From an uncultured Lachnospiraceae bacterium (GTDB lineage: Bacteria > Bacillota > Clostridia > Lachnospirales > Lachnospiraceae), in contig CANQUA010000008.1 in NCBI GenBank assembly GCA_947626915.1, positions 135 through 64,134 on the forward strand: a DNA stretch of 64,000 nucleotides. Reading direction: 5' to 3'. Position 1 is the first letter of the stretch. Each line of letters starts with the position of its first letter. The notes beneath the pieces are model-generated. The model worked only from the letters and a program-made list of their open reading frames with translations. It was not told the origin of the DNA and ran no database searches. The translations under genes and the position numbers were made by a program. Of the stretch, positions 1 to 64,000 are shown piece after piece.

Positions 1-1
1 G

Positions 2-274
2 CGGCTCGATATGGACGAACGCACGGTGGTTTATGATGACGAGGAAATCCCCCTGACGGCGCGGGAGTTTAATATCATCTACAAGCTGCTGTCCTATCCG
101 GGCAAGACCTTCACCCGCACCCAGCTCATGGACGAGTTTTGGGACGCGGAAACGAACACTGCGCCGCGTGCCGTGGACGTTTATATGACGAAGCTGCGGG
201 GGAAGTTTGAGAAATGTACGGAATTTGAACTCAGGACCGTTCACGGTTTGGGCTACAAGGCGGTGATACTGTGA
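2..274 (+). CDS. OmpR-family response regulator, C-terminal winged helix (5' end outside window)
   Basis: LTAREFNIIYKL...TRTQLMDEFW...AVDVYMTKLR...RTVHGLGYK; frame is open to the window edge. Confidence 0.9.
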   Translation, partial: RLDMDERTVVYDDEEIPLTAREFNIIYKLLSYPGKTFTRTQLMDEFWDAETNTAPRAVDVYMTKLRGKFEKCTEFELRTVHGLGYKAVIL

Positions 275-1371
275 GGCCGGATTCAAGGTTAAGGCGGCTT
301 CTGTTCTCTCTGAGAAGTTATGCTGCCTTTTTTCTGCTGATGTCTTTCGTGATCACCTGCTGTATGCTGCTGTTTCTGAACGCGCTGGCGGGCTCCATGG
401 AAATCGCCTATACTGAGCGCGGGATTCGTCTGGCCGCTGTCACAACATTCGTCAACGTAATCTTTCTGAGTCTGCTGTGTACCGCAATCGACGGCGTGCG
501 CCGGAAATATATGGTGGAACGCCCAGTGCGGCGGATCGTGCAGGGGGCAGAAAAACTCATGCAGGGCGACTTTTCCACACGAATCGAGCCCTATCATGGG
601 ATTGATGAACGATCCGGCTTTGACACGATCATCGACTATTTCAACCGCATGGCGGAAGAGCTTTCCGGCGTGGAGACCTTGCGGACGGATTTCATCGCCA
701 ATGTGTCCCACGAATTAAAAACGCCGCTGGCCGTCATGCAGAATTACGGAACCATGCTCCAAAGTCCCGATCTGACCGAAGCGCAGCGGATGGACTACGC
801 CAGGGCGATCACTGAGCAGTCCCGCCGTTTGGCTGACCTTATTACGAATATCTTGAAACTGAACCGTCTGGAAAACCAGCAGATTTATCCCGCCGCAAAG
901 CGGTACGATCTTGGCGGGCAGCTTGCCGAGTGCCTTCTGAACTTTGAAAGCACCTGGGAGAAAAAGAACATCGGCATTGAGACGGCTCTCGAAGAAGAAG
1001 TATTTGTGAAATCGGACGGCGAGCTTTTGTCCCTCGTCTGGAACAATCTGTTCTCCAACGCCCTGAAATTTACGGAAAGCGGCGGCACGGTGTCCGTGGC
1101 TTTGAAAACGGAGGGAGATTATGCCGCCGTCCGGGTGTCAGACACCGGCTGCGGTATTTCTCCGGAAATCGGCAAGCACATCTTTGAGAAGTTTTATCAG
1201 GGCGATACCTCTCATGCCACACAGGGCAACGGCTTGGGGCTGGCGCTGGTGAAACGGGTGGTGGATATTGTCGGCGGTACCATTTCCGTAGAGAGTGAGG
1301 TCGGAAAAGGCAGTACCTTTACTGTAAGAATCAGGAGGGCGGCGGATGGAGACATTCAAAAGAATCCTTAA
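271..1371 (+). CDS. Sensor histidine kinase (2 TM, HAMP, HisKA, HATPase)
   Basis: ANVSHELKTPL H-box, NLFSNALKF, DTGCGI and GNGLGL boxes; start overlaps regulator stop. Confidence 0.93.
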   Translation: MRPDSRLRRLLFSLRSYAAFFLLMSFVITCCMLLFLNALAGSMEIAYTERGIRLAAVTTFVNVIFLSLLCTAIDGVRRKYMVERPVRRIVQGAEKLMQGDFSTRIEPYHGIDERSGFDTIIDYFNRMAEELSGVETLRTDFIANVSHELKTPLAVMQNYGTMLQSPDLTEAQRMDYARAITEQSRRLADLITNILKLNRLENQQIYPAAKRYDLGGQLAECLLNFESTWEKKNIGIETALEEEVFVKSDGELLSLVWNNLFSNALKFTESGGTVSVALKTEGDYAAVRVSDTGCGISPEIGKHIFEKFYQGDTSHATQGNGLGLALVKRVVDIVGGTISVESEVGKGSTFTVRIRRAADGDIQKNP

Positions 1372-2260
1372 AAAGATATTCTGCCTGCCTCCTCTCCCAA
1401 CGGTTCTGGCAGCGCTTTTCGGCTACGGCTTTGTGATCGCCGTGTTTGCGTTTGATATACAGAACCCAATCCTGCAGTACGCCTCCTACATTGCTTCTGC
1501 CTATGCACTGATCGTCAGCATTACAGGGCTTGTCTATATCAATACGGCGATAGGCGGCGTCAGAAAATTTATCTCCGATCATCCGCTGATGAAAAAATTC
1601 CGCTCCACCAAGATGGGTGAAAAATACATGACCGATGTGCGTTTCCGGGCAGGAGTCTCGCTGTATCAGGGCTTTTTCATCAATCTCCTGTATATCGCCA
1701 TGAAGCTGGTATCCGGCATCGTGTACCGCTCCGCATGGTTTGCCGCGCTGGCGGTCTATTACCTTCTGCTGGCCGTGATGCGCTTTCTTTTAGTACGGCA
1801 GCTGAACATGCAGGACAAAGCGGCGGAACTCAGACGCTACCGGCTGTGCGGGATCCTGCTTTTGTTTATGAACCAGGCGCTCGCGGGAATTGTAATATTC
1901 ATGGTCCACCAGAACCGCGGATTTGAGTATCCGGGGCTGCTGATCTACGCCATGGCCGCCTATTCCTTTTATGCCGTCACCATTGCCATCATCAACATCA
2001 TCAAGACCCGGCGGCACAAAAGCCCGATTCTCTCAGCAGCCAAAGCCATCAGCTTTGTGGCGGCGCTGGTGTCCGTTCTGTCCCTGACCACTGCCATGCT
2101 CTCCCAGTTCGGCGGAGAGGACAACGCGGAATTCAACAGGACCATGACCGGCGCTGTAGGCGGCGGGGTCTGCATCATTGTGATCGGCATGGCAATCTAT
2201 ATGATCGGACGGGCAAATAAAAATCTGAAAAAAATTGAAATTAACAATTCTCGAACATAA
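1346..2260 (+). CDS. Multi-pass membrane protein of unknown function
   Basis: 304 aa, many hydrophobic segments; AGGAGG RBS upstream. Confidence 0.75.
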   Translation: METFKRILKKIFCLPPLPTVLAALFGYGFVIAVFAFDIQNPILQYASYIASAYALIVSITGLVYINTAIGGVRKFISDHPLMKKFRSTKMGEKYMTDVRFRAGVSLYQGFFINLLYIAMKLVSGIVYRSAWFAALAVYYLLLAVMRFLLVRQLNMQDKAAELRRYRLCGILLLFMNQALAGIVIFMVHQNRGFEYPGLLIYAMAAYSFYAVTIAIINIIKTRRHKSPILSAAKAISFVAALVSVLSLTTAMLSQFGGEDNAEFNRTMTGAVGGGVCIIVIGMAIYMIGRANKNLKKIEINNSRT

Positions 2261-2325
2261 CTTGAATATTTTGCAAACGGTTACCTGATACAATAACCGC
2301 GGGATCCTGAAAGGAGCAGAAGATC

Positions 2326-2709
2326 ATGGAAGAAAAGAAAGAGACTTTCACCTATACCTATTCCGCAAAAGAGCAAGAAGAAATCAAAAAGATCCGGGAC
2401 AAATACGCACCCCCGGCAAAAGAGGAAACCCCGATGGAGCAGCTTCGCCGACTTGACGAGAGCGCCACAAAGGGAGCAGCCATCGTCTCTCTGATCGTCG
2501 GGATCATCAGCGCTCTGATTTTGGGGGTTGGGATGTGCTGCACGATGCTGCCCGGCTGGGAGCGGTATTTCGTTCCGGGCATTGTAATCGGCGTGTCCGG
2601 CATCATCGGCATCATCGCGGCCTATCCGATCTACACACACATGGTAAAGCGTAAGAGGGAAAAACTTGCGCCGGAAATCATGCGGCTATCGGATGAGCTG
2701 ATGAAGTGA
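2326..2709 (+). CDS. Small 2-TM membrane protein
   Basis: AAGGAG RBS; charged N-terminus followed by two hydrophobic helices. Confidence 0.75.
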   Translation: MEEKKETFTYTYSAKEQEEIKKIRDKYAPPAKEETPMEQLRRLDESATKGAAIVSLIVGIISALILGVGMCCTMLPGWERYFVPGIVIGVSGIIGIIAAYPIYTHMVKRKREKLAPEIMRLSDELMK

Positions 2710-2720
2710 TTTTGTCAGTC

Positions 2721-2754
2721 AGACCGCTTACTGAAAACGTAGGCGGTCTTTTTC
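2721..2754 (+). terminator. Intrinsic terminator
   Basis: AGACCGCTTAC...GTAGGCGGTCT stem followed by a T-run. Confidence 0.75.
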
Positions 2755-2803
2755 TGTCATATTTATTGAAAACGCATTGATGAGGATACCGTAAAACTTT
2801 CTT

Positions 2804-3288
2804 ATGCCGCCCCACCCTTGGGACGGTCTGCTTTTTCACGGACAAAAAGCGGCTGTTCACGGACATTTCCGCAGGGCGCCCGTTCTTTTGCTATCCTGTT
2901 GTCGTGAGGATGCGCAAAGCGGCACATTGACAGCAGCAGAAAGGCAGTATCGTACTTCTATCTGTCTGCGCGGTATGCAGGGTTCGATAGCCCTTTTGGG
3001 ATAGCGAATAAAACGATCCTGCCGTCCATCGGCGCGGCGCCTTGGGTTATTATTTTTCTGTTTTGCAAAACATGTATCTGGAAACAAATCATGAATGGAG
3101 GGTATCTGATGCGTCATTTTTATTTTCGTCTCATTCTTGGGATCGTCTGGCTGGCCGCGGCGCTGTTTTGTATCACGGGCGCCGATCTCCCCTTTGCGGC
3201 GCTGTACGCCGCGTTGGGCATTCTGTTCCTGTGATCCGCCTGTTTAGTCCGGAAAAAGGTGGGAAGCAGCAAAGATGATCGGGAGTAA
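2804..3288 (+). pseudogene. Decayed membrane-protein genes (frameshift near 3001; in-frame TGA at 3232-3234 in MRHFYFRLILGIVW...)
   Basis: Hydrophobic reading continues across a -1 shift at 3001; ORF from ATG 3109 (GGAGGG RBS) is interrupted by TGA and reads on to TAA 3288. Confidence 0.45.
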
Positions 3289-3589
3289 CGAAAGGAACCG
3301 AACGGAACTTCTGAAAAAGGCTTATCTGATCATGGCGTTCGCCCTGAAACCGAAACTGCTCCTGCTGGACGAGCCTGTGAACGGACTGGATTTTCAAAGC
3401 ACCGAATATCTGTATGAGCAGATCCATCACTACCGACAATGCGGCGCCGCCCTCTTCTCGTCCCACATCCCGGAAAGCATCTGTCTTACATCTGACCGGG
3501 TGCTGGTACTGGAGCAGGGGCAGATCCGGAGAAGGTTTGCGGGACAGGAAATCGAAGCCGCCAGGATCCGGGAGGTGCTGAAAGAATGA
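3275..3589 (+). pseudogene. ABC ATPase C-terminal remnant
   Basis: LLLLDEPVNGLD Walker B/D-loop and FSSH H-loop present; no Walker A or signature motif. Confidence 0.8.
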
Positions 3590-4492
3590 ACATCCTGAAA
3601 GCCCTCTTAAAACAGCTTCTGGGCGCCAGGTATGAGCGCGCCGGAAAGAGCCTGATGGTTTATCCTGTATGTTTCCATCCACGCTGCGGGAATTGAAACC
3701 GAGATTGCTGCTTCGGTTCTCTTTCTGACGGCGGCGGCCGTTTCGGCGGGGATCCTGTGGCAGGCCTTTCATTCTCCGGGGAACGCAGACAGCATGACCG
3801 GGCTGTTTCTGCTGCCGTTTGCGGGCAGAAACATGACGTTTTCCATCGTCCTGGCCTTTACCGGCTACACGCTGGTCACAAAAACGTTTCCTGTATTGAC
3901 GCTGTTCTTTGCGGTCCATGAATGGAGCGCGGCGCAGATCGCCGTGTCACTGCTCTGCGCCTGTCATGGCTGTTTCCTGACCGCCGCCGCTCTGCCGTTT
4001 CTGTTGGGGCAGTTCGACGGGCTCCCCGTCCTGCCGCTGGGATTCGCCATCCTGTGCCTGAATACGCCGGTCTGCATATTGCTGTCCTGCGACCCGGCGC
4101 TGGAGCAGGCGGTCCGGATGCTGCCCGGACAGGCCCTCCGCTTTTGTCCCCGCTATTGCGTCTTCCTTTCTTTCGTCAACGCGGCGGTGAGCGGCGTGTA
4201 TCTGGCGAGCTGGCAATGGCGGTACGGCGGCGTGGACGGTCCGGAAATCGCCGCCGCGCTGCTGATCGCTCTGCAGAGCGCGATCCTGTCTGTCCTGCTG
4301 GAATGGTTTTGCCCGATCCGCAGCTGGAAGATCGAAAGCGATCTGTGGCAACACCCGCGCAAATACGTTGTGCCCGTCGTCATGCTGCTCCTCGCAGGGC
4401 TGATCGGTATCTGGCCCGTAAGCCTATGGATCCTGTTCTGCGCCGTTTTAGCAGAAATTTTAATCTTACCAAAAATCGCAAGGAGGATTTGA
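3586..4492 (+). pseudogene. ABC-type permease, frameshifted near 3660
   Basis: ATG 3586 overlaps the ATPase stop; MNILKALLKQLLGARYERAGKSL shifts frame into ILYVSIHAAG... and joins the 3794-4492 ORF. Confidence 0.65.
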
Positions 4493-4496
4493 ACCC

Positions 4497-4718
4497 ATGA
4501 AAAATACGAAACGCTGCCCAAAGTGCAATTCGCAGAATATTGTCCGCGTCCCCGACAACCAGAACCGCCACGCAAGCGGCAACAACATTTATACCTCAAC
4601 TTTTACGCTGATGAAAAAAATCCCCGTAATACGCTATGTCTGCTGCGACTGCGGCTATGTGGAGAACTGGGTCGAAACCCAGAGCGGACGCATGGAGATC
4701 AAACGCACTTTCGGCTAA
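4497..4718 (+). CDS. Small zinc-ribbon protein
   Basis: CPKC and CCDCGY motifs; AGGAGG RBS. Confidence 0.75.
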   Translation: MKNTKRCPKCNSQNIVRVPDNQNRHASGNNIYTSTFTLMKKIPVIRYVCCDCGYVENWVETQSGRMEIKRTFG

Positions 4719-4763
4719 AATCCCGGCAAAACCGGTTTTCATTCAAAAACCCCCTTCGCGCTG

Positions 4764-4793
4764 TCATAGCGGACCTGCCGCCGCTCATATAGT
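4764..4793 (+). promoter_or_regulatory. sigmaE-like (mother-cell) promoter ahead of the small ORF and LSR1
   Basis: TCATAGC-15 bp-CATATAGT; ATA to CATA spacing 17 bp. Confidence 0.55.
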
Positions 4794-4825
4794 ATACAGC
4801 CATTCTTTGAAAGGAGGCTGCACAT

Positions 4826-4984
4826 TTGAAAAGCAGCGAAAAGCCGGCGGCCGCAGGCGTATGCAAAAGTGTTTTCAAAAGCGGCGAAAACACGATTTCA
4901 GGAGAACAATTCACCCAAATGTGGATCCAGCTGATCAATCAGATTGAAAAGGACAGAGCTCTCCATGCTGCCCGGAAAGAATGA
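4826..4984 (+). CDS. 52-aa small protein not in the ORF track; candidate recombination directionality factor for LSR1
   Basis: AAGGAGG RBS then TTG; MKSSEKPAAAGVCKSVFKSGENTISGEQFTQMWIQLINQIEKDRALHAARKE*; function inferred from position. Confidence 0.6.
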   Translation: MKSSEKPAAAGVCKSVFKSGENTISGEQFTQMWIQLINQIEKDRALHAARKE

Positions 4985-5028
4985 CAAGCCTTTCTCCGCA
5001 GGCCCCTGCCTGCGCGGAAAAGGCTTGT
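4984..5028 (+). other. Stem-loop between the small ORF and LSR1
   Basis: ACAAGCCTTT...GCAGG / CCTGC...AAAGGCTTGT imperfect inverted repeat. Confidence 0.55.
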
Positions 5029-5051
5029 TCCGTCTCTGAGGAGGGCCAAAC

Positions 5052-6605
5052 ATGAAAGCCGCCATTTATTGCCGCTTATCCGAAGAAGACCGAAACAAGC
5101 AGTCCGAAACCGACGACAGCTGCAGCATACAAAATCAGAAGGCCATGCTGCTGCAATACACGATGGAACAGGGGTGGGAACTTTACAACATTTACAGCGA
5201 CGACGACTACACCGGCTCCGACCGGCGGCGTCCGGAGTTTAACCGCCTGCTGCGGGACGCAGAGCAGCGCAAATTTGATATTGTCCTCTGCAAGACCCAG
5301 TCGCGCTTTACCCGCGAATTGGAATTGGTGGAAAAATACATCCATGGGCTGTTCCCAATATGGGGGATCCGCTTCGTCAGCATTGTCGACAACGCGGATA
5401 CCGCAAATAAGGGAAACAAAAAGTCCCGTCAGATCAACGGGCTCGTCAACGAATGGTACCTGGAGGATATGTCTGAGAATATCCGAAGCGTCCTAACAAA
5501 CCGGCGGAAGAACGGTTTTCACATCGGCGCATTCGCCCTTTACGGTTACAGGAAAGACCCCGAACAAAAGGGACACCTGATCGTCGACGAGGAAGCCGCG
5601 GCCGTCGTCCGCGAGGTATTTGCCCTTTTCGCCCAGGGTTACGGAAAAACCGCGATCGCCCGTATGCTCAACGACCGGGGCATACCCAATCCCACGGAAT
5701 ATAAACGCCTGCACGGGCTGCGCTACCGGCAGCCGAAGATGAAAAACAGCACCCTATGGAACTATTCCGCCATTTCGGATATGCTGACCAACGAAATCTA
5801 CATCGGCAATCTGGTCCAGGGCAAATACGGCAGCGTGTCCTACAAAACAAAGCAAAACAAGCCGCGCCCGAGAAGCGAATGGTACATCGTCGAGGGGACG
5901 CACGAGCCGGTCATTGACCGGGAACTGTGGGACAGGGTACAGGCACTGGCCGCCCAGAAAGCCAGGCCTTTTGCCGGCGGCGCCATCGGATTATTCGCCG
6001 GAAAAGCCCGCTGCGCAAACTGCGGTTATGTCATGCGCTCTTCCAAAACCCACAATAAACATTACCTGCAGTGCCCCAGCCGCCATCTGTCGAAAGACGC
6101 CTGCACCGGCTCTTTCATCTCTGTGGAAAAACTGGAACGGCTCGTCCTGGACGAGCTGAACCGTCTGGCAGCGGAGTATCTGGACCAGGACGCGCTCGAA
6201 CAGAACATCCGGCTCTGCGACAATCTGCAGGACCGGAAAGCCCGCCTGCTCTCCGATCTGGCGGCCTATCAGAAAAAGATCGCGGAGTATTCCAAAGGCA
6301 TACGGGAGCTTTACATGGATAAGGTCAGGGGGATCCTGTCCGAAAGCGATTATGCAGCGCTGTCAAAGGATCTTGCCGCGGAACGCAGCCGCCTGGAACG
6401 CGTCGCCGCCGACGCAGAAACGCGGCTGTCCGAACTCGAAGCCGGCATTGCGGCGGGCGGCCATCGCCGCGAGCGAATCGAATCCTATACCCGCCTGGAG
6501 CATCTCACCCGGGAGATCGTGGAAACGCTGATCGGTCACATATCGGTCGGCAGGCGTATCCCCGGCACCAGGGACGTCCCGATCGAGATCCACTGGAACT
6601 TTTGA
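5052..6605 (+). CDS. Large serine recombinase LSR1 (resolvase, recombinase, zinc ribbon, coiled coil; SpoIVCA/CisA-like)
   Basis: YCRLS catalytic motif, DDDYTG, KTQSRFTR, THEPVI, CANCG...C zinc ribbon; uninterrupted 517 aa. Confidence 0.95.
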   Translation: MKAAIYCRLSEEDRNKQSETDDSCSIQNQKAMLLQYTMEQGWELYNIYSDDDYTGSDRRRPEFNRLLRDAEQRKFDIVLCKTQSRFTRELELVEKYIHGLFPIWGIRFVSIVDNADTANKGNKKSRQINGLVNEWYLEDMSENIRSVLTNRRKNGFHIGAFALYGYRKDPEQKGHLIVDEEAAAVVREVFALFAQGYGKTAIARMLNDRGIPNPTEYKRLHGLRYRQPKMKNSTLWNYSAISDMLTNEIYIGNLVQGKYGSVSYKTKQNKPRPRSEWYIVEGTHEPVIDRELWDRVQALAAQKARPFAGGAIGLFAGKARCANCGYVMRSSKTHNKHYLQCPSRHLSKDACTGSFISVEKLERLVLDELNRLAAEYLDQDALEQNIRLCDNLQDRKARLLSDLAAYQKKIAEYSKGIRELYMDKVRGILSESDYAALSKDLAAERSRLERVAADAETRLSELEAGIAAGGHRRERIESYTRLEHLTREIVETLIGHISVGRRIPGTRDVPIEIHWNF

Positions 6606-6636
6606 CCGCAGATCGTTCTTACAGGATCGCCCCATC

Positions 6637-6858
6637 TGCCGCCAGGTCCTCAAACAGATCGGTGATCGGATCACCCTTGGACTGAAACTCGCAGGCGCTG
6701 AAGGGCACGCCGCCCGCCGCCTGGGGCCAGATCCCGGCCGTATGGTCGATATAATAGGGACCCAGACCGGAGGCGGCGATCTGCTCCGCGCTCAGGCCTT
6801 TGGTCAGCTGATGGATGATCGATGCAATGATCTCCATGTGAGCCAGTTCTTCCGTACC
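6637..6858 (-). pseudogene. cotJC: cotJC piece B (middle 74 codons of the manganese-catalase-family spore coat protein)
   Basis: GTEELAHMEIIASIIHQLTKG...YYIDHTAGIWPQAAGGVPFSACEFQSKGDPITDLFEDLAA. Confidence 0.92.
6849..6858. repeat. att core, left junction of the LSR2 element
   Basis: CTTCCGTACC, identical to 12777-12786; followed by arm GAAGCACCGAAAATGCTCCT. Confidence 0.9.
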
Positions 6859-7002
6859 CACAGAAGCACCGAAAATGCTCCTCGGCTCTGCCGGGCAAAG
6901 CGGGACCAGACGTGTGATCTCCTACTAAAATCCCAAGAAAAATCCCTGTTCTTTTACCGGAATGTCCGTTATACTATAAGTAACTTCTGAGGAGGACCGT
7001 TT

Positions 7003-7665
7003 ATGTACCGAAAGATACTGATCATCGACGACGATATCTATATTGGGAACCTGATGGACGATGCTTTGAGCAGGGAGGGCTATCAGATCTTCCACGCGTA
7101 TTCCGGCACGGAGGCGCTGCTGTTTTTGGCGCAGGCCAGGCCGGACCTGATCCTGCTCGACCTGATGCTGCCGGGACTTTCCGGAGAAGAGCTGCTGCCG
7201 CAGATCAAGGGGATCCCCGTCATTGTCGTAAGCGCGAAAGTGGACGTGGACGACAAAGTCAACCTGCTGCTCGGCGGCGCGGCGGACTACATCACCAAAC
7301 CATTTCAGGTCAAAGAGCTTCTGGCCAGGGTCGCCGTGCAGTTCCGCAGGCTCGATCCGGCCTCTCCCGCCCCGGTCCTGGAGTACGGCGGCCTCCGGCT
7401 CGATCCCGTTACCCATATCGTAACCGCCGGCCAAAAGGAACTGAAACCTACCAGAACGGAATACGCGATCCTGAAAATACTCATGCAGAACCCCTCGCAG
7501 ATCGCAACCAAATCGCTGCTTTTAGACCGCATAAGCGCAGATACGCCGGACTGCACAGAAAACTCTCTTAAAATGCACATCAGCAATCTCCGGAAAAAGC
7601 TGCGTGAAGCGGACGGCCAGGATCACATCGAAGCGGTCTGGGGGATCGGGTTCCGGCTGCGCTGA
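7003..7665 (+). CDS. OmpR-family response regulator
   Basis: ILIIDDD, DLILLDLMLP, DYITKPF, AVWGIGFR; GAGGAGG RBS. Confidence 0.95.
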   Translation: MYRKILIIDDDIYIGNLMDDALSREGYQIFHAYSGTEALLFLAQARPDLILLDLMLPGLSGEELLPQIKGIPVIVVSAKVDVDDKVNLLLGGAADYITKPFQVKELLARVAVQFRRLDPASPAPVLEYGGLRLDPVTHIVTAGQKELKPTRTEYAILKILMQNPSQIATKSLLLDRISADTPDCTENSLKMHISNLRKKLREADGQDHIEAVWGIGFRLR

Positions 7666-7671
7666 AAAAAT

Positions 7672-7714
7672 CTTTACGGTTTCTTTACCGGTTCCTTTAC
7701 CGCTTTCTTTACGG
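7672..7714 (+). promoter_or_regulatory. Four CTTTAC(G/C)G direct repeats, probable response-regulator binding site
   Basis: Copies at 7672, 7683, 7695 and 7707, ahead of the ABC ATPase gene. Confidence 0.6.
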
Positions 7715-7758
7715 TTCCATGATACGATACCGGCATCAAATCAAGGAGGTATGCCTTT

Positions 7759-8673
7759 ATGGACTATGTTCTCAGAACAAACGCTTTGACCAAAAGCTAT
7801 AAAGGGGCCAAAGCGCTGGCCGGTCTCACGATGAATGTGCCCAAGGGAGCGATCTACGGGTTCGTGGGGAAAAACGGCGCCGGCAAGACGACGCTGATCC
7901 GCCTGATCTGCGGCCTGCAGGAGCCGGATTCGGGAGACTACACGCTGTACGGCAGAAAAAACGCGGAAAAGGACATTACAAGCTCCCGCCGCCGGATGGG
8001 CGCGGTCGTGGAAACGCCCGCCATTTATCTGGATCTGACGGCGGAGGAAAATCTCAGGCAGCAGTACCGGATCCTGGGACTGCCCTCGTTTGACGGGCTT
8101 TCCGACATTTTAAAACTGGTGGGGCTGGATCAAACCGGGAAAAAGAAAGCGAAAAACTTTTCCCTGGGGATGCGGCAGCGGCTCGGGATCGCCGTCGCTC
8201 TCGCCGGGGATCCGGACTTTCTGGTTCTGGACGAACCCGCCAACGGACTCGACCCCCAGGGGATCATCGAGATCCGGGAACTGATCCTGGAGCTGAACCG
8301 CAGGCAGCAGATCACAGTCCTGATCTCCAGCCATATCCTGGACGAACTGTCAAAGTTCGCGACCCATTACGGTTTCATCGATGGCGGGCGCATGGTAAAA
8401 GAAATCAGCGCCGAAGAACTGGAGGCCGCCTGCCGGAAATGCGTCCGCATGGAGGTCAGCAGCACGAAAGCCCTCGCCCGCGTCCTCGACAAAATGAAGA
8501 TCGACTATACGATCCTGAGCGGCACGACCGCCGACGTCTACGCGAAAGTAAACATCTCCCGCCTGAGCAGCGCGCTTGCAGGGGAGAACTGCGAACTGAT
8601 CTCGGCGCAGGAACGGGATGAAAGTCTGGAAAGCTATTATGTGAGTCTGGTGGGAGGCGGAACGAATGAATAA
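7759..8673 (+). CDS. ABC transporter ATPase (BcrA/lantibiotic-immunity-like)
   Basis: GKNGAGKT, FSLGMRQR, LVLDEPANGLD, ISSH. Confidence 0.93.
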   Translation: MDYVLRTNALTKSYKGAKALAGLTMNVPKGAIYGFVGKNGAGKTTLIRLICGLQEPDSGDYTLYGRKNAEKDITSSRRRMGAVVETPAIYLDLTAEENLRQQYRILGLPSFDGLSDILKLVGLDQTGKKKAKNFSLGMRQRLGIAVALAGDPDFLVLDEPANGLDPQGIIEIRELILELNRRQQITVLISSHILDELSKFATHYGFIDGGRMVKEISAEELEAACRKCVRMEVSSTKALARVLDKMKIDYTILSGTTADVYAKVNISRLSSALAGENCELISAQERDESLESYYVSLVGGGTNE

Positions 8674-9496
8674 ACTGCTGCGGTCAAATTTTTCAAGGCT
8701 CTGGAGAGACAAACTGTTCTGGCTCTGCATGGGAGCCATGCTCATCTATGCGGTCCTGTTCATGTTAAACGGATGCAGGCAGGCGGCCGCGGATATGTCG
8801 GAATATTCGTATTCTATCGATAACTATTATTTCCATTTCGCGTTATCGATCGGACTCTTCTGCTCGGTGTGCAGCAGTATGTTTTTCGGGACGGAATACA
8901 GCGACGGAACGATCCGGAATAAGATCATCGTCGGACACACAAGGACCGACATCTATCTGGCGAGCCTGATCACCACCTTTGCGGCGACGCTGCTGATCAT
9001 GTCGGTGTGGCTCGTCGGAGCGCTCGTCGCCGTCCCTGCGCTTGGCTTCTGGAAAATAGGCGCTTTGCGGCTGCTGAGCTTCCTGCTGATCGCCGTTATG
9101 TTCGTCCTCGCGCTTTCCGCGATCTGTACGGTGATCAATTTGCTGTCGTCCGGCAAGGCCGATGCGTTTCTCATCTCGATCCTGCTGTTCATTGGCCTGC
9201 TGCTTTTGGCAAGCATGATCTACAACGGCCTCAGCGAGCCGGAAATGGTAAGCGGCGTTCAGATCACCCAGAATGGGCTCGATCTAACGGAACCTGCCCC
9301 GAATCCGAACTATGTCACCGGGATGAAGCGGGAGATCTATGATTTCATCGTCGATTTCCTGCCGACGGGACAGGGACTGCGGATGTGGCAGCTGGAGATC
9401 GCGCATCCGGTCCGGATGATCCTCTCCTCGCTGTTTATCACGGCCGTCACGACGGCGGGCGGGATGTTGGCGTTTAAGAGGAAGAATATCCAGTGA
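8666..9496 (+). CDS. ABC-2 type permease
   Basis: Six hydrophobic segments, EYSDGTIRNKIIVG motif; overlaps the ATPase gene. Confidence 0.88.
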   Translation: MNKLLRSNFSRLWRDKLFWLCMGAMLIYAVLFMLNGCRQAAADMSEYSYSIDNYYFHFALSIGLFCSVCSSMFFGTEYSDGTIRNKIIVGHTRTDIYLASLITTFAATLLIMSVWLVGALVAVPALGFWKIGALRLLSFLLIAVMFVLALSAICTVINLLSSGKADAFLISILLFIGLLLLASMIYNGLSEPEMVSGVQITQNGLDLTEPAPNPNYVTGMKREIYDFIVDFLPTGQGLRMWQLEIAHPVRMILSSLFITAVTTAGGMLAFKRKNIQ

Positions 9497-9705
9497 CAGG
9501 AATTCAGTCCGGGGGATGGTTTTCGTTATTCGGCGGATTCTTATTATCGAACAAATGATACTCGTTGCCTGATGGTTTTCGCCGCTTGATGGACGATTCC
9601 ATCATCGGATGGATTTTTGCTGCCTGATAGACGATGCCCGTCACCTGATGGATTTTCGTTACCTGACGCGTAATTCTCATCGTACGATCATAAGGGGGAT
9701 TATTT

Positions 9706-10599
9706 ATGGAAATGTGGTTATGGGCACTGAGCGGTATCATGGCAGCCGCCATTCTTTTACTGCTTCTCAAAATACATGCCCTGCAAACGGCCGCAAAGGA
9801 AATCGAGAGCGCCTTTGCCGACAGGCTCATGACTGATACCAACACGCTGATCGATCTCTCTTCCGCGGACCGGCACATGCGCCGCCTGGCAAACGGCATC
9901 AACGTCCAGCTGAGAAAGCTGCGGGAGGAACGGCGCCGTTTCGAGCAGGGAGATCTGGAACTCAAAAACGCGGTCACAAACATTTCCCACGATCTGCGTA
10001 CCCCTTTGACGGCCATCTGCGGCTACCTGGATCTGCTGGAAGAGGAGGAAACGTCCGAAAAAGCGGCCTATTATCTGCAGATCATCCGGGACCGGGCAGA
10101 GCTTTTAACGCAGCTGACGGAAGAATTGTTCCGATATTCGGTCATCCTTTCCGCCGAAAGCAGCGGGAACTGGGAGCCTGTGAATGTGGGCGGTGTGCTG
10201 GAAGAAAGCATCGCGTCGTTCTACACGGCGCTAAAAGAGCGGGACATTTCGCCAACGATCCGGATCCCGGAAAAGAAAATCGTCCGGACGCTGGACCGCT
10301 CCGCTCTGGCCCGCGTATTCTCCAATCTGCTGAACAACGCAATCAAGTACAGCGACGGCGATCTGGAGATCATCCTATCGGAAACAGGCGCGGTGATCTT
10401 CACGAACACGGCGTCCGGATTAAACGAAGTACAGGTAGGAAGACTGTTCGACCGCTTTTATACGGTCGAAGCCGCCAGGAAATCGACGGGCCTGGGCCTG
10501 GCGATCGCCAGAACGCTGATCGAGCAGATGAACGGGACCATATCCGCCGAATACCAAAATAACCGGCTGAACATTACCATCGCGCTGCCGGACGAGTAA
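9706..10599 (+). CDS. Sensor histidine kinase
   Basis: NISHDLRTPL, NLLNNAIKY, STGLGL. Confidence 0.93.
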   Translation: MEMWLWALSGIMAAAILLLLLKIHALQTAAKEIESAFADRLMTDTNTLIDLSSADRHMRRLANGINVQLRKLREERRRFEQGDLELKNAVTNISHDLRTPLTAICGYLDLLEEEETSEKAAYYLQIIRDRAELLTQLTEELFRYSVILSAESSGNWEPVNVGGVLEESIASFYTALKERDISPTIRIPEKKIVRTLDRSALARVFSNLLNNAIKYSDGDLEIILSETGAVIFTNTASGLNEVQVGRLFDRFYTVEAARKSTGLGLAIARTLIEQMNGTISAEYQNNRLNITIALPDE

Positions 10600-10601
10600 G
10601 G

Positions 10602-10644
10602 GACAACGCCTGCGGGAGTTTGGCAGCTCCTCGCGGGCGTTGTC
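10602..10644 (+). terminator. Stem-loop downstream of the kinase
   Basis: GACAACGCC...GGCGTTGTC stem; weak T tail. Confidence 0.5.
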
Positions 10645-10707
10645 TTATGGGGGCGGACGCCGCGTCTACCTGCGCCCCGTATCGGCCCACCAAAAACGTT
10701 TTCCTCG

Positions 10708-10737
10708 TTATATGGGACAAACACCGGCTCATATATT
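10708..10737 (+). promoter_or_regulatory. sigmaE/sigmaK-like promoter ahead of the small ORF and LSR2
   Basis: TTATATG...CATATATT; ATA to CATA spacing 17 bp. Confidence 0.45.
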
Positions 10738-10812
10738 AGAATACGCCGTCGATCTGCTGTACGGTTCTACACAGCAGATACCGGCTGACTCTTTTGGAAA
10801 ACGAGGGAAACA

Positions 10813-11049
10813 TTGGCTGTGAAAACCAGGGAATTCGTTTATACGGGCGGCCCCGTTCCCGATCTGGACGGACCGGAATACGCGGCGTTCCTTTTGAATC
10901 TGCAAAAAGGGATCCTCCTTTCTCTGGAGCAGAGGAACCTATTGACCGCTTCGCAGCGGGAGCGCTGTCTGGCCATGCTCAAGGATCCGTGCATACAAAA
11001 GGCCAAAGCCACGTCCGCTGGGCCCGCCGGGAAAGGGGGTTCCGCATGA
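10813..11049 (+). CDS. 78-aa helical protein; candidate directionality factor for LSR2
   Basis: GAGGG RBS; stop overlaps the LSR2 ATG (ATGA at 11046-11049); function inferred from position. Confidence 0.65.
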   Translation: MAVKTREFVYTGGPVPDLDGPEYAAFLLNLQKGILLSLEQRNLLTASQRERCLAMLKDPCIQKAKATSAGPAGKGGSA

Positions 11050-12758
11050 ACCGGTATGAGCGCCTGAACCAGAAACAAAAGGCTGTGACCACGAAGAAAA
11101 AAGTTGCGGCGTACTGCCGGGTCTCCACCGACGGCGAGGATCAGGCCAACTCGTTTGAAAGCCAAAAACGGTATTTCCGGCAGTATATCGAGCGCAATCC
11201 CGACTGGGAGCTTTACGAAATATTTGCCGACGAGGGTATCTCCGGCACAAACACCCGGAAGCGAAACGCATTTAACCGCATGATCGCCTGCGCCAAAAAC
11301 GGCGATTTCGATCTGATCATCACCAAAGAGATCTCCCGCTTCGCCAGAAACACACTGGACAGTATCTACTATACCCGGGACCTGAAAAAACATGGAATCG
11401 GCGTGATCTTTCTGAACGACAACATCCATACACTGGACAGCGACGCGGAGCTGCGCCTCGCCATCCTGTCTTCCATCGCGCAGGAGGAAAGCCGAAAGAC
11501 CTCGGAGCGTGTGAAATGGGGACAGAAACGCCGGATGGAACAGGGCGTCGTGTTCGGCAGGGACCTGCTCGGCTACGACGTCCGCGGCGGCAAATTGTAT
11601 ATCAATGAAGAGGGGGCAAAGATCGTCCGCCTTATCTTTCATAAATTTGTGGACGAGAGAAAAGGTACCCACGTCATCGCCCGGGAGCTTCGGGAGGAGG
11701 GGATCCCGCCCTGCCGCGGAAAGGAATGGCAGCATACCGTCATTCTCCGCATACTCCGCAACGAAAAATACTGCGGCGACCTGGTACAGAAAAAGACCTA
11801 TACGCCGGACTTTTTGTCCCACGAAAAGAAATACAACCGCGGACAGGAGGAATTTGTCATCCTGAAAGACCACCATGAGCCGATCGTTTCCCGCGAGCTG
11901 TTCGACGAGGCCAACCGGATCCTGGACGAGCGCTCCCGCACGGCTGCGGGAAAAGCAAGGTACTGCCATCCGGCCGCGCCAAATACAGAGGACGAACGTT
12001 CCTGCACAGTTGCAGGAAAGATCAGGTACTCCAGCCGCCACACGTTCTCCGGGAAGATCCGGTGCGGACAATGCGGCCACAGCTATGTGGCACGATATAA
12101 GACCCGCAGGGACGGGAGCCGGTACAGGGCGTGGCGCTGTCTGGAAGCCGTCCGAAACGGCCCTCCTCGTTCGGATTCGGCAGGCAGTCCGGCCGGCTGC
12201 GCATCTCCCGGTATCCGCAATGAGGATGCCGTCCATCTCATGTGCCTCGTCACAAAGGCGCTGAGATTCGACCGCTCAAAGTTCCAGGACCGTCTGCTCT
12301 CTGTGATCCGAACCGCAATCGCCACGGATGCCGGGGGCGCGGATACCGAAAAGCGAAAGGCGCGGATCCAGGCCATAGAAAACAAACGGGCCCGGCTGAT
12401 CGAACTCTATCTGGCCGGCGATGTGACAAAAGAGGAATTTACAGCCGCCAGCGCAAAATGCGACAGCGAGATCGCCGGGCTGCAGCCGGACACAGCAAAG
12501 ATGGAGCGGCAGCCGGCGCAGCCCCCGCGGAAGCAGCAGGAGCTGATCCGCGCGATGGACGGCGCGGTCTCTGAGCTTTTAAACGGTGTGGAATACGAGG
12601 ATACGTTTTACCGGCAGATCCTGGATCAGATGGTGGTGATAGACCGCGACCATATAGACGTGTATCTGCATTTTCTTCCGGTCAAATGGAGCTACACGGC
12701 CGCGGGATGCGGAAATGCTCCGCGCCGGAGACCCGCTCAACCGAAAAAGAGCCCCTGA
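11046..12758 (+). CDS. Large serine recombinase LSR2 (570 aa; start reassigned from 10794)
   Basis: AAYCRVST, FADEGISG, KEISRFAR, HHEPIVS, CGQCG zinc ribbon, coiled coil; GGGGG RBS before ATG 11046. Confidence 0.94.
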   Translation: MNRYERLNQKQKAVTTKKKVAAYCRVSTDGEDQANSFESQKRYFRQYIERNPDWELYEIFADEGISGTNTRKRNAFNRMIACAKNGDFDLIITKEISRFARNTLDSIYYTRDLKKHGIGVIFLNDNIHTLDSDAELRLAILSSIAQEESRKTSERVKWGQKRRMEQGVVFGRDLLGYDVRGGKLYINEEGAKIVRLIFHKFVDERKGTHVIARELREEGIPPCRGKEWQHTVILRILRNEKYCGDLVQKKTYTPDFLSHEKKYNRGQEEFVILKDHHEPIVSRELFDEANRILDERSRTAAGKARYCHPAAPNTEDERSCTVAGKIRYSSRHTFSGKIRCGQCGHSYVARYKTRRDGSRYRAWRCLEAVRNGPPRSDSAGSPAGCASPGIRNEDAVHLMCLVTKALRFDRSKFQDRLLSVIRTAIATDAGGADTEKRKARIQAIENKRARLIELYLAGDVTKEEFTAASAKCDSEIAGLQPDTAKMERQPAQPPRKQQELIRAMDGAVSELLNGVEYEDTFYRQILDQMVVIDRDHIDVYLHFLPVKWSYTAAGCGNAPRRRPAQPKKSP

Positions 12759-12776
12759 CAAGGAGCATTTCAGGGG

Positions 12777-12786
12777 CTTCCGTACC
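12777..12786. repeat. att core, right junction of the LSR2 element
   Basis: CTTCCGTACC preceded by arm AGGAGCATTTCAGGGGCTTC. Confidence 0.9.
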
Positions 12787-12969
12787 TACATCGGTCAGTA
12801 CCGCCTTTCCGATGTCATAGGGCATCGCGTAACGCTGGGACAGATAGCGCATGGAAGCCGCGCTTTCCCCGTCCGGACCGCCGTACTGGCTGGCAATAAA
12901 CTGGGCCAGCTGCGGATTGGGGTTCGTAATCTTTACCGGGTACTGCAGGCGTTTTTCATATCTCCACAT
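12778..12969 (-). pseudogene. cotJC: cotJC piece A (codons 1-64); reads into att sequence and stops at 12682
   Basis: MWRYEKRLQYPVKI...QYGGPDGESAASMRYLSQRY...LTDVGTE; directly follows cotJB. Confidence 0.93.
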
Positions 12970-12972
12970 ATA

Positions 12973-13230
12973 CTAACGTCCTCCTTCCCAGGGCCAGGGA
13001 CCCTGCGCCCACATCCAATAGCCGCCGGCCGGGCTGACGCTCTCGGCGGTCAGCGGGCCGTAACCGGACTGATACGCGTTCATCGCGTCGCCGCGCATCC
13101 GCACGACCGACTGATAATAGGCCAGCGCCATCTGGTCGCAGGGATGCGTATCCAGAAACAGCGCGGCATCGTCCATGGCGAAACTGGTCTGATCGATGAC
13201 ATTTAAAAGCTGCTTCTCATTCTCAGACAT
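12973..13230 (-). CDS. cotJB: Spore coat protein CotJB
   Basis: LLNVIDQTSFAMDDAALFLDTHP...YGPLT...WMWAQGPWPWE. Confidence 0.93.
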   Translation of the reverse strand: MSENEKQLLNVIDQTSFAMDDAALFLDTHPCDQMALAYYQSVVRMRGDAMNAYQSGYGPLTAESVSPAGGYWMWAQGPWPWEGGR

Positions 13231-13432
13231 GGGCGCACCTCCCTATGACAAACGGATAATCCAGCTCCGGGAAAATGGTTCCCTGTCTCAGGCCCTGCTC
13301 CAGGGTATACGTCTGACGCCACTGCTGCCACGGGACATACCCCATGCCCACGGGAAACTGTTCGATACAGCCGGCTCCGCTATTGGGACAGTTCATGGCC
13401 GCAGGCGACTGGTTCCTGCAAGAACAACTCAT
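13223..13432 (-). CDS. cotJA: Spore coat associated protein CotJA
   Basis: GMGYVPWQQW...LRQGTIFPELDYPF; overlaps cotJB start. Confidence 0.92.
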   Translation of the reverse strand: MSCSCRNQSPAAMNCPNSGAGCIEQFPVGMGYVPWQQWRQTYTLEQGLRQGTIFPELDYPFVIGRCAHV

Positions 13433-13474
13433 GAAAACGACGACTCCTCTCTGACTGAATGTTTTGATATTACT

Positions 13475-13505
13475 AATTTATGAGGGAAGCGCCGTTTCGT
13501 GTATT
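13475..13505 (-). promoter_or_regulatory. sigmaE/sigmaK-like promoter of the cotJ operon
   Basis: Minus strand GAATACAC...CATAAATT. Confidence 0.5.
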
Positions 13506-13520
13506 CACAGAGCCTGTAAA

Positions 13521-14756
13521 TTATGCGTAATTTTTTAAAAATGTCCGGGCCATTTCCACTGTATGGGCCGCGAAATCCTGCCGGTAGCCCGCCGCCGGGT
13601 CCGAATCCCCGTGACTGAATACCCACGCCAGCAGCTGGATACGCCTGGCCATGAAAAACGCGGGGATCTCCCGGCGATCCCGATCGGTCAGGGGCCGCAG
13701 GCTCTCGTAACCCTCCAGCCAGGCCCGCACCCACTGCGGCAGCCGCGGATCATGCTCGATAAAACTGAACGACGCGGCCAGGTCATAGAGAAACCATCCG
13801 TAGCCGCAGTCGTCAAAATCCAGGACGCAAAATCGCCCGCCTCTGCCGCGGAGCAGGTTGGCGGAGCGCAGATCGGCATGGATCAGGCCGTAGTTTTCCC
13901 TGGTCCTGCCGTAGCTTTGCAGACGCCGGCCGATCACGCCGCAGACCGTTTCCAGCAGGTCCCGCGCGGAAGCGTCCAGGTCGCCGCAGGCTCTCCAGTC
14001 CCCGAAAAGCCCGTTCCGGCCTGTCATGGCCTCCATGTCCCAGTGAGGACGACGCAAAGCGCCGCTCTCTCCCCAGCTCATAACCTGCCGGTGAAGCGCC
14101 GCCGCAATCCGTCCGATCTGCCGGAAGTCTGCCGTGTCCTCCGGATGCGCACCCTCCGCATACGCAAACATGACGCAGGGAAAGTCCCTGCCGCCCGCTT
14201 TCGCCATAGTGAGCCGTCCGCCATGCCGGTTTCTCAAAGGCCTTGCGACGGCAAATTCCCTGCTCTCCCCCTCACCCGGACGGGAAATCCCCGTCTGCCG
14301 CGGCTGCGCCTCTCCGCGCCGGTCCGTTTCCGGCGAAAGCGCCGCTTTCCGCAGACCGTTCTCTCCGTTCAGTTCTTCCAGCCAGCGCAGCTCCGCTTCG
14401 ATCTCCGCCGCCGTATGGTACCCCGGCCGGGACACGCGCAGGACCGCGACGGGATATTCCGCCGAACTTCCCGGCTCGTCCTCTCTCCCGCCGCTTCCTC
14501 CGCCCGGCGAAAAACGGCACCCCGCTTCACCCAAACGCGGCCCGGCGTTCCTGGCCCCGGCTTCCCCGTGCAAAAGGAAACGGCTCCCCTTCAGGCCGCC
14601 GTCTCCATCCTTTTCTTCTGTCTGTTTCCGCACCACAGCGAACGTCACATTCTCCGAACGGTAAAGAAGCCGCAGTCCGCAGCCCTCCATCCCGTCATAC
14701 GCGCCGATCACTGCCCGGGCCGCCTCATAAAACGGCCCCATATCCTGAAAATTCAT
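13521..14756 (-). CDS. APH-family phosphotransferase (YerI/homoserine kinase type II-like) with low-complexity insertions
   Basis: LIHADLRSANLL and VLDFDDCGYG motifs; start reassigned to ATG 14756 (GGAGG RBS). Confidence 0.8.
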   Translation of the reverse strand: MNFQDMGPFYEAARAVIGAYDGMEGCGLRLLYRSENVTFAVVRKQTEEKDGDGGLKGSRFLLHGEAGARNAGPRLGEAGCRFSPGGGSGGREDEPGSSAEYPVAVLRVSRPGYHTAAEIEAELRWLEELNGENGLRKAALSPETDRRGEAQPRQTGISRPGEGESREFAVARPLRNRHGGRLTMAKAGGRDFPCVMFAYAEGAHPEDTADFRQIGRIAAALHRQVMSWGESGALRRPHWDMEAMTGRNGLFGDWRACGDLDASARDLLETVCGVIGRRLQSYGRTRENYGLIHADLRSANLLRGRGGRFCVLDFDDCGYGWFLYDLAASFSFIEHDPRLPQWVRAWLEGYESLRPLTDRDRREIPAFFMARRIQLLAWVFSHGDSDPAAGYRQDFAAHTVEMARTFLKNYA

Positions 14757-14764
14757 CCTCCGGT

Positions 14765-15301
14765 CTACGCCTCCAGCTCCCGGGCCGCAGCCGCTTCCTT
14801 TTCCGCGGAGGATCTCAAGCCTGCCATCCCCTGGCGGACCGCAATCACCTTCCATATGCCGTCGTCCGTCTCCCGCTCCGTGCGCGGCTCCGGTTCCTGG
14901 TTCATCAGGCGCGTGTAACAATAGCGGATGATATCCCGCCTGCGGATGATCCCGATGAAGTTTTTCTGATCGTCCACCACCGGCACAAAATTCTGGTTCA
15001 GGGCTTTCTCAATCAGGTCTTCCATGGTCGCGTCCACATGGACCGGCTGATAATCCGTGCGCCGCGGAATCGAAGACACCCGAATCTTCTCCGCATTCTT
15101 CAGGCTCAGATTGTACTGGTTCTTGATGCCCCAGAGCATGTCTCCCTCTGTAATGGAACCTATGTATTTTCCCTTGCGGTTCAGAACCGGCACGGCGGAA
15201 TATTTGTGTCCTTCCATCTTCTCCAGCGCCTGGCGCAGGGAATCGTCATCGAAAATGAACGCTACTTCGCTCTTTGGTGTCAGAAAAAATAATATGTTCA
15301 T
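14765..15301 (-). CDS. CBS-domain protein (YkuL-like)
   Basis: MNILFFLTPKSEVAF, YSAVPVL, GSITEGD, NFVPVVDD. Confidence 0.88.
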   Translation of the reverse strand: MNILFFLTPKSEVAFIFDDDSLRQALEKMEGHKYSAVPVLNRKGKYIGSITEGDMLWGIKNQYNLSLKNAEKIRVSSIPRRTDYQPVHVDATMEDLIEKALNQNFVPVVDDQKNFIGIIRRRDIIRYCYTRLMNQEPEPRTERETDDGIWKVIAVRQGMAGLRSSAEKEAAAARELEA

Positions 15302-15547
15302 CCGTTACCCCCGTAGCAAATATTCTGATCTCTGTTCTGTCAGTATTTATATCATAGCATATGTGTCTAAAGACTCTGTGAACAAATTATTAGGTTTTTA
15401 TAAACTTTCTTACGATATTATGAGCACACTGCACAATTTTTCATTGTGAGCGCATGATTTTCTCGTCAAAACAGAAAATCCGCGGCGGCATCCGGCTCAA
15501 AAACCGGTTCATACCGCCGCAATTTTTCCGCTTAACACGGCCCCGTT

Positions 15548-16417
15548 TTATTCAAAATAGTCCAGCGGGTCCAGCGTACCGTCGCCATGCTGCAGTTCGA
15601 AATACACATTGCTGCCCTCAATGGAGTAATATTTGGTCGGCTCCGCCACATAACCCAGGATCCGGCCCGCCTCCAGATACTCATTTTCCACCACCTGGAT
15701 CTCTTTCAGCTGGCCGCAGGTGACCGAATAATCATTGCCCAGATCCAGTATCACGTAATTTCCGATCTCCTCGTTGGTACCCAGCGCCATGACCCTGGCG
15801 TTGGCCGGCGCCTGGACCGGGTCGCTGACCTCAGCCTGGATTACCACGCCCGGATTGCACTGGTACTGCGCTAACGTCGGGAAATAAATGGTCGTATCCA
15901 TGCTGTAATCCAGCAGGATATTGCCCCGAACCGGCCAGGCCAGACGGCTGGCATCCGAAAAATCCAGGATCAGGGGCGTAGCCGCTTCCAGACCGGTGCC
16001 GGCCTGGGCCGCGTCCGACGCTTCCGCATCCGGCTCTGCGCTCTCCGCCTGCGCCAGTTCCGTTCCCGGCTGTTCGTCGGGGGCCGCCGCTTCCGGCTGC
16101 GTCTCCGAAGCTGCGTAAGCGCTCGGCTCTGCCGCTTCCGTCCTCTCCTCCGTGGCCGCGGCTGTCGTCTGTTCCGGAACGGCCGCGTTGCTGTTTCCGG
16201 CCAGGTAGAACTCCTCCGTCTCCTGCGTCGGATCTTCTTCCGCAATCATCGCTCCCGGATCCTGCATCTGGATGTACGGATTTTCCTCTCCGGGCAGCTT
16301 TCCTCTCTGAATCGTAACAACGCCCGCTGCGGCTACAATAGTCAGCAGGCCCAGCACCAGCATGACAAGAAACAGTTTGTCCTTGAATAACTGATTAAAT
16401 TTCTCTTTCACCTTCAT
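15548..16417 (-). CDS. spoIIQ: M23/LytM peptidase-like membrane protein, SpoIIQ-like
   Basis: N-terminal TM, acidic linker, degenerate LytM domain, adjacent to spoIID; GAGGTG RBS. Confidence 0.7.
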   Translation of the reverse strand: MKVKEKFNQLFKDKLFLVMLVLGLLTIVAAAGVVTIQRGKLPGEENPYIQMQDPGAMIAEEDPTQETEEFYLAGNSNAAVPEQTTAAATEERTEAAEPSAYAASETQPEAAAPDEQPGTELAQAESAEPDAEASDAAQAGTGLEAATPLILDFSDASRLAWPVRGNILLDYSMDTTIYFPTLAQYQCNPGVVIQAEVSDPVQAPANARVMALGTNEEIGNYVILDLGNDYSVTCGQLKEIQVVENEYLEAGRILGYVAEPTKYYSIEGSNVYFELQHGDGTLDPLDYFE

Positions 16418-16480
16418 CACCTCGGTACTATTTTTACCAAAGGAAGGTGACTTATTCATGGATTCCCGCGAAATGCAAAT

Positions 16481-17419
16481 TTATTGAACGATCAGTTCCA
16501 CATCCGCATAATAATAGTGAAGGATCTCCTCGGCGCTCCACCCTTCCGCCGCCAAATGATGGGCCCCGTACTGGCTCATGCCGTAACCGTGCCCCAGACC
16601 TTTGCAGACCACCTGAATCTTTCCCTCGTGGTCCTTAACCGTAAACGCGGAGGACGGCAGGCCCAGATACAGGCGCACCTGTTCCCCCGTATAAATATGG
16701 CTGTCGATCTGAATCTCCTTCACATACCCGGACTTTTCCCTCTCCACTACCTGGATCGTGTCCAAAATCTGCTCCGGCCGGGAAGAAATCCGGGAAGACG
16801 CGCCGTTTTGGTTCATCCTGCTTATAAATTCCTCCGCGTCCCATTCCAGTACCGTCATGTAATTTTCCGCCTCCACGTCGAAACTGCTGTCCACCGACAA
16901 AAGATAGGGATGAAGCGCGTCCCCGTCCCTCGTCGTCCCTGCGCTGGCGCGGTGAAACAGCGGCTCGATCAGCGCTCCGTCCCAGACCAGCACCTGCCCG
17001 GCCGTTCCTTCCACCGCGGACCGTATTTTCTCAAAGTATTCCGCAAAATGGCTCTCGCCCCACAGCTTCGTCAGAGCGGCCTCCCCCGGATAGTCCAGGT
17101 TCAGGCTGCCGGCGGCGATCTCCTCCGCCCCGTCCATCTGCCTGAAGAGACAGGTCCGCGCGGCCACGGCCTGGGCTTTCAGCGCCTCCGGCTCATATTC
17201 TGCCGGTATCTGCCCGGCGACCACGCCGATCAGAAATTCTTCCGCATCCACATACCCGCCCGGTCCCCCGTCCAGATAAATCCGCCTGCCGCTGCCGGGG
17301 CGTTCCTGCTCCCGCACGCCGTAAATTTGTCCGCTCCAGGCCAGCGTCAGCACATAGGGCAGCAAAAGTACCGCCAGAAGACCGATGAAAAAGCGACGCA
17401 ACAAAAAGCCTCCCCTCAT
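16481..17419 (-). CDS. spoIID: Stage II sporulation protein D (SpoIID/LytB)
   Basis: EALKAQAVAART, GLGHGYGMSQYGA, ILHYYY. Confidence 0.88.
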   Translation of the reverse strand: MRGGFLLRRFFIGLLAVLLLPYVLTLAWSGQIYGVREQERPGSGRRIYLDGGPGGYVDAEEFLIGVVAGQIPAEYEPEALKAQAVAARTCLFRQMDGAEEIAAGSLNLDYPGEAALTKLWGESHFAEYFEKIRSAVEGTAGQVLVWDGALIEPLFHRASAGTTRDGDALHPYLLSVDSSFDVEAENYMTVLEWDAEEFISRMNQNGASSRISSRPEQILDTIQVVEREKSGYVKEIQIDSHIYTGEQVRLYLGLPSSAFTVKDHEGKIQVVCKGLGHGYGMSQYGAHHLAAEGWSAEEILHYYYADVELIVQ

Positions 17420-17446
17420 GTCCTGTCCGGAAACCCATCCCGGAAC

Positions 17447-17475
17447 ATTCTATGAAGGGAGGCTGGTTTTTATGT
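17447..17475 (-). promoter_or_regulatory. sigmaE promoter of spoIID
   Basis: Minus strand CATA(ATA)-16 bp-CATAGAAT. Confidence 0.7.
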
Positions 17476-17485
17476 GAAAATTCTC

Positions 17486-19942
17486 TTACAGCTCTACTTT
17501 TACTTTCTGCAGATGCCAGATCTCGTTGACGTACTCCTGAATCGTACGGTCAGAAGAGAACTTGCCGGAGTGAGCCACGTTGAGGATCGCCGCCTTCGCC
17601 CAGCGCTGACGGTCGCGGTAAGCCTGGTCTACCCTCCGGTGCGCTTCCGCATAGGACCAGAAATCTTTCAGGATGAAATACGTATCCGCCCGGTCGCTGG
17701 AGTTGGTATTCAGCAGGGAATCGTAAATATCCCTAAACAGCTCCGGATTCTGGGGAGAATAATAGCCGTTGATCAGCTGCATCAGGATCCGCCGGATCTC
17801 CGGATCGTGGTTGAAGATGTCCATGGGGTAATAGCCGCCGTTCTTCTCGTAGTTGATGACCTCATTGGCCGACATTCCGAAGATAAAGGCGTTCTCCTGC
17901 CCTACTTCTTCCACGATCTCCACGTTGGCGCCGTCCATGGTCCCCAGCGTCAGCGCGCCGTTTAACATAAACTTCATGTTGCCGGTGCCGGAAGCCTCCT
18001 TGCTGGCCGTGGAGATCTGCTCGCTGACGTCCGCCGCCGCAAAAATGATCTCCGCGTTGCTGACGCGGTACTCCTCAATGAACACGACCTTGAGTTTCCC
18101 CTTGATGGACGGGTCGTTGTTGACCACCTCCGCCACGGAATTGATCAGCTTGATGGTCAGCTTCGCCCGCTTGTAGCCTGCCGCCGCTTTCGCGCCGAAG
18201 ATAAAGGTCCTGGGCACCATATCCAGGTCCGGATTATCTTTCAGCTTCGAATACAGGTACATCACATGGAGGATGTTCATCAGCTGCCGCTTGTACTCGT
18301 GCAGACGCTTCACCTGCACGTCGAAAATGGAGTTGGGATCCACGTCGATGTTGTTGTATTTTTTGATGTACGCAGCCAGACGGAGCTTATTCTGGTACTT
18401 GATGTCCATAAACTCCTTCTGGGCCTGTGGATCGTCGGCGTACCAGGCCAGGGCGTTGATCCTGGGCAGGTCGGTGACCCACTCGTCGGTGCCGATCTTT
18501 TTCGTGACCCACTCGGCCAGCAGAGGGTTGCCGTGAAGCAGGAAGCGGCGCTGGGTGATGCCGTTGGTCTTGTTGTTGAATTTCCACGGGGTCATCTGGT
18601 AGAAATCTTTCAGCTCCTGGTTCTCCAGGATCTCTGTGTGGAGCCGGGCCACGCCGTTGACGGAGAAGCTGCCGGCAATGGCCAGATACGCCATGCGCAC
18701 CTGCCCGTTGTAGAGGATCGCCATACGGGCCACCTTGCCCTCGTCGCCGGGATACATCTGGCGAATCTGGTTGACAAAGCGGCGGTTGATCTCCTCCACG
18801 ATCTGGTAGACCCTGGGCAGCAGCCGCTTAAACAGGTCGATGGGCCATTTTTCCAGGGCCTCCGCCATGATCGTATGGTTGGTATAGGCGCAGGTCCTGG
18901 TCGTCACGTCCCAGGCCTCGTCCCAGGTCAGTCCCTCTTCGTCGATCAGGATGCGCATCAGTTCCGGCACGGCCACCGTCGGATGGGTGTCGTTTAACTG
19001 GAATACATTCTTCTCGTGGAAATGGCGCACATCCGCGTGATGCGCCTTATACTTTTTCACCGCCCTCTGGACGCTGGCGGAAATGAAGAAATACTGCTGT
19101 TTCAGACGAAGCTCCTTGCCGGCGATATGATTGTCGTTGGGATACAGGACCTCGCAGATGTTCTTCGCCAGGTTCTCCTGCTCCACGGCCTTCTGATAGT
19201 CGCCCTTGTCGAAGGAATCCAGGTTAAACATATTGATGGGCTGGGCGTCCCAGATCCGCAGGGTATTGACCACGTTGTTGCCGTAGCCGACGATCGGCAT
19301 GTCGTAGGGAACCGCCATAACCGACTGGTAGCCCTCCTGGACGAAGCGCTGCCGGCCGCCCTCCCAGATTTCCTTCACATAGCCGCCGAATTTTACTTCG
19401 GTAGAATACTCGGAGCGGCGCACCTCAAAGGGGTTGCCGTCCACCAGCCACGGATCGGGAACCTCCACCTGGAACCCGTTCTCGATCTTCTGCCGGAACA
19501 TGCCGTAGCGGTAGCGGATGCCGCAGCCGTACGCCGGGTAGCCCAGCGTCGCCAGGGAATCCAGAAAGCAGGCGGCCAGACGGCCCAGACCGCCGTTCCC
19601 CAGCGCTGCGTCCGGTTCCTGGTCCTCGATCACGTTCAGATCGAAGCCCATCTCCTCCAGCGCCTCGCGGATCTGGTCGTGAGCCATCAGATTGATGATA
19701 TTGTTGCCCAGGGCGCGGCCCATCAGAAACTCCATGGACAGATAGTACACGATCTTCGCGTCCTGCTTATCGTATTGCTTGTGGGTGGCGATCCACTCGT
19801 CCACGATGATATCCTTTACTGCGAACGCTACGGCCTGGAATACCTCCTGGGGCGTCGCGTCCTCCACCTGCTTGCGGTACTTGCTCTTCAGCGTATAAAC
19901 GATCCCGCGCTTAAATTCTTCTTTGTCAAATGATGCGTTCAT
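17486..19942 (-). CDS. glgP: Glycogen/starch phosphorylase
   Basis: LGNGGLGRLAAC, QLNDTHP, KRLHEYKRQ, EASGTGNMKF; start at MNASF. Confidence 0.96.
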   Translation of the reverse strand: MNASFDKEEFKRGIVYTLKSKYRKQVEDATPQEVFQAVAFAVKDIIVDEWIATHKQYDKQDAKIVYYLSMEFLMGRALGNNIINLMAHDQIREALEEMGFDLNVIEDQEPDAALGNGGLGRLAACFLDSLATLGYPAYGCGIRYRYGMFRQKIENGFQVEVPDPWLVDGNPFEVRRSEYSTEVKFGGYVKEIWEGGRQRFVQEGYQSVMAVPYDMPIVGYGNNVVNTLRIWDAQPINMFNLDSFDKGDYQKAVEQENLAKNICEVLYPNDNHIAGKELRLKQQYFFISASVQRAVKKYKAHHADVRHFHEKNVFQLNDTHPTVAVPELMRILIDEEGLTWDEAWDVTTRTCAYTNHTIMAEALEKWPIDLFKRLLPRVYQIVEEINRRFVNQIRQMYPGDEGKVARMAILYNGQVRMAYLAIAGSFSVNGVARLHTEILENQELKDFYQMTPWKFNNKTNGITQRRFLLHGNPLLAEWVTKKIGTDEWVTDLPRINALAWYADDPQAQKEFMDIKYQNKLRLAAYIKKYNNIDVDPNSIFDVQVKRLHEYKRQLMNILHVMYLYSKLKDNPDLDMVPRTFIFGAKAAAGYKRAKLTIKLINSVAEVVNNDPSIKGKLKVVFIEEYRVSNAEIIFAAADVSEQISTASKEASGTGNMKFMLNGALTLGTMDGANVEIVEEVGQENAFIFGMSANEVINYEKNGGYYPMDIFNHDPEIRRILMQLINGYYSPQNPELFRDIYDSLLNTNSSDRADTYFILKDFWSYAEAHRRVDQAYRDRQRWAKAAILNVAHSGKFSSDRTIQEYVNEIWHLQKVKVEL

Positions 19943-20087
19943 GTCTGCAATATCTCCTCTACTGGTCTTGATGCACAATGGCGGCGGCTTTTCTGGCTCT
20001 TCCTCTCATAACCGGACGGTTCCTCCCGGCCCCCTGAAATCCCCGGCGTCTCCGCACCGCCTGCGCAGCGGCGCCTTAAGGGAACCC

Positions 20088-23000
20088 TCATCCGCGCCTC
20101 TGCACGCCGAGCGTAACCTCTTCGCCGTTAATATTCCATTCTTTGACATAACCTTCCGTCCGGCCGGACACGATTCCCTCCGCCAGGACCTCTGACCGGA
20201 TCTCTTCGCCATGCTCCGCGAAAATCCGGCTGATCTTCTCATTTTCCTGCTCATAGACCAGAATATGGTCCATGACCTCAAATCCGGCCTCCTTGCGCAT
20301 GGTCTGCAGCTTGCTGACCAGTTCGCGGACAAAGCCTTCCTCGATCAGCTCCGGCGTCAGATTGGCGTCCAGCACCACGGTTACCACGCTGTCCGCCTCG
20401 GACACGTAGCCGGGCTTCTGGGACATATCGATCAGCAGGTCCTCCTCGGTCAGCACAACCGGGCCGCTGCCGAAATCAAAGGTCAGCGCGCCGGAAGCCT
20501 TCAGCGTATCCATCGCCTCATTCCCGTCCGCTTCCGCCAGCGCCTTGCGGATATTTCCCAGCTGTTTCCCGTATTTGGGGCCGACCGTCCTGAGCTGCGG
20601 CTTGAAGGTATAGGACGTAAACTCCCTCACGTCTTCCGTAAACACGGCCTTTTTCACATTCAGTTCATCCTCAATGATCTCCAGATAGAACTGGGAAAGA
20701 GCGGCCGGGGCCTTGATGAACATCTGCCTTAAGGGCTGGCGGTTCTTCAGATTGGCCGTATTTCTGGCCGCGCGGCCCATTACCACCACATGGAGCACCT
20801 CGTCCATGTCGGCTTCCAGCTGCGGGTCGTCGAAGACCTCCTCCGCCGTCGGGAAGTCGCACAGATGGATGCTCTCCGGGGCGGTTTTGTCCACGCTGCA
20901 GACCAGGTTCCGGTAGATCGCCTCGGTCATAAAGGGGATCATGGGAGCGGCGGCCTTGCAGACCGTCACCAGCGCCGTGTAAAGGGTCATGTAAGCGTTC
21001 ACCTTATCCTGCTCCATGCCCTTGGCCCAGAAACGTTCCCGGCTGCGGCGGACGTACCAGTTGCTTAAGTCATCCACAAAATCCTCCAGCATGGCGGCGG
21101 CTTCGGGGACCCGGTACTGATCCAGATTCTCATCCACGCCCCTGACCATCGTATTCATCTTGGCCAGGATCCACCGGTCCATCACTGAGAGCTTCTCATA
21201 CTCCAGCGTATGCTCCAGCGGGTCAAACTCATCAATATTCGCGTACAGCACGAAAAATGCGTAAGTATTCCAAAGGGTCCCCATGAATTTGCGCTGGCCC
21301 TCCTGGACGATCTTGCCGGAGAATCGCTTGGGCAGCCAGGGAGCCCCGCTGGTGTAGAAATACCACCGGATTGCATCCGCGCCATAGGTTTCCAGCGCCT
21401 CAAAGGGATCCACGGCATTGCCCTTGGACTTGCTCATCTTCTGTCCGTTCTCGTCCTGGACATGGCCCAGCACGATGACGTTCTCATAGGGCGATTTGTT
21501 AAACAGCAGCGTAGACTCCGCCATCAGGGAGTGGAACCACCCTCTGGTCTGGTCCACGGCCTCAGAGATAAACTGAGCCGGGAACTGCTGCTCGAACAGA
21601 TCCTGATTTTCAAAAGGATAATGATGCTGGGCAAACGGCATGGCCCCGGAGTCGAACCAGCAGTCGATGACCTCGGGAACCCGGTGCATCGTCTTCCCGC
21701 ACTTCGGGCAGGGGAACGTCACCTCGTCGATATAAGGACGGTGCAGCTCCACTTTCGCCGCCTGCAGGTCGCCGCTCAGATCCGCCAGCTCCTGACGGCT
21801 GCCGACGCAGATCTGATTGCCGCACTCACATTCCCAGATGTTTAAGGGCGTGCCCCAGTAACGGTTCCGGGAGATGGCCCAGTCCTGAATATTTTCCAGC
21901 CAGTTGCCGAAACGTCCCTTGCCGATGGAATCGGGGATCCAGTTGACCGTGTTGTTGTTGCGGATCAGATCGTCCCGGACCGCGGTTTCCTTGATATACC
22001 AGGACTCGCGGGCGTAATAGATCAGAGGCGTGTCGCATCTCCAGCAGTGGGGATAGCTGTGCTCGAATTTGGGCGCGTCAAAAAGCAGGCCCTTCGCGTC
22101 CAGATCCCGCAGGACCATGGGGTCGGCTTTCTTTACGAACACGCCCGCGTAAGGGGTCTCCGCCGTCATATCGCCCTTCGCGTCCACCAGCTGGACGAAC
22201 GGCAGGTCATAGACGCGGCCCACCTTGGCGTCGTCCTCGCCGAAGGCCGGCGCGATATGGACCACGCCGGTGCCGTCGGTCAGCGTGACGTAGGAATCAC
22301 AGACCACATAATAGGCCTTCTTGCCCTGTTTTCTGCAAAGCTCCACCGCGCAGTCAAAAAGCGGCTCATATTCTTTATATTCCAGATCTTTTCCCGTATA
22401 TGTCTCCAGCACCTCATAGGCCGGCTTTCCGTTTTCCTTGTCCGCCAGCTTCCCAAGGACCGTATCCAGAAGCGCCTGGGCCATATAGTAGGTATAACCG
22501 TCCCCCGCTTTTACTTTCGCGTAGGTCTCTGCGGGGTTTACACAGAGCGCCACGTTGCTGGGCAGGGTCCATGGCGTAGTAGTCCACGCCAGGATGTAGG
22601 CGTCCTCGCCTTTCACTTTAAAGCGGGCGATGGCGGAGCGCTCCCTGATGTCCTTATAGCCCTGGGCCACCTCCGCCGTCGAAAGCGGGGTCCCGCAGCG
22701 CGGGCAGTACGGCACGATCTTGAAGCCTTTATAGAGAAGTCCCTTGTCCCAGATGGTCTTTAAGGCCCACCACTCGGACTCGATATAATCGTCGTGATAG
22801 GTCACGTAAGGATGGTCCATGTCCGCCCAGAAACCCACGGTGCCGGAAAAATCTTCCCACATGCCTTTGTATTTCCAGACGCTTTCCTTGCATTTGTCAA
22901 TGAACGGTTCCAGGCCGTATTCCTCGATCTGGTCCTTGCCGTTTAAACCCAGCAGTTTCTCCACCTCGATCTCCACCGGGAGTCCGTGGGTGTCCCATCC

Positions 23001-23255
23001 GGCCTTTCTCGGGACCATATAACCTTTCATGGTCCTGTATCTGGGGATCATATCCTTGATGACGCGGGTCTCCACATGGCCGATATGGGGTTTGCCGTTG
23101 GCGGTCGGCGGGCCGTCGTAAAACGTGTAGGTAGGGCAGCCCTCCCTGAGTTCCATGCTCTTCTCGAAAATTTTTTCATCCTTCCAGAATTTTTCTACTT
23201 CTTTCTCTCGCTCCACAAATTTCAGGTCTGTGGAGACTTTCGCATACTTTGGCAT
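20088..23255 (-). CDS. ileS: Isoleucine--tRNA ligase (type 2, long form)
   Basis: PHIGH, GWDTHGLP, KMSKSKGN; upstream T-box with Ile specifier. Confidence 0.97.
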   Translation of the reverse strand: MPKYAKVSTDLKFVEREKEVEKFWKDEKIFEKSMELREGCPTYTFYDGPPTANGKPHIGHVETRVIKDMIPRYRTMKGYMVPRKAGWDTHGLPVEIEVEKLLGLNGKDQIEEYGLEPFIDKCKESVWKYKGMWEDFSGTVGFWADMDHPYVTYHDDYIESEWWALKTIWDKGLLYKGFKIVPYCPRCGTPLSTAEVAQGYKDIRERSAIARFKVKGEDAYILAWTTTPWTLPSNVALCVNPAETYAKVKAGDGYTYYMAQALLDTVLGKLADKENGKPAYEVLETYTGKDLEYKEYEPLFDCAVELCRKQGKKAYYVVCDSYVTLTDGTGVVHIAPAFGEDDAKVGRVYDLPFVQLVDAKGDMTAETPYAGVFVKKADPMVLRDLDAKGLLFDAPKFEHSYPHCWRCDTPLIYYARESWYIKETAVRDDLIRNNNTVNWIPDSIGKGRFGNWLENIQDWAISRNRYWGTPLNIWECECGNQICVGSRQELADLSGDLQAAKVELHRPYIDEVTFPCPKCGKTMHRVPEVIDCWFDSGAMPFAQHHYPFENQDLFEQQFPAQFISEAVDQTRGWFHSLMAESTLLFNKSPYENVIVLGHVQDENGQKMSKSKGNAVDPFEALETYGADAIRWYFYTSGAPWLPKRFSGKIVQEGQRKFMGTLWNTYAFFVLYANIDEFDPLEHTLEYEKLSVMDRWILAKMNTMVRGVDENLDQYRVPEAAAMLEDFVDDLSNWYVRRSRERFWAKGMEQDKVNAYMTLYTALVTVCKAAAPMIPFMTEAIYRNLVCSVDKTAPESIHLCDFPTAEEVFDDPQLEADMDEVLHVVVMGRAARNTANLKNRQPLRQMFIKAPAALSQFYLEIIEDELNVKKAVFTEDVREFTSYTFKPQLRTVGPKYGKQLGNIRKALAEADGNEAMDTLKASGALTFDFGSGPVVLTEEDLLIDMSQKPGYVSEADSVVTVVLDANLTPELIEEGFVRELVSKLQTMRKEAGFEVMDHILVYEQENEKISRIFAEHGEEIRSEVLAEGIVSGRTEGYVKEWNINGEEVTLGVQRRG

Positions 23256-23396
23256 TTCATTAACCTCCATAAAAATGCTTTTTCCCATGGTACCGCCCCG
23301 TACAGCATCTCCGGCCGCCGCGCCCGCCTTCCGCCCGGGCGCTTCCGGCATCCCATCCGGCTCCGCGCACGTTCCCGCGCAGACCCGCTCTCACAT

Positions 23397-23670
23397 AAAA
23401 AAGCCTTCGTCCCCGTAATGAGGACGAAAGCCTGCGCGTACTTCGTTGTACCACCTATTACCATACCAACATATGTCTCCCTTCTAACGGCGGGAAAACC
23501 GGCAGGACCTACTGGGAAGCATCGGAATGCTCCTCTCTTCGTTTTCAGTCCGCGACTCGGGAGTGATCTTCGCCGTCTGCGCTACTGGTACCGGACTCAC
23601 ACCCTCTCCGGCTCGCTGGAACTCTCACCCAGGACTACTGTCTCCGTCTGCGTCTTTCGGTCTTTGAAAG
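23397..23670 (-). ncRNA. T-box riboswitch (Ile)
   Basis: Specifier GAAG-ATC (ATC at 23567-23565), T-box GGTGGTACAACG (23455-23444), terminator hairpin plus T6 (23431-23397). Confidence 0.9.
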
Positions 23671-23681
23671 ATTTCTTTCTC

Positions 23682-23710
23682 ATTATAATTAGGAGAGCTC
23701 CCGTTGTCAA
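23682..23710 (-). promoter_or_regulatory. sigmaA promoter of ileS
   Basis: TTGACA-17 bp-TATAAT exact consensus. Confidence 0.9.
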
Positions 23711-23746
23711 GAAGATTTTTCAAGGCTGCTTTTTTCCGGAAATTTT

Positions 23747-24319
23747 CTATTTTTTCATCAGACCGGCGCCGCTGTGCCACGCCTGGCCGACCTTTTTCTC
23801 TACCGCGTAATAACCGTTCTGCATCTGGTCAAACGCGAATGCATGGAGCCGGGCGGCGTCGATCTGTCCCTTCTCATCCAGCACCTTTTCGTCTGCCAGC
23901 ACATTGACGATCCGGCCGAGGACCCGCAGACCATAGGGCTCCTCCTCCAGCCTTTCCACCGTACATTCCAGGGTCACCGGATATTCCTCGATCACCGGCG
24001 CATCCACGCGTTTGCTCTTCACCGCATGAAGCCCGGTGCGGGCAAATTTATCCGCCATTTTATTGGACGTGGCGATCCCGAAAAAGTCGGACGCCTCCAG
24101 GGTATCCGTCCCGGGAACCGCCAGGGTGAACGCGCCTCTCGCCCGTATATTGGCCACCGTCTTATGATCCGCTTCCAGATTCAGCGCTGCCATGTTCTCC
24201 GCGCAGATCCCGCCCCAGGCCATCATCATCACATCTACGGTATCGTCCTCATTGTAAGTACCGATCATATAGGTCGGCATGGGAAACAGATACGGCTGTA
24301 CTCCAAAATCTTTCTTCAT
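23747..24319 (-). CDS. Flavin reductase family protein
   Basis: MAWGG, HKTVANI, DAPVIEEYPVTLEC; start at MKKDF. Confidence 0.85.
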   Translation of the reverse strand: MKKDFGVQPYLFPMPTYMIGTYNEDDTVDVMMMAWGGICAENMAALNLEADHKTVANIRARGAFTLAVPGTDTLEASDFFGIATSNKMADKFARTGLHAVKSKRVDAPVIEEYPVTLECTVERLEEEPYGLRVLGRIVNVLADEKVLDEKGQIDAARLHAFAFDQMQNGYYAVEKKVGQAWHSGAGLMKK

Positions 24320-24450
24320 GCTCTTCACTCCTTTTTGATTTTCCAATGACCCCGTATTGACTTTCCGGGTCTCAACGCTATAATTGTAATGGGCGCCCGT
24401 CATGAATACAAGTACGCACATGAAAGATATATACTATCCCGGAGGAAAGT

Positions 24451-24786
24451 ATGATGAGAAAAGAATGTATCGCCGACTGCCGTCTGGAGGACACCGGATT
24501 CAATTACACCATGTCTCTCATACAGGGCAAATATAAAATGTTCATCCTGTATACGCTGATGGAATTTACGGTGGTGCGGTTCAATGAAATGCAGAAATAC
24601 ATCGGAAGCATCACTTACAAGACGCTGAGCGCCACGCTGAAGCAGCTGGAAGCCGACGGTCTGATCAGCCGGAAAGAATATCCGCAGATTCCGCCCAAGG
24701 TGGAATACCGCCTGACGGAGCGCGGAAAATCCCTGATCCCCATTCTCGACCAGATGTGCGAATGGGGCGACCAGAACCGTCTCTGA
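24451..24786 (+). CDS. HxlR-family transcriptional regulator
   Basis: GKYK...RFNEM...KTLSATLKQLE...IPPKVEYRLT; divergent from the flavin reductase gene. Confidence 0.92.
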   Translation: MMRKECIADCRLEDTGFNYTMSLIQGKYKMFILYTLMEFTVVRFNEMQKYIGSITYKTLSATLKQLEADGLISRKEYPQIPPKVEYRLTERGKSLIPILDQMCEWGDQNRL

Positions 24787-24855
24787 ACAAATTCAGGCAG
24801 GGCGCCGCAGGAGATGTCCTCCCGGACGCCCTGATCCTTCTTCCTCTCTCCCGTC

Positions 24856-27522
24856 TCATCCCCGGCAGGGATATTTCACCAGCAGCTGATAGGTTCCTGC
24901 CTCCAGCGCCACATGCCCGTCCGCCGCCCGGCAGGGCCATGGCGCTTTTTCAATCCGGACTTCTCCGCCGCAAAGTTCCGGCGGAATCACAAAATCCGCC
25001 GTTGTGTCAAACGGAACCGTCACGGTAAAGCGTACCCCTTCCTCCGTCCGCTCCCATCTGCTTTCAATCCACCCGTAGGGACTGTTGAAGCGCAGTTTTG
25101 CATGGGAGAACCGGCGGTCCGGCTCCGGTTTAACCGTAAAAGCCTTAAAACCGGCCTGCGTCTCGCCGGGATTCAGTCCGCCCAGCGACCGGTACATCCA
25201 CTCCAGGACGGAGCCATAGGCATAGTGGTTCAGACTGTTCATCCCCGTATCGCTGACGCGGCCGTCCGGCAGCACGGAGTTCCAGCGCTCCCAGACCGTG
25301 GTGGCCCCCAGATTGACCTCATAGAGCCAGCTGGGATAATCTTCATTCAGAAGCAGCGTATACGCGTAATCTGAAAGCCCGTTCTCCGAAAGCGTTTCGC
25401 AGAGATAGGCTGTGCCCACAAAGCCGGTGGTCAGATGGATCCCCTCCTCGTCCAGCTTCCGCTTCAGGGTCTGTACGGTCCGTTCTTTCGCCCATTCCGG
25501 CACGATGCCAAAATGCAGCGCCAATACCAGAGCGGTCTGGCTGTCCGCCGCCAGACGGCCGGTGGGCGTAAAATACTCCTGCTGCATCGCCCGGCGCACC
25601 GATTCGGCCACCTGCCGGTATTCCTCCGCCTCTTCCACTTTTCCCAGCGCCTCCGCCGCCTTCGCCGTCAGCTCCGCCGAATACAGATAATAGGCACTGG
25701 CAATATAATAGGGATCCGTCCCGCCGAAGCTGGAACCCTGGTGGTAATTATCCAGCGCCAGCCAGTCGGCATAATGGAAGCCGTGATCCCAGAGATGCCG
25801 GCTGCCGCAGAAATCCCGGTCCACGCTGCGGATATAATCCGTCCAGAGCTTCATATTCTCATACTGAGCCGCCAGCAGGGTTTTGTCCCCGCTGAACACA
25901 TAAGAGGTCCACGGTATGACCGTCGCCGCGTCGCCCCATGCGCAGGAAGCCCCGTTATGTTCCGGGCTGGAAATATCCCGGCCCAGGATCCGGTCGATCT
26001 GGTTCAACACGTCAGGAACCACAAACGGAACCGCGCCTCTCCGCTCCGGCTGCCGCTGTTCCATGAGCATTTCCGCCAGATAATTCCTGTAAAACGGCGC
26101 GCACTGCATATTGAAGCTGGCCGTGGCGCAGAAAGCCTGGGCGTCTCCCGTCCAGCCCAGCCGCTCGTCGCGCTGGGGGCAGTCGGTAGGAATATCCAGG
26201 AAATTCCCTTTCTGGCCCCAGACCGCGTTCTCAATGAGCCGGTTTACTTTCGTATGATCCGTCGTCAGATACCCGATCCTTTTCAGGTCTGAATGAAGCA
26301 CACAGGCAGTAAAACCGGCCGCCTCCGGATCCGCGATTCCTTCCACCTTCACATATCGGAACCCGTAGAACGTGAAATGGGGCCGCACCCTGGTTTCTTT
26401 CCCATCGGAATAATAGGTAAATTTCTGCTCCGCGCTTCTTAAATTCTCCGTATAGAAATTTCCCTGCTGCAGGATCTCCCCGAACTGCAGCGCGATCTTC
26501 GTATCCCTCGGCGTACGGTTCGTGAACGTCACGATCCCCGTGATCTCCTGTCCGAAATCCAGCACCGTTTCTCCTGCGGGCGTATGGAGGATCTCCTTCG
26601 GGGCCAGGGTCTCCTGCACCGTGACCGGAACGCTCAAACGGGGCTGCAGCCGTCCGGACAGATCCTCGCCCGGTACCGCATGATCCCAGTTTCCCGTGTC
26701 GCATCCGGCCGTCCCGAACCCCTCCGCCTCCAGCCGGCTGTCATAAATTTCTCCGTCGTAGATGCTGTCTGCCAGAACCGGCGACCTGCGGCAAAGAAAG
26801 TCCGTATCCGAACAGACCGAGATCGTCTCCCCCGTCTCCGTTTCGATCTTCAGCTCGCAGATCAGCGTCTGTGTATCTCCGAACAGACAGTCCATCCGGC
26901 CCACATAACCGAATCTTCCCTTGTACCAGCCGTTGCCCAAAAGAACGCCCAGGGCGTTTTCCCCCGCATGCAGCTGCTCCGCCACGTCGTAGCTCTGGTA
27001 CTGGATCCGCCTGCAGTAATTATTGTAATATGGCGTCAGATACTCCTGCGACACCCTTTCGCCGTTTAAATACGCCTCGTACAGTCCCAGTCCGCAGATA
27101 TACAGCCTGGCCTTCCTGATTTTCTTCCCGCTCAGATCGAATTTTCTCAAAAACATGGCGTGTTCTTCTTTATCAAACGGCGCGCGGATCCACATGCCCC
27201 CGATCTTCTCCGGAGCAGTCTCGAAAAAAGCCGCGCCGCTGACCGCCTCGCCGCCTGCGTCGTCGCGGACCGAAGCTCTCCAGTAGTACCGGCTCTCCGG
27301 TTCCGGCACGAACTCCGGCACAAAACACTTGTTGTCGATGTCCGTCCTCCAGCCGGTGTCCAGCACCATCTCCTCAAATCCGGCGTCCCTGGCGATCTCG
27401 ATTCTCTGGAAACTGCTTTTCTTCCCCCGGCTCTCCGTTACCTTGTAGGAAAGGACTGCCGGTTCCAGCCGGTAGCCGATGGGCCCCGCAATGTGATTGG
27501 TCTCCAACTCCACAATTTTCAT
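24856..27522 (-). CDS. Alpha-L-rhamnosidase (GH78)
   Basis: LDFGQE, PTDCPQRDERLGWTGDA, TTVWERWNS, SLNHYAYG; start at MKIVELE. Confidence 0.92.
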   Translation of the reverse strand: MKIVELETNHIAGPIGYRLEPAVLSYKVTESRGKKSSFQRIEIARDAGFEEMVLDTGWRTDIDNKCFVPEFVPEPESRYYWRASVRDDAGGEAVSGAAFFETAPEKIGGMWIRAPFDKEEHAMFLRKFDLSGKKIRKARLYICGLGLYEAYLNGERVSQEYLTPYYNNYCRRIQYQSYDVAEQLHAGENALGVLLGNGWYKGRFGYVGRMDCLFGDTQTLICELKIETETGETISVCSDTDFLCRRSPVLADSIYDGEIYDSRLEAEGFGTAGCDTGNWDHAVPGEDLSGRLQPRLSVPVTVQETLAPKEILHTPAGETVLDFGQEITGIVTFTNRTPRDTKIALQFGEILQQGNFYTENLRSAEQKFTYYSDGKETRVRPHFTFYGFRYVKVEGIADPEAAGFTACVLHSDLKRIGYLTTDHTKVNRLIENAVWGQKGNFLDIPTDCPQRDERLGWTGDAQAFCATASFNMQCAPFYRNYLAEMLMEQRQPERRGAVPFVVPDVLNQIDRILGRDISSPEHNGASCAWGDAATVIPWTSYVFSGDKTLLAAQYENMKLWTDYIRSVDRDFCGSRHLWDHGFHYADWLALDNYHQGSSFGGTDPYYIASAYYLYSAELTAKAAEALGKVEEAEEYRQVAESVRRAMQQEYFTPTGRLAADSQTALVLALHFGIVPEWAKERTVQTLKRKLDEEGIHLTTGFVGTAYLCETLSENGLSDYAYTLLLNEDYPSWLYEVNLGATTVWERWNSVLPDGRVSDTGMNSLNHYAYGSVLEWMYRSLGGLNPGETQAGFKAFTVKPEPDRRFSHAKLRFNSPYGWIESRWERTEEGVRFTVTVPFDTTADFVIPPELCGGEVRIEKAPWPCRAADGHVALEAGTYQLLVKYPCRG

Positions 27523-27666
27523 AAACCGTACCTCCTGTTTTTCCTTTTCCTCTATCTGATACCGCGCTCTTTCCCGGCGCGCAGACCGGCCGCGGCCCCT
27601 GATACGTCCCGGTTCCGGCTGACAGCCCCTGCCGCGGTTCTGACGGCCCGATACCATCCGTCCCGT

Positions 27667-28464
27667 CTACTCCAGAGCCAGATCCGACGGCAGCGCCGGA
27701 TTCGCCAGCCTCCACTCGCAGCCGTCCAGCCCGCGCTCCACCTCAGCCCAGAGCATCCAGGTCGCCATATCGTCTGTCCCGTATTCGGGGACCTCATGCG
27801 ACAATGTAACCGTGACGGTATCGTCTTCTCTGACCGCCGCCTCGATCCCGATCCTGACGGAGCCGCTGTTCACCGTCTCCACCACGATCAGCAGCGCCCG
27901 TTCCGCGAAAAATTTCTCGCCGTATTCCTCCGTCCGCAGCTCGTACGGCAGTTTTTCCGGCGAATCCGCATAGGAAACCGAGTGCCTGCGGCCGATGTAA
28001 GTCAGGCGCATCCTGCCGCGCTCTTCAAAAGGAACCGTCCCTGCCGGGGAAACGCCCTTTTCCGATCCCCAAAACTCTCCCGCCCGGAGCTTCCCCACCG
28101 TGGGTTCTTCTCTCTCCGTTTCCGGAAAACCGGCTGTCTCAGGAGCAGGGCTTTCCGCAGCTTCCGTCCCGGGATTTTCCATCATGCGTTCTTCTTCCGT
28201 TTCCGGAAAACCGGCTGTCTCAGGGGCAGGGCTTTCCGCAGCTTCCGTCCCGGGATTTTCCATCACGCGCTCTTCTCTCTCCGTTTCCGGAAAACCTGCT
28301 GTTTCACCCGCGGTACTTTCTGCCGCTTCCGTCTCAGAATTTTCCATCACACGTTCTTCTCCCTCTGCCTCCGGAAAACCGCCGGCCTCAGGCGCGGGGC
28401 CCGTCAGTTCTCCCGCCCCCAAAGCAAGCGCCGTGCACACGATCACAGCCATCTGTCTCAGCAT
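27667..28464 (-). CDS. Exported acidic repeat protein with a small C-terminal domain (PrcB-C-like)
   Basis: Signal-like MLRQMAVIVCTALALGAG, then about 3.5 copies of GFPETE.EERVMENPGTEAAESPAPET. Confidence 0.65.
   Translation of the reverse strand: MLRQMAVIVCTALALGAGELTGPAPEAGGFPEAEGEERVMENSETEAAESTAGETAGFPETEREERVMENPGTEAAESPAPETAGFPETEEERMMENPGTEAAESPAPETAGFPETEREEPTVGKLRAGEFWGSEKGVSPAGTVPFEERGRMRLTYIGRRHSVSYADSPEKLPYELRTEEYGEKFFAERALLIVVETVNSGSVRIGIEAAVREDDTVTVTLSHEVPEYGTDDMATWMLWAEVERGLDGCEWRLANPALPSDLALE
28100..28390 (-). repeat. Coding tandem repeat, 81-84 bp unit
   Basis: TCCGGAAAAC recurs at 28121, 28202, 28286 and 28370. Confidence 0.9.
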
Positions 28465-28682
28465 TTTATCCCCCCTGACAACGCTCCCGCACCGGCACGC
28501 CCGCCGTCTCCGTCTCCAATCTCCGGACCGGCTCCGGCAAATCCGCCGCATGTCCGGCCGCCGCTCCGACCTATATGCTCCCCGTAAGTATAACATATAC
28601 CGCCGCCGCAGTCCAGCTTACTTTTGCCCCTGTCGCTGCATTGTACTAAAAATACCCGTAAAATCCTTCCGCTTCCATAAAT

Positions 28683-28943
28683 TCAGTCCGCTCCTTCTTT
28701 CGCCTCTACGAACCATCTGCTCCCCTCCTGGTACAAAAAAGATTCCTGTCCCCGGATGACGACCGTGTAGCGGATCCCGCCGCCTCCCACCTTGTCCGAC
28801 GAAGCGCGGCACTTGTAGGCGATCCGGTCGATCGGGAATACCCTGCCGTTCTCCCAGCGGATCAGCCGGGGAAAGACCGTCCCGTCTGCGTCCACATCCA
28901 GATTGACGGACACATACGCTTTCCTGCACAATACGTTCTGCAC
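28683..28943 (-). CDS. 86-aa hypothetical protein divergent from the mutagenesis cassette
   Basis: GGGAGGTG RBS, GTG start, strong sigmaA promoter; ends RWFVEAK. Confidence 0.75.
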   Translation of the reverse strand: MQNVLCRKAYVSVNLDVDADGTVFPRLIRWENGRVFPIDRIAYKCRASSDKVGGGGIRYTVVIRGQESFLYQEGSRWFVEAKEGAD

Positions 28944-28973
28944 GGCAACACCTCCCTGTCAAACCCGTCAAAG

Positions 28974-29115
28974 CACGAACATTTTTTCATGTTCCTGTTG
29001 ACACACGCGTTTTCATGTGGTAAGATGGTTTCACGAACGGGATTTCGTGTCGGCAATGTCAGTATAGCATGAACGTTTTTTCGTGTCAATAAGTTTTTAT
29101 GAAAAAATGTTCGTG
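28974..29115. promoter_or_regulatory. Four palindromic operators (CAYGAA-N6-TTCRTG) over two opposing sigmaA promoters
   Basis: Sites at 28974, 29032, 29068, 29098; plus-strand TTGACA(28998)-17-TAAGAT; minus-strand TTGACA(29089)-17-TATACT. Confidence 0.8.
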
Positions 29116-29139
29116 TCCGTCAAAAGAAAGAGGTGCCTT

Positions 29140-29556
29140 ATGCAGTTCAAAGACAGACTGAGGGAAAAACGTATGGAGGCTGATCTGACCCAGCCGGAGC
29201 TGGCAGAAAAAGCGGGCGTTACCACGCGGACGATCCAGAACTACGAGCTGGGGAACCGCAAACCGGCGAATATGGAAGTGGTTCAGAAGATCGCCGACGC
29301 GCTGCACACCACGACAGAGTATCTCCTCGGCAGCAGCGGCGTCTATGTTGTGGAAGCGCAGGAAAAGGGCGGGGCCAAAGCGGCGCGGGAGATCGACGAG
29401 CTGGTCGGGGAAGTGACCGGACTGTTTGCCGGGGGCGGACTCAGCGACGACGATCTCGAGGGAGCGATGAAGGCCCTGTACGACGCCTACTGGATCGCCA
29501 AGGAGAAGAACCGGAAATACACGCCGAAGAAATATTTGAAGGAAGCCGGAGAATGA
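29140..29556 (+). CDS. XRE-family (ImmR-like) repressor
   Basis: LTQPELAEKAGVTTRTIQNYELGNRKP HTH; GAGGTG RBS before ATG 29140. Confidence 0.92.
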   Translation: MQFKDRLREKRMEADLTQPELAEKAGVTTRTIQNYELGNRKPANMEVVQKIADALHTTTEYLLGSSGVYVVEAQEKGGAKAAREIDELVGEVTGLFAGGGLSDDDLEGAMKALYDAYWIAKEKNRKYTPKKYLKEAGE

Positions 29557-30113
29557 CTCCTCTCCACTCTTCGGATGCCGCTGTCCCGATTGGAGGTGGA
29601 AGGATGCGCGCAGAACAGCTTGCCCGTGTGGGCGGCGGGCTTGTCAGGCGGTGCGGTACGAGAGATCCCTTTGCGATCGCCGCAGACATCGGAGCGGAGG
29701 TTATGTTCCGCGACGATTTCGGCCTGCTGAAAGGGATGTACCGGGTGATCAAACGGAACCGCTTTATCTTTATCAACAGCCGGCTCCCGGAGCCGATGCA
29801 GAGGATCGTCTGCGCCCACGAGCTGGGACACGATCAGCTCCACCGCAGCCTGGCCCAGAACGACGCCCTGCATGAATTTATGCTCTATGATATGAGGACG
29901 AAGCCGGAATACGAGGCGAATATCGTCGCGTCGGAGATCCTGCTGGACAATGATGAGCTGCTGGAACATCTCTACCGTGACCGCTACTCCGCCGAGCAGA
30001 TCGCCCGCGCCATGCATACGGACATCAATCTGGTCGCCCTGAAGATTGCGCACCTCAACGAGCTGGGATACGACCTCAGACCGCTTGAACACCGGAGCGA
30101 TTTCTTAAAATAG
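29553..30113 (+). CDS. ImmA/IrrE-family metallo-endopeptidase
   Basis: CAHELGH (HExxH) and EYEANIVA; overlaps the XRE gene. Confidence 0.92.
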   Translation: MTPLHSSDAAVPIGGGRMRAEQLARVGGGLVRRCGTRDPFAIAADIGAEVMFRDDFGLLKGMYRVIKRNRFIFINSRLPEPMQRIVCAHELGHDQLHRSLAQNDALHEFMLYDMRTKPEYEANIVASEILLDNDELLEHLYRDRYSAEQIARAMHTDINLVALKIAHLNELGYDLRPLEHRSDFLK

Positions 30114-30119
30114 AAATAT

Positions 30120-30166
30120 GACGCGGAGGCTGTCAGGGAGATAAGACGCGGAAGCTGTCAGGGAGA
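30120..30166 (+). repeat. 22-bp direct repeat (1 mismatch) before the polymerase gene
   Basis: GACGCGGA(G/A)GCTGTCAGGGAGA at 30120 and 30145. Confidence 0.85.
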
Positions 30167-30182
30167 AAGGAGGACCCGCGGC

Positions 30183-31688
30183 ATGGAAAAACGGACCTAT
30201 ATCGCGATCGATCTGAAATCATTTTACGCCTCGGTAGAGTGCCGGGAACGCGGACTGGACCCGCTGGACACCAATCTCGTGGTCGCAGACGAGAGCCGGA
30301 CGGACAAAACCATCTGCCTCGCGGTGACGCCGCCTCTCAAAAGCTACGGCATACCCGGGCGGGCGCGGCTGTTTGAGGTGAAGCAGCGGGTCCGGGAAGC
30401 GAACGCCGGACGCAGGCACGACGCGCCGGGGCACCGCCTGACGGGTTCGTCGCATTTTTATTCCGAGCTGGCGTCAAAGCCCGAACTGGCGATCGACTTC
30501 ATTATCGCGCCGCCGCGCATGGCTCACTACATGGCATACAGCACCCGGATCTACGGCATCTATATGAAATACGTCGCCCCGGAAGACATTATCGTTTATT
30601 CCATCGACGAGGTTTTCATGGATGTTACCAATTACCTGAGCGCCTGCCGGCTCACTCCCCGGGATCTGGCGAGGAAGATCATCCTTGACGTGATGGACGA
30701 CACGCGCATCACCGCGGCGGCGGGGATCGGCACGAACCTCTATCTGGCCAAGATCGCCATGGACATCGTGGCGAAACACGTTCCCGCCGACCAATACGGA
30801 GTGCGGATCGCGGAGCTGGACGAGATGAGCTACCGCCGCATCCTCTGGACGCACCAGCCCCTGACCGACTTCTGGAGGCTGGGTCCCGGATACGCCAGGA
30901 AACTGGAAGAAAACGGGATGTTCACGATGGGCGATGTGGCGCGATGTTCCGTCACGGACGAAGACCTGCTCTACCGGCTGTTCGGGAAGAACGCGGAGCT
31001 GCTGATCGACCACGCGTGGGGATGGGAGCCCTGCACCGTCGAAGCGGTCAAGGCATACCGTCCCGAGTCAAACAGTCTGGGATCGGGGCAGGTGCTCCAT
31101 ACCCCCTATGAGGCGGAGAAAGCCAGGCTCGTCCTCCGTGAAATGGCGGACCTGCTTGCGCTGGAGCTGGTCGACAAAAGACTGGTCACCGACCAGATCG
31201 TCGTTACAGTCGGATACGACGTGGAGAACCTCAAGGATCCCAGGCGGAGCCGGGCCTATCACGGGGAAATCGTCACAGACCGCTACGGGCGCAGGATCCC
31301 GAAACACTCCCACGGCACCGTCAGCCTCGGCAGGCCCACCTCGTCCGCGAAACAGATCCTGGAGGCGGCATCGGAACTGTTTGACCGCATCACCGACCGG
31401 GACCTCCTGATCCGCAGGCTGAACATCACGGCGAACCACGTGGTCAGCGAGACCTCGGTCAGACAGGAACCGCAATATGAGCAGCTCGATCTTTTCACCG
31501 ACTACGCCGCCCTGGAAGCCGGGCGGGAACGGGAGCAGGCGGAGCGGGAACGGGAAAAGAAAATGCAGCAGACGATGCTGGCCATCAAGAAAAAATTCGG
31601 GAAAAACGCGATCCTCAAAGGCATGAACCTGGAAGAGGGCGCCACGGCGCGCGACCGCAATTCGCAGATCGGAGGTCACAAGGCATGA
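30183..31688 (+). CDS. Y-family DNA polymerase (UmuC/DinB-like)
   Basis: AIDLKSFYASVE, YSIDEVF, GIGTNLYLAKIA. Confidence 0.93.
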   Translation: MEKRTYIAIDLKSFYASVECRERGLDPLDTNLVVADESRTDKTICLAVTPPLKSYGIPGRARLFEVKQRVREANAGRRHDAPGHRLTGSSHFYSELASKPELAIDFIIAPPRMAHYMAYSTRIYGIYMKYVAPEDIIVYSIDEVFMDVTNYLSACRLTPRDLARKIILDVMDDTRITAAAGIGTNLYLAKIAMDIVAKHVPADQYGVRIAELDEMSYRRILWTHQPLTDFWRLGPGYARKLEENGMFTMGDVARCSVTDEDLLYRLFGKNAELLIDHAWGWEPCTVEAVKAYRPESNSLGSGQVLHTPYEAEKARLVLREMADLLALELVDKRLVTDQIVVTVGYDVENLKDPRRSRAYHGEIVTDRYGRRIPKHSHGTVSLGRPTSSAKQILEAASELFDRITDRDLLIRRLNITANHVVSETSVRQEPQYEQLDLFTDYAALEAGREREQAEREREKKMQQTMLAIKKKFGKNAILKGMNLEEGATARDRNSQIGGHKA

Positions 31689-32107
31689 AGGGACCTTATG
31701 ACGATATCATCCATCTCCCGCACCATGTTTCGGACAAACGGCCGCAGATGCCGATGCAGGACCGAGCGGCCCAGTTCTCGCCGTTTGCCGCCCTGACCGG
31801 CTACAGCGAAGCGGTTGCGGAAACCGCGCGTCTTACCGATGAAAAAATGGAACTTGACGAAACGGAACAGGCGGTCCTTGACAGGAAGCAGCGTATTCTT
31901 ATGGACGCCCTGTCGGAGCATCCGGCGATAACGGTGACGTACTTCCAGAAAGACGAACGGAAGGCCGGCGGCGCATACCGGACCGTCAGCGGAAAGCTGA
32001 AAAAGATCGACGAATTTGAACGCACGCTCATTCTGACAAACGGCGAGCAGATCCGAACCGGCGATATCTGCGATATTGAGAGCGAATTGTTTCAGGGACT
32101 GGAATAA
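31685..32107 (+). CDS. YolD-like accessory protein
   Basis: RAAQFSPFAALTGY motif; directly coupled to the polymerase gene. Confidence 0.8.
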   Translation: MKGPYDDIIHLPHHVSDKRPQMPMQDRAAQFSPFAALTGYSEAVAETARLTDEKMELDETEQAVLDRKQRILMDALSEHPAITVTYFQKDERKAGGAYRTVSGKLKKIDEFERTLILTNGEQIRTGDICDIESELFQGLE

Positions 32108-32125
32108 GACAGGAGGAATCGATTT

Positions 32126-33190
32126 ATGCCGCTGGAAATCATACGGAACGATATCACGAAAATGAAGGTGGACGCGATTGTGAACGCCGCCAACCAAACC
32201 CTGCTGGGAGGCGGCGGGGTCGACGGGGCCATCCATGACGCCGCGGGACCGAAGCTTCTGGCCGAGTGCCGGAAACTGGGCGGCTGTGAAACCGGCAGCG
32301 CAAAGCTCACCGGCGCGTACCGTCTGCCCTGCCGGTATGTGATCCACGCCGTCGGGCCCGTCTGGCGCGGAGGCGGCCACGGAGAGCGCGACCAGCTGAT
32401 TTCCTGCTACCGCACCTCTCTCGCGCTTGCCAAACAAAAAAGGTGCAAAACCGTGGCGTTTCCCCTGATCTCCTCCGGCGCCTACGGCTATCCGAAGGAT
32501 AAAGCCCTGAAGGTCGCCATCGATACGATCAGCGATTTCCTTTTCGACAACGAGATGACCGTCTATATCGTGATCTTCGATAAGGCCGCCTATCAGATCA
32601 GCGAAAAGCTGTTCAAAGATATTGCCGAGTACATCGACGATCACTATGCGGCGGAACATTTCGACCTCTACCGGAGGCAGTCGCAGACCCTGCTCCCCGA
32701 CGAATACGGAAAGCGTGCCGCCGGCACACTTTCTGCATGGAAATACGAGACGGCGGACGGTTTTTCCGAAAACGCGGCGCCGCCCGCGCCCCTTGCAAAG
32801 GCCGTTCGGAAAGCGCCCGCCGCCTCACTGGATGAAGCGGTCGGCATGATCGACGAGAGTTTCTCCGAGATGCTTCTCCGGAAGATCGACGAACACGGCA
32901 TCACAGACGTCCAGTGCTACAAGAAAGCGAACGTGGACCGAAAGCTGTTCTCCAAAATACGGAGCGACAAACTCTACAAACCGAGCAAGCCCACGGTCCT
33001 GGCTTTTGCGATCGCCCTCGAACTCCCGCTCAGCGAGACGCGGGAGTTGCTGATGAAAGCAGGGTTCGCCCTCTCCCACAGCAACAAGTTTGACATTATC
33101 GTCGAGTATTTTATCAGCCGCGGAAACTACAATATTTTTGAGATCAATGAGGCGCTGTTCGCTTTTGATCAGAGCCTTCTGGGGGTATGA
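32126..33190 (+). CDS. Macrodomain (O-acetyl-ADP-ribose deacetylase-like) fused to an XRE-like HTH domain
   Basis: DAIVNAAN..LLGGGGVDGAIH, AFPLISSGAYG; C-terminal CYKKANVDRKLFSKIR...TVLAFAIAL. Confidence 0.88.
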   Translation: MPLEIIRNDITKMKVDAIVNAANQTLLGGGGVDGAIHDAAGPKLLAECRKLGGCETGSAKLTGAYRLPCRYVIHAVGPVWRGGGHGERDQLISCYRTSLALAKQKRCKTVAFPLISSGAYGYPKDKALKVAIDTISDFLFDNEMTVYIVIFDKAAYQISEKLFKDIAEYIDDHYAAEHFDLYRRQSQTLLPDEYGKRAAGTLSAWKYETADGFSENAAPPAPLAKAVRKAPAASLDEAVGMIDESFSEMLLRKIDEHGITDVQCYKKANVDRKLFSKIRSDKLYKPSKPTVLAFAIALELPLSETRELLMKAGFALSHSNKFDIIVEYFISRGNYNIFEINEALFAFDQSLLGV

Positions 33191-33226
33191 GCGATTCCCC
33201 GGAGGTCCCGCCCGCGGCCCCTGTCC

Positions 33227-34417
33227 CTATTTCAGCTTCTCCAGCAGGGAATATCCGATGGTTCCCTCCGGCATCGCCGTTCCGAAATTATCCGCGACGG
33301 TGGCCCCTATGACCGCAAAGGTATCCGCATCCGGCAGCTTCCCGTGCCCTTCCATAGACGGAGAATAGGCCAGAAACGGCACCATCTCTTTTGTATGGTC
33401 GGTCCCCGTATGAGTCGGGTCGTTGCCGTGGTCCGCCGTGATGATCAGCAGATCGTCCGCGTGCAGCCTGGGAAGCAGCTCCCCCAGCTTCACGTCGAAG
33501 CGCTCCAGCTCCTGTCCGTAACCGATCGGGTCCCTCCGATGTCCCCACAGGGCGTCGAAATCCACCAGGTTCACGAAGCAGAGACCGCGGAACTCCTTGT
33601 CCGCCAGTTCAATGGTCTGTTCCATGCCGTGGACGCTGCTTTTTGATTTATAAGCTTCCGTGATGCCTTCGCCGTCAAAAATATCCCGGATCTTTCCGAC
33701 GCTGATCACATCGCAGCCATGCTCCTTCAAGGCGTCCAGCACCGTCTTCCCGTAAGGCTTCAGCGCATAGTCGTGGCGGTTGGCGGTGCGTTTAAATTCG
33801 CCCCGTTTCTTCCCCACATAGGGCCTGGCGATCACGCGCCCCACTTTCCACTCGTCGCGCATCGTCAGCTCCCTGGCGATGGCGCAGCAGCGGTAAAGCT
33901 CCTCCAGCCCGAAGGTTTCCTCGTTGCCGCAGATCTGCAGCACCGAATCCGCCGACGTATAAACGATCATATCGCCCGTGGCGATCTCGTGCTCTCCCAG
34001 TTCGTCCAGGATCTCCGTCCCGCTGGCCGCTTTGTTGCCCACGATCTTATGTCCGGTGCGGCGGCTCAGCTCATCCAGAAGCTCCTGCGGGAACCCGGTT
34101 TCCGTAAAGGTCTTAAACGGCTGCGTGATCCGCAGGCCCATCATCTCCCAGTGTCCGGTCATGGTATCTTTCCCCACGCTGGCTTCCAGCAGCCGTCCAT
34201 AATAGCCCATGGGCCTCTCCGCCGCCTTCACGTGGGTCAGGGGATGGAGATTCGCCATCCCCAGCCCGGCCAGATTCGGAATCACCAACTGTTCCGCCCG
34301 TTCGTCGATATGTCCCAGCGTATCCGTGCCGGCGTCCCCGTATTCGGCGGCGTTGGGCATGGCCCCGATCCCCAGTGAATCGATCACAATTACAAAAATG
34401 CGCTTATATGGTCCCAT
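33227..34417 (-). CDS. deoB: Phosphopentomutase
   Basis: [40 protein letters not shown]. Confidence 0.95.
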
Positions 34418-34562
34418 AAATCCATACTCCTTTCCTGTGCCGGCTTTCCGTTTCTCTGCGCAAAGCCCGGTTCCCTGCTTTCCGTCCGTCACTCCGGGAC
34501 AATCCGCCTGTTTTCCGCCCGCGCCGTCCGGTCCCTCTCCTGCGGTCCGGACATTTCCCGGT

Positions 34563-35123
34563 TCAGACTTCCCAAAGCTCTTCCTTCGTCGTGGACACGG
34601 CGTCCGCCCCGGCCTGCAGCGCCGCCATGATATCCTGCTTATCCGACAAAAGTCCGCCCGCCACCAGGATCACCGGCGTGTCCTCCCTCACCTTTTTCAG
34701 TACCTTCGGCATGACTCCCGGCATGATCTCCATAAAATCCGGCTGGAAAACGGTCAGCTGCTTGCGGACGTTCTCAAGGGCGATGGAATCGATCAGAAAC
34801 GCCCTCTGCCCGCCGATCAGCCCCAGCTCCATCGCGTATTTCACCAGGGCCGGTTTCGTGCTGATGATGCCGTCCGCGTCGGTATGATCCTTAATATAAT
34901 CCACCGCTACTTCCCGGGAACTGAGCCCCGCGATCAGATCCACATGCACGATTGCCAGCTTCCCCCGCTCTTTGACCCTCTCAACAATCTTCCCCACATT
35001 GCAGACCGTGCCAAAAAGAATAAATACCATGGCGCAGTCCTTTTCCAGGGCATGCTCCAGCCCCTCTTCATCCTTTACCGCCGTGATCACCGGCGAGTAC
35101 GCAAAAATATCCTCCAGCTTCAA
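34563..35123 (-). CDS. glpP: Glycerol-3-phosphate-responsive antiterminator
   Basis: [26 protein letters not shown]. Confidence 0.9.
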
Positions 35124-35404
35124 GGCAACCCCCTATTTGCGCAGAGATACGTCCGGCCGCTCTTCAGACCGTTTTCCCTCTGCTGCGCCATATACCCGGC
35201 TGAAATTTCACAGCCTGATCTGTTTTGTCAATTATACTACACAATATCGGGCGCTTCAATCCTTTTTCCATGAATTTCTCTTTTGCCCCGTCCGCAGAAT
35301 CCGGTCGGAGCAATCGCAACCGTTCAGCCGCGCCATTCGCGAAGCCGCGCTTACGCGCTCTCCGCCGCCGCGCGGCTATCTCTGCTCATAAAACGGCGCT
35401 CCCT

Positions 35405-35465
35405 CAGCCGCCGGACATGATGGAAAATTCGTGCAGGCACGGTTTTCCATCATGTCCGGCGGCTG
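35405..35465. repeat. Perfect 23-bp inverted repeat with 15-bp spacer
   Basis: CAGCCGCCGGACATGATGGAAAA / TTTTCCATCATGTCCGGCGGCTG. Confidence 0.9.
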
Positions 35466-35564
35466 GCCAAACTGTTGCAGGAAATAACTTTTTCGCTTCC
35501 GTACACTTGAAAATTCCAGATAAATCCGATATAGTAGAGATAGATTACACGTAAAGGAGTCCTT

Positions 35565-36596
35565 ATGAAAAACAAGATCACGATTCAGGACATTGCCGAT
35601 TCCCTGCATCTGTCCAGGGCGACCGTGTCCAAGGTATTAAACAATTCCTCCGGCGTCGCGGACGATACGAGGCAGATCGTACTGTCCAAAATGCAGGAGC
35701 TGAATTATAAAAATCCAGGCCGCGCCCTCAAAAGCAGAGCCCGATCGGAACAGCGTCTGCGGCATAACTTTGCATTCCTGATGCACATGATGCCGGGTGA
35801 TCTTCATGTGGGTTCCACGATTCTGACGCAGCTGGAGCAGGAGATCCGGAAAAAAGGCTATTCCCTGACCATCCACACCATCACCGACGACGATTACCAC
35901 CGCAGGGTGCTGCCGCCCAACCTTTACATCGATCAGACCGTGGCGTTCGTATGTCTCGAACTGTTCGACAGCGGCTACACCCAGCTTCTGTGCTCCCAGG
36001 ATGTCCCGGTTCTTTTGGTGGACGCCTGCTCCGATTTTCATGAATTAGGCCTCCGGTGCGATCTTCTGATGATGGAAAACCGCTCAAGCGTTTATCGGAT
36101 GCTTTCCGCTTTGTGCAAAAGGCATCCGATCAAAACCATGGGATTTTTCGGCGACATACGCCATTGTCTCAGTTTCAGGGAACGTTACGAAGGATTTCAG
36201 CTGGCGGCGCAGGATCTGGGTCTTGAAACCGAACGGTTTCAGATCATAGACCACGATTCCCTTTTCTGGAACCCGGAATGGATCCTGCAGCGGATTCAGA
36301 AGCTGGAAACGCTTCCCGACCTTTTCTTCTGCGCCAACGATGTGCTGGCCCAGAATCTGATCCTGCGGCTTTCGGATCTGGGATACCGCGTCCCCGAAGA
36401 CGTTCTGGTCTGCGGGTTTGACGGCATCCCGACCAACGAGCCTATTATCTCCGGCCTGACGACCGTCTGCACGCCCAGCACCGAACTCGGCGTCACGGCC
36501 GCCCAGATCCTGATGAACAAAATACAGAATCCCAGGGGCTCTTCCACCAGCACCTATCTGCACACAGATATCCTTTTCCGCCATACGGCGCCTTAG
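35565..36596 (+). CDS. LacI-family regulator
   Basis: ITIQDIADSLHLSRATVSKVLN, FCANDVLA, VCGFDG. Confidence 0.93.
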   Translation: MKNKITIQDIADSLHLSRATVSKVLNNSSGVADDTRQIVLSKMQELNYKNPGRALKSRARSEQRLRHNFAFLMHMMPGDLHVGSTILTQLEQEIRKKGYSLTIHTITDDDYHRRVLPPNLYIDQTVAFVCLELFDSGYTQLLCSQDVPVLLVDACSDFHELGLRCDLLMMENRSSVYRMLSALCKRHPIKTMGFFGDIRHCLSFRERYEGFQLAAQDLGLETERFQIIDHDSLFWNPEWILQRIQKLETLPDLFFCANDVLAQNLILRLSDLGYRVPEDVLVCGFDGIPTNEPIISGLTTVCTPSTELGVTAAQILMNKIQNPRGSSTSTYLHTDILFRHTAP

Positions 36597-37633
36597 CTCT
36601 GTATCAGCGAGGTCTTCCGGTAAATGATCCTGGAATCAACGTAAATCACATTGCGCGCCCTTCCGGGGCTGGCCATGCGCTGCATAAGGCAGCCGATCAC
36701 ATTCTGGACCAGCTCCTCCCGGTCGCTCCCCACCGTCGTAAGCGGCGGATCGACCACAGCCCCTTCTCTCAGATTATCAAACGACACGATCTGCACCTGC
36801 CGCGGTACCTGAACGCCCCGCTCCTTTAAAACCGCGAGCAGGGCAAGCGCAATCTTATCGCTGGCGGCGACAAAAGCGTCCGGAAGCTCCCGCAAACTGT
36901 CCAGAAATTCCCGCAGCCTTTCCTCCGGGTTCCCCCGGTCCAGTTCCGCATCCTCCAGACAGCAGGCATTCTCCGGCGAAAGCCCGTATTCCCGCATCGC
37001 GCTGCCGTATCCCCTGTACCGCTCATAATTTCCTCTGCAGAGACGGGCGTTGCCGACAAAGCCGATTCGTTTGCAGCCGTTCTCCAGAAGACCGGCAGTC
37101 AAACGGTGGGCCGGATACTCATTATTCATCAGCACCACGTCGTACCTGCCCGGAACGTCCCACAGATCGCGGCAAAATTCCAGGAACACGGTAGGGATCC
37201 CGCACCGGAGAAGCTTTTCGATGTAAGCCCTGTGATACAGTTCGATACAGACGATTCCATCCACCTTGTCCTCCTCCACCATCTGAGGAAGCTGCTGCCG
37301 TTCCATTTCCTCCTGCAAAACTCCGTAAAATACCAGGACATAGCCTCTGGATTCCACGTTCTGCTGAATCTCATTCACCAGCGGAAGAAAGAAATTGGAC
37401 TGGTCCATTTCGCCGTTGCACAGCAAAAGAAGGGTTTTGACGCCGTCCCGTTCCTCGGCCTCCTCCACCTGTCCCAGCCCTTTATAGTTATTCTCCCGCA
37501 AAACCGTAATGACCCGGTTCCGAATCTGGGCGGAACCGGTATAACGCCCGTTCACAATCTTGGACACCGTATTTCTGGATACCCCCACCATGTCCGCGAT
37601 TTCCTGCAGAGTGATCTTCTCCCTCACTGCCAT
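36593..37633 (-). CDS. LacI-family regulator
   Basis: ITLQEIADMVGVSRNTVSKIVN, IVSFDN, PPLTTV. Confidence 0.93.
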   Translation of the reverse strand: MAVREKITLQEIADMVGVSRNTVSKIVNGRYTGSAQIRNRVITVLRENNYKGLGQVEEAEERDGVKTLLLLCNGEMDQSNFFLPLVNEIQQNVESRGYVLVFYGVLQEEMERQQLPQMVEEDKVDGIVCIELYHRAYIEKLLRCGIPTVFLEFCRDLWDVPGRYDVVLMNNEYPAHRLTAGLLENGCKRIGFVGNARLCRGNYERYRGYGSAMREYGLSPENACCLEDAELDRGNPEERLREFLDSLRELPDAFVAASDKIALALLAVLKERGVQVPRQVQIVSFDNLREGAVVDPPLTTVGSDREELVQNVIGCLMQRMASPGRARNVIYVDSRIIYRKTSLIQS

Positions 37634-37644
37634 ACTGCTCCTTC

Positions 37645-39288
37645 TCAGGGCACACAGGCCCGGATATCTTCAAACGTTACGTCAGCCCCGCTGGCGTAAA
37701 TCCCCCAGTTCATGCCCCCAACCGATTTATAGATCCGGTTGCTGAGCGCTTTCGTATCATCTACATACAGAATCACAATTTCATTTTCCATGACGGCCTT
37801 GATGTGGTAAGGCTTCCCCGGCTCGAACGTAAAATTCGTCGTTATGAGCGGATCCACATACTGGATCCGGGAAAGCACGCAGCCTTCATAGTGGACGCTC
37901 TGATTACTGGCGTCCAGCACGATCCCGGTGTATCTCCCGTACTCCTCCTGCGGGCCGAACGCAATACCGGCGTAGCCCCCTTCGGAGAACGTTACCGTGA
38001 ACTCAGCCGTCATCGTCGGCTTCCTCATGCCGAAATTCACCACGGACACTTCTCCCTTATCCGCCGTCAGCCGATAGCCGTTTCCGGTATCCTCCGCCGT
38101 CCCCTGCGTCCCGGCCGCCGTCAGTTCCACTTCCTGCGCAAAATATTCGCTCAGGCTCTCCGGCTCCCGGACGCCCAGGGTCCCGTCTTCCTTCTGCACC
38201 AGCTCGTGGATCAGCAGCGAACCGGCCCAGTCATAGGCCGTGGTATCCACAGCCTCTTTCCGGCGGCCGATCCAGCCGCACAGATACCGCTTGCCGTTTA
38301 CCTCCGCCGTCTTCGCCGCGTAGAAGCAGAACCCGGTCCCATCCAGCACATTGTCGGCCGGCGCCTCAAACGGCCCGTTGATGGACCGGCTCCTCGCGTA
38401 ATACGTCACACAGTCCCAGCTGTAGAACAGATAGTACCAGTCTCCCATCTGAAACAGATCCGGGCACTCCAGCATGTACTGCTTCTGGGGCGCGTACAAC
38501 GGCTCCGCCAGCGTCCACTCTTTCAGATCCGCGGAGGTGAACCGGGCCACGATCCCGCCAAGCTTCTCATCTCTGGCGGCGATCAGCAGCCAGTAACACT
38601 GCTCCTCTTCATTCCAGAATACGAACGGATCGCGGAAATCGTCTCCGGAATACCCCTCCGGCGCATAAAACGTATCCTCCGGAAGCTTGGTCCAGGTCTG
38701 ATTGTCCGTACTGACCGCGTGCATCACACATTCCTTATCCTTGCCCTTTTCCGGGAATGTGTCGTTGTGCCCCGTGTAAAAGCAGTGGTACAGGCCGTCC
38801 TGCCCGACCAGCACGCTTCCTGTCCCGATCGCCAGATCCGGGTCGTCAGCGGACTTTCCGTAATCCACCGCCAGGCCGTCATCCTGATATTCGTAAAGAT
38901 TAGTTGTTGAAAACTTGTGAATCGGATGATATCCCGTCCCGTTGTGATCCGTATCGTACAGATAATAAAGATGAAGCGTATCTTCTTCCGCCATCGGCAT
39001 CACGTCCCCTACCCAGGCGTTCGGCGACGTGGGGTACAGCCGGTACGGCACACTTTCATATACTTCCATAGCGTCTCCCGCCCCGGCAGGCTCCTCCGCC
39101 TGTTGTCCGGACGCCGTCTCTTCCGCCGGCGCCGGGGGCACGGTTTCCGCGGCGGACGTCGCAGATGACGTCTGGCTGTCCGCGGAGCTTTCCTGTTTCC
39201 CTGCCGGGGTATCCCCCTGCCTTGCGCAGGCACAGACCAGCGCAAGGCAAAGGAACATCACCCATATCCATCTTGTTTTTTTAATCAT
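37645..39288 (-). CDS. GH32-family glycoside hydrolase lipoprotein (fructanase-like)
   Basis: WVGDVMP, DFRDPF and MLECPDL catalytic motifs; lipobox-like LVCAC. Confidence 0.85.
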   Translation of the reverse strand: MIKKTRWIWVMFLCLALVCACARQGDTPAGKQESSADSQTSSATSAAETVPPAPAEETASGQQAEEPAGAGDAMEVYESVPYRLYPTSPNAWVGDVMPMAEEDTLHLYYLYDTDHNGTGYHPIHKFSTTNLYEYQDDGLAVDYGKSADDPDLAIGTGSVLVGQDGLYHCFYTGHNDTFPEKGKDKECVMHAVSTDNQTWTKLPEDTFYAPEGYSGDDFRDPFVFWNEEEQCYWLLIAARDEKLGGIVARFTSADLKEWTLAEPLYAPQKQYMLECPDLFQMGDWYYLFYSWDCVTYYARSRSINGPFEAPADNVLDGTGFCFYAAKTAEVNGKRYLCGWIGRRKEAVDTTAYDWAGSLLIHELVQKEDGTLGVREPESLSEYFAQEVELTAAGTQGTAEDTGNGYRLTADKGEVSVVNFGMRKPTMTAEFTVTFSEGGYAGIAFGPQEEYGRYTGIVLDASNQSVHYEGCVLSRIQYVDPLITTNFTFEPGKPYHIKAVMENEIVILYVDDTKALSNRIYKSVGGMNWGIYASGADVTFEDIRACVP

Positions 39289-39289
39289 T

Positions 39290-40663
39290 TTACTGTCCCA
39301 GCGTGATGGCCGCGCCCTCCGCGATCTGCTCGTTGGCGTTCTGCGTGAATGTGCTGACCGGAGTTCCTTCTACCATGCCGGAGTAAACCGTCCAGTTGGC
39401 ATCCCAGTATTTCTCAATACCGATGGGAGCGAACTTGATGTGCTCGGCCATGGTGTTCATCAGATCCACCTGATCCTGTCCGTAGGTCTCGATCAGAGCG
39501 CCCTCGTCATTCTCATGCTTCAGCTCATACGCCATGCGGATGAACGCCGCCGCGCCTTCCGGATTGGTGCTGGTGATCGGGATCGCGAAGCCCGTCAGAG
39601 AGCCGCCGCAGTCATATTTCTGGCCGGAGGGACCCTGGGGAAGCGGAGCCCAGCCAATCTCATAGTCGCAGGCATAAGCCGTGATCGCCGCGAAACCGTA
39701 TTCGCAGGTCATCGCCAGGTTGCCGCTCTTGAACGCGTTGATGAAATTGTCGCCGTCCGGAATCATGATAAATTTGTCCGTGATATAGCCGTTCTGCAGG
39801 AACGTGAACGTCTCCTGCGCCGCCTGGGTCTGATAGTTGCCGGTGATGCTGCCGTCCGCGCCGTAGTTCAGATGCGTGGTTCCGTTGGTCGCCAGCATCT
39901 GCACATAGAAGCTGTCCCACCAGCCGAAGCCGTAAACGTCGTTATTGCCGTCGCCGTCCGTATCGGCGGTCAGCTGCATCGCCACTTCACGGAACGTATC
40001 CCAGGTCCAGTTGCCTTCCTGGAAATACTCCATCGGGGTTTTGACGCCGTTCTGCTCGAACAGGGTCTTGTTGTAAGCGATGACAACCGGGGTCGCCGCG
40101 GAACCTGCCGCATAGGGCACGCCGCCGTAGGTGAACGCGCTGGTTACGCTGTCATACCAGAAATCGTCGTTTAAGTCGATGTACTGAGAAATGTCCTGCA
40201 CGATGTTCTTCGCGCCGTAAACCGGGAAGTTCTGGTCATGAGCTTCCGCCAGGTCGCAGGGCTCGCCGGCGTTTACCTTGGCGATGACCGTGCTGGCCTG
40301 ATCGCCCCAGCCCACGCCTTCTACCGTTACCGTGCCGCCGTATTTCTCTTCAAACGCCTTCTTCGTGGACCATACCAGGTCGAACGCCTTGGGGTTATCC
40401 GCCAGGGTCTGGTTCCAGCTCTCTTCCGTCGTGTTCCACACGATCAGCAGATTCGGGTTCGCCAGCGTATCCGGCAGGACGCTCGCTTCCGCCTGGGCTG
40501 CCGTCGTCTCAGCAGCAGCTGTCGTTTGGGCCTCCGTGGCTCCTGCGGCCGTCGTCCCGGCCGCTGTCGTCTGATTGGAACCGCTTCCCGATCCGCACGC
40601 AGACAGGGACATCGCGCAAAGCGTTCCCGCCATCAGAATAGATAAAGCTCTTTTTTTCATAAT
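39290..40663 (-). CDS. Carbohydrate ABC transporter solute-binding lipoprotein
   Basis: LSACGSG lipobox, Thr/Ala linker, IAYNKTLF, WAPLPQGP. Confidence 0.88.
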   Translation of the reverse strand: MMKKRALSILMAGTLCAMSLSACGSGSGSNQTTAAGTTAAGATEAQTTAAAETTAAQAEASVLPDTLANPNLLIVWNTTEESWNQTLADNPKAFDLVWSTKKAFEEKYGGTVTVEGVGWGDQASTVIAKVNAGEPCDLAEAHDQNFPVYGAKNIVQDISQYIDLNDDFWYDSVTSAFTYGGVPYAAGSAATPVVIAYNKTLFEQNGVKTPMEYFQEGNWTWDTFREVAMQLTADTDGDGNNDVYGFGWWDSFYVQMLATNGTTHLNYGADGSITGNYQTQAAQETFTFLQNGYITDKFIMIPDGDNFINAFKSGNLAMTCEYGFAAITAYACDYEIGWAPLPQGPSGQKYDCGGSLTGFAIPITSTNPEGAAAFIRMAYELKHENDEGALIETYGQDQVDLMNTMAEHIKFAPIGIEKYWDANWTVYSGMVEGTPVSTFTQNANEQIAEGAAITLGQ

Positions 40664-40802
40664 ATCTCCTTTCTTTGCCTGTGCCTTTTGCATCAGTGCC
40701 TATCATAATCGCCCTTGGGCGTATGATGCTGTTTTTTCTGCTTCATTTCCGCCGTTTCCCGCGCTCCCGCGGACCGGCGGCGGTCCGCGGAAGGCCAAAG
40801 CT

Positions 40803-41753
40803 TTATTTAATGCCCATATGCTCGATGCTGTCCGCCAGTTTCCTCTGGGCGACCATATACAGCAGGAACATGGGCAGGATCGTCAGCAGACAGCCCGCCT
40901 GGATCCTGGTCTGGATCCGCAGCGGATCCGTCGTCGTCTGTCCTCCGATCAAAGCGGCCAGATCCACACGCAGGGAGGACAGAGCCACGATCAGCGTTCT
41001 TCTGGTCGTACCCAGAAGCTGCTTCGACAGATAATAGTCGTTGAAATGCCACACAAAAGAGAACAAAAATACCGTTACCACCGCGTTCTTCGCATTGGGC
41101 AGCATGATGTAGAGGAAGGTCCTGAGCGGTCCGCTGCCGTCTACGTAGGCGGATTCCTCCAGCGCGGAGGACATCCCCTCGAAGAACTGCTTGAAAATGT
41201 AAATATACAGACCGGAGCGGATACCCGCGCCCAAAGCGGACGGGATATAAAACGCCATATTGGAGCCCACCAGATTGACCGACAGCTCCCTGCCCGTAAT
41301 CTTGCCGATCAGCCCCAGAATCCCCGCCGGATTGAAATACCGCATGTTCAGGTAATACGGCAGGATGATCGTCTGTGTCGGAACCATCAGCGTCAGGATC
41401 ACGCACACGAAGAATACATTCTTAAACGGGAACTGGTACCTGGCAAAGCCGTAGCCGGCCAGCGCGCTGGAAACCACGTCCAGCACCGCGCACCCGAGGC
41501 CGATCTGAAAGCTTCCCAGCAGCGCCTGCATATATTTCATCGAACGGAACGCGTCCATGAAACCTACGCTGGACAGATGCTTCGGGATCCAGATTACGCT
41601 GGGATCGTAGGTATCCAGCGGATCCTTGATGGAAGCGCTGACCATATACAGGACCGGATACAGCAGCTGGTAAGCCAGCAGGATCAGGATCGCATATTTG
41701 CAGATGGTCCAAAACCATTTTCCGCTTTTCAGCTTATAAACTATCGTTCCCAT
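40803..41753 (-). CDS. Carbohydrate ABC permease
   Basis: LEESAYVDG EAA motif, GYGFARYQFP. Confidence 0.92.
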   Translation of the reverse strand: MGTIVYKLKSGKWFWTICKYAILILLAYQLLYPVLYMVSASIKDPLDTYDPSVIWIPKHLSSVGFMDAFRSMKYMQALLGSFQIGLGCAVLDVVSSALAGYGFARYQFPFKNVFFVCVILTLMVPTQTIILPYYLNMRYFNPAGILGLIGKITGRELSVNLVGSNMAFYIPSALGAGIRSGLYIYIFKQFFEGMSSALEESAYVDGSGPLRTFLYIMLPNAKNAVVTVFLFSFVWHFNDYYLSKQLLGTTRRTLIVALSSLRVDLAALIGGQTTTDPLRIQTRIQAGCLLTILPMFLLYMVAQRKLADSIEHMGIK

Positions 41754-41763
41754 AATCTCCCTC

Positions 41764-42651
41764 CTAATCTTCCGCGTGGACGATGAACCGCTTCATCGCC
41801 AGATACAGCACCACGAGTACCACCGCTACCATCAGGAAATACAGGATGGACAGGGCGCTGGCGTATCCGAACCGCACGTTCGTAAACGCCGTATTGTAGA
41901 TCATCTGGATGATCGCGTTGCCGTAGTCCGAAAAGATATCGATCACGCTGTATACCGCGTTCAGCAGGATCATGGGAGTCAGCATCGGCAGGGTGATCTT
42001 GAAAAACTGCTCCAGCGCGTTGGCGCCCTCAATATCCGCCGCCTCGTAGACGTAGGAGGGGATATTGTGGAGTCCGGCCAGGAACAAAAGGATCTGCACG
42101 CCGCTCCGCCAGGTCAGGTCGAAAATCTTGCTGATCACATTATTGATAAAACCGATCAGTCCCGCCGACAGACCCATGGACTCGAAGAATCCCGTCAGGC
42201 CGCTTGCGGAGAACAGATAGGTGGTCTCCGAGCTGTTCATGCTGGTGGAAAATACATCCGTCTTCATGATGTCCATCAGAACGCCGGAACCGATGATAAC
42301 CGGCAGGAACGCGATGGCTCTCATCAGGGTTCTGCCCGGATACTCTTTCTTTAGGAGCAGCGCGAAGCAGAGACTGTATACCAGGATCAGGGGTACCGTG
42401 ATCAGATCCCGCAGGGAGCCTGCGCACTGGATGATGAACTGGGTGTCCCTGAAAAGCGCGTACGAGAAATTGCTCAAACCGACCCAGGTGCCTTCCATGC
42501 CCGATACGGTCGTCTTCAGGTCCTGGAACCCGTAAACGCAAGACTGAACAAAGGGAACCGCGAAAAACAGCAGGAATCCCACAAGCCAGGGAGTAATGAA
42601 TAAAAACCCGTAAATTTTCTTTTTTGTATGATACGGCAGTTTCTTAAACAT
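41764..42651 (-). CDS. Carbohydrate ABC permease
   Basis: YGFLFITPW, VYEAADIEGA, FGYASA. Confidence 0.92.
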   Translation of the reverse strand: MFKKLPYHTKKKIYGFLFITPWLVGFLLFFAVPFVQSCVYGFQDLKTTVSGMEGTWVGLSNFSYALFRDTQFIIQCAGSLRDLITVPLILVYSLCFALLLKKEYPGRTLMRAIAFLPVIIGSGVLMDIMKTDVFSTSMNSSETTYLFSASGLTGFFESMGLSAGLIGFINNVISKIFDLTWRSGVQILLFLAGLHNIPSYVYEAADIEGANALEQFFKITLPMLTPMILLNAVYSVIDIFSDYGNAIIQMIYNTAFTNVRFGYASALSILYFLMVAVVLVVLYLAMKRFIVHAED

Positions 42652-44904
42652 TTATCTCGCTCCTTTCCTGGCAAACCCCATCGCCGGAACCGTCAGATCC
42701 CCGACCGCCGCCGGTTCATCCGCGTAATTCACATAAACTTCTGTTCCGTCTTCATAGGTGGTCACGTATACCTGACTGCTTTCCTGCCTGTGACCCACGA
42801 TCCTCTGCCCCAATACGCCTTCCAGCTGCTGCAGCTCGGAGAGGATTCCGCGGATCTCGTCGTCCCATTCGTCATAGGCGACGGAATAATAATTGCTCAT
42901 ATCCGTATCCAGCAGGGTCTGCGCGTCCGCGGTCATCAGCAGGAACGACGGGCTCACCCCGTATTCCACCGCGTGAAGCAGGCTCTCCCGCACGTCGCCG
43001 CTCAGATTCACCGGCGTGCTGTAAAGGGCCGCGCTGCCGCTCATTACCATCTGATAGAACGGAACCGCCTCATCTTCCACGTCGAACTGGCTGGAATACA
43101 CCGGCACATCGGTGATCACATCCGCGTAGGGGAAGGCGTAAGCGTAAGCTCCCGCGCACAGAAGCTGGTCCGTGCTGCCGGCCGCGGCGGAAAGCGCGTT
43201 CTCCCAATAAGTACCGGCCTGATCGCGGGAAACGCTGTCCTTGCGGAAATCGGAATACATCTTTTTCGTGATCCCCGTCAGACCCAGGTTTGTGATGCCT
43301 TTCTTGGAGGCGCTGGACAAAAGTTTATTTGTGATCTCCTCCACGTATGGGGGCGAGATCAGGTAATCCGGCGAGGTCCCGCTGTCACGGGCACCGGAGG
43401 TCAGCAGGTACACGTACTGAGGCGAGGTGGACCGGGATACATTTCTGGCTGCTTTCAGCGTGCTGTATCCGTTCCCGCTGCTCTGCATGGTCACGGGGTC
43501 GTAGATCGGATAGAACTGGATCCCCGCGCCGGCCAGAGCGGACGCCATATTCTTGTAGCCGCGCTCGCCGCCGAGCGCTCCCTCAAACGTCACCTTGGTG
43601 GGCAGCTTGCTTTCGTTTCCGCCCTTCTCCATCTTAATCATGCTGACCTGGAACGTTCCCTCCTCGTTTGCAAGGGCCAGGACCGCATCCTGCAGGCTCT
43701 TAAACGGGGTCAGGGGCTCTACCGTATGGTACGGAACGCCGAGCAGGGTCTTCCGGACCCGGACGCCGCCCAGGAACGTAAGGTTCATATCGGTCTGGCC
43801 GGCGGTCTGCTGCTGCATGCCCTTCTCTTCCATCAGGTACTGACGGTACCTGGCGGCCATCTCTCCGTAGCCGGAGCCTTTTTCCAGGAAATAATAGCTC
43901 ACTTCATAGTAGGGGGACGGCATCTGCTGGGGCGACATCATGACGACCGTTTCCTCGTCGCTGCTGTTCGCCAGAAGCGTGTTGTTCTCGCTTTCAATCA
44001 ATACGACGCTGCTGTATACGGAATTGCAGCCGGTCACCTTTCTGGACACCTCGGCGCGGATCTCGGACTGATATTCGTCCTCGGTCACCACGGCCAGCAT
44101 CGCGTCGTCGTTTTTGCGGATACCGAACAGCGGCATCGTCGCGTCCTGCGTTACCTGGACGCTGCTCTGCAGATTCAGCGCCAGGTTCCTGCCGTATACG
44201 GTCTGGGCGTAGGACTGATAGGACTGTTTCTGATTATTGAAGCGGATCATCGCTCCGGAGCCGTCCGGCACGATCATATAGCCCTCGTCCTCCAGGGAAC
44301 CGGCTCCGAAATACGGCAGCAGGGAAATTCTGGAAACCTGCATGCCGCCGTGCTGGACGATCTGTTCCGTCAGCACCCTGGCCTCGAAGCGGTCGCCGTC
44401 GATCCCGAACCAGCAGGGGATCTCCAGTCCCACGTCTCCGAACATCCAGTTGACCATGACGCCGTTCTCCTGGTAGGCGTATGTATACGTGTTTTTCTGC
44501 ACGGAACCCTGGAAGCTGTTCATGGTGTAGGAATTGCTCTGCTCATTGACATAGCTGATATTCAGCAGGGACTGCACCAGGGTCTTGTTCTGCCCGAACG
44601 CCACGGGATCCGCCGCCGCGTTCTCCGGGTTGCTTCTCCACTCCGTCCCCGTCTTCTTATCCTTCACGAGGACCTGCGTCGTGGACGGCTGGAACCAGAG
44701 CTCAAGGCTGTCGCTCTCGCCCGCCTTTTCCCAGGCGTCCGTGTATCCCTCCGCCACCGGCGGCTGCCAGCTCATGACTTCTTTCGTTTCCGTGCCGCTT
44801 TCGCTGTTCAAATATGCCAGAAGACCTGCAAACACGCCGAGCACAGCCACGAACAGCACGCCCTGCGCCAGCATTTTCAAAATATTTTTCTTCATCTTCC
44901 GCAC
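42652..44904 (-). CDS. Large membrane-anchored extracellular protein (DUF5696-like)
   Basis: N-terminal TM, ISLLPYFGAG, IVPDGSGAMIRF; typical position in NHL/Yip1 clusters. Confidence 0.75.
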   Translation of the reverse strand: MRKMKKNILKMLAQGVLFVAVLGVFAGLLAYLNSESGTETKEVMSWQPPVAEGYTDAWEKAGESDSLELWFQPSTTQVLVKDKKTGTEWRSNPENAAADPVAFGQNKTLVQSLLNISYVNEQSNSYTMNSFQGSVQKNTYTYAYQENGVMVNWMFGDVGLEIPCWFGIDGDRFEARVLTEQIVQHGGMQVSRISLLPYFGAGSLEDEGYMIVPDGSGAMIRFNNQKQSYQSYAQTVYGRNLALNLQSSVQVTQDATMPLFGIRKNDDAMLAVVTEDEYQSEIRAEVSRKVTGCNSVYSSVVLIESENNTLLANSSDEETVVMMSPQQMPSPYYEVSYYFLEKGSGYGEMAARYRQYLMEEKGMQQQTAGQTDMNLTFLGGVRVRKTLLGVPYHTVEPLTPFKSLQDAVLALANEEGTFQVSMIKMEKGGNESKLPTKVTFEGALGGERGYKNMASALAGAGIQFYPIYDPVTMQSSGNGYSTLKAARNVSRSTSPQYVYLLTSGARDSGTSPDYLISPPYVEEITNKLLSSASKKGITNLGLTGITKKMYSDFRKDSVSRDQAGTYWENALSAAAGSTDQLLCAGAYAYAFPYADVITDVPVYSSQFDVEDEAVPFYQMVMSGSAALYSTPVNLSGDVRESLLHAVEYGVSPSFLLMTADAQTLLDTDMSNYYSVAYDEWDDEIRGILSELQQLEGVLGQRIVGHRQESSQVYVTTYEDGTEVYVNYADEPAAVGDLTVPAMGFARKGAR

Positions 44905-44907
44905 CTC

Positions 44908-45534
44908 CTAGCTCACCCGCAGCAGAATCTCGCGGACGACGGTCGCCACGAATCCGTAAAAATCCGACGCAAGGCTTCCCACCAGCATGATGGCGAATAA
45001 CAGGATGAACATTACAAATACCGTACACGCACAGCTGAACACGTTCCGGACGAAATTGTACTCATGCATCACCATCAGTCCGATGAACAGGGCCACCAGG
45101 CTCCATCCTGCTCCGAACACCTGCGCGTAATTGGCAAAGGGCTCTTCCATGACCAGAATGTTGCTCAGAAGCACCGCGCCGATGTTCCCCAGAATGAAGG
45201 GGACCAGGCAGTAGGCCGTGTAGATCCAGATGTCCCGCATACGTCCCGTGCCGTTCAACAGCATGGCTACGATCCAGTTGGCGATCACAAACAGCAGAAA
45301 CGGCAGGATCGCGGTCGCGAACTGCATAAATACGTTCAGATCGCTCAGCTTATTATAATTGAAGATATATCCCGTATTCTGCCTCTGGAAGATCGTCGTC
45401 AGGAACAGAACGGCCAGGATGATCACCGAGATCGCGGCGCTTCCCTGTCCTTTGAAGCGGATATCGTAGGACGCGTCAAAGGGGTGCCGCACGGTATGGA
45501 ATGGATTGGTTGCCGATTTTCGATCAAATTTCAT
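44908..45534 (-). CDS. Yip1-like membrane protein
   Basis: Five hydrophobic segments; follows the NHL-repeat gene. Confidence 0.75.
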   Translation of the reverse strand: MKFDRKSATNPFHTVRHPFDASYDIRFKGQGSAAISVIILAVLFLTTIFQRQNTGYIFNYNKLSDLNVFMQFATAILPFLLFVIANWIVAMLLNGTGRMRDIWIYTAYCLVPFILGNIGAVLLSNILVMEEPFANYAQVFGAGWSLVALFIGLMVMHEYNFVRNVFSCACTVFVMFILLFAIMLVGSLASDFYGFVATVVREILLRVS

Positions 45535-46985
45535 TGCTTCGCCCTCCTTTTCAACCGTCCGATCAGCCGAAACGCCACAATCAGCACAATGAGTATCCCC
45601 ACGAACGCCGGGCCGTACTGCCGTACCAGCACCAGACGGTTCTTGCCGAAGGACCGGGAATAACTGTACCGGTCTCCGCTGTGGCTGAGATAATCCAGCG
45701 CGTCCGTATATTCCTCTTCCTGAGCGTACACCTTGCCCAGTCCGTTATAGGCCAGCGTGTAGTTGGCGTTTCTGGAAAGGACCTGCTCCCAGACCTGGCC
45801 GGCTTCCTCGTAGAATCCTCCGTCGTACAGGACGATGGCTCTCTCCACCAGCGCGCCGTACTCGGTCGGTTCAAAAACCGTGATATTGTTTTTCAGACGG
45901 TCCAGCACGTAGACCTTATGTCCGTAAACCTCGACTGCCACCGGCGTTGTGAAGGTGCCCAGCTGGCTGCCCATGCCTCCGAATACCGAAACCAGATTGC
46001 CTTCCTGGTCCCGCTCGAAGATTCTGCCGCTGGTCAGATCCACGCCGAAGATGAAATCCTCGCTGTTGACCTTCACATCGATGAAGGACGGATAGCTGGC
46101 GTTTCCTCTGGTATACGCGAACTCTTCGTCTCCGAAATTCACCTCGGCGTTGCCGACGCCGAAATAAATGTTGTTTCCCTGCGGGTTCAGCTTCTTGATC
46201 TGGCTCTTGGGAAGCTGGGTGCCGACGGTGGAGGTGTAGACGAAACCGTCCTTGCTGCAGTCGATGTTGGAATACTCGATCGGCAGGATGCTGGTCATGG
46301 CCGCTCTCTGTTCATCCGAGAGGAGGCTCTTCCACATGTAGTTAAACAGAACGTCCGCGGTCACCTCAACTTTGTTGGCTCCGAAGAAGCCCATGAAGCT
46401 CCCGTCCAGATCGAACTGCAGCAGACCGCTGTAGCAGCCTCTGGACAGCACATAGATCCTGCCGTACATATCCACTCCCACCTTTGTGGGCGCGAACACG
46501 AAATCCTCGGCGATCAGGTTGCTGACCGGCTTCACGACCGTTTCCTCCACGACGCCGTCGCGGATGACCAGGACCCGCCCTTCGGAGGTCTGGGCCGCGT
46601 AGATCGTGCCGTCCGCCGCCACGTAAAGTCCTTCCACATCGGTCAGGGGGATCTCCTCCCCGTTCATCAGAACGGTCTCGATGGTTCCGAGGAAATTCAG
46701 TTCCTCGTCCATCAGGACGATCCGGTTATTGCCGGTGTCCGCCAGATACAGGGTGCCGTTCTCGTCCATAAAGAAATCCTGCGGGACATTGAACGCGCCG
46801 GCCCCGATCTGCAGGCCGTTTAAGGCCATGGTCGGCTGATAGCTGGGCGGCGCCGCCACGGAACCGTCCCATTCATCATAGGAATAACTGTTGAAATTGG
46901 ACTGGGCGTATGCCGGAAGCGGCAGCCCCAGCGCCGCCAAAAGTCCCAGTCCGGCGCATAATCCGCGAATCTGATGCTTTTTCAT
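45531..46985 (-). CDS. Secreted NHL-repeat/TPR protein with C-terminal anchor
   Basis: Signal peptide, LYLADTGNNRI repeats, TPR-like LAYNGLGK, C-terminal TM. Confidence 0.82.
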   Translation of the reverse strand: MKKHQIRGLCAGLGLLAALGLPLPAYAQSNFNSYSYDEWDGSVAAPPSYQPTMALNGLQIGAGAFNVPQDFFMDENGTLYLADTGNNRIVLMDEELNFLGTIETVLMNGEEIPLTDVEGLYVAADGTIYAAQTSEGRVLVIRDGVVEETVVKPVSNLIAEDFVFAPTKVGVDMYGRIYVLSRGCYSGLLQFDLDGSFMGFFGANKVEVTADVLFNYMWKSLLSDEQRAAMTSILPIEYSNIDCSKDGFVYTSTVGTQLPKSQIKKLNPQGNNIYFGVGNAEVNFGDEEFAYTRGNASYPSFIDVKVNSEDFIFGVDLTSGRIFERDQEGNLVSVFGGMGSQLGTFTTPVAVEVYGHKVYVLDRLKNNITVFEPTEYGALVERAIVLYDGGFYEEAGQVWEQVLSRNANYTLAYNGLGKVYAQEEEYTDALDYLSHSGDRYSYSRSFGKNRLVLVRQYGPAFVGILIVLIVAFRLIGRLKRRAKQ

Positions 46986-46986
46986 A

Positions 46987-47868
46987 TCATCCCTCCTTCA
47001 GTCCCGCAAAGGTCATCGTTTCCACCACGTGTCTCTGCAGCAGGATGAATACGACGATGGGCGGAATCATGAGCAGTACGGAGCCCGCCATGCCGGAACC
47101 CATTCTGGCGTAAGCGTTGGATGCGCTGATCTGCTCCAGGGCCACCTTCACGACCTTCAGCTGCTCGTCGTAAACCAGCTCCTTGGACAGGCCGTTCCAG
47201 ATGTTGACGAACTGGAAGATGAACACCGTCAGCGTCGCCGGCTTCACGTTCGGGAACACGATCTGGAAATAAATCTTCCACTCGTTTGCGCCGTCGATCC
47301 TGGCCGCCTCGATCAGGGAATCCGGAAGCTGCTCGATGAACTGCTTCATCAGGAACAGTCCCAGAGACACGCCGATGTTCGGCAGGATGTAGGCCCAGTA
47401 TGTATTCAGAAGCTTCAGCTTCGAAATGATGATGAAGGACGGCAGGAACGTAACCTGGCCCACAAACATCAGGCCCAGGAGGATGATCGCGAACAGCGCG
47501 TCCTTGCCGGGGAAATTGTGCTTGGCCAGCGGATAAGCCGCCATGCCGGCCAGGATCACATGCAGCAGCGTTCCCAGGATGGAAACGAACAGCGTATTGA
47601 ACAGATACCTGGAAAACGGCACCCACAGGTTGGACATCAGCTGGAACAGCTCCGTATAATGCTCGCCGGTAGGCCGGAGTACATAGAGCCTGGGCGGAAA
47701 CTGGAACAGTTCCTCTGACGGCTTGATGGACTGGATCAGCGTATAGTACAGCGGGAACGCCATGAACGCGCCCAGCACCAGCAGCAGGAAAATCACCAGA
47801 CCGTTGCCGATCTTCGACCGCCGGTTATCGATTCCCAGTTTTTTCTTTCTCTTTTTCATCTTAATCAT
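46987..47868 (-). CDS. Carbohydrate ABC permease
   Basis: LIEAARIDGA EAA motif. Confidence 0.92.
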   Translation of the reverse strand: MIKMKKRKKKLGIDNRRSKIGNGLVIFLLLVLGAFMAFPLYYTLIQSIKPSEELFQFPPRLYVLRPTGEHYTELFQLMSNLWVPFSRYLFNTLFVSILGTLLHVILAGMAAYPLAKHNFPGKDALFAIILLGLMFVGQVTFLPSFIIISKLKLLNTYWAYILPNIGVSLGLFLMKQFIEQLPDSLIEAARIDGANEWKIYFQIVFPNVKPATLTVFIFQFVNIWNGLSKELVYDEQLKVVKVALEQISASNAYARMGSGMAGSVLLMIPPIVVFILLQRHVVETMTFAGLKEG

Positions 47869-47881
47869 GGTTTTCGCCCTC

Positions 47882-48802
47882 CTAATGTCCCATCCGGCCG
47901 ATGAGCCAGGTCACGAATTTCTTGGAATACTGCATCATCACGACCAGCACCACGCCCATGGCGCAGGCATAGCCGAATTCGTACCGCAGGTTGCCGTAGT
48001 CCATGATGTGGGTCACGATGGTCTCGCCCGCGTACCCGGTGCTGGGAAGTCCCGCCAGCGTAGCGGATACGTCGCCTACGGCAAAGCAGTTGACGATCTG
48101 CATGACCGCGCCGAAGATCATCTGGTTGGCCATAGAGGGGATCGTGATGTACCACAATTCCTGGAAGCGGTTCTTCACGCCGTCCATCATACCGGCCTCA
48201 TACAGGGTCTTATCCACGTTCTGGAAGCCGGCGATAAAGGTCAGGAAGCTGATACCCATGCTCATCCAGAGCTGCACAATGATCAGCACCGGCATGATAT
48301 AGGCCTCGTCGGTCAGCCATCCGATGGGCTCGTTCAGCAGGCCGAACTTCATCAGGAAGCCGTTGATCAGTCCGTACTGGTCGGAGCTGAAGATCAGACG
48401 CCATACGCTCCAGCCGGCGGCGCCGACGATGGTCGGGATGTAAAACAGCGCCGTCACCAGGGCCCTGGGGAGGGGCTTCAGCTCATTGATCAGCCACGCC
48501 ACCAGGAAACAGATCACATAGCTGGCCGGCCCGATGATGATGGAGAAGATCAGCGTGTTCTTCAGCGCGACGATGAAATATTCGTCGTTTAAGAACACCT
48601 GCAGGTAATTCTCCACCCCCACGAAGATCGGGGCCTGCACCATATCGTAGTCCGTAAAGCTCAGTATCACAGACAGCACGACCGGAAAGATGGTAAATAT
48701 GATAAAGAAGATCAGGAAAGGCACCATCATCAGCCAGCTCGTCCGGTATCGCTTGAAATAATCCGCTATGCGGTTTGGTATGCTCATTTTTTTCGCCTGC
48801 AT
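47882..48802 (-). CDS. Carbohydrate ABC permease
   Basis: LYEAGMMDG, FGYACA. Confidence 0.92.
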   Translation of the reverse strand: MQAKKMSIPNRIADYFKRYRTSWLMMVPFLIFFIIFTIFPVVLSVILSFTDYDMVQAPIFVGVENYLQVFLNDEYFIVALKNTLIFSIIIGPASYVICFLVAWLINELKPLPRALVTALFYIPTIVGAAGWSVWRLIFSSDQYGLINGFLMKFGLLNEPIGWLTDEAYIMPVLIIVQLWMSMGISFLTFIAGFQNVDKTLYEAGMMDGVKNRFQELWYITIPSMANQMIFGAVMQIVNCFAVGDVSATLAGLPSTGYAGETIVTHIMDYGNLRYEFGYACAMGVVLVVMMQYSKKFVTWLIGRMGH

Positions 48803-48805
48803 CGC

Positions 48806-51643
48806 TTACTCTCCTTTCCGGGCTTCCAGCTGCGCCTGCTTGCGCAGAAGCTCCTCGTCCACCGCGTTCATCCAATAATGCAACGTATCCCTGGCGTTCT
48901 CTCCGTTGTAGTAGACCTGGCGGAACGCGTTGTCCACGTTGCGGGATACATAGTAGCCGCCCGGGATCTCCGGAACTTCCACCACGTTGTTCCACTGCTC
49001 CAGCAGAAGCTCTTTCTCCTCGTCGGTCCAGTAGCTGTTCTTAAACGCTTCCAGGTTCGCCGGAGTATGGCGTCCCAGCGTGCTCAGCTCCGCCTCGATC
49101 TCGGCCGAATACATCTGCTGCGTTTCCGCGCTGCTCCACCATTTTACGAACTCCCAGGCCGCGTCCTTGTCCTCGCAGTTTTTAAGGATAATGCTGCAGG
49201 TGCCGCTGGCGCTGGTGGCGCGGTTCAGATTGCCGTTTGCGTCCGGCGTTCCGGGAATCGGGGTCATGATCCACTGTCCCGCAATCTCCGGCGCTGCCTC
49301 CGAAAGGTTGTTGTATAAACCGTAGGTCGAAATAATAATCGGCATTTCGCCTGTACGGAATCGGTTGAAATCGTCCTTATACAGTTCGAAATCATACTGT
49401 ACGTAGAAATTCACCCACTGCTCAAACGCTTCAAACGCCTCGGAATCCTTCAGGCTCGTCACCGTTCCTTCTTCCGTATCCCGGTAGATCGGAATGTTTC
49501 TCTGGGCCAGAAGCGTCGGCAGCAGATTGATGGTGCCGATACCGTTGTTCATGGTCGCGTAGCCGTCAGTATAAGGAAGACCGATGGACAGACTGTTGGA
49601 CTGCAGAATCGGAAGCAGCGCCATCAGTTCATCCCAGGTATTGGGAACCTCGATGCCCAGGTCCTCAAACACGTCCGTCCGCACGTACATGACGTAGAAC
49701 TCCTGGGTCTCCGGGATCGCGTAGGTGGAACCGTCATATTCATACGGAACGAACGCGCTGCCGGAATACTCCGTGCGGAGCGAATCGAAGCCCTCCATCT
49801 CATTCACGGGCGTCACAGCGCCGCGGAACGCCAGGTTCATGGCCTCGCCTCTGGACGTGAAGATGTTCACATCAGGTCCCTGGCCCGCCAGAGTCGCTTT
49901 CACCAGCGCGCCCTCCACCAGACTGATGTTGACGCCGATGCCGCTCTGGGGCGTGAAATAAACGTCGATCAGACGCTTCATAACATTGGCCTGATCACGG
50001 CCCTTGCCCATCCAGATCGTAAGCGCCCGGGTCTGGCCGCCGTCGGAGGAGGACATTTCATTGTAAGAGTGGGAGAAGGAACCCACAAAGGTCCGGATCT
50101 CATGTCCGATCCGTCCCAAAAATCCGCTCTCCGCCTTCGGGTTCTCCGCCCCAGCCCCGGTCAGGTACAGATAGTCGATCTGCAGGGACTGCTCTTCAAA
50201 TTCCAGGATCCACTCTGCCAGCGCCTCGATGTTCGTCTTAAATACCGACAGACGGTTGGCGATGGTATAGGGTTTATCCAAAAATGACACAATCTGCGTT
50301 TCCATCTGGGACAGGATACGGGAGGAATAGCAGCCCTCTCCATACCGGGATTCCAGATATTCTATGTAGCCGCGGATCTCATCCAGGCTCTTCTGCAGCT
50401 TCTGGGACAGATCCGGGATCGCCGTCTCCAGCGCGTAATCGCGGTAGATATCCGGCGACGTACCGGTGATCATGATGATCTCCCGGTAAAGAGAGTTGAC
50501 ATCATAGAGCGTCGCTTCCATCTGCGTCGCTACCTGCCTGGCCGCTCCCATGACAACCTCCAGACGCAGGTCGTGGGTGCCGGCTGTCAGATAAAAACGA
50601 TACGGGTCCTCCCCCCCGCCCAGGAAGCGGGTCTGCCAGTCCACGTCATAGTCGAAGGAAAGCTCTTTCGCTTCCTCGAACGGAACGGTCCCGTCGATCT
50701 CCAGGCGACGCAGGCTGCTCTGCCCTTTGTTCTCGTTCTGCCGGTAGCGAAGGCCCAGCTGATAGAAGCCGTCCTGCGGGACCTCTACCTGCCATTCGAT
50801 CCACTGGCCGCTGTCGGACCAGTTGCTGCCTCCCACCGTATTGTAGCGGAGGCAGGTCGAATGATAGGGCAGCGTGTAGGGACTGGACCGGTCGTAAATC
50901 GCGTACAGCTGCGAGGATGATTTTAACGCCGGCGTCTCGCCCTCGATCTGCAGGTAATAATCTCCGCCTGCATCCGCGCCGCTGTGGGCCGCCAGATATT
51001 CACTGTAGGACGGAAGCTGCTCCCTGTAGCACCTCACATAGCTTAAAATGACCGGCTGACCGTTGCTGGCCAGCGAAAGGCTGTGCTCTCCCGCTTCCAG
51101 CGTGACCGAGATGCGGTCCTTTTTGCCCAGACGGAACGGTTCCTCCATCCAGATGCACGTCTCAGACTGCGACGGCCGGACCTCGTCTCCCGCTGCCGTT
51201 CTCTCGAAGATCCCGGAGTCGGTCCAGATCCTGGTCAGCGTCACCGCGGCTTCGGAATCCACCGCTTTCTGCCCGTCGATCAGAACCTCAAATTCCAGCT
51301 CCTGGCCGTTCCCTTCCGGGGCCATATAACCGGCTCCCAGATAGTACTCGCCGCTCTCGTCGATCCGGAACATCCACTCTGCGCTCCCGGAACCTTTTTC
51401 CAGGACGATGGAGCCGTCATCTCCCACGCCGGCTTCCGCCGCGGTCTGTGTATATACCGCGTCTTTTGCCGCCAGAAAGAGACCGCCCGGATCCTTGTAC
51501 CGGTTCCCCTCCAGAATCCTGGAGGCGCTGTCGCGGTTAAAATCCTCTCCATGCGGGGCCAGCAACGCGCCGATTATGACGATTACCAGCGCCGCCGCAA
51601 GCAGGATTGCCGCGGTCAGCTTGATTTTTTGCTTTTTCTCCAT
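48806..51643 (-). CDS. Large (945 aa) extracellular solute-binding protein with N-terminal beta-sandwich/CBM-like domains
   Basis: N-terminal TM, NTVGGSNW...QWIEW module, C-terminal SBP (YAIPET, AAWEFVKWW). Confidence 0.85.
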   Translation of the reverse strand: MEKKQKIKLTAAILLAAALVIVIIGALLAPHGEDFNRDSASRILEGNRYKDPGGLFLAAKDAVYTQTAAEAGVGDDGSIVLEKGSGSAEWMFRIDESGEYYLGAGYMAPEGNGQELEFEVLIDGQKAVDSEAAVTLTRIWTDSGIFERTAAGDEVRPSQSETCIWMEEPFRLGKKDRISVTLEAGEHSLSLASNGQPVILSYVRCYREQLPSYSEYLAAHSGADAGGDYYLQIEGETPALKSSSQLYAIYDRSSPYTLPYHSTCLRYNTVGGSNWSDSGQWIEWQVEVPQDGFYQLGLRYRQNENKGQSSLRRLEIDGTVPFEEAKELSFDYDVDWQTRFLGGGEDPYRFYLTAGTHDLRLEVVMGAARQVATQMEATLYDVNSLYREIIMITGTSPDIYRDYALETAIPDLSQKLQKSLDEIRGYIEYLESRYGEGCYSSRILSQMETQIVSFLDKPYTIANRLSVFKTNIEALAEWILEFEEQSLQIDYLYLTGAGAENPKAESGFLGRIGHEIRTFVGSFSHSYNEMSSSDGGQTRALTIWMGKGRDQANVMKRLIDVYFTPQSGIGVNISLVEGALVKATLAGQGPDVNIFTSRGEAMNLAFRGAVTPVNEMEGFDSLRTEYSGSAFVPYEYDGSTYAIPETQEFYVMYVRTDVFEDLGIEVPNTWDELMALLPILQSNSLSIGLPYTDGYATMNNGIGTINLLPTLLAQRNIPIYRDTEEGTVTSLKDSEAFEAFEQWVNFYVQYDFELYKDDFNRFRTGEMPIIISTYGLYNNLSEAAPEIAGQWIMTPIPGTPDANGNLNRATSASGTCSIILKNCEDKDAAWEFVKWWSSAETQQMYSAEIEAELSTLGRHTPANLEAFKNSYWTDEEKELLLEQWNNVVEVPEIPGGYYVSRNVDNAFRQVYYNGENARDTLHYWMNAVDEELLRKQAQLEARKGE

Positions 51644-51847
51644 ATTATCAGCCCTCCTGAGCCTTTTCTTATGTTAGATTCATTATACTATCATTTTACA
51701 TTTTTGCAATATGTATTTTATCTACAAATGATTTTTGTAAATTATGTAAAATTTTTATTGATATTTTTGTTAATAATATCCAATAAATCCGGGTTGTATT
51801 AAGCAGTATTGCCTATTATCTCCCTTTATCGCCTTCCAAAAACGCAT

Positions 51848-51943
51848 TTTACATTTTTAAATGTAAATTTACATTATCCCATATTATTTTACATTTGATT
51901 GAACCATGCTTTTACATTTACACGAGTCAGCTTTTACATTTAC
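51848..51943. promoter_or_regulatory. Phased TTTACATT array including perfect palindrome AATGTAAATTTACATT
   Basis: Copies at 51848, 51868, 51888, 51911, 51933; palindrome at 51860-51875. Confidence 0.65.
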
Positions 51944-52172
51944 GTTTCCACGCTTCCTTTTCCGCCGGCTTCTCCGCCCTGTAAAATCCCGAGCCAAAAA
52001 CTCCAAAAAGGGACTGCGGGAAACAGGGCTTTCAGCCCTATTTCTCACAATCCCTCGTATTCTAAAGCAGCAGTGTCTATAGAACATCTCCAAGGTCTGT
52101 ATTTCAGACTTGACTTTTAATCAGCTCGCCTTTTATAAGGAACTTTTTCAGAGGAACATCTTTCCCTCCGTC

Positions 52173-52219
52173 AAAAAAGGAACGCCTCCCGCCGCACATT
52201 CCCCGGCAGGGGGCGTTCC
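52173..52219 (-). terminator. Intrinsic terminator
   Basis: GGAACGCC..CGCCG / CGGCA..GGCGTTCC stem with A6 on the plus strand. Confidence 0.7.
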
Positions 52220-52305
52220 CGTTTCAGCATTTCTTCACAACCGTTTCTTCACGGCCGCCCAGGACCGGCGGCCTCCCAAACGTCGGGGACACGGTCCGCC
52301 GCGGA

Positions 52306-53325
52306 TCAGACCCCGGCGCGTTTTCTGCTGCTTGCATAGAATCCGCCGATCGCCAGCAGGAACGCTCCCGCCAGCCAGAGCGCGCCGCCGTCGCCCGTCT
52401 TCGGATTCGAGGCCATGCCGGCCGCAGCCTCTCCCGCCGCAGCCTGGGTTCCCGCATCAGCTGCCCCCGCGTCAGCTGCTTCCGTCTCAGCTGCTCCCGC
52501 GTCAGCCGCTTCCGTCTCAGCTGCTCCCTCATCAGCCGCTCCCGCATTCAGGAACGCCCCGAGAGATTCCTTCTGGGCATCGGTGAGGACGCCGAGCTGG
52601 ATCCCGTCCGCCGAATACTCGATCTCCGTCATCTGACGGACGCCGTCAAAGCCGTAGACCAGGATGCCGTTGTTGATGCAGGGATGCGCCGCGTCGTCAA
52701 ACACGACCACGCAGTAGGATTCGCCCTGCTCATAGGTCGTCTCCTTGAGCACCATGGGAACGTCGTTCCGGATGATGCCGTAGGTGGCGCTCTTGCTGTT
52801 CTTTAAATTGAAATTCGTCGTGCTTTCGCCTTCATTGGTACCGTCGAAATAAACGATGCGGACCGATTCCGGAATGTTCCAGAAATCGCGCAGGTCCTGA
52901 TCGGTCAGCGCCGGGGCCTTCTCCACATTGTCAGCGGTGATGACCCAGACCACAGCGACCTCGCCGGGCGCCATGATGAATTCATCGGGATTGGACGGCA
53001 TTACATCCAGCGTGTAGTTGGTCTCGTCCCGGAAGTCGCCTGCCTTGAACGGCGTGTAGCGCGTCACCGTGCCGAAGGTCTTGTGCGTGTCCGGATTTCC
53101 GTTGTAGAACACGGTGTAATCGTAAAGATTCAGCTCCTTGCCGGAGGTATTGACGATCTCAAAGGCTTCGACGGGATCCCCGCCGCCCGGCCAGTCCGGA
53201 TTCGGAGAAATCTTGGTAATCACGATCTCCGGGCGGAAAGCGCCCTCTTCCTCGGCGCTCGCCGTCATCATGAAAAGCGAAGAAAACAGTACGACTGTCA
53301 GAACCATAGATAAAAATCTACGCAT
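52306..53325 (-). CDS. Cell-surface protein (lamin-tail-like N-terminus, Ala/Glu repeats, NPKTG sorting signal)
   Basis: Signal peptide, IVITKISPN..EAFEIVNTS, DAGAAETEAA repeats, NPKTG then TM and RKR tail. Confidence 0.75.
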   Translation of the reverse strand: MRRFLSMVLTVVLFSSLFMMTASAEEEGAFRPEIVITKISPNPDWPGGGDPVEAFEIVNTSGKELNLYDYTVFYNGNPDTHKTFGTVTRYTPFKAGDFRDETNYTLDVMPSNPDEFIMAPGEVAVVWVITADNVEKAPALTDQDLRDFWNIPESVRIVYFDGTNEGESTTNFNLKNSKSATYGIIRNDVPMVLKETTYEQGESYCVVVFDDAAHPCINNGILVYGFDGVRQMTEIEYSADGIQLGVLTDAQKESLGAFLNAGAADEGAAETEAADAGAAETEAADAGAADAGTQAAAGEAAAGMASNPKTGDGGALWLAGAFLLAIGGFYASSRKRAGV

Positions 53326-53400
53326 AATTTCCCATTCCTTTCTTTGGTTTTGCTTGTTTATAAATCGCTGCCCTGGTTCTCCCGGCGTTTCGCAGCCCGT

Positions 53401-54534
53401 TCAGTTCATCCAGCTGTCAAACTGGTCGATCACCTCATAATTGCCCTGATCGTCCAGGATCACCTTAATGATCCCGTCTACCAGCGTAAAATGATACTCT
53501 CCGCCCTCTTTCAGGTACCGGTTATACGCGTCCATACTGACCATTTCGTCTCCCATGGCGGCTACGATGCGGGGATGCACGGTCCGGATCCATTTGTTGC
53601 TGTTGGAGGTATCCTTGCCGTGATGATTGGCTTTCGCCAGATCCACGGCCAGCTCCTCTCCGTACAGCTCGACATATTCTCTTTCCTGGCTCGTATAGAG
53701 ATCTCCGCCGAACAGAGCCGTCGTCTCCCCGAAATGGAACTTCATAAGCACAGAATGATCGTTCAGAAACTGCGTGCTGCTCTGCGGGAATCCCTCCGGA
53801 TATTCGATCTCTTCCTCCGGTCCCAGGATCTCGATCTGCATCTGCTCGCCGAAATCGATCACATCTCCCGTCTTTACCTGCGTAACCGGGATCCCTGCCT
53901 TCTCCAGCGCATTGATGTAGTTATTAAATGTCTGCGTCGTATAATCCACATACGAGCGGTAAGCCATCCCTACCGGGAACTTCTCCACGACGGCCGGGAT
54001 CCCGCCGATATGATCGATATGCGGATGGGACGCCACCAGATAATCGATGGTTTCAATCCCCAGATCCTCCAGCACCTGGATCACCATATCCGCGGCGTCC
54101 GGGTGGCCTGCGTCCAGAAGCATCACCTTGCCGTCCGGGGAGATCAGGATTGTGGAGTCGCCGGATTTGTCCGTTGCGTCCGGTCCCACCTCCAGATCCA
54201 GAAAATACACGACGAACTTTCCGTCGTCCCCGCTGCGGTCGATGATCTCCTCATAACGGTCGACCGCGGCTTCCGTCTCCGCGGCCGTTGCCTCCTCCGC
54301 CTCCGTCTCTGCGGCCGTCGTCTCCGCAGCTTCGGTCTGCGCGGCTGTCGCCGCCTCCTGGGTCGTCTCTGCCGGAACCGTCTCCGGGGCCGCAGTCGTC
54401 TCCGCCGGAGCCGCGGTAGTCTGCGCAGTCGCCGCAGCCGGGGTCTGCCCGCCCTTTCCGGCGCAGGCCGTCAGGATCGCCGCCAGCAGAAGCCATGCTG
54501 TCAGCAGACGGAACTGTTTCTTTCTCTTCATCAA
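53401..54534 (-). CDS. ComEC/Pce-like metallo-beta-lactamase-fold hydrolase lipoprotein
   Basis: LTAC lipobox, SHPHIDHIGG, FGGD, KANHHG. Confidence 0.85.
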   Translation of the reverse strand: MMKRKKQFRLLTAWLLLAAILTACAGKGGQTPAAATAQTTAAPAETTAAPETVPAETTQEAATAAQTEAAETTAAETEAEEATAAETEAAVDRYEEIIDRSGDDGKFVVYFLDLEVGPDATDKSGDSTILISPDGKVMLLDAGHPDAADMVIQVLEDLGIETIDYLVASHPHIDHIGGIPAVVEKFPVGMAYRSYVDYTTQTFNNYINALEKAGIPVTQVKTGDVIDFGEQMQIEILGPEEEIEYPEGFPQSSTQFLNDHSVLMKFHFGETTALFGGDLYTSQEREYVELYGEELAVDLAKANHHGKDTSNSNKWIRTVHPRIVAAMGDEMVSMDAYNRYLKEGGEYHFTLVDGIIKVILDDQGNYEVIDQFDSWMN

Positions 54535-55283
54535 TCCTCAACCCTTCCCTTGTAATCCAGCCAGACCTTACATACTTCGGGATAATTGGTGATCACCCCG
54601 TCGCAGTCCCAGGCAAGCGCCTGCTCCAGCTCCGACATCTGATTCACGGTCCAGACATTGATCCCCACGCCGTATTCCTTGCAGTTTGCTACGATCTCGT
54701 CCGTCAGGCCGCCGAACCCCGGATGGTAATACTCAAACCCGTACCTGCTGCAGTAATAACCTGCGTTTCCGATCCCTTTGCTGCCGATCAGGGCGCCGCA
54801 GGGAATCTCCGGGGCCAGTTCCTTCGCTTTCAGCAGCGACACATGGTTGAACGAAGAAAACATCGTCTGCTTTTCGAGGCCGAACGCCCGGATGATTTCG
54901 ATGGTGCTTTTTTCCAGCTCTTCATAATAATAATTGCCTGTTTTTAATTCAATGTTCGTACAGATTCCTTCCGCGGACGCCCACCGGCAGTATTCCTCAA
55001 ACGTCGGGATATGCTCCGCGCAGGCGATTCCCGGAAACAGTGCGGACGCGTTCAGTTTTTTCAGTTCTTCATAGGTAAAATCCCTCACGTTCCCGCTTCC
55101 GTCCGTCGTGCGGTCTGTTTTCTCGTCGTGAATGACTACCACTACGCCGTCTTTGGTCTTCTGCACGTCCAGTTCCATCCACCGGCACCCGGTTTCCGCG
55201 GCCTTCTGAAATGCCAGCATCGTATTCTCCGGATATCTGCCGCTGTATCCTCTGTGAGCCATCACTACCATTTTTTCTACCAC
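54531..55283 (-). CDS. Glycerophosphodiester phosphodiesterase
   Basis: AHRGYSGRYPENT, ELDVQ, IHD, NIELK, WTVN. Confidence 0.93.
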   Translation of the reverse strand: MVEKMVVMAHRGYSGRYPENTMLAFQKAAETGCRWMELDVQKTKDGVVVVIHDEKTDRTTDGSGNVRDFTYEELKKLNASALFPGIACAEHIPTFEEYCRWASAEGICTNIELKTGNYYYEELEKSTIEIIRAFGLEKQTMFSSFNHVSLLKAKELAPEIPCGALIGSKGIGNAGYYCSRYGFEYYHPGFGGLTDEIVANCKEYGVGINVWTVNQMSELEQALAWDCDGVITNYPEVCKVWLDYKGRVED

Positions 55284-55341
55284 TCTCTCTTTCTGAATTT
55301 CCCGCCCGCAGGCCGGACGCCCCGGACGGGTGGCGCGGCCG

Positions 55342-56229
55342 TTACTTCATCGCCGCTTTGGAATACCCGGTCAGCATGTACTTCTGGAAAATGAAGAACA
55401 AAATCACCACCGGCAGGATCGCAACCACCGCGCCTGCCATGATCTCATGGTTGTTCATCGTGCCCTGGCCCGCGAACGTATTCTTCAGCATGGCCAGTCC
55501 GATCGTCAGCACGCGCCGTTTCTCGTTCTTGGCGATGATCTTGGGCCAGAAGTAACTGTTCCAGCCGTTGGTAAACGTCACCAGCGTGACCGTGAACAGG
55601 GTCGAGCGGCACATGGGCGCCAGGATCTTGGTGATGATGCCGACCCGCCCCAGCCCGTCCACCTTGGCCGCGTCCACATAGCTGTCGTCGATCGCCTTAA
55701 AGGTCTGGCGCAGCATGAAGATGTAGTAAGGCGAAACCAGCGACGGCAGGATCAGTCCCAAAAACGTATCGGACAGGCCCCAGTTGGCGCACATGATGTA
55801 GATCGGGATAAACGTAACCTGGCTGGGGATCATCAGCGCGCCGAGAACGAAGATAAAGCAGGCGTTCTGTCCTTTAAACGCGCCTTTCGAAAATCCGTAA
55901 GCCCCGAAAATACCCGTAACGATCTGGGAGACCAGGATTCCCACCGTCATCACGATAGTATTATAATAATATTTTGCAAAATTGCCTCTCCGGAACACGC
56001 TGATATAGTTCTCCGGATGGAATTCCTTCGGCCACAGGGTCGGAATCGGCAAAAGGATCTCTTCCTGTGACTTGAACGAGGAACTGATCATCCAGTAAAG
56101 CGGGAACAGGATGATTACCGTGACCGTGACCGCAAGCACATACTGGACGATCATCACGATCTTCTTTTTCCGCCTGGCGTTCCGATCCCGCTCCAGACGG
56201 GCTTCTCTCGCAGTTTTTGCTTTTGCCAT
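55342..56229 (-). CDS. ABC permease (UgpE-like)
   Basis: YVDAAKVDG EAA motif. Confidence 0.9.
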   Translation of the reverse strand: MAKAKTAREARLERDRNARRKKKIVMIVQYVLAVTVTVIILFPLYWMISSSFKSQEEILLPIPTLWPKEFHPENYISVFRRGNFAKYYYNTIVMTVGILVSQIVTGIFGAYGFSKGAFKGQNACFIFVLGALMIPSQVTFIPIYIMCANWGLSDTFLGLILPSLVSPYYIFMLRQTFKAIDDSYVDAAKVDGLGRVGIITKILAPMCRSTLFTVTLVTFTNGWNSYFWPKIIAKNEKRRVLTIGLAMLKNTFAGQGTMNNHEIMAGAVVAILPVVILFFIFQKYMLTGYSKAAMK

Positions 56230-56244
56230 ACTCTCCCCCCATCT

Positions 56245-57153
56245 CTATGAATCGTAGTGAACGTTTTTATTGGAAACCTTAAACGTAGACGCAGTCACGA
56301 CCAAAAGCAGGATAAAGAACGCGATCGCCATGACCGAAGCCCTGTCCATACGGAAGTCCACCATCGCGTACGAATAAATCTTATACACGAACACCTCGGT
56401 AGAACGGTACGGGCCGCCGCCTGTCAGAATATCAACAGACTGGAACACTTTCATGGATGAGAGGAACGTGGTGACGAACAAAAACAGCGTCGTCGGGGAA
56501 AGCATCGGCAGCGTGATCTTGAAGAACCGCTGGGCGGCGGAAGCTCCGTCCAGCGCGGCCGCTTCATAATAATCGCTGGAAATGCTGATCATAGCCGACA
56601 GGTAGATCATCATGCCGTAACCCACGGCCCTCCAGCCGGTCAGCAGCAGAACGGAAATCATCGCGGTGCCGCGGCTGCCGATCCAGTCTACGGCCGGAAG
56701 CCCAACCAGGCTGAACAGATAATTGACGATGCCGTGTTCCTTGTCCAGGATCCACAAAAAAACCACGGCCGCCGACGACATGGCCACGTATTTCGGCACG
56801 AAGACGACGGCCCTCATGATGGAAAACGCCCGGTTGAAGCGGTTGAAGATCAGCGCCAGCGCCATGCCGCCGATCAGCGTGATGCTCAGCTCGCCGACCG
56901 TATAGATCGCCGTCACTTTCAGAGAGTTCAGCAGGTACTTGGTGCCGGAACCGTTGAACAGCCAGATCCAGTTCTTCAGCCCGACATACTTCCAGGTCTC
57001 GTTGATCAGGTTCCAGTCGGTGAAGCTGATCTGCACCAGCTTGCAGATCGGGTAATAGGTAAACACAACCAGAAAGATCAGCGCCGGCACTACGCAGACA
57101 AAATCTTTGACCGCCGACATTGTTCTGGGTTTAATCAGAGGTTTTTTCTCCAC
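56245..57153 (-). CDS. ABC permease (UgpA-like)
   Basis: YYEAAALDGA, ITLPMLSPT. Confidence 0.9.
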   Translation of the reverse strand: MEKKPLIKPRTMSAVKDFVCVVPALIFLVVFTYYPICKLVQISFTDWNLINETWKYVGLKNWIWLFNGSGTKYLLNSLKVTAIYTVGELSITLIGGMALALIFNRFNRAFSIMRAVVFVPKYVAMSSAAVVFLWILDKEHGIVNYLFSLVGLPAVDWIGSRGTAMISVLLLTGWRAVGYGMMIYLSAMISISSDYYEAAALDGASAAQRFFKITLPMLSPTTLFLFVTTFLSSMKVFQSVDILTGGGPYRSTEVFVYKIYSYAMVDFRMDRASVMAIAFFILLLVVTASTFKVSNKNVHYDS

Positions 57154-57298
57154 GTATTTTCCTCCTTATTTTAATGCGGTCTTTGTTTCGGACGCGCGGC
57201 CGGCAGAAAGCCGGACAGGCTCCCTGCGCCGCGTCGCCTTTAGAAAGACGCCTCCGGCTGAAAAACGCCGGAGGCTTTCGGTTGCTGCCATCAGGCCC

Positions 57299-58726
57299 TT
57301 ATGAATCCTCCAGAACCTCGTTGATCTCTTCCACCATATCCTCGATCTTGCTCTCGATGTCCACGTCCTCGATCATGATCTCAGACATGTAGCTCTTCCA
57401 GATGGAGGTCATCTGCGACCAGCCCGGATGCTGGATCTTCGGATAAATGATGTCCAGGTTCTTAAAGATGTTTTCAAATTCCGGCTTTCTCTCCAGGAAT
57501 TTCACGCCCTCGTCGGTCTTCAGCACGGAGTTTCTGGTGGGCAGATAGCCGGTCTCGTCGGCCCATTTCATGTTCACGTCCTTGCCGCAGAGGAACATTA
57601 AGAACTGCCATGCCGCGTTCTTCGTCGCCTGATCGTTCTTGGACGGGATGATCAGAAGGCTGCCGCCGATCTCCTGGTTCTTCGTGTCGCCGCCCGGGAG
57701 CCACGCCATGCCGACCTCGAAATCGCAGCGGTCCACATAGGTGTCATACAGAGACGTGGTATGGAACACGGAGAACGCTTCCTTATCGATGAAATGCTGT
57801 CTCATGATCGAGGAGGCGTTGGTGCCGCTGGCCCAGTAGATATAGCCCTTCTCGCACCATTCTTTGATCTTCTTCACGATCTCGATGCCTTTTTCGCTGC
57901 CGAGATCCGTGCTGATCTGGTCGTCGTTGACCAGCTTCAGGCCCTGGTTCTGGAACAGCGTCTCGAAATAGTTGTTGTCCCAGCCGGGAATGATGGCGCC
58001 GTACCGCTTGGTGGTGCCGTCTGCGTTGAACTCCGTCGTCGCTTCCAGGAACGCGTCCATGTCCTCAAATTTCTCCGGGACCGTCACGTTCAGCTCTTTC
58101 GCCAGATCCTTGTTATAGTAAACCGTCTGGGTGGAGATCAAAAACGGAAGCGCGAACCGGGTGCCCTGGTAGGTGCAGGCGTCGATCATGCCTTTCGCAA
58201 AATCGTCCACATCATAGCCGCTGTCCGCGATATAGGGCTCCAGGTTCTCCGGCAGCCCGCCTTCCGCGTAAGTAGCCAGGTTCGGTCCGTTGGCCACGGT
58301 GATGGCCGGAAGTCCGGTGCCCGCCGCGTGGGCCGCAACCAGCGCCTCATTGACTGCGGAATAGTTGCCGATATACACCGCTTCTACCGTGATCAGGTCC
58401 TGGGATTTGTTAAATTCATCCACTACATCTGCAACCGTCTGGCTGTACTGATCTTCCAGCGCATGCCACCACTGGATCGTGATCGGCTCCGTTACCGCGT
58501 ACTGGGAAGACGCCGCCGGGGCTTCCGTGGCTGCTGCCGTCGTGTCCGACGATGCCGCCGCTGCCGTCGTGGCCGCCGCGGTCGTGGCTGCTGCCGTTGT
58601 GGCCGCCGCGGTCGTAGCCGCCGCCGTCGTGGTCTTCCCGCCGCCGGTTGAACCGCCGCCGCTGCACCCGCCCAAAAGGGAAACGGCCATCGCGCCTGTC
58701 AGTAAAATGGCTAACGTTTTCTTCAT
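57299..58726 (-). CDS. ABC solute-binding lipoprotein (UgpB-like)
   Basis: LGGC lipobox, WWHAL, YYNKDL, ETGYLPTR; start at MKKTLAI. Confidence 0.88.
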   Translation of the reverse strand: MKKTLAILLTGAMAVSLLGGCSGGGSTGGGKTTTAAATTAAATTAAATTAAATTAAAASSDTTAAATEAPAASSQYAVTEPITIQWWHALEDQYSQTVADVVDEFNKSQDLITVEAVYIGNYSAVNEALVAAHAAGTGLPAITVANGPNLATYAEGGLPENLEPYIADSGYDVDDFAKGMIDACTYQGTRFALPFLISTQTVYYNKDLAKELNVTVPEKFEDMDAFLEATTEFNADGTTKRYGAIIPGWDNNYFETLFQNQGLKLVNDDQISTDLGSEKGIEIVKKIKEWCEKGYIYWASGTNASSIMRQHFIDKEAFSVFHTTSLYDTYVDRCDFEVGMAWLPGGDTKNQEIGGSLLIIPSKNDQATKNAAWQFLMFLCGKDVNMKWADETGYLPTRNSVLKTDEGVKFLERKPEFENIFKNLDIIYPKIQHPGWSQMTSIWKSYMSEIMIEDVDIESKIEDMVEEINEVLEDS

Positions 58727-58754
58727 AAATACTTCTCCTCCTTCTCTGCTACAC

Positions 58755-59681
58755 TTACACTGCCTGTTTTTGTCTCTCTTTTGCTTCGTCAAACAGCCGG
58801 CACACGGCGCCTGCCGCTTCGTATGCCGCTCTCGCCACGGTATTCTGGACCTGCCGCGGCGCTCTCTGGATGGACGGACCGACTTCGAGCGAACATTCGC
58901 CCTCATATCCGATCTCGGCCAGAACCGGGATCACGGACAGCCAGTCCACCGTACCGACGAACGGGATCACATGATGATCGCCGGTACCGTAATTGTCATT
59001 GACGTGCAGGCAGGCCAGGCGTTTCCCTACCTTCCGCAGCGCCGCCGCCTGATCCAGCCCCGTCAGGTTCGCATGACCGAAATCCCAGCAGATGCGGACC
59101 ATCGGGTCATGAAAACTGTCCACGAACTCGATCAGATCGTCGTAACGGGCCGTGAACCGCATATGTACCGGCGGTTTGCCGTGCTGGATCATATTCTCAA
59201 AGCAGGTCCCTATTCCATGCCTGATCCCCAGCTCCACATAACGGTCATAATACGCGTGGTTGCCGGCCATCGACGCCTCCCTGTCATAACATAAGGGATA
59301 ATTGTCGCAGTGGGCCACCGCCCACGGCGCTCCTACCATTCCGCCTGCGATGTACGCGCGGCGCATACATTCGTCATAATGCTCCGCGTAGCCGGGCTTC
59401 TGAAAATCCGCGTCCGTTTCCCGGACGCCTCTGCGGACAAAAGGAACATGGATCTGTGAAAACTTCATCCCCAGCTTCGCAGCCGTTTCCGCGATCTCAT
59501 CCACCCGTTTCTGCCAGTCGTCCTGACAAAGGAAATACTCCGGACGGTAAATCGGAAACATGCTCAGATCCGCTCTCCTGAATCCGATCTCGTGCAGACG
59601 TCGGAGTACCTCCGTCTCCTCCAGCAGATTCGGATCTCCTGCCGCCGCCCTGAATACCCCTGTGTCTGTTCCTGCCTGCAT
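58755..59681 (-). CDS. Sugar phosphate isomerase/epimerase (xylose-isomerase-like TIM barrel)
   Basis: FENM, CWDFGH, LHVNDN, HVIPFVG. Confidence 0.85.
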   Translation of the reverse strand: MQAGTDTGVFRAAAGDPNLLEETEVLRRLHEIGFRRADLSMFPIYRPEYFLCQDDWQKRVDEIAETAAKLGMKFSQIHVPFVRRGVRETDADFQKPGYAEHYDECMRRAYIAGGMVGAPWAVAHCDNYPLCYDREASMAGNHAYYDRYVELGIRHGIGTCFENMIQHGKPPVHMRFTARYDDLIEFVDSFHDPMVRICWDFGHANLTGLDQAAALRKVGKRLACLHVNDNYGTGDHHVIPFVGTVDWLSVIPVLAEIGYEGECSLEVGPSIQRAPRQVQNTVARAAYEAAGAVCRLFDEAKERQKQAV

Positions 59682-60040
59682 CGTCTTTCCTCTCCATTCG
59701 TTTCCTCTGGTTTATGGGCCCTCAAGATGTCTCTTCTTTCTCTCCGCCAGTGTTCAAATTTCTGTTAATTTTTGTTAAATTTTGGTTAAATAGGTTCAAT
59801 CATTTTCACCGGTTAAAATGATTTTCTATTCAGCCAACTCGCCGGGGTTTGTGAAAACAGCACATCTTATGCTTATAAATTAGCACACTTTTGGGGTATT
59901 TGTCAAGAGTTATGTTTAAATATTTTTAATCATTTAGCATTTTTAACATTATCGCTGTTAAATGTTTATTTTTGTTTAATTTTAACTGTTGCATTTTTTG
60001 TTAAAAAGTGTTAAACTTAAAAAAAGGAGGCATTTTGCAC

Positions 60041-61162
60041 ATGAAAAAACCGACCATCAAAGACATCGCCGCGCGCGCGGGTGTTTCCACCGCCTGCGTT
60101 TCCATGATATTGAACAGGAAGAATCTCTCCCGCTTTTCAGAGGAGACCATTGCCAACGTCTACAGGGCCAGCCAGGAATACGGCTATACGCCCCGCAGCC
60201 AGCAGTTCCATAAGAACCCGAAGAAGCTGATTTTGATCATCTGCCCTTCGGTCATGAACCCCTACTACGCCACCCTGGTCCAGGGGATGGAGCAGGAGGC
60301 CTGGCTCCGCGGCTATATGACGCTCATTTTCACCACCTACTGGGATACGAAAGCCGAAAGCGAGGCGCTGAAGCTGGCGGAAGAACCGTTTATCGCCGGC
60401 GTGATCTTCGCCATGTTCCCCCAGCAGCCGCCCCAGGCGGAGGAGATCGCCCACCGCATCCCCATGGTAACCGTAGGCGACCGGAATATTTCGATCCAGA
60501 TCGATACGGTTGACATAAACAATTTCGAAGCGGGCCGCATGATCGCCATGCACCTGATCAGCCTCGGCCATAAACACATCGCCTATATCTCCACCACGCT
60601 GACCGCGGACCATTCCTCCCGCGTCAACCGCTGCCGGGGGCTTCAGGACGAATACCAGAACTCCTGCCCGTCAGGCTCCGTCACGATCCTCAGCGAGGAC
60701 GTTTCCTCCGACAAGGAGCGGAACGTGGTGGACGTAGAGCAGAAAGTCGGCTATTCTCTGGCCCTGCGCTGTCTGGAGGAAGCGCCCCAGGTGACGGCGA
60801 TCGTCGCGATCAACGATATGGTCGCTTACGGCGTGCGGCAGGCGCTGATCGACGCGGGCAAAAAAATACCCGACGACATCAGCCTCTGCGGATTTGACAA
60901 CATCTATCCGTCCCGTTTTCACGGGATCGAGCTGACCACCATCGAGCATTCGATCGTGGAACGCGGCCGGAACAGCGTCCGCCTGCTGGCGGAAAAACTG
61001 AACGGTCTGTCGGACGCCTGGACGTCCCAGGCCATTACCCGAGTGGAATACCAGAGCCGGCTGATCGTCGGAAATACCACCGGCATCGCCAGGGAATCCG
61101 CTCCTATTCCTCCGGATTCTCCGAAGCAGCCGGTTCCCCCGGCTCCTGACGGTAACGATTGA
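60041..61162 (+). CDS. LacI-family regulator
   Basis: TIKDIAARAGVSTACVSMILN, AINDMVA, CGFDN; AGGAGG RBS. Confidence 0.93.
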   Translation: MKKPTIKDIAARAGVSTACVSMILNRKNLSRFSEETIANVYRASQEYGYTPRSQQFHKNPKKLILIICPSVMNPYYATLVQGMEQEAWLRGYMTLIFTTYWDTKAESEALKLAEEPFIAGVIFAMFPQQPPQAEEIAHRIPMVTVGDRNISIQIDTVDINNFEAGRMIAMHLISLGHKHIAYISTTLTADHSSRVNRCRGLQDEYQNSCPSGSVTILSEDVSSDKERNVVDVEQKVGYSLALRCLEEAPQVTAIVAINDMVAYGVRQALIDAGKKIPDDISLCGFDNIYPSRFHGIELTTIEHSIVERGRNSVRLLAEKLNGLSDAWTSQAITRVEYQSRLIVGNTTGIARESAPIPPDSPKQPVPPAPDGND

Positions 61163-61748
61163 ACACCGACCGGAAAAAATAGGAACTGACAAAGGCGGCC
61201 AGGGCCATCCAGATCGGAAACAGGATCGTAATATAATAGGTCAGGACCCCAAAAACCACGTAAATGACCAGGATCGTGACCGACACATACAGATTTCCCA
61301 TGGCCGTGATGAACGCGTGCTTCACAATGGTTTTCACGCCCATATGGAAACGGGCCAGGATCGGGAACAGATAGAGAACCGTCATGGAAACGATCAGGAT
61401 CAGGCACATCAGCAGACCGAAGCTGGCAATCCGGATCGGACCGCCGACCGTCATATGCAGGCAGGCCCACAGATCCGCCGCCAGGAACGCGGCGGCCGCC
61501 AGCGTCATGAGCCATAACGCCGTGGCAGGAAGGAAATTCCGGCGGAACGCGTTCCAGAAGCTCCGCCAGACGTACCCTTCTTCGTCGTCCGTCTGCTTCA
61601 GCGTAAACTGATACAGGGCCGTTGTGGCCGCGCCCATCGTGATAACGGGCAGGGAAAACAGAAACCACAGGACTCCGATCATGCATACGTCCATGATCTT
61701 ATTCATAAAGTTCCAGAAACGATTTTCCGGATTAAACCATTGCAGCAT
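61104..61748 (-). CDS. YesL/DUF624-family membrane protein
   Basis: FSLPVITMGAATTALY motif. Confidence 0.85.
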   Translation of the reverse strand: MLQWFNPENRFWNFMNKIMDVCMIGVLWFLFSLPVITMGAATTALYQFTLKQTDDEEGYVWRSFWNAFRRNFLPATALWLMTLAAAAFLAADLWACLHMTVGGPIRIASFGLLMCLILIVSMTVLYLFPILARFHMGVKTIVKHAFITAMGNLYVSVTILVIYVVFGVLTYYITILFPIWMALAAFVSSYFFRSVFNRYRQEPGEPAASENPEE

Positions 61749-61900
61749 AAAGGCCCCTCCTCCGTGGATTTATCGCAGACCGCCTGCTTTCCGGACAGCC
61801 GCAGAACCGGTTCCCGGCCGCGATCCGCAGGCATGCTTCAGCCGAAGCGCAAACGTTCTACCTGGATTATATCACAAATCAGAAATGTGGGGGATATTTT

Positions 61901-62560
61901 ATGAAATTTTTACATAACTTTCGTCAAAAATTTGCAGAGGACCGCCAAACACTTAAATCTCTGCCTTTTCGTCAGAAGATTCGCTTCGTGATCGATTATT
62001 ACAAAGGCTACGCGTTCCTGTTCCTGTGCCTGTGTCTGGCCCTGTTCTATATCGGGGACGCCGTCCTGGAGATGCGCCGGGAAACCGTTCTGGAAGGATT
62101 TTTCTCCAACGACGACGAAAACGCCTTTCCGGCCGGAAAGATCACGAAAGAGTTCTCGCCTCTGCTCGGCCTCTCGCCCATGCAGCAGGTGATCTTTGAC
62201 GACAGCCTCTACGTGATCCCCGATTCCTCGGCAGACTACAACACGGCCAGCCAGGGAAAAATCGTGGCCTACGTATCGGCCAGAGAACTGGATTTTCTGG
62301 TAACGACAAAGGATCTGATGGAGTCCTATGTGCCCAGCTTCCCCATCTGCGACCTGGACGGACTGCTGCCGGAGGACCTGCGCGCGCGGCTGGAGGGACA
62401 AATCTACTACGCCGCGGACGGCTCCGGAACCTATAAGGCCTGCGCGGTTTCCATGCAGAATTCGCGGTTCCGAAGCTCCCATTATCTTATGGTATTTTCC
62501 TACACAACGCATCGGGAAAACATGGTGAAATTCCTGCGCTGGGCCTTTGAAACAGAGTGA
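61901..62560 (+). CDS. Hypothetical membrane-anchored protein
   Basis: KIRFVIDYYK then one TM; 219-aa ORF with plausible codon use. Confidence 0.7.
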   Translation: MKFLHNFRQKFAEDRQTLKSLPFRQKIRFVIDYYKGYAFLFLCLCLALFYIGDAVLEMRRETVLEGFFSNDDENAFPAGKITKEFSPLLGLSPMQQVIFDDSLYVIPDSSADYNTASQGKIVAYVSARELDFLVTTKDLMESYVPSFPICDLDGLLPEDLRARLEGQIYYAADGSGTYKACAVSMQNSRFRSSHYLMVFSYTTHRENMVKFLRWAFETE

Positions 62561-62710
62561 GGCGCGTTCCGGAGCATGAAACGCGCTGCACAAATTTATA
62601 CGCGGACGCCGCGGCTGCCGGAGTCGATTTCCGGCAGCCGCGGCGTTTCTCTCTTCCGCCAGGGAAGCAAACCATTCCCAGAAGCACATCCGTTCCCGGA
62701 GAGCAGGACG

Positions 62711-63994
62711 TTACGGTTCCAGCGGCACGATGCAGAACCGGTCCTCCGGCGCGGCGTCGGGGCCGGCAAGCGGGTTCAGAAAGAGCAGCGCGTCGGCCTC
62801 AGCGGGGTCGATGATGCGGCTGAGGGAATAGAAAAGCGTAAGCGGTTCCTCCTCTCCCTCCGCATAAGTCACCCGTCCGCCGTCGGTAATATAAGGAAGC
62901 ATGGTCCCGTCTTTCAGACGGATTCCGCTGACCTTCAGGTTCATTTCTTCCCTCGCTTCCTCCGATTCCGGCGTCCGGAAGGACAGATGCGCTTTCACGG
63001 ACACGGGCGTCAGCTCCGCCCGGCAAAGCACGGCTCCGCTGTCCCCGATCTCCGCGTCTGAACGGCAGATCCTGGCTTCAGCGCTGCCGGTCAGCGGAAG
63101 CGTAAATTCCCAGACGCCCGTCCGATCCGGCGTATAGGCCGCGCGGCCGACGGTTCCCAGGTTTTCAAAACGGACATGGAGCGTCTGATCCGCCAGACTG
63201 CCGCCGGACACCGGGAACAGATACAGCACATATTCCAGCGTCCCGTTTTCGTCCGCATAACGTTCCATCGTCCGGCCGTCCGGCGTATGCTTTAACGGCG
63301 TCCCGTCGTCATAGACCGGGGATCCGCCGGCGTCCATGACGATCCCGTCGTAAAACCCGAAGTTCGCGTTGACCTGTCCGCTTTCGGCCTCCGGATCGTC
63401 GCCCAGATAAAGCGTCACTTCCTCAAAATCCGGCTGCTCCCCTTCCACCGGCACATAACCGTCCACCGAAAAGGAAATCCACGCACAGTCATCCGTCATG
63501 ACCGCCATCTGCGGACGGACCGTCACTCCCCCGTCGGTCACGGCCGCAAATTCCTGCGCCGTCCCGTCTCCTGTCAGGCGGGCTTCTTCTCCGTCAGAAC
63601 CGCCGTTCCAGGCAACGGCCATGCCGCTTTCCTCCAGCATCCTCTGCTGCTTCGGCGACCCCTGCAGCTCCCCGCTCATCGACCGGCTCCATTGTCCGTA
63701 TACCGCCGCCGCCGCGGTAAACACCCCCGCAGCCAGCAGGGCGGCGCAGGCAGCCGCAGCCGCGGTCTTCCTCACGCGCCCGTTCCTGTGCGCAGACGGG
63801 AAACGCACAATCTTCCCGGTCTGCCGCACCTGCAAAAAAGCCGCGTCCATTTTCTTCCGGACGATTTCCGGTACTTCCAGTTCTTCCCCGAAAACAGGAA
63901 ATTCCCGGCTGTCCGCAGCCGCTCCTCTCTCCGCGCCGAATTCCCAATCTTCCACTACAAAGTCCCTCTCTGTATTAAACTTCTGATCCTTCAT
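62711..63994 (-). CDS. DUF4179-like membrane-anchored protein (possible anti-sigma factor)
   Basis: Cytoplasmic N-terminus, TM AAAACAALLAAG, acidic extracellular part. Confidence 0.65.
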   Translation of the reverse strand: MKDQKFNTERDFVVEDWEFGAERGAAADSREFPVFGEELEVPEIVRKKMDAAFLQVRQTGKIVRFPSAHRNGRVRKTAAAAACAALLAAGVFTAAAAVYGQWSRSMSGELQGSPKQQRMLEESGMAVAWNGGSDGEEARLTGDGTAQEFAAVTDGGVTVRPQMAVMTDDCAWISFSVDGYVPVEGEQPDFEEVTLYLGDDPEAESGQVNANFGFYDGIVMDAGGSPVYDDGTPLKHTPDGRTMERYADENGTLEYVLYLFPVSGGSLADQTLHVRFENLGTVGRAAYTPDRTGVWEFTLPLTGSAEARICRSDAEIGDSGAVLCRAELTPVSVKAHLSFRTPESEEAREEMNLKVSGIRLKDGTMLPYITDGGRVTYAEGEEEPLTLFYSLSRIIDPAEADALLFLNPLAGPDAAPEDRFCIVPLEP

Positions 63995-64000
63995 AAATAA

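Follow-up and report, generated by a model that had tools for sequence, protein, structure and literature searches.

In this gut Lachnospiraceae bacterium, two unrelated elements with serine recombinases divide the spore-coat gene cotJC into three. We think it quite probable that one mobile element of about 10.1 kb, element 1, has positions 1–6634 of the window (the whole 64,000-nt stretch analysed) as its right-hand two thirds, that it interrupts cotJC at the GA of codon Glu136 (AA-E-QKAR), and that it is excised during sporulation by its large serine recombinase, LSR1. Element 2, the first intervening element, is unrelated to element 1 and lies between the first two pieces of the gene (6859–12776, plus strand).

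The three pieces are co-oriented. Piece A (12777–12969, minus strand) contains codons 1–64 and matches positions 1–65 of the Mn_catalase profile, and piece B (6635–6858, minus strand) contains codons from about 62 to 136 and matches profile positions 60–150. Upstream in the same operon are cotJB (12973–13230, minus strand; Pfam CotJB, E = 1e-28) and cotJA (13223–13432, minus strand; Pfam CotJA, E = 2e-17), and because the cotJA-cotJB-cotJC operon is recognized by Pfam the interrupted gene is taken to be a sporulation gene; the mother-cell expression of cotJC is known from B. subtilis. Element 2 is flanked by a verified 10-nt direct repeat, CTTCCGTACC, at 6849–6858 and 12777–12786, and it includes LSR2 (about 11046–12758, recognized by its recombinase domains), which has just 29% identity to LSR1. 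The reading frame of piece B (6861–6619, minus strand) terminates GAC CTG GCG GCA GAT GGG GCG ATC CTG TAA, and the break lies within this end, at GCG GCA GA/T GGG GCG ATC CTG TAA (the slash marks the break), beside LSR1.

The remainder of the gene is not in the window. The initial annotation had seen no EQKAR-like segment between 1 and 5050, and a C-terminal segment of CotJC is absent from the window as a whole: tblastn with the CotJC C-terminus gave nothing at E ≤ 0.01, the best hit being a 23-aa chance match (E = 0.043), and the Mn_catalase profile matches only pieces A and B on the window's contig (C8). The same annotation had placed the missing C-terminus on the minus strand at the far end of the element, to the left of the window, starting near GCAGA(G/A)CAG. 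The predicted piece exists on that strand and starts GCAGAGCAG, but it is on a different contig; C8 continues for merely 134 nt to the left of the window, so that the element runs off both window and contig. This piece C, the C-terminal 81 codons, was found with the Mn_catalase profile and tblastn on contig C29 (G000:C29, 35640–35888, minus strand), where the sequence reads AAEQKARTTYDNILRVVTDPEVCDPLRFLREREIVHFQRFGEALRD... and starts with GCAGCAGAGCAGAAGG, i.e. GCA GCA GA/G CAG AAG, encoding AAEQKAR....

When pieces A, B and C are joined in silico, the resulting CotJC has 216 aa and needs no gap in its alignment to intact orthologues, identity to the closest being 89–93%, and the segments GTEELAH and AAEQKAR are invariant over the two joints. 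The DNA of intact orthologues is colinear with C8 12911–13639, C8 6769–6995 and C29 35689–35888. None of the pieces contains a stop or a frameshift, their identity to intact orthologues is 82–94%, and joining attL to attR in silico restores an intact, conserved cotJC reading frame. The double interruption also recurs in other genomes.

Since we are dealing with a MAG in 107 contigs, of which an estimated 1.2% is contamination, and the pieces are on two contigs without overlapping ends, piece C could in principle derive from another strain or organism in the bin, the three pieces never having been one gene in one cell. The order of genes downstream of cotJC is of no help in anchoring C29, as it differs from that in relatives. 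Nonetheless, such a binning or assembly artefact is very improbable. First, piece C is the single orphan cotJC C-terminus in the whole 3.18-Mb assembly (by Mn_catalase profile and tblastn), and the bin likewise holds exactly one orphan A+B. Second, piece C is as close at the DNA level to its closest, same-genus orthologues (85–89%; 78–89% over all nine compared) as are pieces A and B (82–84% for B). Third, G+C content is alike, 54% in both parts of the element and 57% in both flanks. Fourth, the core and arms described below match between C8 and C29. Finally, an independent genome from another Lachnospiraceae genus (G054) has homologues of the gene at the C29 tail and of those at the C8 head adjacent and co-oriented (plus/plus), at about 79–80% DNA identity.

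We infer the adjacency and orientation of C29 and C8 from this synteny with a genome of another genus. As the homologues are side by side there, the unsequenced gap can be put at about 270 nt and the length of the element at about 10.1 kb, and the comparison leaves room in the gap just for 89 missing response-regulator codons. The left third of element 1 (C29 35883–38955), whose outer (left) end adjoins piece C, encodes a LytTR response regulator, a GHKL kinase and small membrane proteins. The location of this far end agrees with the annotation's expectation that the element exceeds 6.6 kb and, together with the colinearity with G054, with its assignment of the two-component and membrane genes at 1–4718 to the element. 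These genes are all on the plus strand. The first, for an OmpR-type response regulator (1–274; Trans_reg_C, E = 3e-19), starts in the gap, so that the C-terminal part is present without 89 N-terminal residues of the full-length G054 homologue. It is followed by a sensor histidine kinase (271–1371; HAMP-HisKA-HATPase_c by Pfam; colinear with G054:C31 at about 80% DNA identity) and by reading frames for two membrane proteins of 304 aa (1346–2260) and 127 aa (2326–2709), also colinear with G054, for which no Pfam or NCBIfam family scores above cut-off. Further cargo consists of a C-terminal fragment of an ABC-type ATPase (3275–3589), open for just 104 aa, which suggests decay, a 232-aa membrane protein (3794–4492) and a 73-aa zinc-ribbon protein (4497–4718). 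Over the sequenced 9.8 kb the reading frames amount to two two-component systems, membrane proteins, the ABC fragment, the zinc-ribbon protein, a small reading frame (orf52) and LSR1; reading-frame, Pfam and NCBIfam searches of this sequence detected neither mobilisation (relaxase/oriT) nor conjugation genes, and a gap of about 270 nt could not accommodate one.

LSR1 (5052–6605, plus strand) is an intact 517-aa large serine recombinase with all of its Pfam matches above cut-off (Resolvase, 1e-21; Recombinase, 3e-28; Zn_ribbon_recom, 1e-12; plus DUF4368). The domains follow the order of this class, an N-terminal resolvase, then the recombinase domain and then a zinc ribbon, and the protein is predicted to be active. 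Its stop codon at 6605 is 29 nt from the predicted crossover at 6635–6636, and the recombinase is thus at the element end. The recombinase-proximal arm P′ (6600–6634) is an inverted repeat of C29 35883–35917, with 24 of 35 positions matching in exact register, which accords with the annotation's forecast of an arm complementary to 6606–6633. A core shared with 6634–6645 had also been forecast; a shared core is present, although it is limited to the 5 nt TCTGC at 6635–6639, identical to C29 35881–35885. The putative central crossover dinucleotide, TC at 6635–6636, is read on the gene strand as the GA of codon Glu136 and is located, here and in relatives, exactly midway between inverted GTTCTTA/TAAGAAC motifs, with 12 nt to either motif. 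Both junctions have the make-up of large serine recombinase attachment sites, in which imperfect inverted repeats flank a 2-nt crossover; exact attB and attP junctions were not found in metagenome contigs.

There are three features in the region upstream of LSR1. The first is a putative mother-cell-type (sigmaE/sigmaK-like) promoter motif, ATA-N17-CATATAGT (4766–4793, plus strand), assigned by its match to the published B. subtilis consensus in the form ATA-N17-CATAnnnT. Among 75 related loci, 51 have ATA-N16-18-CATAnnnT at a fixed position ahead of the recombinase gene (0.034 are expected per 330 nt), and by eye the motif is kept by at least three sequence-divergent versions of the upstream region. 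The second is orf52, a conserved 52-aa reading frame directly upstream of LSR1 (4826–4984, plus strand), which tblastn detects ahead of the recombinase gene in 74 of 80 related loci. It is a candidate recombination directionality factor (RDF), but with no matching family in Pfam or NCBIfam this role is a guess. Together, the positions of the motif and of orf52 before the recombinase point to sporulation-timed excision. The third is a strong hairpin between orf52 and LSR1 (4983–5029, plus strand; −34.9 kcal/mol, z = −3.9). Of 71 related loci, 65 have a hairpin, and as judged by eye the letters of its stem vary between loci while complementarity is kept. Inside this hairpin most relatives have a sigmaA-like TGACA-N17-TATAAT/TATACT, and the LSR1 copy here is without the −10 box.

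LSR1 has more than 567 matching relatives. The best 80 of these are 77–87% identical to it, and at 77 of their 80 loci the recombinase gene lies directly beside a fragment of cotJC that breaks off at residues 133–136. The motif GTTCTTA-N12 is conserved over the arms of the family, the predicted crossover is at the central GA, and both insertion polarities occur. The family targets this cotJC codon in hundreds of species and, as judged from the sequences of these loci, the LSR1 lineage is dedicated to the cotJC site. Identical recombinase proteins are present in Anaerotignum, a Ruminococcaceae MAG and Hungatella, and their occurrence in three bacterial families indicates that the family is also an actively transferring element and not solely a developmental switch.

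Recent inter-family transfer is also what would be expected of an ordinary integrative element for which cotJC is a conserved but dispensable landing site, with this copy permanently inactivated, excision serving horizontal transfer, and coat function provided by a second cotJ operon. Such an operon is present: a complete cotJA-cotJB-cotJC on contig C11 (64% identity) has its AAEQKAR site unoccupied, and rebuilding of the split copy may therefore not be under selection. However, the pieces of a gene that had been abandoned should show decay, and those of cotJC are open and well conserved. Likewise, the sigmaA-like promoter directly before the recombinase gene in most relatives fits an integrative element, whereas the conservation of a mother-cell-type motif and a small reading frame at a fixed position over divergent lineages does not. 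TndX-type recombinases with a central GA are transposon integrases, and in the Tn5397/TndX type the large serine recombinase is the sole enzyme of integration and excision and a central GA in the target is obligatory (PMC4430133). Element 1 shares with Tn4451/Tn5397-type elements the central GA at its target, the GA of the Glu136 codon, but differs from them in its lack of conjugation or mobilisation genes over the sequenced 9.8 kb, in its single, highly specific cotJC codon, and in the sporulation-type promoter motif before the recombinase. We therefore regard a simple landing site as an unlikely explanation. The landing-site and developmental-switch explanations are not mutually exclusive.

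We propose that the developmental switch would operate as follows. A sigmaE/K-type promoter, suggested by the conserved motifs, would time excision to the sporulating mother cell by driving orf52 and, by read-through, LSR1. From its position at the right end of the element, LSR1 would recombine attL with attR at the central GA/TC, releasing a circle and rejoining GCG GCA GA/G CAG AAG in frame. Element 2 would be excised independently by its own recombinase, such that full-length cotJC would come about solely in the terminally differentiated mother cell, once the two separate excisions had taken place, and both elements would be retained in the spore genome.

Element 1 thus resembles known intervening elements in that the frame of a sporulation gene is interrupted, its own recombinase is beside one end, and the frame is restorable in silico. 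Excision in the mother cell during sporulation, to which the promoter motif lends indirect support, would be a further parallel. The heterocyst-specific nifD, fdxN and hupL elements of Anabaena use XisA, XisF and XisC, and there excision is developmental and takes place in a terminal cell type, as proposed for cotJC, and several elements can interrupt the genes of one pathway. The phylum and the differentiation programme are different, and LSR1 is sub-threshold against the XisF equivalog model (94 bits vs a cut-off of 375). Skin-type elements have a large serine recombinase together with a small sporulation-induced RDF (PMC5025042, PMC5595907, PMC4191935). One of these is skinCd, the sigK-intervening element of Clostridioides difficile, with the recombinase CD1231 and the small RDF CD1234 (PMC5025042). 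This too is a Clostridia element that interrupts a sporulation gene of the mother cell and has a single large serine recombinase at its end, and the promoter–small ORF–recombinase layout here fits its small accessory protein, which is under sporulation sigma-factor control and gives directionality. The differences are that the target here is cotJC, which encodes a spore-coat manganese-catalase homologue and not a sigma factor, that element 1 bears signalling and transport cargo without phage remnants, that cotJC holds two independent elements simultaneously, and that excision and the RDF role are here predicted. Another intervening element of non-phage type is gin, 28.6 kb long, which interrupts gerE in Bacillus cereus ATCC 10987 (GirC and GirX; PMC5595907). 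Like element 1 with its candidate orf52, gin has a serine recombinase and a very small protein as partner, and direct repeats occur together with inverted ones in its short att sites. It has three recombinase genes, in contrast to one in about 10 kb in element 1, its target gene and bacterial class are different, and the LSR1 family spans hundreds of gut Clostridia species. The SPbeta prophage in spsM of Bacillus subtilis, a 134-kb active phage with SprA and SprB (PMC4191935, PMC5499854), is excised precisely by its large serine recombinase in sporulation, rebuilding a spore-envelope gene, with the RDF under mother-cell control; the layout here is comparable, but element 1 is without phage genes.

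cotJC is named among interrupted sporulation genes in 10.1101/2021.11.22.469490, which cites Abe 2013, so that element 1 appears to join a known type of sporulation-gene switch. The literature searchable here, in which Abe 2013 is represented by the citing paper only, has no description of the LSR1 lineage, the GA crossover, the two insertion polarities, or double or triple cotJC splits. The locus is an unusually clear double case of this known kind of switch. More speculatively, and we consider this joint reading doubtful in its entirety, cotJC could be a two-key developmental lock in which orthogonal LSR1 and LSR2 recombinase/small-ORF modules must both fire in the mother cell before an intact coat gene is formed. 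LSR1 would then have lost its vegetative sigmaA −10 box and be expressed solely by read-through from the sporulation promoter, and the family would repeatedly reverse its insertion polarity by flipping an asymmetric attP core (GCAGCA-GA-TGGGGCGAT) with respect to the gene of the recombinase. If this were true, element 1 would be a mobile element caught while turning into a purely developmental switch.

The cotJ operon in the window is on the minus strand, with cotJA at 13432-13223, cotJB at 13230-12973 and the first 64 codons of cotJC (piece A, matching Mn_catalase profile positions 1-65) at 12969-12777. Piece A is followed by element 2, an insert of 5.9 kb that encodes the large serine recombinase LSR2; copies of the direct repeat CTTCCGTACC lie at its two ends (6849-6858 and 12777-12786). 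The gene then resumes at 6858, again on the minus strand, as piece B (profile positions 60-150), and breaks off a second time in ...GAC CTG GCG GCA GA/T GGG GCG ATC CTG TAA (the slash marks the break), just as the initial annotation had read it. The stop codon of a second recombinase, LSR1, which is 517 residues long, intact and convergent to piece B, lies at 6605, 29 bases past this break; LSR1 has Resolvase, Recombinase, Zn_ribbon_recom and DUF4368 domains and is 29% identical to LSR2.

No coding segment for the CotJC C-terminus is found anywhere in the 64 kb window (the initial annotation had reported none in 1-5050), and the contig extends only 134 nt beyond the window start. Across all 107 contigs of the assembly, the Mn_catalase profile has four matches: an intact paralogue on contig C11, pieces A and B, and an orphan on contig C29 (piece C; 35739-35891, minus strand, profile positions 147-197). 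Piece C translates as (RV)AAEQKARTTYDNILRVVTDPEVCDPLRFLREREIVHFQRFGEALRD...CQ followed by a stop codon, and starts GCA GCA GAG CAG AAG. A minus-strand cotJC C-terminus at the far end of the element carrying LSR1 (element 1), with this starting sequence, had been predicted from the window.

Neither the tail of C29 nor the head of the window's contig, C8, overlaps another contig end in the assembly. The last feature on C29 is a ribosome-binding site with no gene behind it, and C8 starts inside a gene for an OmpR-type response regulator. Homologues of both ends are present in a genome from another Lachnospiraceae genus (G054), with 78.5% DNA identity for the C29-tail gene and 79.7% for the first 2.4 kb of C8; there they are co-oriented neighbors, and the interval between them holds exactly the 89 N-terminal regulator codons that are missing here. 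This adjacency and co-orientation give the order C29(+) then C8(+), which places piece C on the strand of pieces A and B and sets the size of element 1: about 3.07 kb on C29 (35883-38955), an unsequenced gap of about 0.27 kb, and about 6.77 kb on C8 (1-6768, corresponding to window 1-6634 plus 134 nt), for a total of about 10.1 kb. On the G054 gene order, the element is thus larger than 6.6 kb and includes the two-component and membrane genes, as had been proposed. Synteny downstream of cotJC was rejected as an anchor for C29 because gene order past the stop codon is not conserved among same-genus genomes with an intact gene, and what looked like a second, overlapping copy of the cotJC C-terminus in another genome of the genus (G008) was rejected as a scaffold join over a run of N.

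Element 1 carries two two-component systems (LytTR regulator plus GHKL kinase; OmpR regulator plus HisKA kinase) along with several small membrane proteins, an ABC ATPase fragment and a zinc-ribbon protein; genes for phage functions, a relaxase or conjugation were not found in its sequenced 9.8 kb. The G+C content is 54% in each part of the element versus 57% in each flank. Only the last 104 residues of the ABC-type ATPase are open (3275-3589), with no long ORF upstream (window 2710-3589), and part of the cargo therefore looks decayed, the recombinase module being intact. On contig C31 of G054 (L183, 9176-12753), the genes for a small membrane protein, the OmpR regulator, the kinase and the membrane proteins recur as a module with about 80% DNA identity; the 14.6 kb examined there contain neither cotJC nor a relative of LSR1, so the cargo module moves independently of the recombinase module. 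An exact-protein look-up of the histidine kinase and LSR1 found no record elsewhere.

The two junctions of element 1 have in common the plus-strand sequence TCTGC, at window 6635-6639 and C29 35881-35885, and the inner 35 nt of the C29 end repeat window 6600-6634 in inverted orientation, with agreement at 24 of 35 positions in an unshifted register. The initial annotation had proposed a core shared with 6634-6645 and an arm complementary to 6606-6633; both are present, though the core is shorter than proposed. The inverted motifs GTTCTTAC and GTCAGAAC are each 12 nt from the dinucleotide TC (GA on the gene strand), and from its position midway between them we infer that this is the crossover dinucleotide. 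Joining pieces A, B and C in silico yields a 216-residue CotJC that aligns without gaps to intact same-genus orthologues at 89-93% identity, with the segments GTEELAH and AAEQKAR invariant over the two joints, and the orthologue DNA is colinear with all three pieces. The 39-nt attB (the species-specific empty site) and the 32-nt attP (the circle junction) are absent from the metagenome contigs, a collection that may not hold the habitat of the host. As regards structure, it is close to certain that a single element of about 10 kb is present, that its att sites are defined, and that the three-piece gene rejoins exactly; what was initially observed in the sequence is confirmed, and the proposal of a large element with a third cotJC piece is supported.

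More than 567 relatives of LSR1 were confirmed among contigs from one genome per species. The best 80 of these are 77-87% identical, and their hosts include Lachnospiraceae, Oscillospiraceae, Anaerotignaceae, Butyricicoccaceae and other families. Cultured strains that carry the family include Anaerotignum lactatifermentans DSM 14214 (L018), Agathobaculum ammoniilyticum Sanger_34 (L075), Flintibacter muris DSM 110149, Parablautia intestinalis D8-82 and Anaerotruncus colihominis JM4-15. Directly past the recombinase stop, 77 of these 80 loci have a fragment of cotJC whose break is at residues 133-136, and the complete elements in these loci are 4-7 kb; the LSR1 lineage is dedicated to one cotJC codon. 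There are two polarities. In the first (67 loci), the recombinase end adjoins the C-terminal part of cotJC with the junction ...GATTGCAGCA/GA/ACAGAAAGC; in the second (10 loci and the window) it adjoins the N-terminal part, on the other strand, with the junction ...GATTGCACCA/TC/TGCTGCC. The distance to the arm motif is equal in both polarities, and the attP core on the gene strand is identical (GCAGCA-GA-TGGGGCGAT); only its orientation relative to the recombinase gene differs. A palindromic crossover dinucleotide as the cause of the two orientations is ruled out by the occurrence of GA versus TC at equal arm-motif distance. In serine integrases such as those of Bxb1 and phiC31 the central dinucleotide alone sets polarity, and the core orientation in the LSR1 family fits this rule. 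A central GA is documented in TndX (PMC4430133). The maximum-likelihood recombinase tree has at least 5-6 polarity changes on well-supported branches, and polarity differs even between near-identical enzymes (L020 versus L024).

The LSR1 family clearly also transfers horizontally. Identical recombinases are present in Anaerotignum lactatifermentans DSM 14214, a Ruminococcaceae MAG and a Candidatus Hungatella MAG (L018, L019 and L021), which indicates that the family is still moving between bacterial families, and has done so very recently. Three loci (L021, L017 and L026) have a recombinase arm without cotJC beyond it, and these arms may be secondary sites or circle junctions. In an uncultured Oscillibacter MAG (L093) the N- and C-terminal parts of cotJC (4693-5100 and 7805-7999) are on opposite strands, flanking the recombinase gene, an arrangement that simple insertion cannot produce and that may reflect inversion or mis-assembly. 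One Oscillospiraceae sub-lineage has a small ORF, MQPKEEFE.SIQSIDQALGEIERTLEQ..., between the recombinase stop and the att arm (L061, L062, L067, L070, L073, L074, L076, L079, L081, L082, L084, L087, L092 and L093), and this ORF is absent from the window's element.

Upstream of LSR1 there are several conserved features. First, a 52-residue ORF (orf52; 4826-4984) located directly upstream of LSR1 is kept in this position in 74 of the 80 best loci; it matches no Pfam or NCBIfam family. Second, the motif ATA-N16-18-CATAnnnT occurs at a fixed position about 280 nt 5′ of the recombinase start in 51 of 75 loci, against a background expectation of 0.034 per equivalent stretch. It is at 4766-4793 in the window, with a predicted transcription start just 3′ of CATATAGT (4786-4793), and by eye it is kept in at least three versions of the upstream region with diverged surroundings. 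In B. subtilis the mother-cell consensus is ATA-16/18-CATACA-T for sigmaE and AC-16/18-CATAnnnTA for sigmaK, and the match points to a putative promoter for a mother-cell sigma factor. Third, a hairpin between orf52 and the recombinase gene (window 4983-5029; -34.9 kcal/mol, z = -3.9) is present in 65 of 71 relatives, its stem sequences varying yet staying complementary by eye. In most relatives it holds a sigmaA-like TGACA-N17-TATAAT or TATACT, often with TG; the window copy keeps the hairpin but no longer has a -10 box. There is also a second small palindrome, ATCTCT-AAGG-AGAT, which overlaps the ribosome-binding site of the recombinase gene. The layout of orf52 and LSR1 parallels that of skinCd, in which excision by a constitutive recombinase is triggered by a small factor induced during sporulation (PMC5025042). 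From the conserved motifs and this analogy, excision timed to sporulation is the most likely mode of action, and we consider it fairly probable.

A second cotJA-cotJB-cotJC operon on C11 (32315-32959; L001 919-2112) is intact and 64% identical to the split copy, and the AAEQKAR site of its cotJC is unoccupied, though the site DNA is very similar. In the match table the corresponding paralogue of same-genus relatives also appears intact. The main rival explanation takes element 1 for a simple integrative element, and this cotJC copy for a redundant one that it inactivates; this explanation is compatible with sporulation-timed excision, which we continue to favor. Of the 41 genomes searched (40 relatives and this one), about eight have an intact cotJC; in the others it is broken near residues 27-33, 59-65, 133-137 or 166-180, in some cases into three pieces. 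The gene is a multi-site landing pad for recombinases of various types (G002, G005, G013, G014, G019, G028 and G035; L035, L075 and L089). The recombinase at the residue-170 site in G005 is only 23% identical to LSR1, and one cotJC insert in G002 is apparently about 40 kb. The double split of the window recurs in Agathobaculum ammoniilyticum (L075), whose LSR2 homologue is only 44% identical.

The intervening elements of sigK, spsM and gerE have been described in detail (PMC5025042, PMC4191935, PMC5499854, PMC5595907), and cotJC is already on record as a sporulation gene into which such elements integrate (Abe 2013, as cited in bioRxiv 10.1101/2021.11.22.469490). The present case is valuable for the clean double interruption, for the polarity flips and for a regulatory layout that is conserved: one small gene is cut twice by independent, orthogonal serine-recombinase elements, with all junctions base-exact. 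For a single conserved target of 40-50 bp, the LSR1 lineage supplies hundreds of attP/attB pairs that occur naturally, and its two polarities among near-identical enzymes are material for studying how integrases read their sites and how the dinucleotide controls orientation. For annotation, the cotJC 'pseudogenes' of gut MAGs should not be taken as gene loss. If excision is timed to sporulation, these elements would add a layer of developmental genome rearrangement that is common among gut Clostridia and has hardly been described, and would illustrate the carriage of mobile DNA by spores at small cost to the host.

Follow-up and report, generated by a model that had tools for sequence, protein, structure and literature searches.

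What directs a large serine recombinase at the end of an element that interrupts a spore-coat gene to cut that element out again, and does the very small open reading frame directly in front of the recombinase gene have a part in it? The window, by which we mean the whole 64-kb stretch of DNA that was analysed, raises this question, since a 52-codon open reading frame (ORF52) precedes the gene of such a recombinase (LSR1) at the right end of an element (element 1) inserted into cotJC. An initial annotation had put forward ORF52 as a candidate directionality factor for LSR1. The TTG-initiated frame of 52 aa, its AAGGAGG, the promoter-like boxes, the stem-loop and the LSR1 ribosome-binding site that it described were all found where it had placed them when the sequence was read directly. 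The features are as follows.

1 to 4763, + strand: interior of element 1, with a histidine kinase gene (271–1371), membrane and unknown genes, and a zinc-ribbon gene (4497–4718) (Pfam)
4764 to 4793, + strand: sigmaE-type promoter-like site, -35 TCATAGC at 4764–4770 (ATA at 4766–4768), -10 CATATAGT at 4786–4793
4811 to 4817, + strand: ribosome-binding site AAGGAGG for ORF52, 8 bases 5' of the TTG start
4826 to 4984, + strand: ORF52, 52 codons, TTG start at 4826, TGA stop at 4982–4984 (direct reading)
4983 to 5029, + strand: hairpin H1, dG -34.9 kcal/mol, z = -3.9, 0/200 shuffles fold as well
5030 to 5045, + strand: hairpin H2, small, overlapping the LSR1 Shine-Dalgarno sequence GAGGAGG (5039–5045)
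5052 to 6605, + strand: LSR1, intact large serine recombinase, 517 aa (Pfam Resolvase, Recombinase, Zn_ribbon_recom, DUF4368)
6606 to 6636, + strand: attR of element 1, arm CCGCAGATCGTTCTTACAGGATCGCCCCA followed by the crossover dinucleotide TC at 6635–6636 (GA on the cotJC strand)
6637 to 6858, - strand: cotJC piece B (GTEELAH...EDLAA), between elements 1 and 2 (translation, tblastn)
Contig C29, 35909 to 35718: cotJC piece C, beside the left end of element 1 (about 35886)

Element 1, its cotJC target and LSR1

Element 1 measures at least 9.8 kb and runs leftward off its contig; its left junction lies on contig C29 and reads GTTGTTCTGACCGGGTCGCAGCA, then GA, then GCAGAAGG. The attL and attR sites share the sequence GC(G/A)GCAGA, and their arms form the near-palindrome GTTCTnACnGGnTCGC. 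In most relatives, the arm motif GTTCTTACA follows the stop codon of the recombinase. The insertion splits cotJC between EDLAA and EQKAR at a GA dinucleotide, and the same site (residues 133–136) forms the border with cotJC in 12 of 16 related loci. The window itself holds cotJA, cotJB and pieces A and B of cotJC; once pieces A, B and C are joined, they encode a full Mn_catalase domain (E = 1.4e-49), and 25 or more genomes of the same genus contain an uninterrupted cotJC, i.e. the empty site, that matches the joined flanks. The three pieces of cotJC, together with the empty site in relatives, verify the earlier reading that the element interrupts a sporulation gene. With its intact recombinase and matching att sites, element 1 appears to be skin-like, in that it interrupts a mother-cell sporulation gene whose frame precise excision would restore. 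An intact cotJC paralogue is present on contig C11, and excision may thus be dispensable for sporulation. The metagenome contigs searched contained no exact match to the circular junction (attP), a result that says little either way.

By its domain content, LSR1 is a DUF4368-type large serine recombinase of the TndX/TnpX group. Indeed, TndX (Tn5397) and TnpX (Tn4451/Tn4453) have the same domain architecture, DUF4368 included, and LSR1 aligns with annotated TndX along its entire length (100% coverage) at ~30% identity. In TndX and TnpX the crossover takes place at a GA dinucleotide, and the junctions of element 1 place its crossover at GA as well. The likeness extends to gene order, with the recombinase at the end of an ICE or IME after sigma and HTH_16 genes. 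Orthologues of LSR1 (64–78% identity, present in 17 of the 399 genomes searched from the class) differ from TndX and TnpX, however, in that they use a single exact site within cotJC. Many carriers of related modules are ICE- or IME-like, and elements of these kinds must excise in vegetative donor cells too. A sigmaE promoter therefore cannot be the whole of the control, and excision in the relatives is probably not confined to sporulation.

ORF52 as a gene and as the partner of LSR1

The product of ORF52, MKSSEKPAAAGVCKSVFKSGENTISGEQFTQMWIQLINQIEKDRALHAARKE, is 52 aa long and belongs to a family with the motif CKSVFKSGxxxxxKxQFTxKWIELINxxEK. The initial annotation had called for a profile search for homologues upstream of large serine recombinase genes; six-frame genome searches combined with a profile recovered just such a family, with an orthologous recombinase starting 20–180 nt downstream of the small frame in 17 of 19 loci. 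Open frames of 39–53 aa occupy the equivalent position in relatives from many families, preceded by AAAGGAGG or AAGGGGG at the aligned position of the ribosome-binding site. The family counts 472 clusters at 90% identity and at least 642 representatives at 50%, and is spread over hundreds of Clostridia. When relatives are compared, pN/pS is 0.38 in the ORF52 frame (pS 0.80, pN 0.31) versus 0.86 and 0.76 in the other frames, and third-position entropy is 1.26 versus 0.79 and 0.68. This coding signature, together with several hundred homologues and a constant gene order, shows ORF52 to be a real gene under purifying selection. The frame is short, starts with TTG and lacks database annotation, the copies in two relatives (G191 and G285) appear frameshifted and a third (G085) is an orphan without a recombinase, features that would suit a frame open by chance or a decayed remnant; nevertheless, the coding signature, the homologues and the synteny contradict that reading and effectively refute it, leaving it barely any probability. 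A fragment of the interrupted host gene was also considered and rejected, all relatives being stand-alone frames of 39–53 aa inside the element. The description of the frame as unannotated is doubtful, because the identical 52-aa protein had already been called in a public collection (P0002), where its relatives carry the label 'hypothetical protein'.

The family has no detectable similarity to known directionality factors or to named families in Pfam, NCBIfam, PHROGs or the PDB. Specifically, a word-indexed protein search with the single ORF52 sequence returned only the self-match, and tblastn of one relative against plasmid and phage collections gave no match. TnpW (PF14202) yielded no Pfam row up to E = 10 for ORF52, nine relatives and the small ORFs of sister clades, and nothing significant was obtained for the family against NCBIfam and PHROGs. 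The best PDB chain for a profile of 112 members had E = 0.64 and belonged to unrelated proteins, although the chains searched included the YokA-YotN (SprB) fusions. An AlphaFold2 model of the ORF52 monomer consists of a single helix (residues 26–50; pLDDT ~95 at residues 31–40); the predicted helix is compatible with recombinase binding and is not diagnostic of it.

The association with the recombinase is close. ORF52 lies inside element 1, 67 nt from LSR1, and among the 399 genomes a small ORF stands directly 5' of all full-length LSR1 orthologues (identity of 64% or more) for which the upstream DNA is readable, including one in which the copy is a divergent 39-aa ORF (G176). Pairwise distances between the ORFs correlate with those between the recombinases (r = 0.68; 0 of 2000 permutations as high). 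Moreover, the ORF-recombinase pair is the sole constant part of the elements, the cargo of which ranges over ICE/IME genes, a defence island and a minimal cassette, and a homologue of ORF52 is kept even in minimal cassettes of 3–4 kb; a related minimal element is found in a complete genome labelled Caproiciproducens sp. R1. Across the loci compared, ORF52 is the only conserved partner of the LSR1 recombinase clade.

The putative promoter and the hairpins around ORF52

The proposal that a sigmaE-like promoter precedes ORF52 was upheld by an ATA at -35, a CATAnAnT at -10, fixed spacing in relatives and resemblance to the spoIVA and spoIID promoters. TCATAGC and CATATAGT are separated by 15 bases, which is equivalent to ATA-N17-CATA or TCATA-17-CATATAGT. 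The 64-kb window contains two copies of the pattern ATA-N17-CATAnAnT versus 0.09 expected, a number reached in 0 of 100 shuffles, and both precede recombinase modules, namely ORF52-LSR1 and the small ORF of LSR2. In 20 homologous loci, NNATA-N17-CATA is kept in 14, always with 17 bases, and the strict motif is absent from 6. In the same genome, spoIVA has the same pattern upstream (GCATA-17-CATATATT) and spoIID a close variant (ACATA-16-CATAGAAT); the genome contains a sigE gene, and no SpoIIID orthologue was found in it above the cut-off. In C. difficile, the -35 element is ATA in sigmaE promoters and AC in sigmaK promoters, the -10 boxes of the two being similar, and the AC of sigmaK promoters is located 16–17 bases from the -10 (PMC3789822). 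A sigmaK promoter for ORF52 was rejected on spacing, since AC is 11 bases from CATA rather than 16–17. The motif therefore matches the sigmaE type, which suggests that ORF52 depends on sigmaE.

The motif might instead be an operator or a promoter for another factor (sigmaK, sigmaA or an Orf7-like sigma factor), in which case expression of ORF52 would not be mother-cell specific. ICE-type relatives carry Sigma70_r4 and HTH_16 genes just 5', a pemK RNA motif 5' of the promoter was noted alongside them, and the spacer contains a GGACnTGC that is conserved among relatives and would be superfluous in a bare promoter. However, the element in the window keeps the motif though it has no such sigma gene, the combination of ATA at -35 and 17-base spacing fits sigmaE and not sigmaK (PMC3789822), the same pattern precedes spoIVA and, with 16-base spacing, spoIID, and a search for a sigmaA promoter at this position found no good match. 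We therefore regard a non-sigmaE site as rather unlikely, while according it real weight, and retain the sigmaE reading.

Downstream, the initial annotation had noted a stem-loop at 4984–5028. The hairpin (H1) is indeed present and conserved; what had been missed is that the H1 of most relatives surrounds a sigmaA-type promoter, (A/G)TGACA-17-TATAAT, from which the recombinase would be transcribed. At the corresponding -10 position inside H1, the window has CCCTGC (5004–5009); the -10 box is lost there, and LSR1 has no separate promoter. The arms of H1 are TGACAAGCC...GGCTTGT, the 5' arm beginning within the stop codon of ORF52. The outer stem is conserved in 10 relatives, with compensatory changes at 7 of 16 predicted pairs; the inner stems of two relatives (G036 and G040) are wholly different in sequence, yet their pairing is kept. 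An inner stem that varies so freely and stays paired is more in keeping with a folded strand than with a protein-binding site. In relatives, H2 is a stem of 6–7 bp, CTATCTC/GAGATAG, enclosing the ribosome-binding site. A canonical intrinsic terminator was rejected for H1, which has no U-run and at which no + strand terminator was called. Likewise, neither H1 nor the conserved upstream block is an attachment or recombinase-binding site, the true sites being located 3' of the recombinase stop codon and on contig C29. An Rfam scan of window positions 4300–5300 returned nothing credible.

This arrangement raises the question of whether ORF52 acts mainly in cis, with ribosomes that end at its stop codon opening H1 and so setting LSR1 transcription or translation, the peptide itself being of minor importance. 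In the window, as in most relatives, the stop codon falls within the 5' arm of H1, which would suit such a role, as would the LSR1 ribosome-binding site held in H2 and the lack of an own promoter for LSR1 in the window. However, it is the amino acids that are conserved and not the frame alone: among 112 sequences W33 and N38 are invariant, and F17, K18, K32, E35, L36, I37 and E41 are each at least 90% conserved, and close pairs have pN/pS of 0.14–0.33. Furthermore, most relatives have a separate sigmaA-type promoter for the recombinase 3' of the H1 5' arm, and a transcript from that promoter would be unable to sense the ribosomes of the ORF. We thus consider a mainly cis-acting ORF52 quite improbable and favour a function of the protein itself.

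A candidate excision module and its counterparts

We propose that in the sporulating mother cell sigmaE RNA polymerase would start at ATA-N17-CATATAGT, so that ORF52 is made. As the recombinase has lost its sigmaA -10 box in the window, the same transcript would there run through H1 into LSR1, a layout resembling that of skr-spoIVCA in the skin element of Bacillus subtilis. The small protein would then bind LSR1 and favour attL x attR recombination, whereby the element would be cut out and cotJC rebuilt, and H1, with its 5' arm starting at the ORF52 stop codon, and H2, which covers the LSR1 ribosome-binding site, may hold the output of recombinase below that of the small protein. An accessory factor directing excision of the element from cotJC by LSR1 is the best candidate role for ORF52, and we give it about an even chance of being correct. 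Position, linkage and the precedent of Skr, GirX, CD1234 and SprB are what point to a directionality factor; sigmaE dependence, LSR1 binding and an effect on direction are likewise inferred.

The closest counterpart by layout is skr-spoIVCA, in which a small ORF is likewise directly 5' of a large serine recombinase. Skr has 64 aa and a sigmaE promoter (PMC6957869, Suzuki et al. 2019). Like the putative sigmaE promoter of the ORF52 module, this mother-cell promoter is located more than 200 bp 5' of the recombinase start, and the skin element similarly interrupts a mother-cell gene, which its excision rebuilds (PMC6957869). The two differ in that skr and spoIVCA share 101 nt in different frames, whereas 67 nt and two hairpins separate ORF52 from LSR1; in the target, which is sigK for skin and cotJC for element 1; in the DUF4368 (TndX-like) type of LSR1, unlike the recombinase of skin; and in that skin is a defective prophage, whereas many relatives of the LSR1 module are transferable ICEs or IMEs. 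The skin element of C. difficile offers a second parallel. CD1234 (72 aa) depends on sigmaE and SpoIIID (PMC5025042, Serrano et al. 2016), and, like ORF52 with its sigmaE-type promoter motif, it is small, lacks database similarity and is made from a sigmaE promoter (PMC5025042). Inverted repeats flank the sigmaA promoter that drives constitutive expression of its recombinase, CD1231 (PMC5025042), and most relatives of the ORF52 module display exactly such a two-promoter layout. However, CD1234 is not adjacent to CD1231, whereas ORF52 adjoins LSR1; moreover, LSR1 in the window has lost its sigmaA -10 box, and SpoIIID was not found above the cut-off.

In the gin element, a non-phage element that interrupts the sporulation gene gerE of Bacillus cereus much as element 1 interrupts cotJC, the factor GirX acts with GirC. 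GirX has 42 aa and is sometimes unannotated (PMC5595907, Abe et al. 2017), and like ORF52 it is very small; it has no conserved motif. By contrast, GirX has had its role demonstrated both in vivo and in vitro, while ORF52 is a candidate known from its sequence; the target differs (gerE), and girX is several genes away from girC. SprB, the small directionality factor of the SPbeta recombinase SprA, is expressed both from a sporulation promoter (sigmaE/K) and from a vegetative, stress-induced one (PMC6957869), a dual control that would also suit the ICE-type relatives. SprB shows no sequence similarity to the ORF52 family, whose profile misses the SprB fusion chains in the PDB; sprB is not directly 5' of sprA in the manner of ORF52 and LSR1, and SPbeta is a functional phage.

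The TndX/TnpX group bears most directly on whether LSR1 needs a partner at all. TndX and TnpX are reported to integrate and excise without an accessory protein (PMC2475636, PMC5704250), a difference from the proposed module. LSR1 might accordingly be bidirectional by itself, with the small protein merely modulating it by blocking re-integration or by stabilizing or titrating the recombinase, rather than acting as the excision switch. The shared DUF4368 architecture and the ~30% identity to TndX favour this possibility, as does a 46-aa ORF at the same position before tndX of the Tn5397 type, which was not found necessary in published work. On the other hand, at only ~30% identity the properties of TndX need not carry over to LSR1, and the tndX-linked ORF has no similarity to the ORF52 family (hhalign probability 0.8%). 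Furthermore, the strict retention of the ORF, even in cassettes of 3–4 kb, and purifying selection argue for an important role tied to the recombinase. A merely modulatory protein thus seems unlikely, and an excision factor remains the preferred reading.

Unrelated small ORFs are also found at the position equivalent to ORF52 before sister recombinase clades. It is possible, though we suggest it only tentatively, that these, the ORF before tndX and the ORF52 family together represent the missing excision control of TndX/TnpX-like ICEs, IMEs and islands. If true, this would challenge the helper-free view of TndX/TnpX-like recombinases. To our knowledge, directionality factors of large serine recombinases are not findable by homology, and genetics has been required to identify every new one. 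Reversible genome engineering would gain a natural stock of hundreds of recombinase-factor pairs of very small size: a factor of ~50 aa, with more than 600 diverged variants, each beside its own recombinase and with recognizable att sites, would be a source of reversible and possibly orthogonal integrase systems. It would also extend the design of skin and SPbeta to cotJC, a very common target in gut Clostridia that, as far as we know, the literature mentions only in passing. A module composed of a sigmaE promoter, a factor of 45–50 aa, a sigmaA promoter in a hairpin and a recombinase would let elements park in cotJC and leave in the mother cell, which would explain why serine-recombinase ICEs, IMEs, defence islands and decayed cassettes are all able to settle in a spore-coat gene while the host keeps the use of that gene.

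Layout of the ORF52–LSR1 module and its cotJC target

The initial annotation had described, upstream of the large serine recombinase LSR1, two promoter boxes, a ribosome-binding site, a TTG-start frame of 52 codons (ORF52) and a stem-loop, and all of these are present in the sequence. The fold of the stem-loop, H1, was equalled or beaten by 0 of 200 shuffles. That ORF52 is ‘unannotated’ is doubtful, because the identical 52-aa protein is already in a public protein collection (P0002).

Features of the ORF52–LSR1 module and of the split cotJC gene (window positions unless a contig is named)
4764–4770, +: TCATAGC, −35-like (direct reading)
4786–4793, +: CATATAGT, −10-like, 15 bases after TCATAGC, equivalent to ATA-N17-CATA (direct reading)
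4811–4817, +: ribosome-binding site AAGGAGG (direct reading)
4826–4984, +: ORF52, TTG start, 52 codons (direct reading, translation)
4983–5029, +: stem-loop H1, dG −34.9 kcal/mol, z = −3.9
5030–5045, +: weaker hairpin H2, covering the LSR1 ribosome-binding site
5052–6605, +: LSR1, with domains Resolvase, Recombinase, Zn_ribbon_recom and DUF4368
6858–6637, −: cotJC continuation, GTEELAH...EDLAA (translation)
12972–12780, −: CotJA, CotJB and the CotJC N-terminus, ending LTDVGTE (translation)
C29:35909–35718: last cotJC piece, AAEQKARTTYDNIL..., on another contig

LSR1 forms the right end of element 1 and points outward. The cotJC pieces, when joined, encode a complete Mn_catalase domain (E = 1.4e-49). 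At least 25 congeneric genomes have an uninterrupted cotJC matching the DNA joined over the element 1 site, and in the window's own genome, G032 and G036 the matches are split with an 8-base overlap. Together with the cotJC pieces on the window and C29, these matches delimit element 1, which spans a contig gap, at about C29:35886 and at window position 6636, a length of at least 9.8 kb. Both junctions share GC(G/A)GCAGA, and the arms of the attachment sites form a near-palindrome, GTTCTnACnGGnTCGC, around GA. The same cotJC residues, 133–136, are abutted in 12 of 16 related loci. Alignment of window 6606–6660 with L041, L045, L046, L047 and L050 reveals two orientations of related elements in this site: in seven loci the cotJC sequence next to the recombinase extends up to residue 136 and lies on the opposite strand, and in five it begins at residue 133 and lies on the recombinase's own strand. 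Given the near-palindromic arms, both would be explained by a flip of the central GA/TC dinucleotide in attP. The genome also encodes an intact second copy, a cotJC paralogue of 190 aa (C11:32315–32884; 54% identity to B. subtilis CotJC), so the split copy may be dispensable and excision may not be essential for sporulation.

A small-protein family linked to the recombinase

A single-sequence protein search with ORF52 returned only the protein itself. Six-frame searches of related genomes identified small open frames at 87, 55, 49, 42 and 38% identity, all five directly 5' of a close LSR1 homologue, and about 15 further relatives, from many families, emerged when 399 genomes of the class were searched with a profile. 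On the gap-free core of 34 codons, in-frame pN is 0.31 and pS 0.80 (ratio 0.38, versus 0.86 and 0.76 in the other two frames), and close pairs have pN/pS of 0.14–0.33. Entropy is 1.26 at the third codon position and 0.79 and 0.68 at the first two. With a profile built from 18 members, the family comprises 472 clusters at 90% identity, for which ‘hypothetical protein’ is the sole name where one is given and none has a Pfam domain; at 50% identity, an exhaustive HMMER search gave 642 representatives, including 166 with E < 1e-10. Among 112 sequences W33 and N38 are invariant, and F17, K18, K32, E35, L36, I37 and E41 are conserved in at least 90%. The AlphaFold2 model consists of an extended N-terminus and one helix (residues 26–50; pLDDT ~95 at 31–40). 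The family matched nothing in Pfam (including TnpW), NCBIfam, PHROGs or the PDB (SprB fusion chains included).

At 17 of 19 loci the ORF is followed, after 20–180 nt, by the start of the orthologous recombinase; the other two hold an orphan remnant (G085) and, on a short contig, a frameshifted copy (G285). In the reverse search, LSR1 orthologues of at least 64% identity occur in 17 of the 399 genomes, and the ORF is present at every full-length one with readable upstream DNA, the G176 copy being divergent, 39 aa long and under the profile threshold. Pairwise identities of ORF and recombinase are correlated (r = 0.68, a value reached in 0 of 2000 permutations), and the ORF is the faster-evolving of the two (mean identity 50% in its core versus 84% in the recombinase N-terminus). 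Other small ORFs of 36–60 aa occupy the same position before sister recombinase clades (39–47% identity to LSR1). Each sister clade in L074–L085 has its own, e.g. MLKKETKFKITESFKSNDLDKRKETLEKLLLKIIKQSEVTGNR, and none of these ORFs matched Pfam.

Elements carrying the pair differ greatly in cargo. An identical ICE/IME was present in four different host backgrounds, with genes for a relaxase, MobC and ArdA, with sigma and HTH_16 genes, and with a response regulator–kinase–ABC cassette; a second element carries a restriction/TIR/Fic defence island, and a third, a few kb long, is a minimal cassette. Common to all is the end: small ORF, recombinase, cotJC fragment.

Promoters and intergenic hairpins

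The initial annotation had called the ORF52 promoter sigmaE-like, and this is borne out by the ATA at −35, the fixed spacing and the same pattern before spoIVA. NNATA-N17-CATA precedes the ORF in 14 of 20 loci, invariably with 17 bases of spacing, and lies 19–46 nt from the start codon in 13 of the 14 (70 nt in the frameshifted G285 copy). In C. difficile, sigmaE and sigmaK promoters have similar −10 elements and differ at −35, ATA marking sigmaE and AC sigmaK (PMC3789822); by its ATA the motif is thus predicted to be of sigmaE type. ATA-N17-CATAnAnT occurs twice in the whole window (0.09 expected). Genome-wide, a stricter form of the motif, when required to have a ribosome-binding site and an ORF of at least 40 aa after it, selects only spoIVA, ORF52 and a third, unknown gene. 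Upstream of spoIID in the window is ACATA-16-CATAGAAT. A sigE orthologue scoring above the curated cut-off is clearly present on C31; for SpoIIID, nothing in the whole genome passed the NCBIfam cut-off (best match 25.7 bits, C37). The strict motif is present in 9 of 11 assessable cotJC-flanked loci versus 1 of 4 flanked by something else, an association that, the numbers being small, is only suggestive.

The second window copy (10710–10737, ATATGGGACAAACACCGGCTCATATATT) precedes a 78-aa ORF at 10813–11049, whose stop overlaps the true start of LSR2, the recombinase of element 2 (ATGA at 11046). No Pfam family matches the 78-aa product, which is unrelated to ORF52. Because element 2 repeats the promoter pattern before a small ORF and LSR2, both cotJC elements carry the module sigmaE-like promoter, small ORF, recombinase. 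Elsewhere in the genome, a sigmaE-type GAATA-17-CATAAAAT (C54 ~21874, minus strand) lies 5' of a long ORF (at least 500 aa, starting MSDYRRLISYIYAYEGGVKGRN), which may be an uncharacterised mother-cell gene; its first 141 residues did not match Pfam. In L089, an ICE-type relative, a pemK RNA motif (RF02913, 9807–9887, 44.4 bits, E = 1.5e-6) lies ~100 nt 5' of the small-ORF promoter. Similar strings (GGTGAAAnTCCCGTGAG) can be seen in G036 and G351; the motif is absent from the window.

Between ORF and recombinase, RNAalifold recovered two helices common to ten relatives, with compensatory changes in 7 of 16 pairs: H1, which starts at the ORF stop codon (TGACAAGCC...GGCTTGT), and H2, which contains the recombinase ribosome-binding site. 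In G036 and G040 the inner stem is wholly different in sequence, yet fully paired. Most relatives have a good sigmaA-type promoter inside H1, (A/G)TGACA-17-TATAAT, often with an extended TG; the −35 box of this promoter shares bases with the stop codon of the ORF. They thereby share the layout of the C. difficile skin element, in which a constitutive sigmaA promoter between inverted repeats drives the recombinase and a sigmaE promoter drives the directionality factor (PMC5025042). In the window, by contrast, the −10 position reads CCCTGC (5004–5009), a loss also seen in the near relative G032, and no other promoter was called between ORF52 and LSR1. LSR1 thus probably relies on read-through from the ORF52 promoter, an arrangement matching B. 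subtilis skr-spoIVCA (PMC6957869), and the lost box is a possible step towards domestication. In L053 (G202:C46, ~205–381), ~100 nt with two strong hairpins are inserted between the small ORF and the promoter of the recombinase, possibly as a miniature mobile insertion; for the spacer as a whole, dG is ~−62 kcal/mol.

Candidate role of ORF52

The best reading, not a proven one, is that ORF52 is an accessory recombination factor that, in the mother cell, would bias LSR1 in favour of excision. Four things speak for it: the strict association of ORF and recombinase, the persistence of the ORF even in minimal cassettes, the type of promoter, and the precedents of Skr, GirX, CD1234 and SprB. A real counter-argument is that a TndX-like recombinase might excise and integrate without a helper: LSR1 is a DUF4368 recombinase ~30% identical to TndX, and TndX and TnpX reportedly carry out both reactions with no accessory protein (PMC2475636, PMC5704250). 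In a Tn5397-type element, a 46-aa ORF preceded by a ribosome-binding site lies directly 5' of tndX, so that such ORFs could be either dispensable or overlooked. This ORF (MQENSQNKTMCIDNTKFYVISKFIGAVTLQHLIKRLIKNEVGQVVK; L099 2234–2374, Enterococcus faecium plasmid NZ_CP040905.1) sits between an orf8-like HTH gene and tndX, is followed by CTGAAA-17-TATAAT and is not in the PLSDB gene table, which is incomplete; it has no detectable profile similarity to the ORF52 family.

Carriers of the ICE type need to excise in vegetative donor cells too. Their co-directional upstream genes and the pemK RNA motif before the promoter suggest a second control route, as in sprB (PMC6957869). The searchable literature yielded no description of the ORF52 family, its size, its pairing with the TndX-like clade or the cotJC target; in it, cotJC as an integration target receives no more than a passing mention (bioRxiv 10.1101/2021.11.22.469490, citing Abe et al. 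2013). The proposed function itself is of a known kind, namely, a small mother-cell factor directing the large serine recombinase of an element that interrupts a sporulation gene.

What the first reader, a model, noticed from the sequence alone, without database searches (positions are those of the whole stretch)
5052..13432. Spore-coat gene cotJC cut into at least three pieces by two separate serine-recombinase elements
Seen: cotJA-cotJB are followed by a cotJC start (12969-12778, ending LTDVGTE). About 5.9 kb away the gene resumes in the same frame (6858-6637, GTEELAH...EDLAA), then breaks off again beside a second intact LSR. Joining A and B gives 135 codons. Each LSR sits at the right end of its element, antisense to cotJC. 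Known: single LSR elements are excised from sporulation genes (skin/SpoIVCA in sigK, SPbeta/SprA in spsM). Inference: a full-length CotJC needs two independent excisions, an AND-gate developmental rearrangement in a gut-type clostridium. I cannot confirm whether cotJC interruption, single or double, is already catalogued.
Basis: partly seen in the sequence, partly recalled or inferred. Interest (0 to 1): 0.95.

Follow-up and report, generated by a model that had tools for sequence, protein, structure and literature searches.

The report
Spore-coat gene split by two recombinase elements
In this gut Lachnospiraceae genome the spore-coat gene cotJC is cut into three intact pieces by two different mobile elements, each with its own cotJC-specific serine recombinase behind a sporulation-type promoter, and the same gene turns out to be a repeated landing site for such elements in hundreds of gut Clostridia.

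Summary
cotJA-cotJB is followed by cotJC codons 1-64. A 5,928-bp element follows, then codons 65-135, then a second element. The missing third piece (codons 136-216) lies on another contig of the same genome (C29). Joining the pieces at the short shared cores (GGTACGGAAG and GCAGA) gives a perfect 216-codon CotJC, with dN/dS about 0.04 against intact orthologues.

- **Site-specific recombinases.** Each recombinase belongs to a large family that sits next to a cotJC fragment broken at the same codon: 68 of 80 fetched loci for one family and 75 of 80 for the other.
- **Sporulation-type module.** Each recombinase is preceded by a conserved small ORF behind a conserved sigmaE-type promoter. The strict form of that promoter pattern also finds the host's spoIVA.
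- **Not unique to this genome.** Three-piece cotJC genes recur in other genomes.
- **A second copy exists.** A complete cotJABC paralogue operon lies on C11, so the spore is not left without any CotJC-type protein.

My best reading is two independent mother-cell excisions, with probability about 0.6. Single cotJC interruptions are already catalogued. The double interruption and the scale of the hotspot appear to be undescribed.

The parts
13223..13432 (-). cotJA
   Evidence: PF11007, E 2e-17. A sigmaE-like GCATAAT-N14-AATACACG lies upstream.
12973..13230 (-). cotJB
   Evidence: PF12652, E 1e-28.
12778..12969 (-). cotJC piece A, codons 1-64, ending TDVGTE
   Evidence: Mn_catalase profile positions 1-65; translation.
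12777..12786 (.). Core 1 copy (GGTACGGAAG on the - strand) at the junction of piece A and element 1
12751..12766 (-). Terminator-like hairpin with a T-run just inside element 1, directly after piece A. It is also one arm of the reconstructed attP1.
6859..12786 (.). Element 1, 5,928 bp counting one core copy. It holds the LSR1 module and an intact two-component system plus lantibiotic-protection-type ABC transporter.
11046..12758 (+). LSR1, a 570-aa large serine recombinase
   Evidence: Resolvase, Recombinase and Zn_ribbon_recom domains. 419 relatives were found; 68 of 80 fetched lie within 400 bp of a cotJC fragment, 66 of them antisense to a piece ending at aa 60-82.
10813..11049 (+). Small ORF 1 (78 aa, TTG start). 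Its stop overlaps the LSR1 ATG. Candidate directionality factor or accessory protein.
   Evidence: Conserved upstream of 76 of 80 LSR1 relatives. No Pfam or NCBIfam match.
10708..10737 (+). SigmaE-like promoter 1: TTATATG-GGACAAACACCGGCT-CATATATT, with a SpoIIID-box-like GGGACAAAC in the spacer
7003..10599 (+). Element 1 cargo: OmpR-type regulator (7003-7665), ABC ATPase (7759-8673), ABC-2 permease (8666-9496), histidine kinase (9706-10599)
6849..6858 (.). Core 1 copy at the junction of element 1 and piece B
6637..6858 (-). cotJC piece B. It reads GTE, which repeats codons 62-64 inside the core, and then codons 65-135, ending EDLAA.
   Evidence: Mn_catalase profile positions 63-150.
6635..6639 (.). 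Core 2 copy (GCAGA on the - strand) at the junction of piece B and element 2. The partner copy is at C29:35881-35885.
5052..6605 (+). LSR2, a 517-aa large serine recombinase with a DUF4368 C-terminus
   Evidence: More than 567 relatives at 77-87% identity; 75 of 80 fetched lie within 400 bp of a cotJC fragment broken at aa 130-147.
4983..5029 (+). Strong hairpin between small ORF 2 and LSR2
   Evidence: -34.9 kcal/mol, z = -3.9. A hairpin sits in the same place in L267.
4826..4984 (+). Small ORF 2 (52 aa, TTG start). Candidate directionality factor or accessory protein.
   Evidence: Matched by tblastn upstream of the LSR gene in nearly all of the 80 fetched LSR2-family loci; 73 had enough upstream sequence to analyse. 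No family match.
4764..4793 (+). SigmaE-like promoter 2: TCATAGC-GGACCTGCCGCCGCT-CATATAGT
1..6634 (.). The part of element 2 inside the window. It continues through C8:1-134, a gap of a few hundred bases, and C29:38955 down to 35886, for about 10.1-10.5 kb in all. The cargo is a two-component system, membrane proteins, a truncated ABC ATPase (3275-3589) and a Zn-ribbon ORF.

Best explanation
**What is there.** One of the genome's two cotJC genes, the last gene of a cotJABC operon, is interrupted at codons 64/65 and 135/136 by two independent integrative elements.
- Element 1 is 5,928 bp and carries an antimicrobial-peptide-type ABC transporter with a two-component system.
- Element 2 is about 10 kb. 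Its cargo is partly decayed and it spans a contig break.

**How each element is built.** Each is bounded by a short direct repeat of cotJC sequence. Its joined ends form an attP-like inverted repeat. It carries a conserved cassette of sigmaE-type promoter, small ORF and large serine recombinase. Both recombinases belong to large families whose natural attB is that exact spot in cotJC.

**Most likely mechanism (inferred).** The elements entered by attP x attB integration. During sporulation, sigmaE RNA polymerase in the mother cell turns on each small ORF, and with it or separately the recombinase. Each recombinase then joins its own attL and attR. Only when both circles have left does the mother-cell chromosome carry a full-length cotJC. 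The forespore keeps both elements.

**Shown versus inferred.** The anatomy, the site specificity, the conservation of the cassette and the integrity of the pieces are shown. Excision, its timing, and the role of the small ORFs as directionality factors are inferred.
For: - **Complete three-piece gene.** The pieces join in frame at the shared cores.
- **Purifying selection.** The rejoined gene against intact same-genus orthologues has dN/dS 0.037-0.049 at dS about 0.9-1.1. Most intact-intact pairs fall in the same range. None of 40 piece-A copies next to LSR1 relatives has a stop or an indel.
- **Site specificity.** 68 of 80 LSR1 relatives and 75 of 80 LSR2 relatives sit within 400 bp of a cotJC fragment broken at the same codon.
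- **att sites.** The joined ends form imperfect inverted repeats around the core. An 85%-identical LSR2 relative in a 107-kb IMG/VR contig carries a free attP of the same design.
- **Conserved cassette, variable cargo**.
- **Promoter conservation.** The ATA-N-CATA[CT] motif occurs at a fixed distance in 42/72 and 42/73 family members, against about 2 in shuffles.
- **Promoter specificity.** The strict pattern has only 11 hits in the genome. The four followed by an RBS and an ORF are spoIVA, the two small ORFs, and one Cys-rich ORF. The host's cotJA and spoIID promoters look alike.
- **Published consensus.** Mother-cell promoters have an ATA -35 and a CATAT-type -10 (PMC3789822).
- **Precedent.** The C. 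difficile skin directionality factor CD1234 is a 72-aa orphan protein under sigmaE and SpoIIID (PMC5025042).
- **Minimal elements.** Elements of 3.0-3.8 kb that hold little beyond the cassette exist in L112, L142, L118 and L113.
- **Element 2 orientation.** The gene order TM122-regulator-kinase is contiguous in three other genomes. This places the C29 end next to the C8 start, in the orientation that gives deletion rather than inversion.
Against: - The assembly holds no rejoined or circular junction. Exact scans of metagenome contigs for attP1 and attB1 found nothing.
- **An intact paralogue.** A complete cotJABC operon exists on C11, so a dead copy could be tolerated.
- **Recent spread.** The LSRs are 77-87% identical across different families of Clostridia. 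Low dN/dS and intact pieces could therefore reflect young insertions.
- **Slightly higher dN/dS.** Pooled dN/dS of split piece A is a little above that of intact genes (0.16-0.25 against 0.12-0.17).
- **Partly circular promoter test.** I refined the strict pattern after seeing the two element promoters. Only the spoIVA hit is independent.
- **DUF4368 in LSR2.** From my own knowledge this domain is typical of TnpX/TndX-type recombinases, which excise without a directionality factor.
- **Element 2 continuity** across the contig gap is inferred.
Confidence: 0.6

Rival explanations
1. cotJC is a safe harbour only. The two elements are ordinary integrative, mobilisable or phage-derived elements that use highly conserved cotJC sequence as attB. 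The split copy is simply inactivated, the paralogous operon on C11 supplies CotJC function, and excision happens only for horizontal transfer, not as part of development.
For: - An intact paralogue operon is present.
- The same LSRs occur across families of Clostridia at 77-87% identity, and some sit in 30-107 kb viral contigs.
- A free attP form exists.
- The cargo is accessory: a transporter with a two-component system.
- The intact pieces could be explained by recent insertion.
Against: - A conserved mother-cell-type promoter sits in front of the small ORF in both families, and the strict pattern also finds the host's spoIVA.
- None of 40 piece-A copies is decayed.
- In this genus the orthologue is more often split than intact (13 against 8 genomes) and still evolves at dN/dS about 0.04.
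- Minimal elements of about 3 kb carry little or no cargo.
- Element 2's cargo is decaying while its LSR and the gene pieces are intact.
Confidence: 0.3
2. Only one of the two elements is still excisable, or element 2 is rearranged across the contig gap. In that case a full-length cotJC can never be rebuilt, and the locus is a decaying pseudogene despite its tidy appearance.
For: - Element 2 has a truncated ABC ATPase and crosses an unassembled gap.
- Its SpoIIID-like box is imperfect.
Against: - LSR2 is full length with its catalytic motif.
- The two ends form a proper attP-like inverted repeat that matches a real free attP.
- Gene order across the gap is conserved in three other genomes.
- Piece C is 98% identical to the query over its length, open and in frame.
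Confidence: 0.07
3. The layout is an assembly or binning artefact, with pieces from different strains or organisms stitched together in a metagenome-assembled genome.
For: - The genome has 107 contigs.
- Piece C is on a different contig, and the contig ends do not overlap.
Against: - Pieces A and B, both LSRs and both junctions lie on one contig.
- The three pieces are non-overlapping and together exactly complete the gene.
- The same layouts recur in many independent assemblies.
- Estimated contamination is 1.2%.
Confidence: 0.03

Closest known systems
skin elements in sigK (B. subtilis SpoIVCA; C. difficile CD1231 with directionality factor CD1234)
   Same: - An LSR element lies inside a mother-cell sporulation gene.
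- The LSR gene sits at one end of the element.
- A short common core allows precise rejoining.
- In C. difficile a small orphan protein under sigmaE and SpoIIID gives directionality (PMC5025042). Here two small orphan ORFs sit behind sigmaE-like promoters.
   Different: - The target is a coat gene rather than a sigma factor.
- Two unrelated elements lie in one gene.
- The LSRs are only distantly related to anything named: the best NCBIfam hits, CcrB and XisF, are far below their cut-offs.
- The small ORF lies directly upstream of the LSR.
- Excision has not been demonstrated.
gin element in gerE of Bacillus cereus ATCC 10987 (GirC/GirX; PMC5595907)
   Same: - A small, non-prophage intervening element that carries an LSR plus a small accessory gene.
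- It is reconstituted during sporulation.
- Composite or accreted forms are discussed for gin. Tandem LSR2-type elements are seen here in L036.
   Different: - Different gene, host class and recombinase lineage.
- Here the families are far larger and span several families of gut Clostridia.
SPbeta prophage in spsM (SprA/SprB; PMC4191935, PMC5499854)
   Same: - A mobile element with a dual life: horizontal transfer and developmental excision from a spore-envelope gene.
- Some LSR2 relatives lie in phage-sized contigs, and one of these (L267) has a free attP.
   Different: - The two elements here carry no phage genes in the sequenced parts.
- The cargo is regulatory and transport genes.
Catalogued cotJC interruptions (Abe et al. 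2013 Mol Microbiol, as cited in bioRxiv 10.1101/2021.11.22.469490; Laceyella sacchari in bioRxiv 10.1101/2022.02.25.481979)
   Same: cotJC is interrupted by a skin-like, phage-related or transposon-related element.
   Different: - Those are single interruptions, listed without mechanism.
- Not reported there, as far as the texts I could read show: the double interruption, the recurrent sites, the dedicated LSR families, and the promoter and small-ORF cassette.
- The Abe 2013 paper itself was not readable here.
Heterocyst gene-interrupting elements of cyanobacteria (nifD/XisA, fdxN/XisF, hupL/XisC)
   Same: - Elements are excised from genes needed only in a terminally differentiated cell.
- From my own knowledge, some cyanobacterial genes carry several elements.
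- XisF is among the weak NCBIfam hits of both LSRs.
   Different: Different phylum, a different differentiated cell type, and partly tyrosine recombinases. This is an analogy, not family membership.

Membership tests
Sporulation gene-intervening elements (skin / SPbeta / vfbin / gin type) | Inserted inside the coding sequence of a mother-cell-expressed sporulation gene | tested here: met
   Both elements lie inside cotJC of a cotJABC operon. cotJ is sigmaE-dependent in B. subtilis (my own knowledge), and the cotJB-cotC/D operons are mother-cell sigmaK-dependent in C. difficile (PMC3789822).
Sporulation gene-intervening elements (skin / SPbeta / vfbin / gin type) | Encodes its own site-specific recombinase near one end | tested here: met
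   LSR1 ends 19 bp from its junction core and LSR2 ends 30 bp from its core.
Sporulation gene-intervening elements (skin / SPbeta / vfbin / gin type) | Recombination between attL and attR at a short common core restores an intact reading frame | tested here: met
   Joining in silico at GGTACGGAAG and GCAGA gives a 216-codon CotJC that is 89-93% identical to intact orthologues.
Sporulation gene-intervening elements (skin / SPbeta / vfbin / gin type) | Excision occurs during sporulation, in the mother cell | not testable with these tools
No junctions were found in the assembly or in metagenome contigs.
Sporulation gene-intervening elements (skin / SPbeta / vfbin / gin type) | Recombinase or directionality factor under a mother-cell sigma factor | tested here: inconclusive
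   Conserved sigmaE-like promoters precede small ORFs upstream of both LSRs, and the strict pattern also hits spoIVA. There are no expression data, and the function of the small ORFs is unknown.
Large serine recombinases | N-terminal resolvase catalytic domain with a serine nucleophile, a recombinase domain and a zinc ribbon | tested here: met
   PF00239, PF07508 and PF13408 are all above their cut-offs in both proteins. The motifs are AAYCRVS in LSR1 and AIYCRLS in LSR2.
CotJC / manganese catalase family | Mn_catalase fold with conserved Glu/His metal ligands, encoded after cotJA and cotJB | tested here: met
   PF05067 matches pieces A and B. The rejoined protein aligns to Mn catalases 6J42, 4R42 and 1JKU. 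E35, E65-x-x-H68, E136 and the REIVH motif are present. Assigning them as ligands relies on my memory of the L. plantarum enzyme.
TnpX/TndX-type clostridial transposons (Tn4451/Tn5397) | LSR with a DUF4368-type C-terminus, GA crossover dinucleotide, and mobilisation or conjugation genes | tested here: inconclusive
   LSR2 has DUF4368 (31 bits) and its core GCAGA contains GA. No ORF in the sequenced parts of either element got a relaxase or mobilisation annotation, though I ran no dedicated search for such genes. No sequence comparison with TnpX or TndX was made.

The most novel reading that the evidence does not exclude
cotJC of gut Clostridia is a multi-site docking platform for several LSR lineages. 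The lineages target four spots at or near the metal-ligand codons of the enzyme (about aa 27-33, 64/65, 135/136 and 166-180). All are wired to the mother-cell programme through a shared cassette of sigmaE promoter, small directionality factor and LSR. In genomes like this one, a single coat gene would then be rebuilt by two or three independent, orthogonal excisions. That would be a natural multi-input DNA logic gate in a terminally differentiating cell.
Probability: 0.4. Interest if true: 0.85.

Novelty: new variant of a known kind. Interest (0 to 1): 0.72.

Why it matters
- **For sporulation biology.** Developmental gene rearrangement would extend from one element per gene to several independent elements in one gene. 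It would also be common rather than exceptional in gut Lachnospiraceae and Oscillospiraceae: in this genus the orthologue is split in 13 of 21 genomes that have it.
- **For mobile-element biology.** The data show how integrases converge on the most conserved codons of a gene that is dispensable in growing cells, and how they may reduce their cost by leaving in the mother cell, which does not pass on its chromosome.
- **For tool development.** The two families offer hundreds of natural variants of LSR with a defined attB and attP and a candidate directionality factor. These parts are sought for genome engineering and for synthetic DNA logic.
- **For annotation.** Split cotJC pieces will be miscalled as pseudogenes or missed in genome annotation and in inventories of sporulation genes.

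Tried and rejected
- **Junctions in the assembly.** I searched for rejoined attB and circular attP junctions and found none.
- **Metagenome contigs.** Exact scans for the attP1 and attB1 junctions gave 0 hits each.
- **Contig overlap.** I looked for overlaps between contig ends to join C29 and C8 and found none. An exact-protein look-up of the element-2 kinase was not on record. The gap was bridged only by conserved gene order in three other genomes.
- **Downstream synteny as proof that piece C belongs to the operon.** This was rejected because the neighbours of cotJC differ among same-genus genomes.
- **Shared cargo with relatives.** Only the cassette is conserved.
- **Family searches for the small ORFs.** Pfam and NCBIfam gave nothing.
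- **Decayed N-terminus of the ABC ATPase in element 2.** I looked for it in all three frames. Only the C-terminal remnant is detectable.
- **Abe et al. 2013** could not be read.
- **Pooled dN/dS of split against intact piece A** gave only a small difference and cannot date the insertions.
- **The other three LSR genes of the genome** (C3, C23, C94) showed no obvious split sporulation gene beside them, and I did not pursue them.

Full report
**1. Observation**

The window is C8:135-64134 of a 3.18-Mb assembly in 107 contigs. On the minus strand:

- cotJA is 13223-13432 (PF11007).
- cotJB is 12973-13230 (PF12652).
- The first 64 codons of cotJC are 12778-12969 (Mn_catalase profile 1-65).
- A second cotJC segment, 6637-6858, begins with the repeated GTE and covers codons 65-135 (profile 63-150).

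Two full-length large serine recombinases (LSRs) lie on the plus strand. LSR1 is 11046-12758 and LSR2 is 5052-6605. Each has Resolvase, Recombinase and zinc-ribbon domains, and LSR2 also has DUF4368.

**2. The third piece and the paralogue**

A tblastn search of the whole assembly found three things:

- the two known pieces;
- a third piece on contig C29 (35637-35885, minus strand), covering codons 136-216 and the stop;
- a complete second cotJA-cotJB-cotJC operon on C11, with a 203-aa CotJC that is 64% identical.

The three pieces do not overlap and together make exactly one gene of 216 codons. The paralogue is a separate, conserved lineage. It is present and intact in most same-genus genomes.

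**3. Junctions**

- Piece A ends and piece B begins with the same 10 bases, GGTACGGAAG (window 12777-12786 and 6849-6858). Element 1 is therefore 5,928 bp.
- Piece B ends and piece C begins with GCAGA (window 6635-6639 and C29:35881-35885).
- Joining at these cores gives ...TDVGTE-ELAH... and ...EDLAA-EQKAR..., as in intact orthologues.
- The joined element ends (reconstructed attP1 and attP2) are imperfect inverted repeats around the core, as expected for LSR attP sites.
- An 85%-identical relative of LSR2 in a 107-kb IMG/VR contig (L267) carries an unintegrated site of the same design: GTTGTTCTTATAAG-ATTGCAGCAGATGGTACGAC-CGTATAAGAACAAC. This supports C29 as the true far end of element 2 and shows that this family exists in a free attP form.

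**4. Element 2 across the contig break**

- C8 begins about 95 codons into an OmpR-type regulator.
- C29 ends just after a small membrane-protein gene, with a ribosome-binding site.
- In three other genomes, the homologues of that membrane protein, the regulator and the kinase are contiguous in this order.
- The two contig ends are therefore most likely neighbours, with a gap of a few hundred bases. That makes element 2 about 10.1-10.5 kb and places its cores in direct orientation, which gives excision rather than inversion. This is inferred, not read.

**5. Cargo**

- Element 1 carries intact genes for an OmpR-type regulator, a VanS-like kinase, a lantibiotic-protection-type ABC ATPase and an ABC-2 permease. 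All are below the curated cut-offs.
- Element 2 carries two two-component systems, small membrane proteins and only the C-terminal remnant of an ABC ATPase. Part of its cargo is therefore decayed while LSR2 is intact.

**6. The recombinases are cotJC-specific**

- *LSR1:* 419 relatives in the species-representative genome collection. Of the best 80 (61-89% identical), 68 lie within 400 bp of a cotJC fragment. In 66 of these the LSR is antisense to a piece ending at residue 60-82, as in this window.
- *LSR2:* more than 567 relatives at 77-87% identity, in Lachnospiraceae, Oscillospiraceae, Anaerotignum and others. Of 80, 75 lie within 400 bp of a cotJC fragment broken at residue 130-147.
- *Two orientations in the LSR2 family.* In L267 the attP core lies the other way round relative to the LSR gene than in the attP2 reconstructed for this window. 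A flipped core would account for the two orientations.
- *Cargo.* It is not conserved. Only the recombination cassette is. Some LSR1 elements are only 3.0-3.8 kb.

**7. The multi-split gene is recurrent**

- In the same genus the orthologue is intact in 8 genomes and split in 13. The breaks cluster near residues 27-33, 59-65, 133-137 and 166-180.
- Among LSR loci where the neighbouring piece is visible, many pieces start at residue 24-40 or 61-65 rather than 1.
- The same middle piece of residues 62/63-136 occurs in Agathobaculum ammoniilyticum (L074), in L091, in a Dorea MAG (L125) and in at least ten IMG/VR contigs. In some of these a third LSR lineage occupies the residue-64 site.
- The layout in this window is thus one instance of a common pattern.

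**8. Where the breaks fall in the protein**

The rejoined protein aligns to manganese catalases. Break 1 lies one codon before the E65-x-x-H68 motif, and break 2 lies at E136. From my memory of the L. plantarum enzyme (Glu35, Glu66, His69, Glu148, His181), these are metal ligands. A plausible reason is that these are the most conserved bases of the gene, which gives an integrase a wide host range.

**9. State of the split gene**

- The rejoined gene against four intact same-genus orthologues has dN 0.034-0.043, dS 0.86-1.11 and dN/dS 0.037-0.049. Most intact-intact pairs fall in the same range.
- None of 40 piece-A copies beside LSR1 relatives has a stop or an indel.
- Pooled dN/dS is a little higher than in intact genes (0.16-0.25 against 0.12-0.17).
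- This argues against old pseudogenes but cannot exclude young insertions.

**10. Regulation**

- *Small ORFs.* Directly upstream of LSR1 is a 78-aa ORF whose stop overlaps the LSR1 start. It is conserved in 76 of 80 relatives. Upstream of LSR2 is a 52-aa ORF that tblastn matches in nearly all of the 80 fetched relatives. Neither matches any Pfam or NCBIfam family.
- *Promoters.* Both ORFs are preceded by a conserved promoter of the mother-cell type: TTATATG-N15-CATATATT and TCATAGC-N15-CATATAGT. The motif occurs at a fixed distance in 42/72 and 42/73 family members, against about 2 in shuffled sequences. It fits the published description of sigmaE promoters, with an ATA -35 and a CATAT-type -10 (PMC3789822).
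- *Genome-wide test.* A strict version of the pattern has 11 hits in the whole genome. Four are followed by a ribosome-binding site and an ORF: spoIVA, the two small ORFs, and one Cys-rich ORF. I shaped the pattern after seeing the two element promoters, so only the spoIVA hit is an independent check.
- *Host promoters.* The host's cotJA and spoIID promoters are similar.
- *SpoIIID-like box.* Many family members have GGACAAG-like or GTACAAG-like sequences in the spacer. These resemble the B. subtilis SpoIIID consensus as I remember it. In this window the LSR1 promoter matches well and the LSR2 promoter only partly.
- *Precedent.* In C. difficile skin, the directionality factor CD1234 is a 72-aa orphan protein under sigmaE and SpoIIID (PMC5025042).
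- *Hairpins.* A strong hairpin separates small ORF 2 from LSR2 (-34.9 kcal/mol, z = -3.9). A terminator-like hairpin lies just inside element 1, after piece A.

**11. What could not be done**

- No rejoined or circular junction is present in the assembly or in metagenome contigs.
- There is therefore no direct evidence of excision.

**12. Literature**

[quoted passage not shown] 2013, as cited in bioRxiv 10.1101/2021.11.22.469490; the paper itself was not readable).
- A skin-like element in cotJC of Laceyella sacchari is noted in bioRxiv 10.1101/2022.02.25.481979.
- Searches that paired cotJC or manganese catalase with terms for serine recombinases and gene interruption, and a wider search on interrupted sporulation genes in Lachnospiraceae, found no description of double interruption or of dedicated LSR families in gut Clostridia.

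**13. Verdict**

- The anatomy is confirmed and extended.
- The developmental two-step excision is the best-supported mechanism, at about 0.6. Its support is the target gene, the cassette, the promoters, the intact pieces and the close precedents. It remains untested.
- The main rival, at about 0.3, is that cotJC is only a safe landing site and the split copy is dead, covered by the paralogue.
- I rate the finding as a new variant of a known kind, with interest 0.72.

Noticed in passing
Relatives G001-G040; loci L016-L175 and L256-L303: Breaks in cotJC cluster at four places: about aa 27-33, 59-65, 133-137 and 166-180. Each is near a conserved metal-ligand motif of the Mn-catalase fold. In the same genus 13 genomes have a split orthologue and 8 an intact one, while the paralogue was intact in every genome where it was found.
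   Followed up: partly
L267:7551-7640 (IMG/VR contig IMGVR_UViG_3300045988_153380, 107 kb): An LSR2 relative (85% identical) is followed by a free attP: GTTGTTCTTATAAG-ATTGCAGCAGATGGTACGAC-CGTATAAGAACAAC. No cotJC lies nearby. The upstream promoter and small ORF are present, with TATATAGT in place of CATATAGT.
   Followed up: partly
L036 (Parablautia intestinalis), about 4551-7421: An attP-like junction lies directly after the LSR, a second small-ORF copy lies at 5460-5549, and the cotJC C-terminal piece appears only at 7224-7421. This looks like two LSR2-type elements accreted in tandem.
   Followed up: no
L291:8441-9295(-), and similarly L271, L293, L272, L295: In IMG/VR contigs that hold the middle cotJC piece (aa 63-136), the residue-64 site is occupied by a third LSR lineage that is only about 23-29% identical to LSR1 and LSR2. 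This means several LSR lineages have converged on the same site.
   Followed up: no
Phage collection records MT839280.1, MT837840.1 and other 4-10 kb 'Bacteriophage sp.' records from human faeces: These small unannotated records encode LSRs up to 45% identical to LSR1 or LSR2. They may be excised circles or fragments of similar mini-elements rather than phages.
   Followed up: no
window 3275-3589: An ABC ATPase remnant with only the Walker B region onwards. No N-terminal half is detectable in any frame upstream, so part of element 2's cargo is decayed.
   Followed up: yes
window 10738-10812: The leader between promoter 1 and small ORF 1 carries an insertion of about 60 nt with a hairpin (ATCTGCTGT...ACAGCAGAT). 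It is absent from every relative shown in the printed alignment.
   Followed up: no
window 16481-17419(-) and G000 C1, about 109098: The spoIID homologue in the window and spoIVA on C1 carry sigmaE-like promoters (ACATAAA-N14-CATAGAAT and GCATACT-N15-CATATATT). These are useful as this organism's own reference promoters.
   Followed up: partly
G000 C3:89424-90833, C23:4119-5456, C94:5588-7168: There are three further LSR genes in the genome. No split sporulation gene was obvious beside them. The C3 copy lies at a contig end.
   Followed up: partly
L172 and L174 (Faecousia MAGs): These LSR1 relatives (61% identical) are followed by cotJC aa 55/59-195 on the same strand. The LSR1 family therefore also occurs in the opposite orientation.
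   Followed up: no
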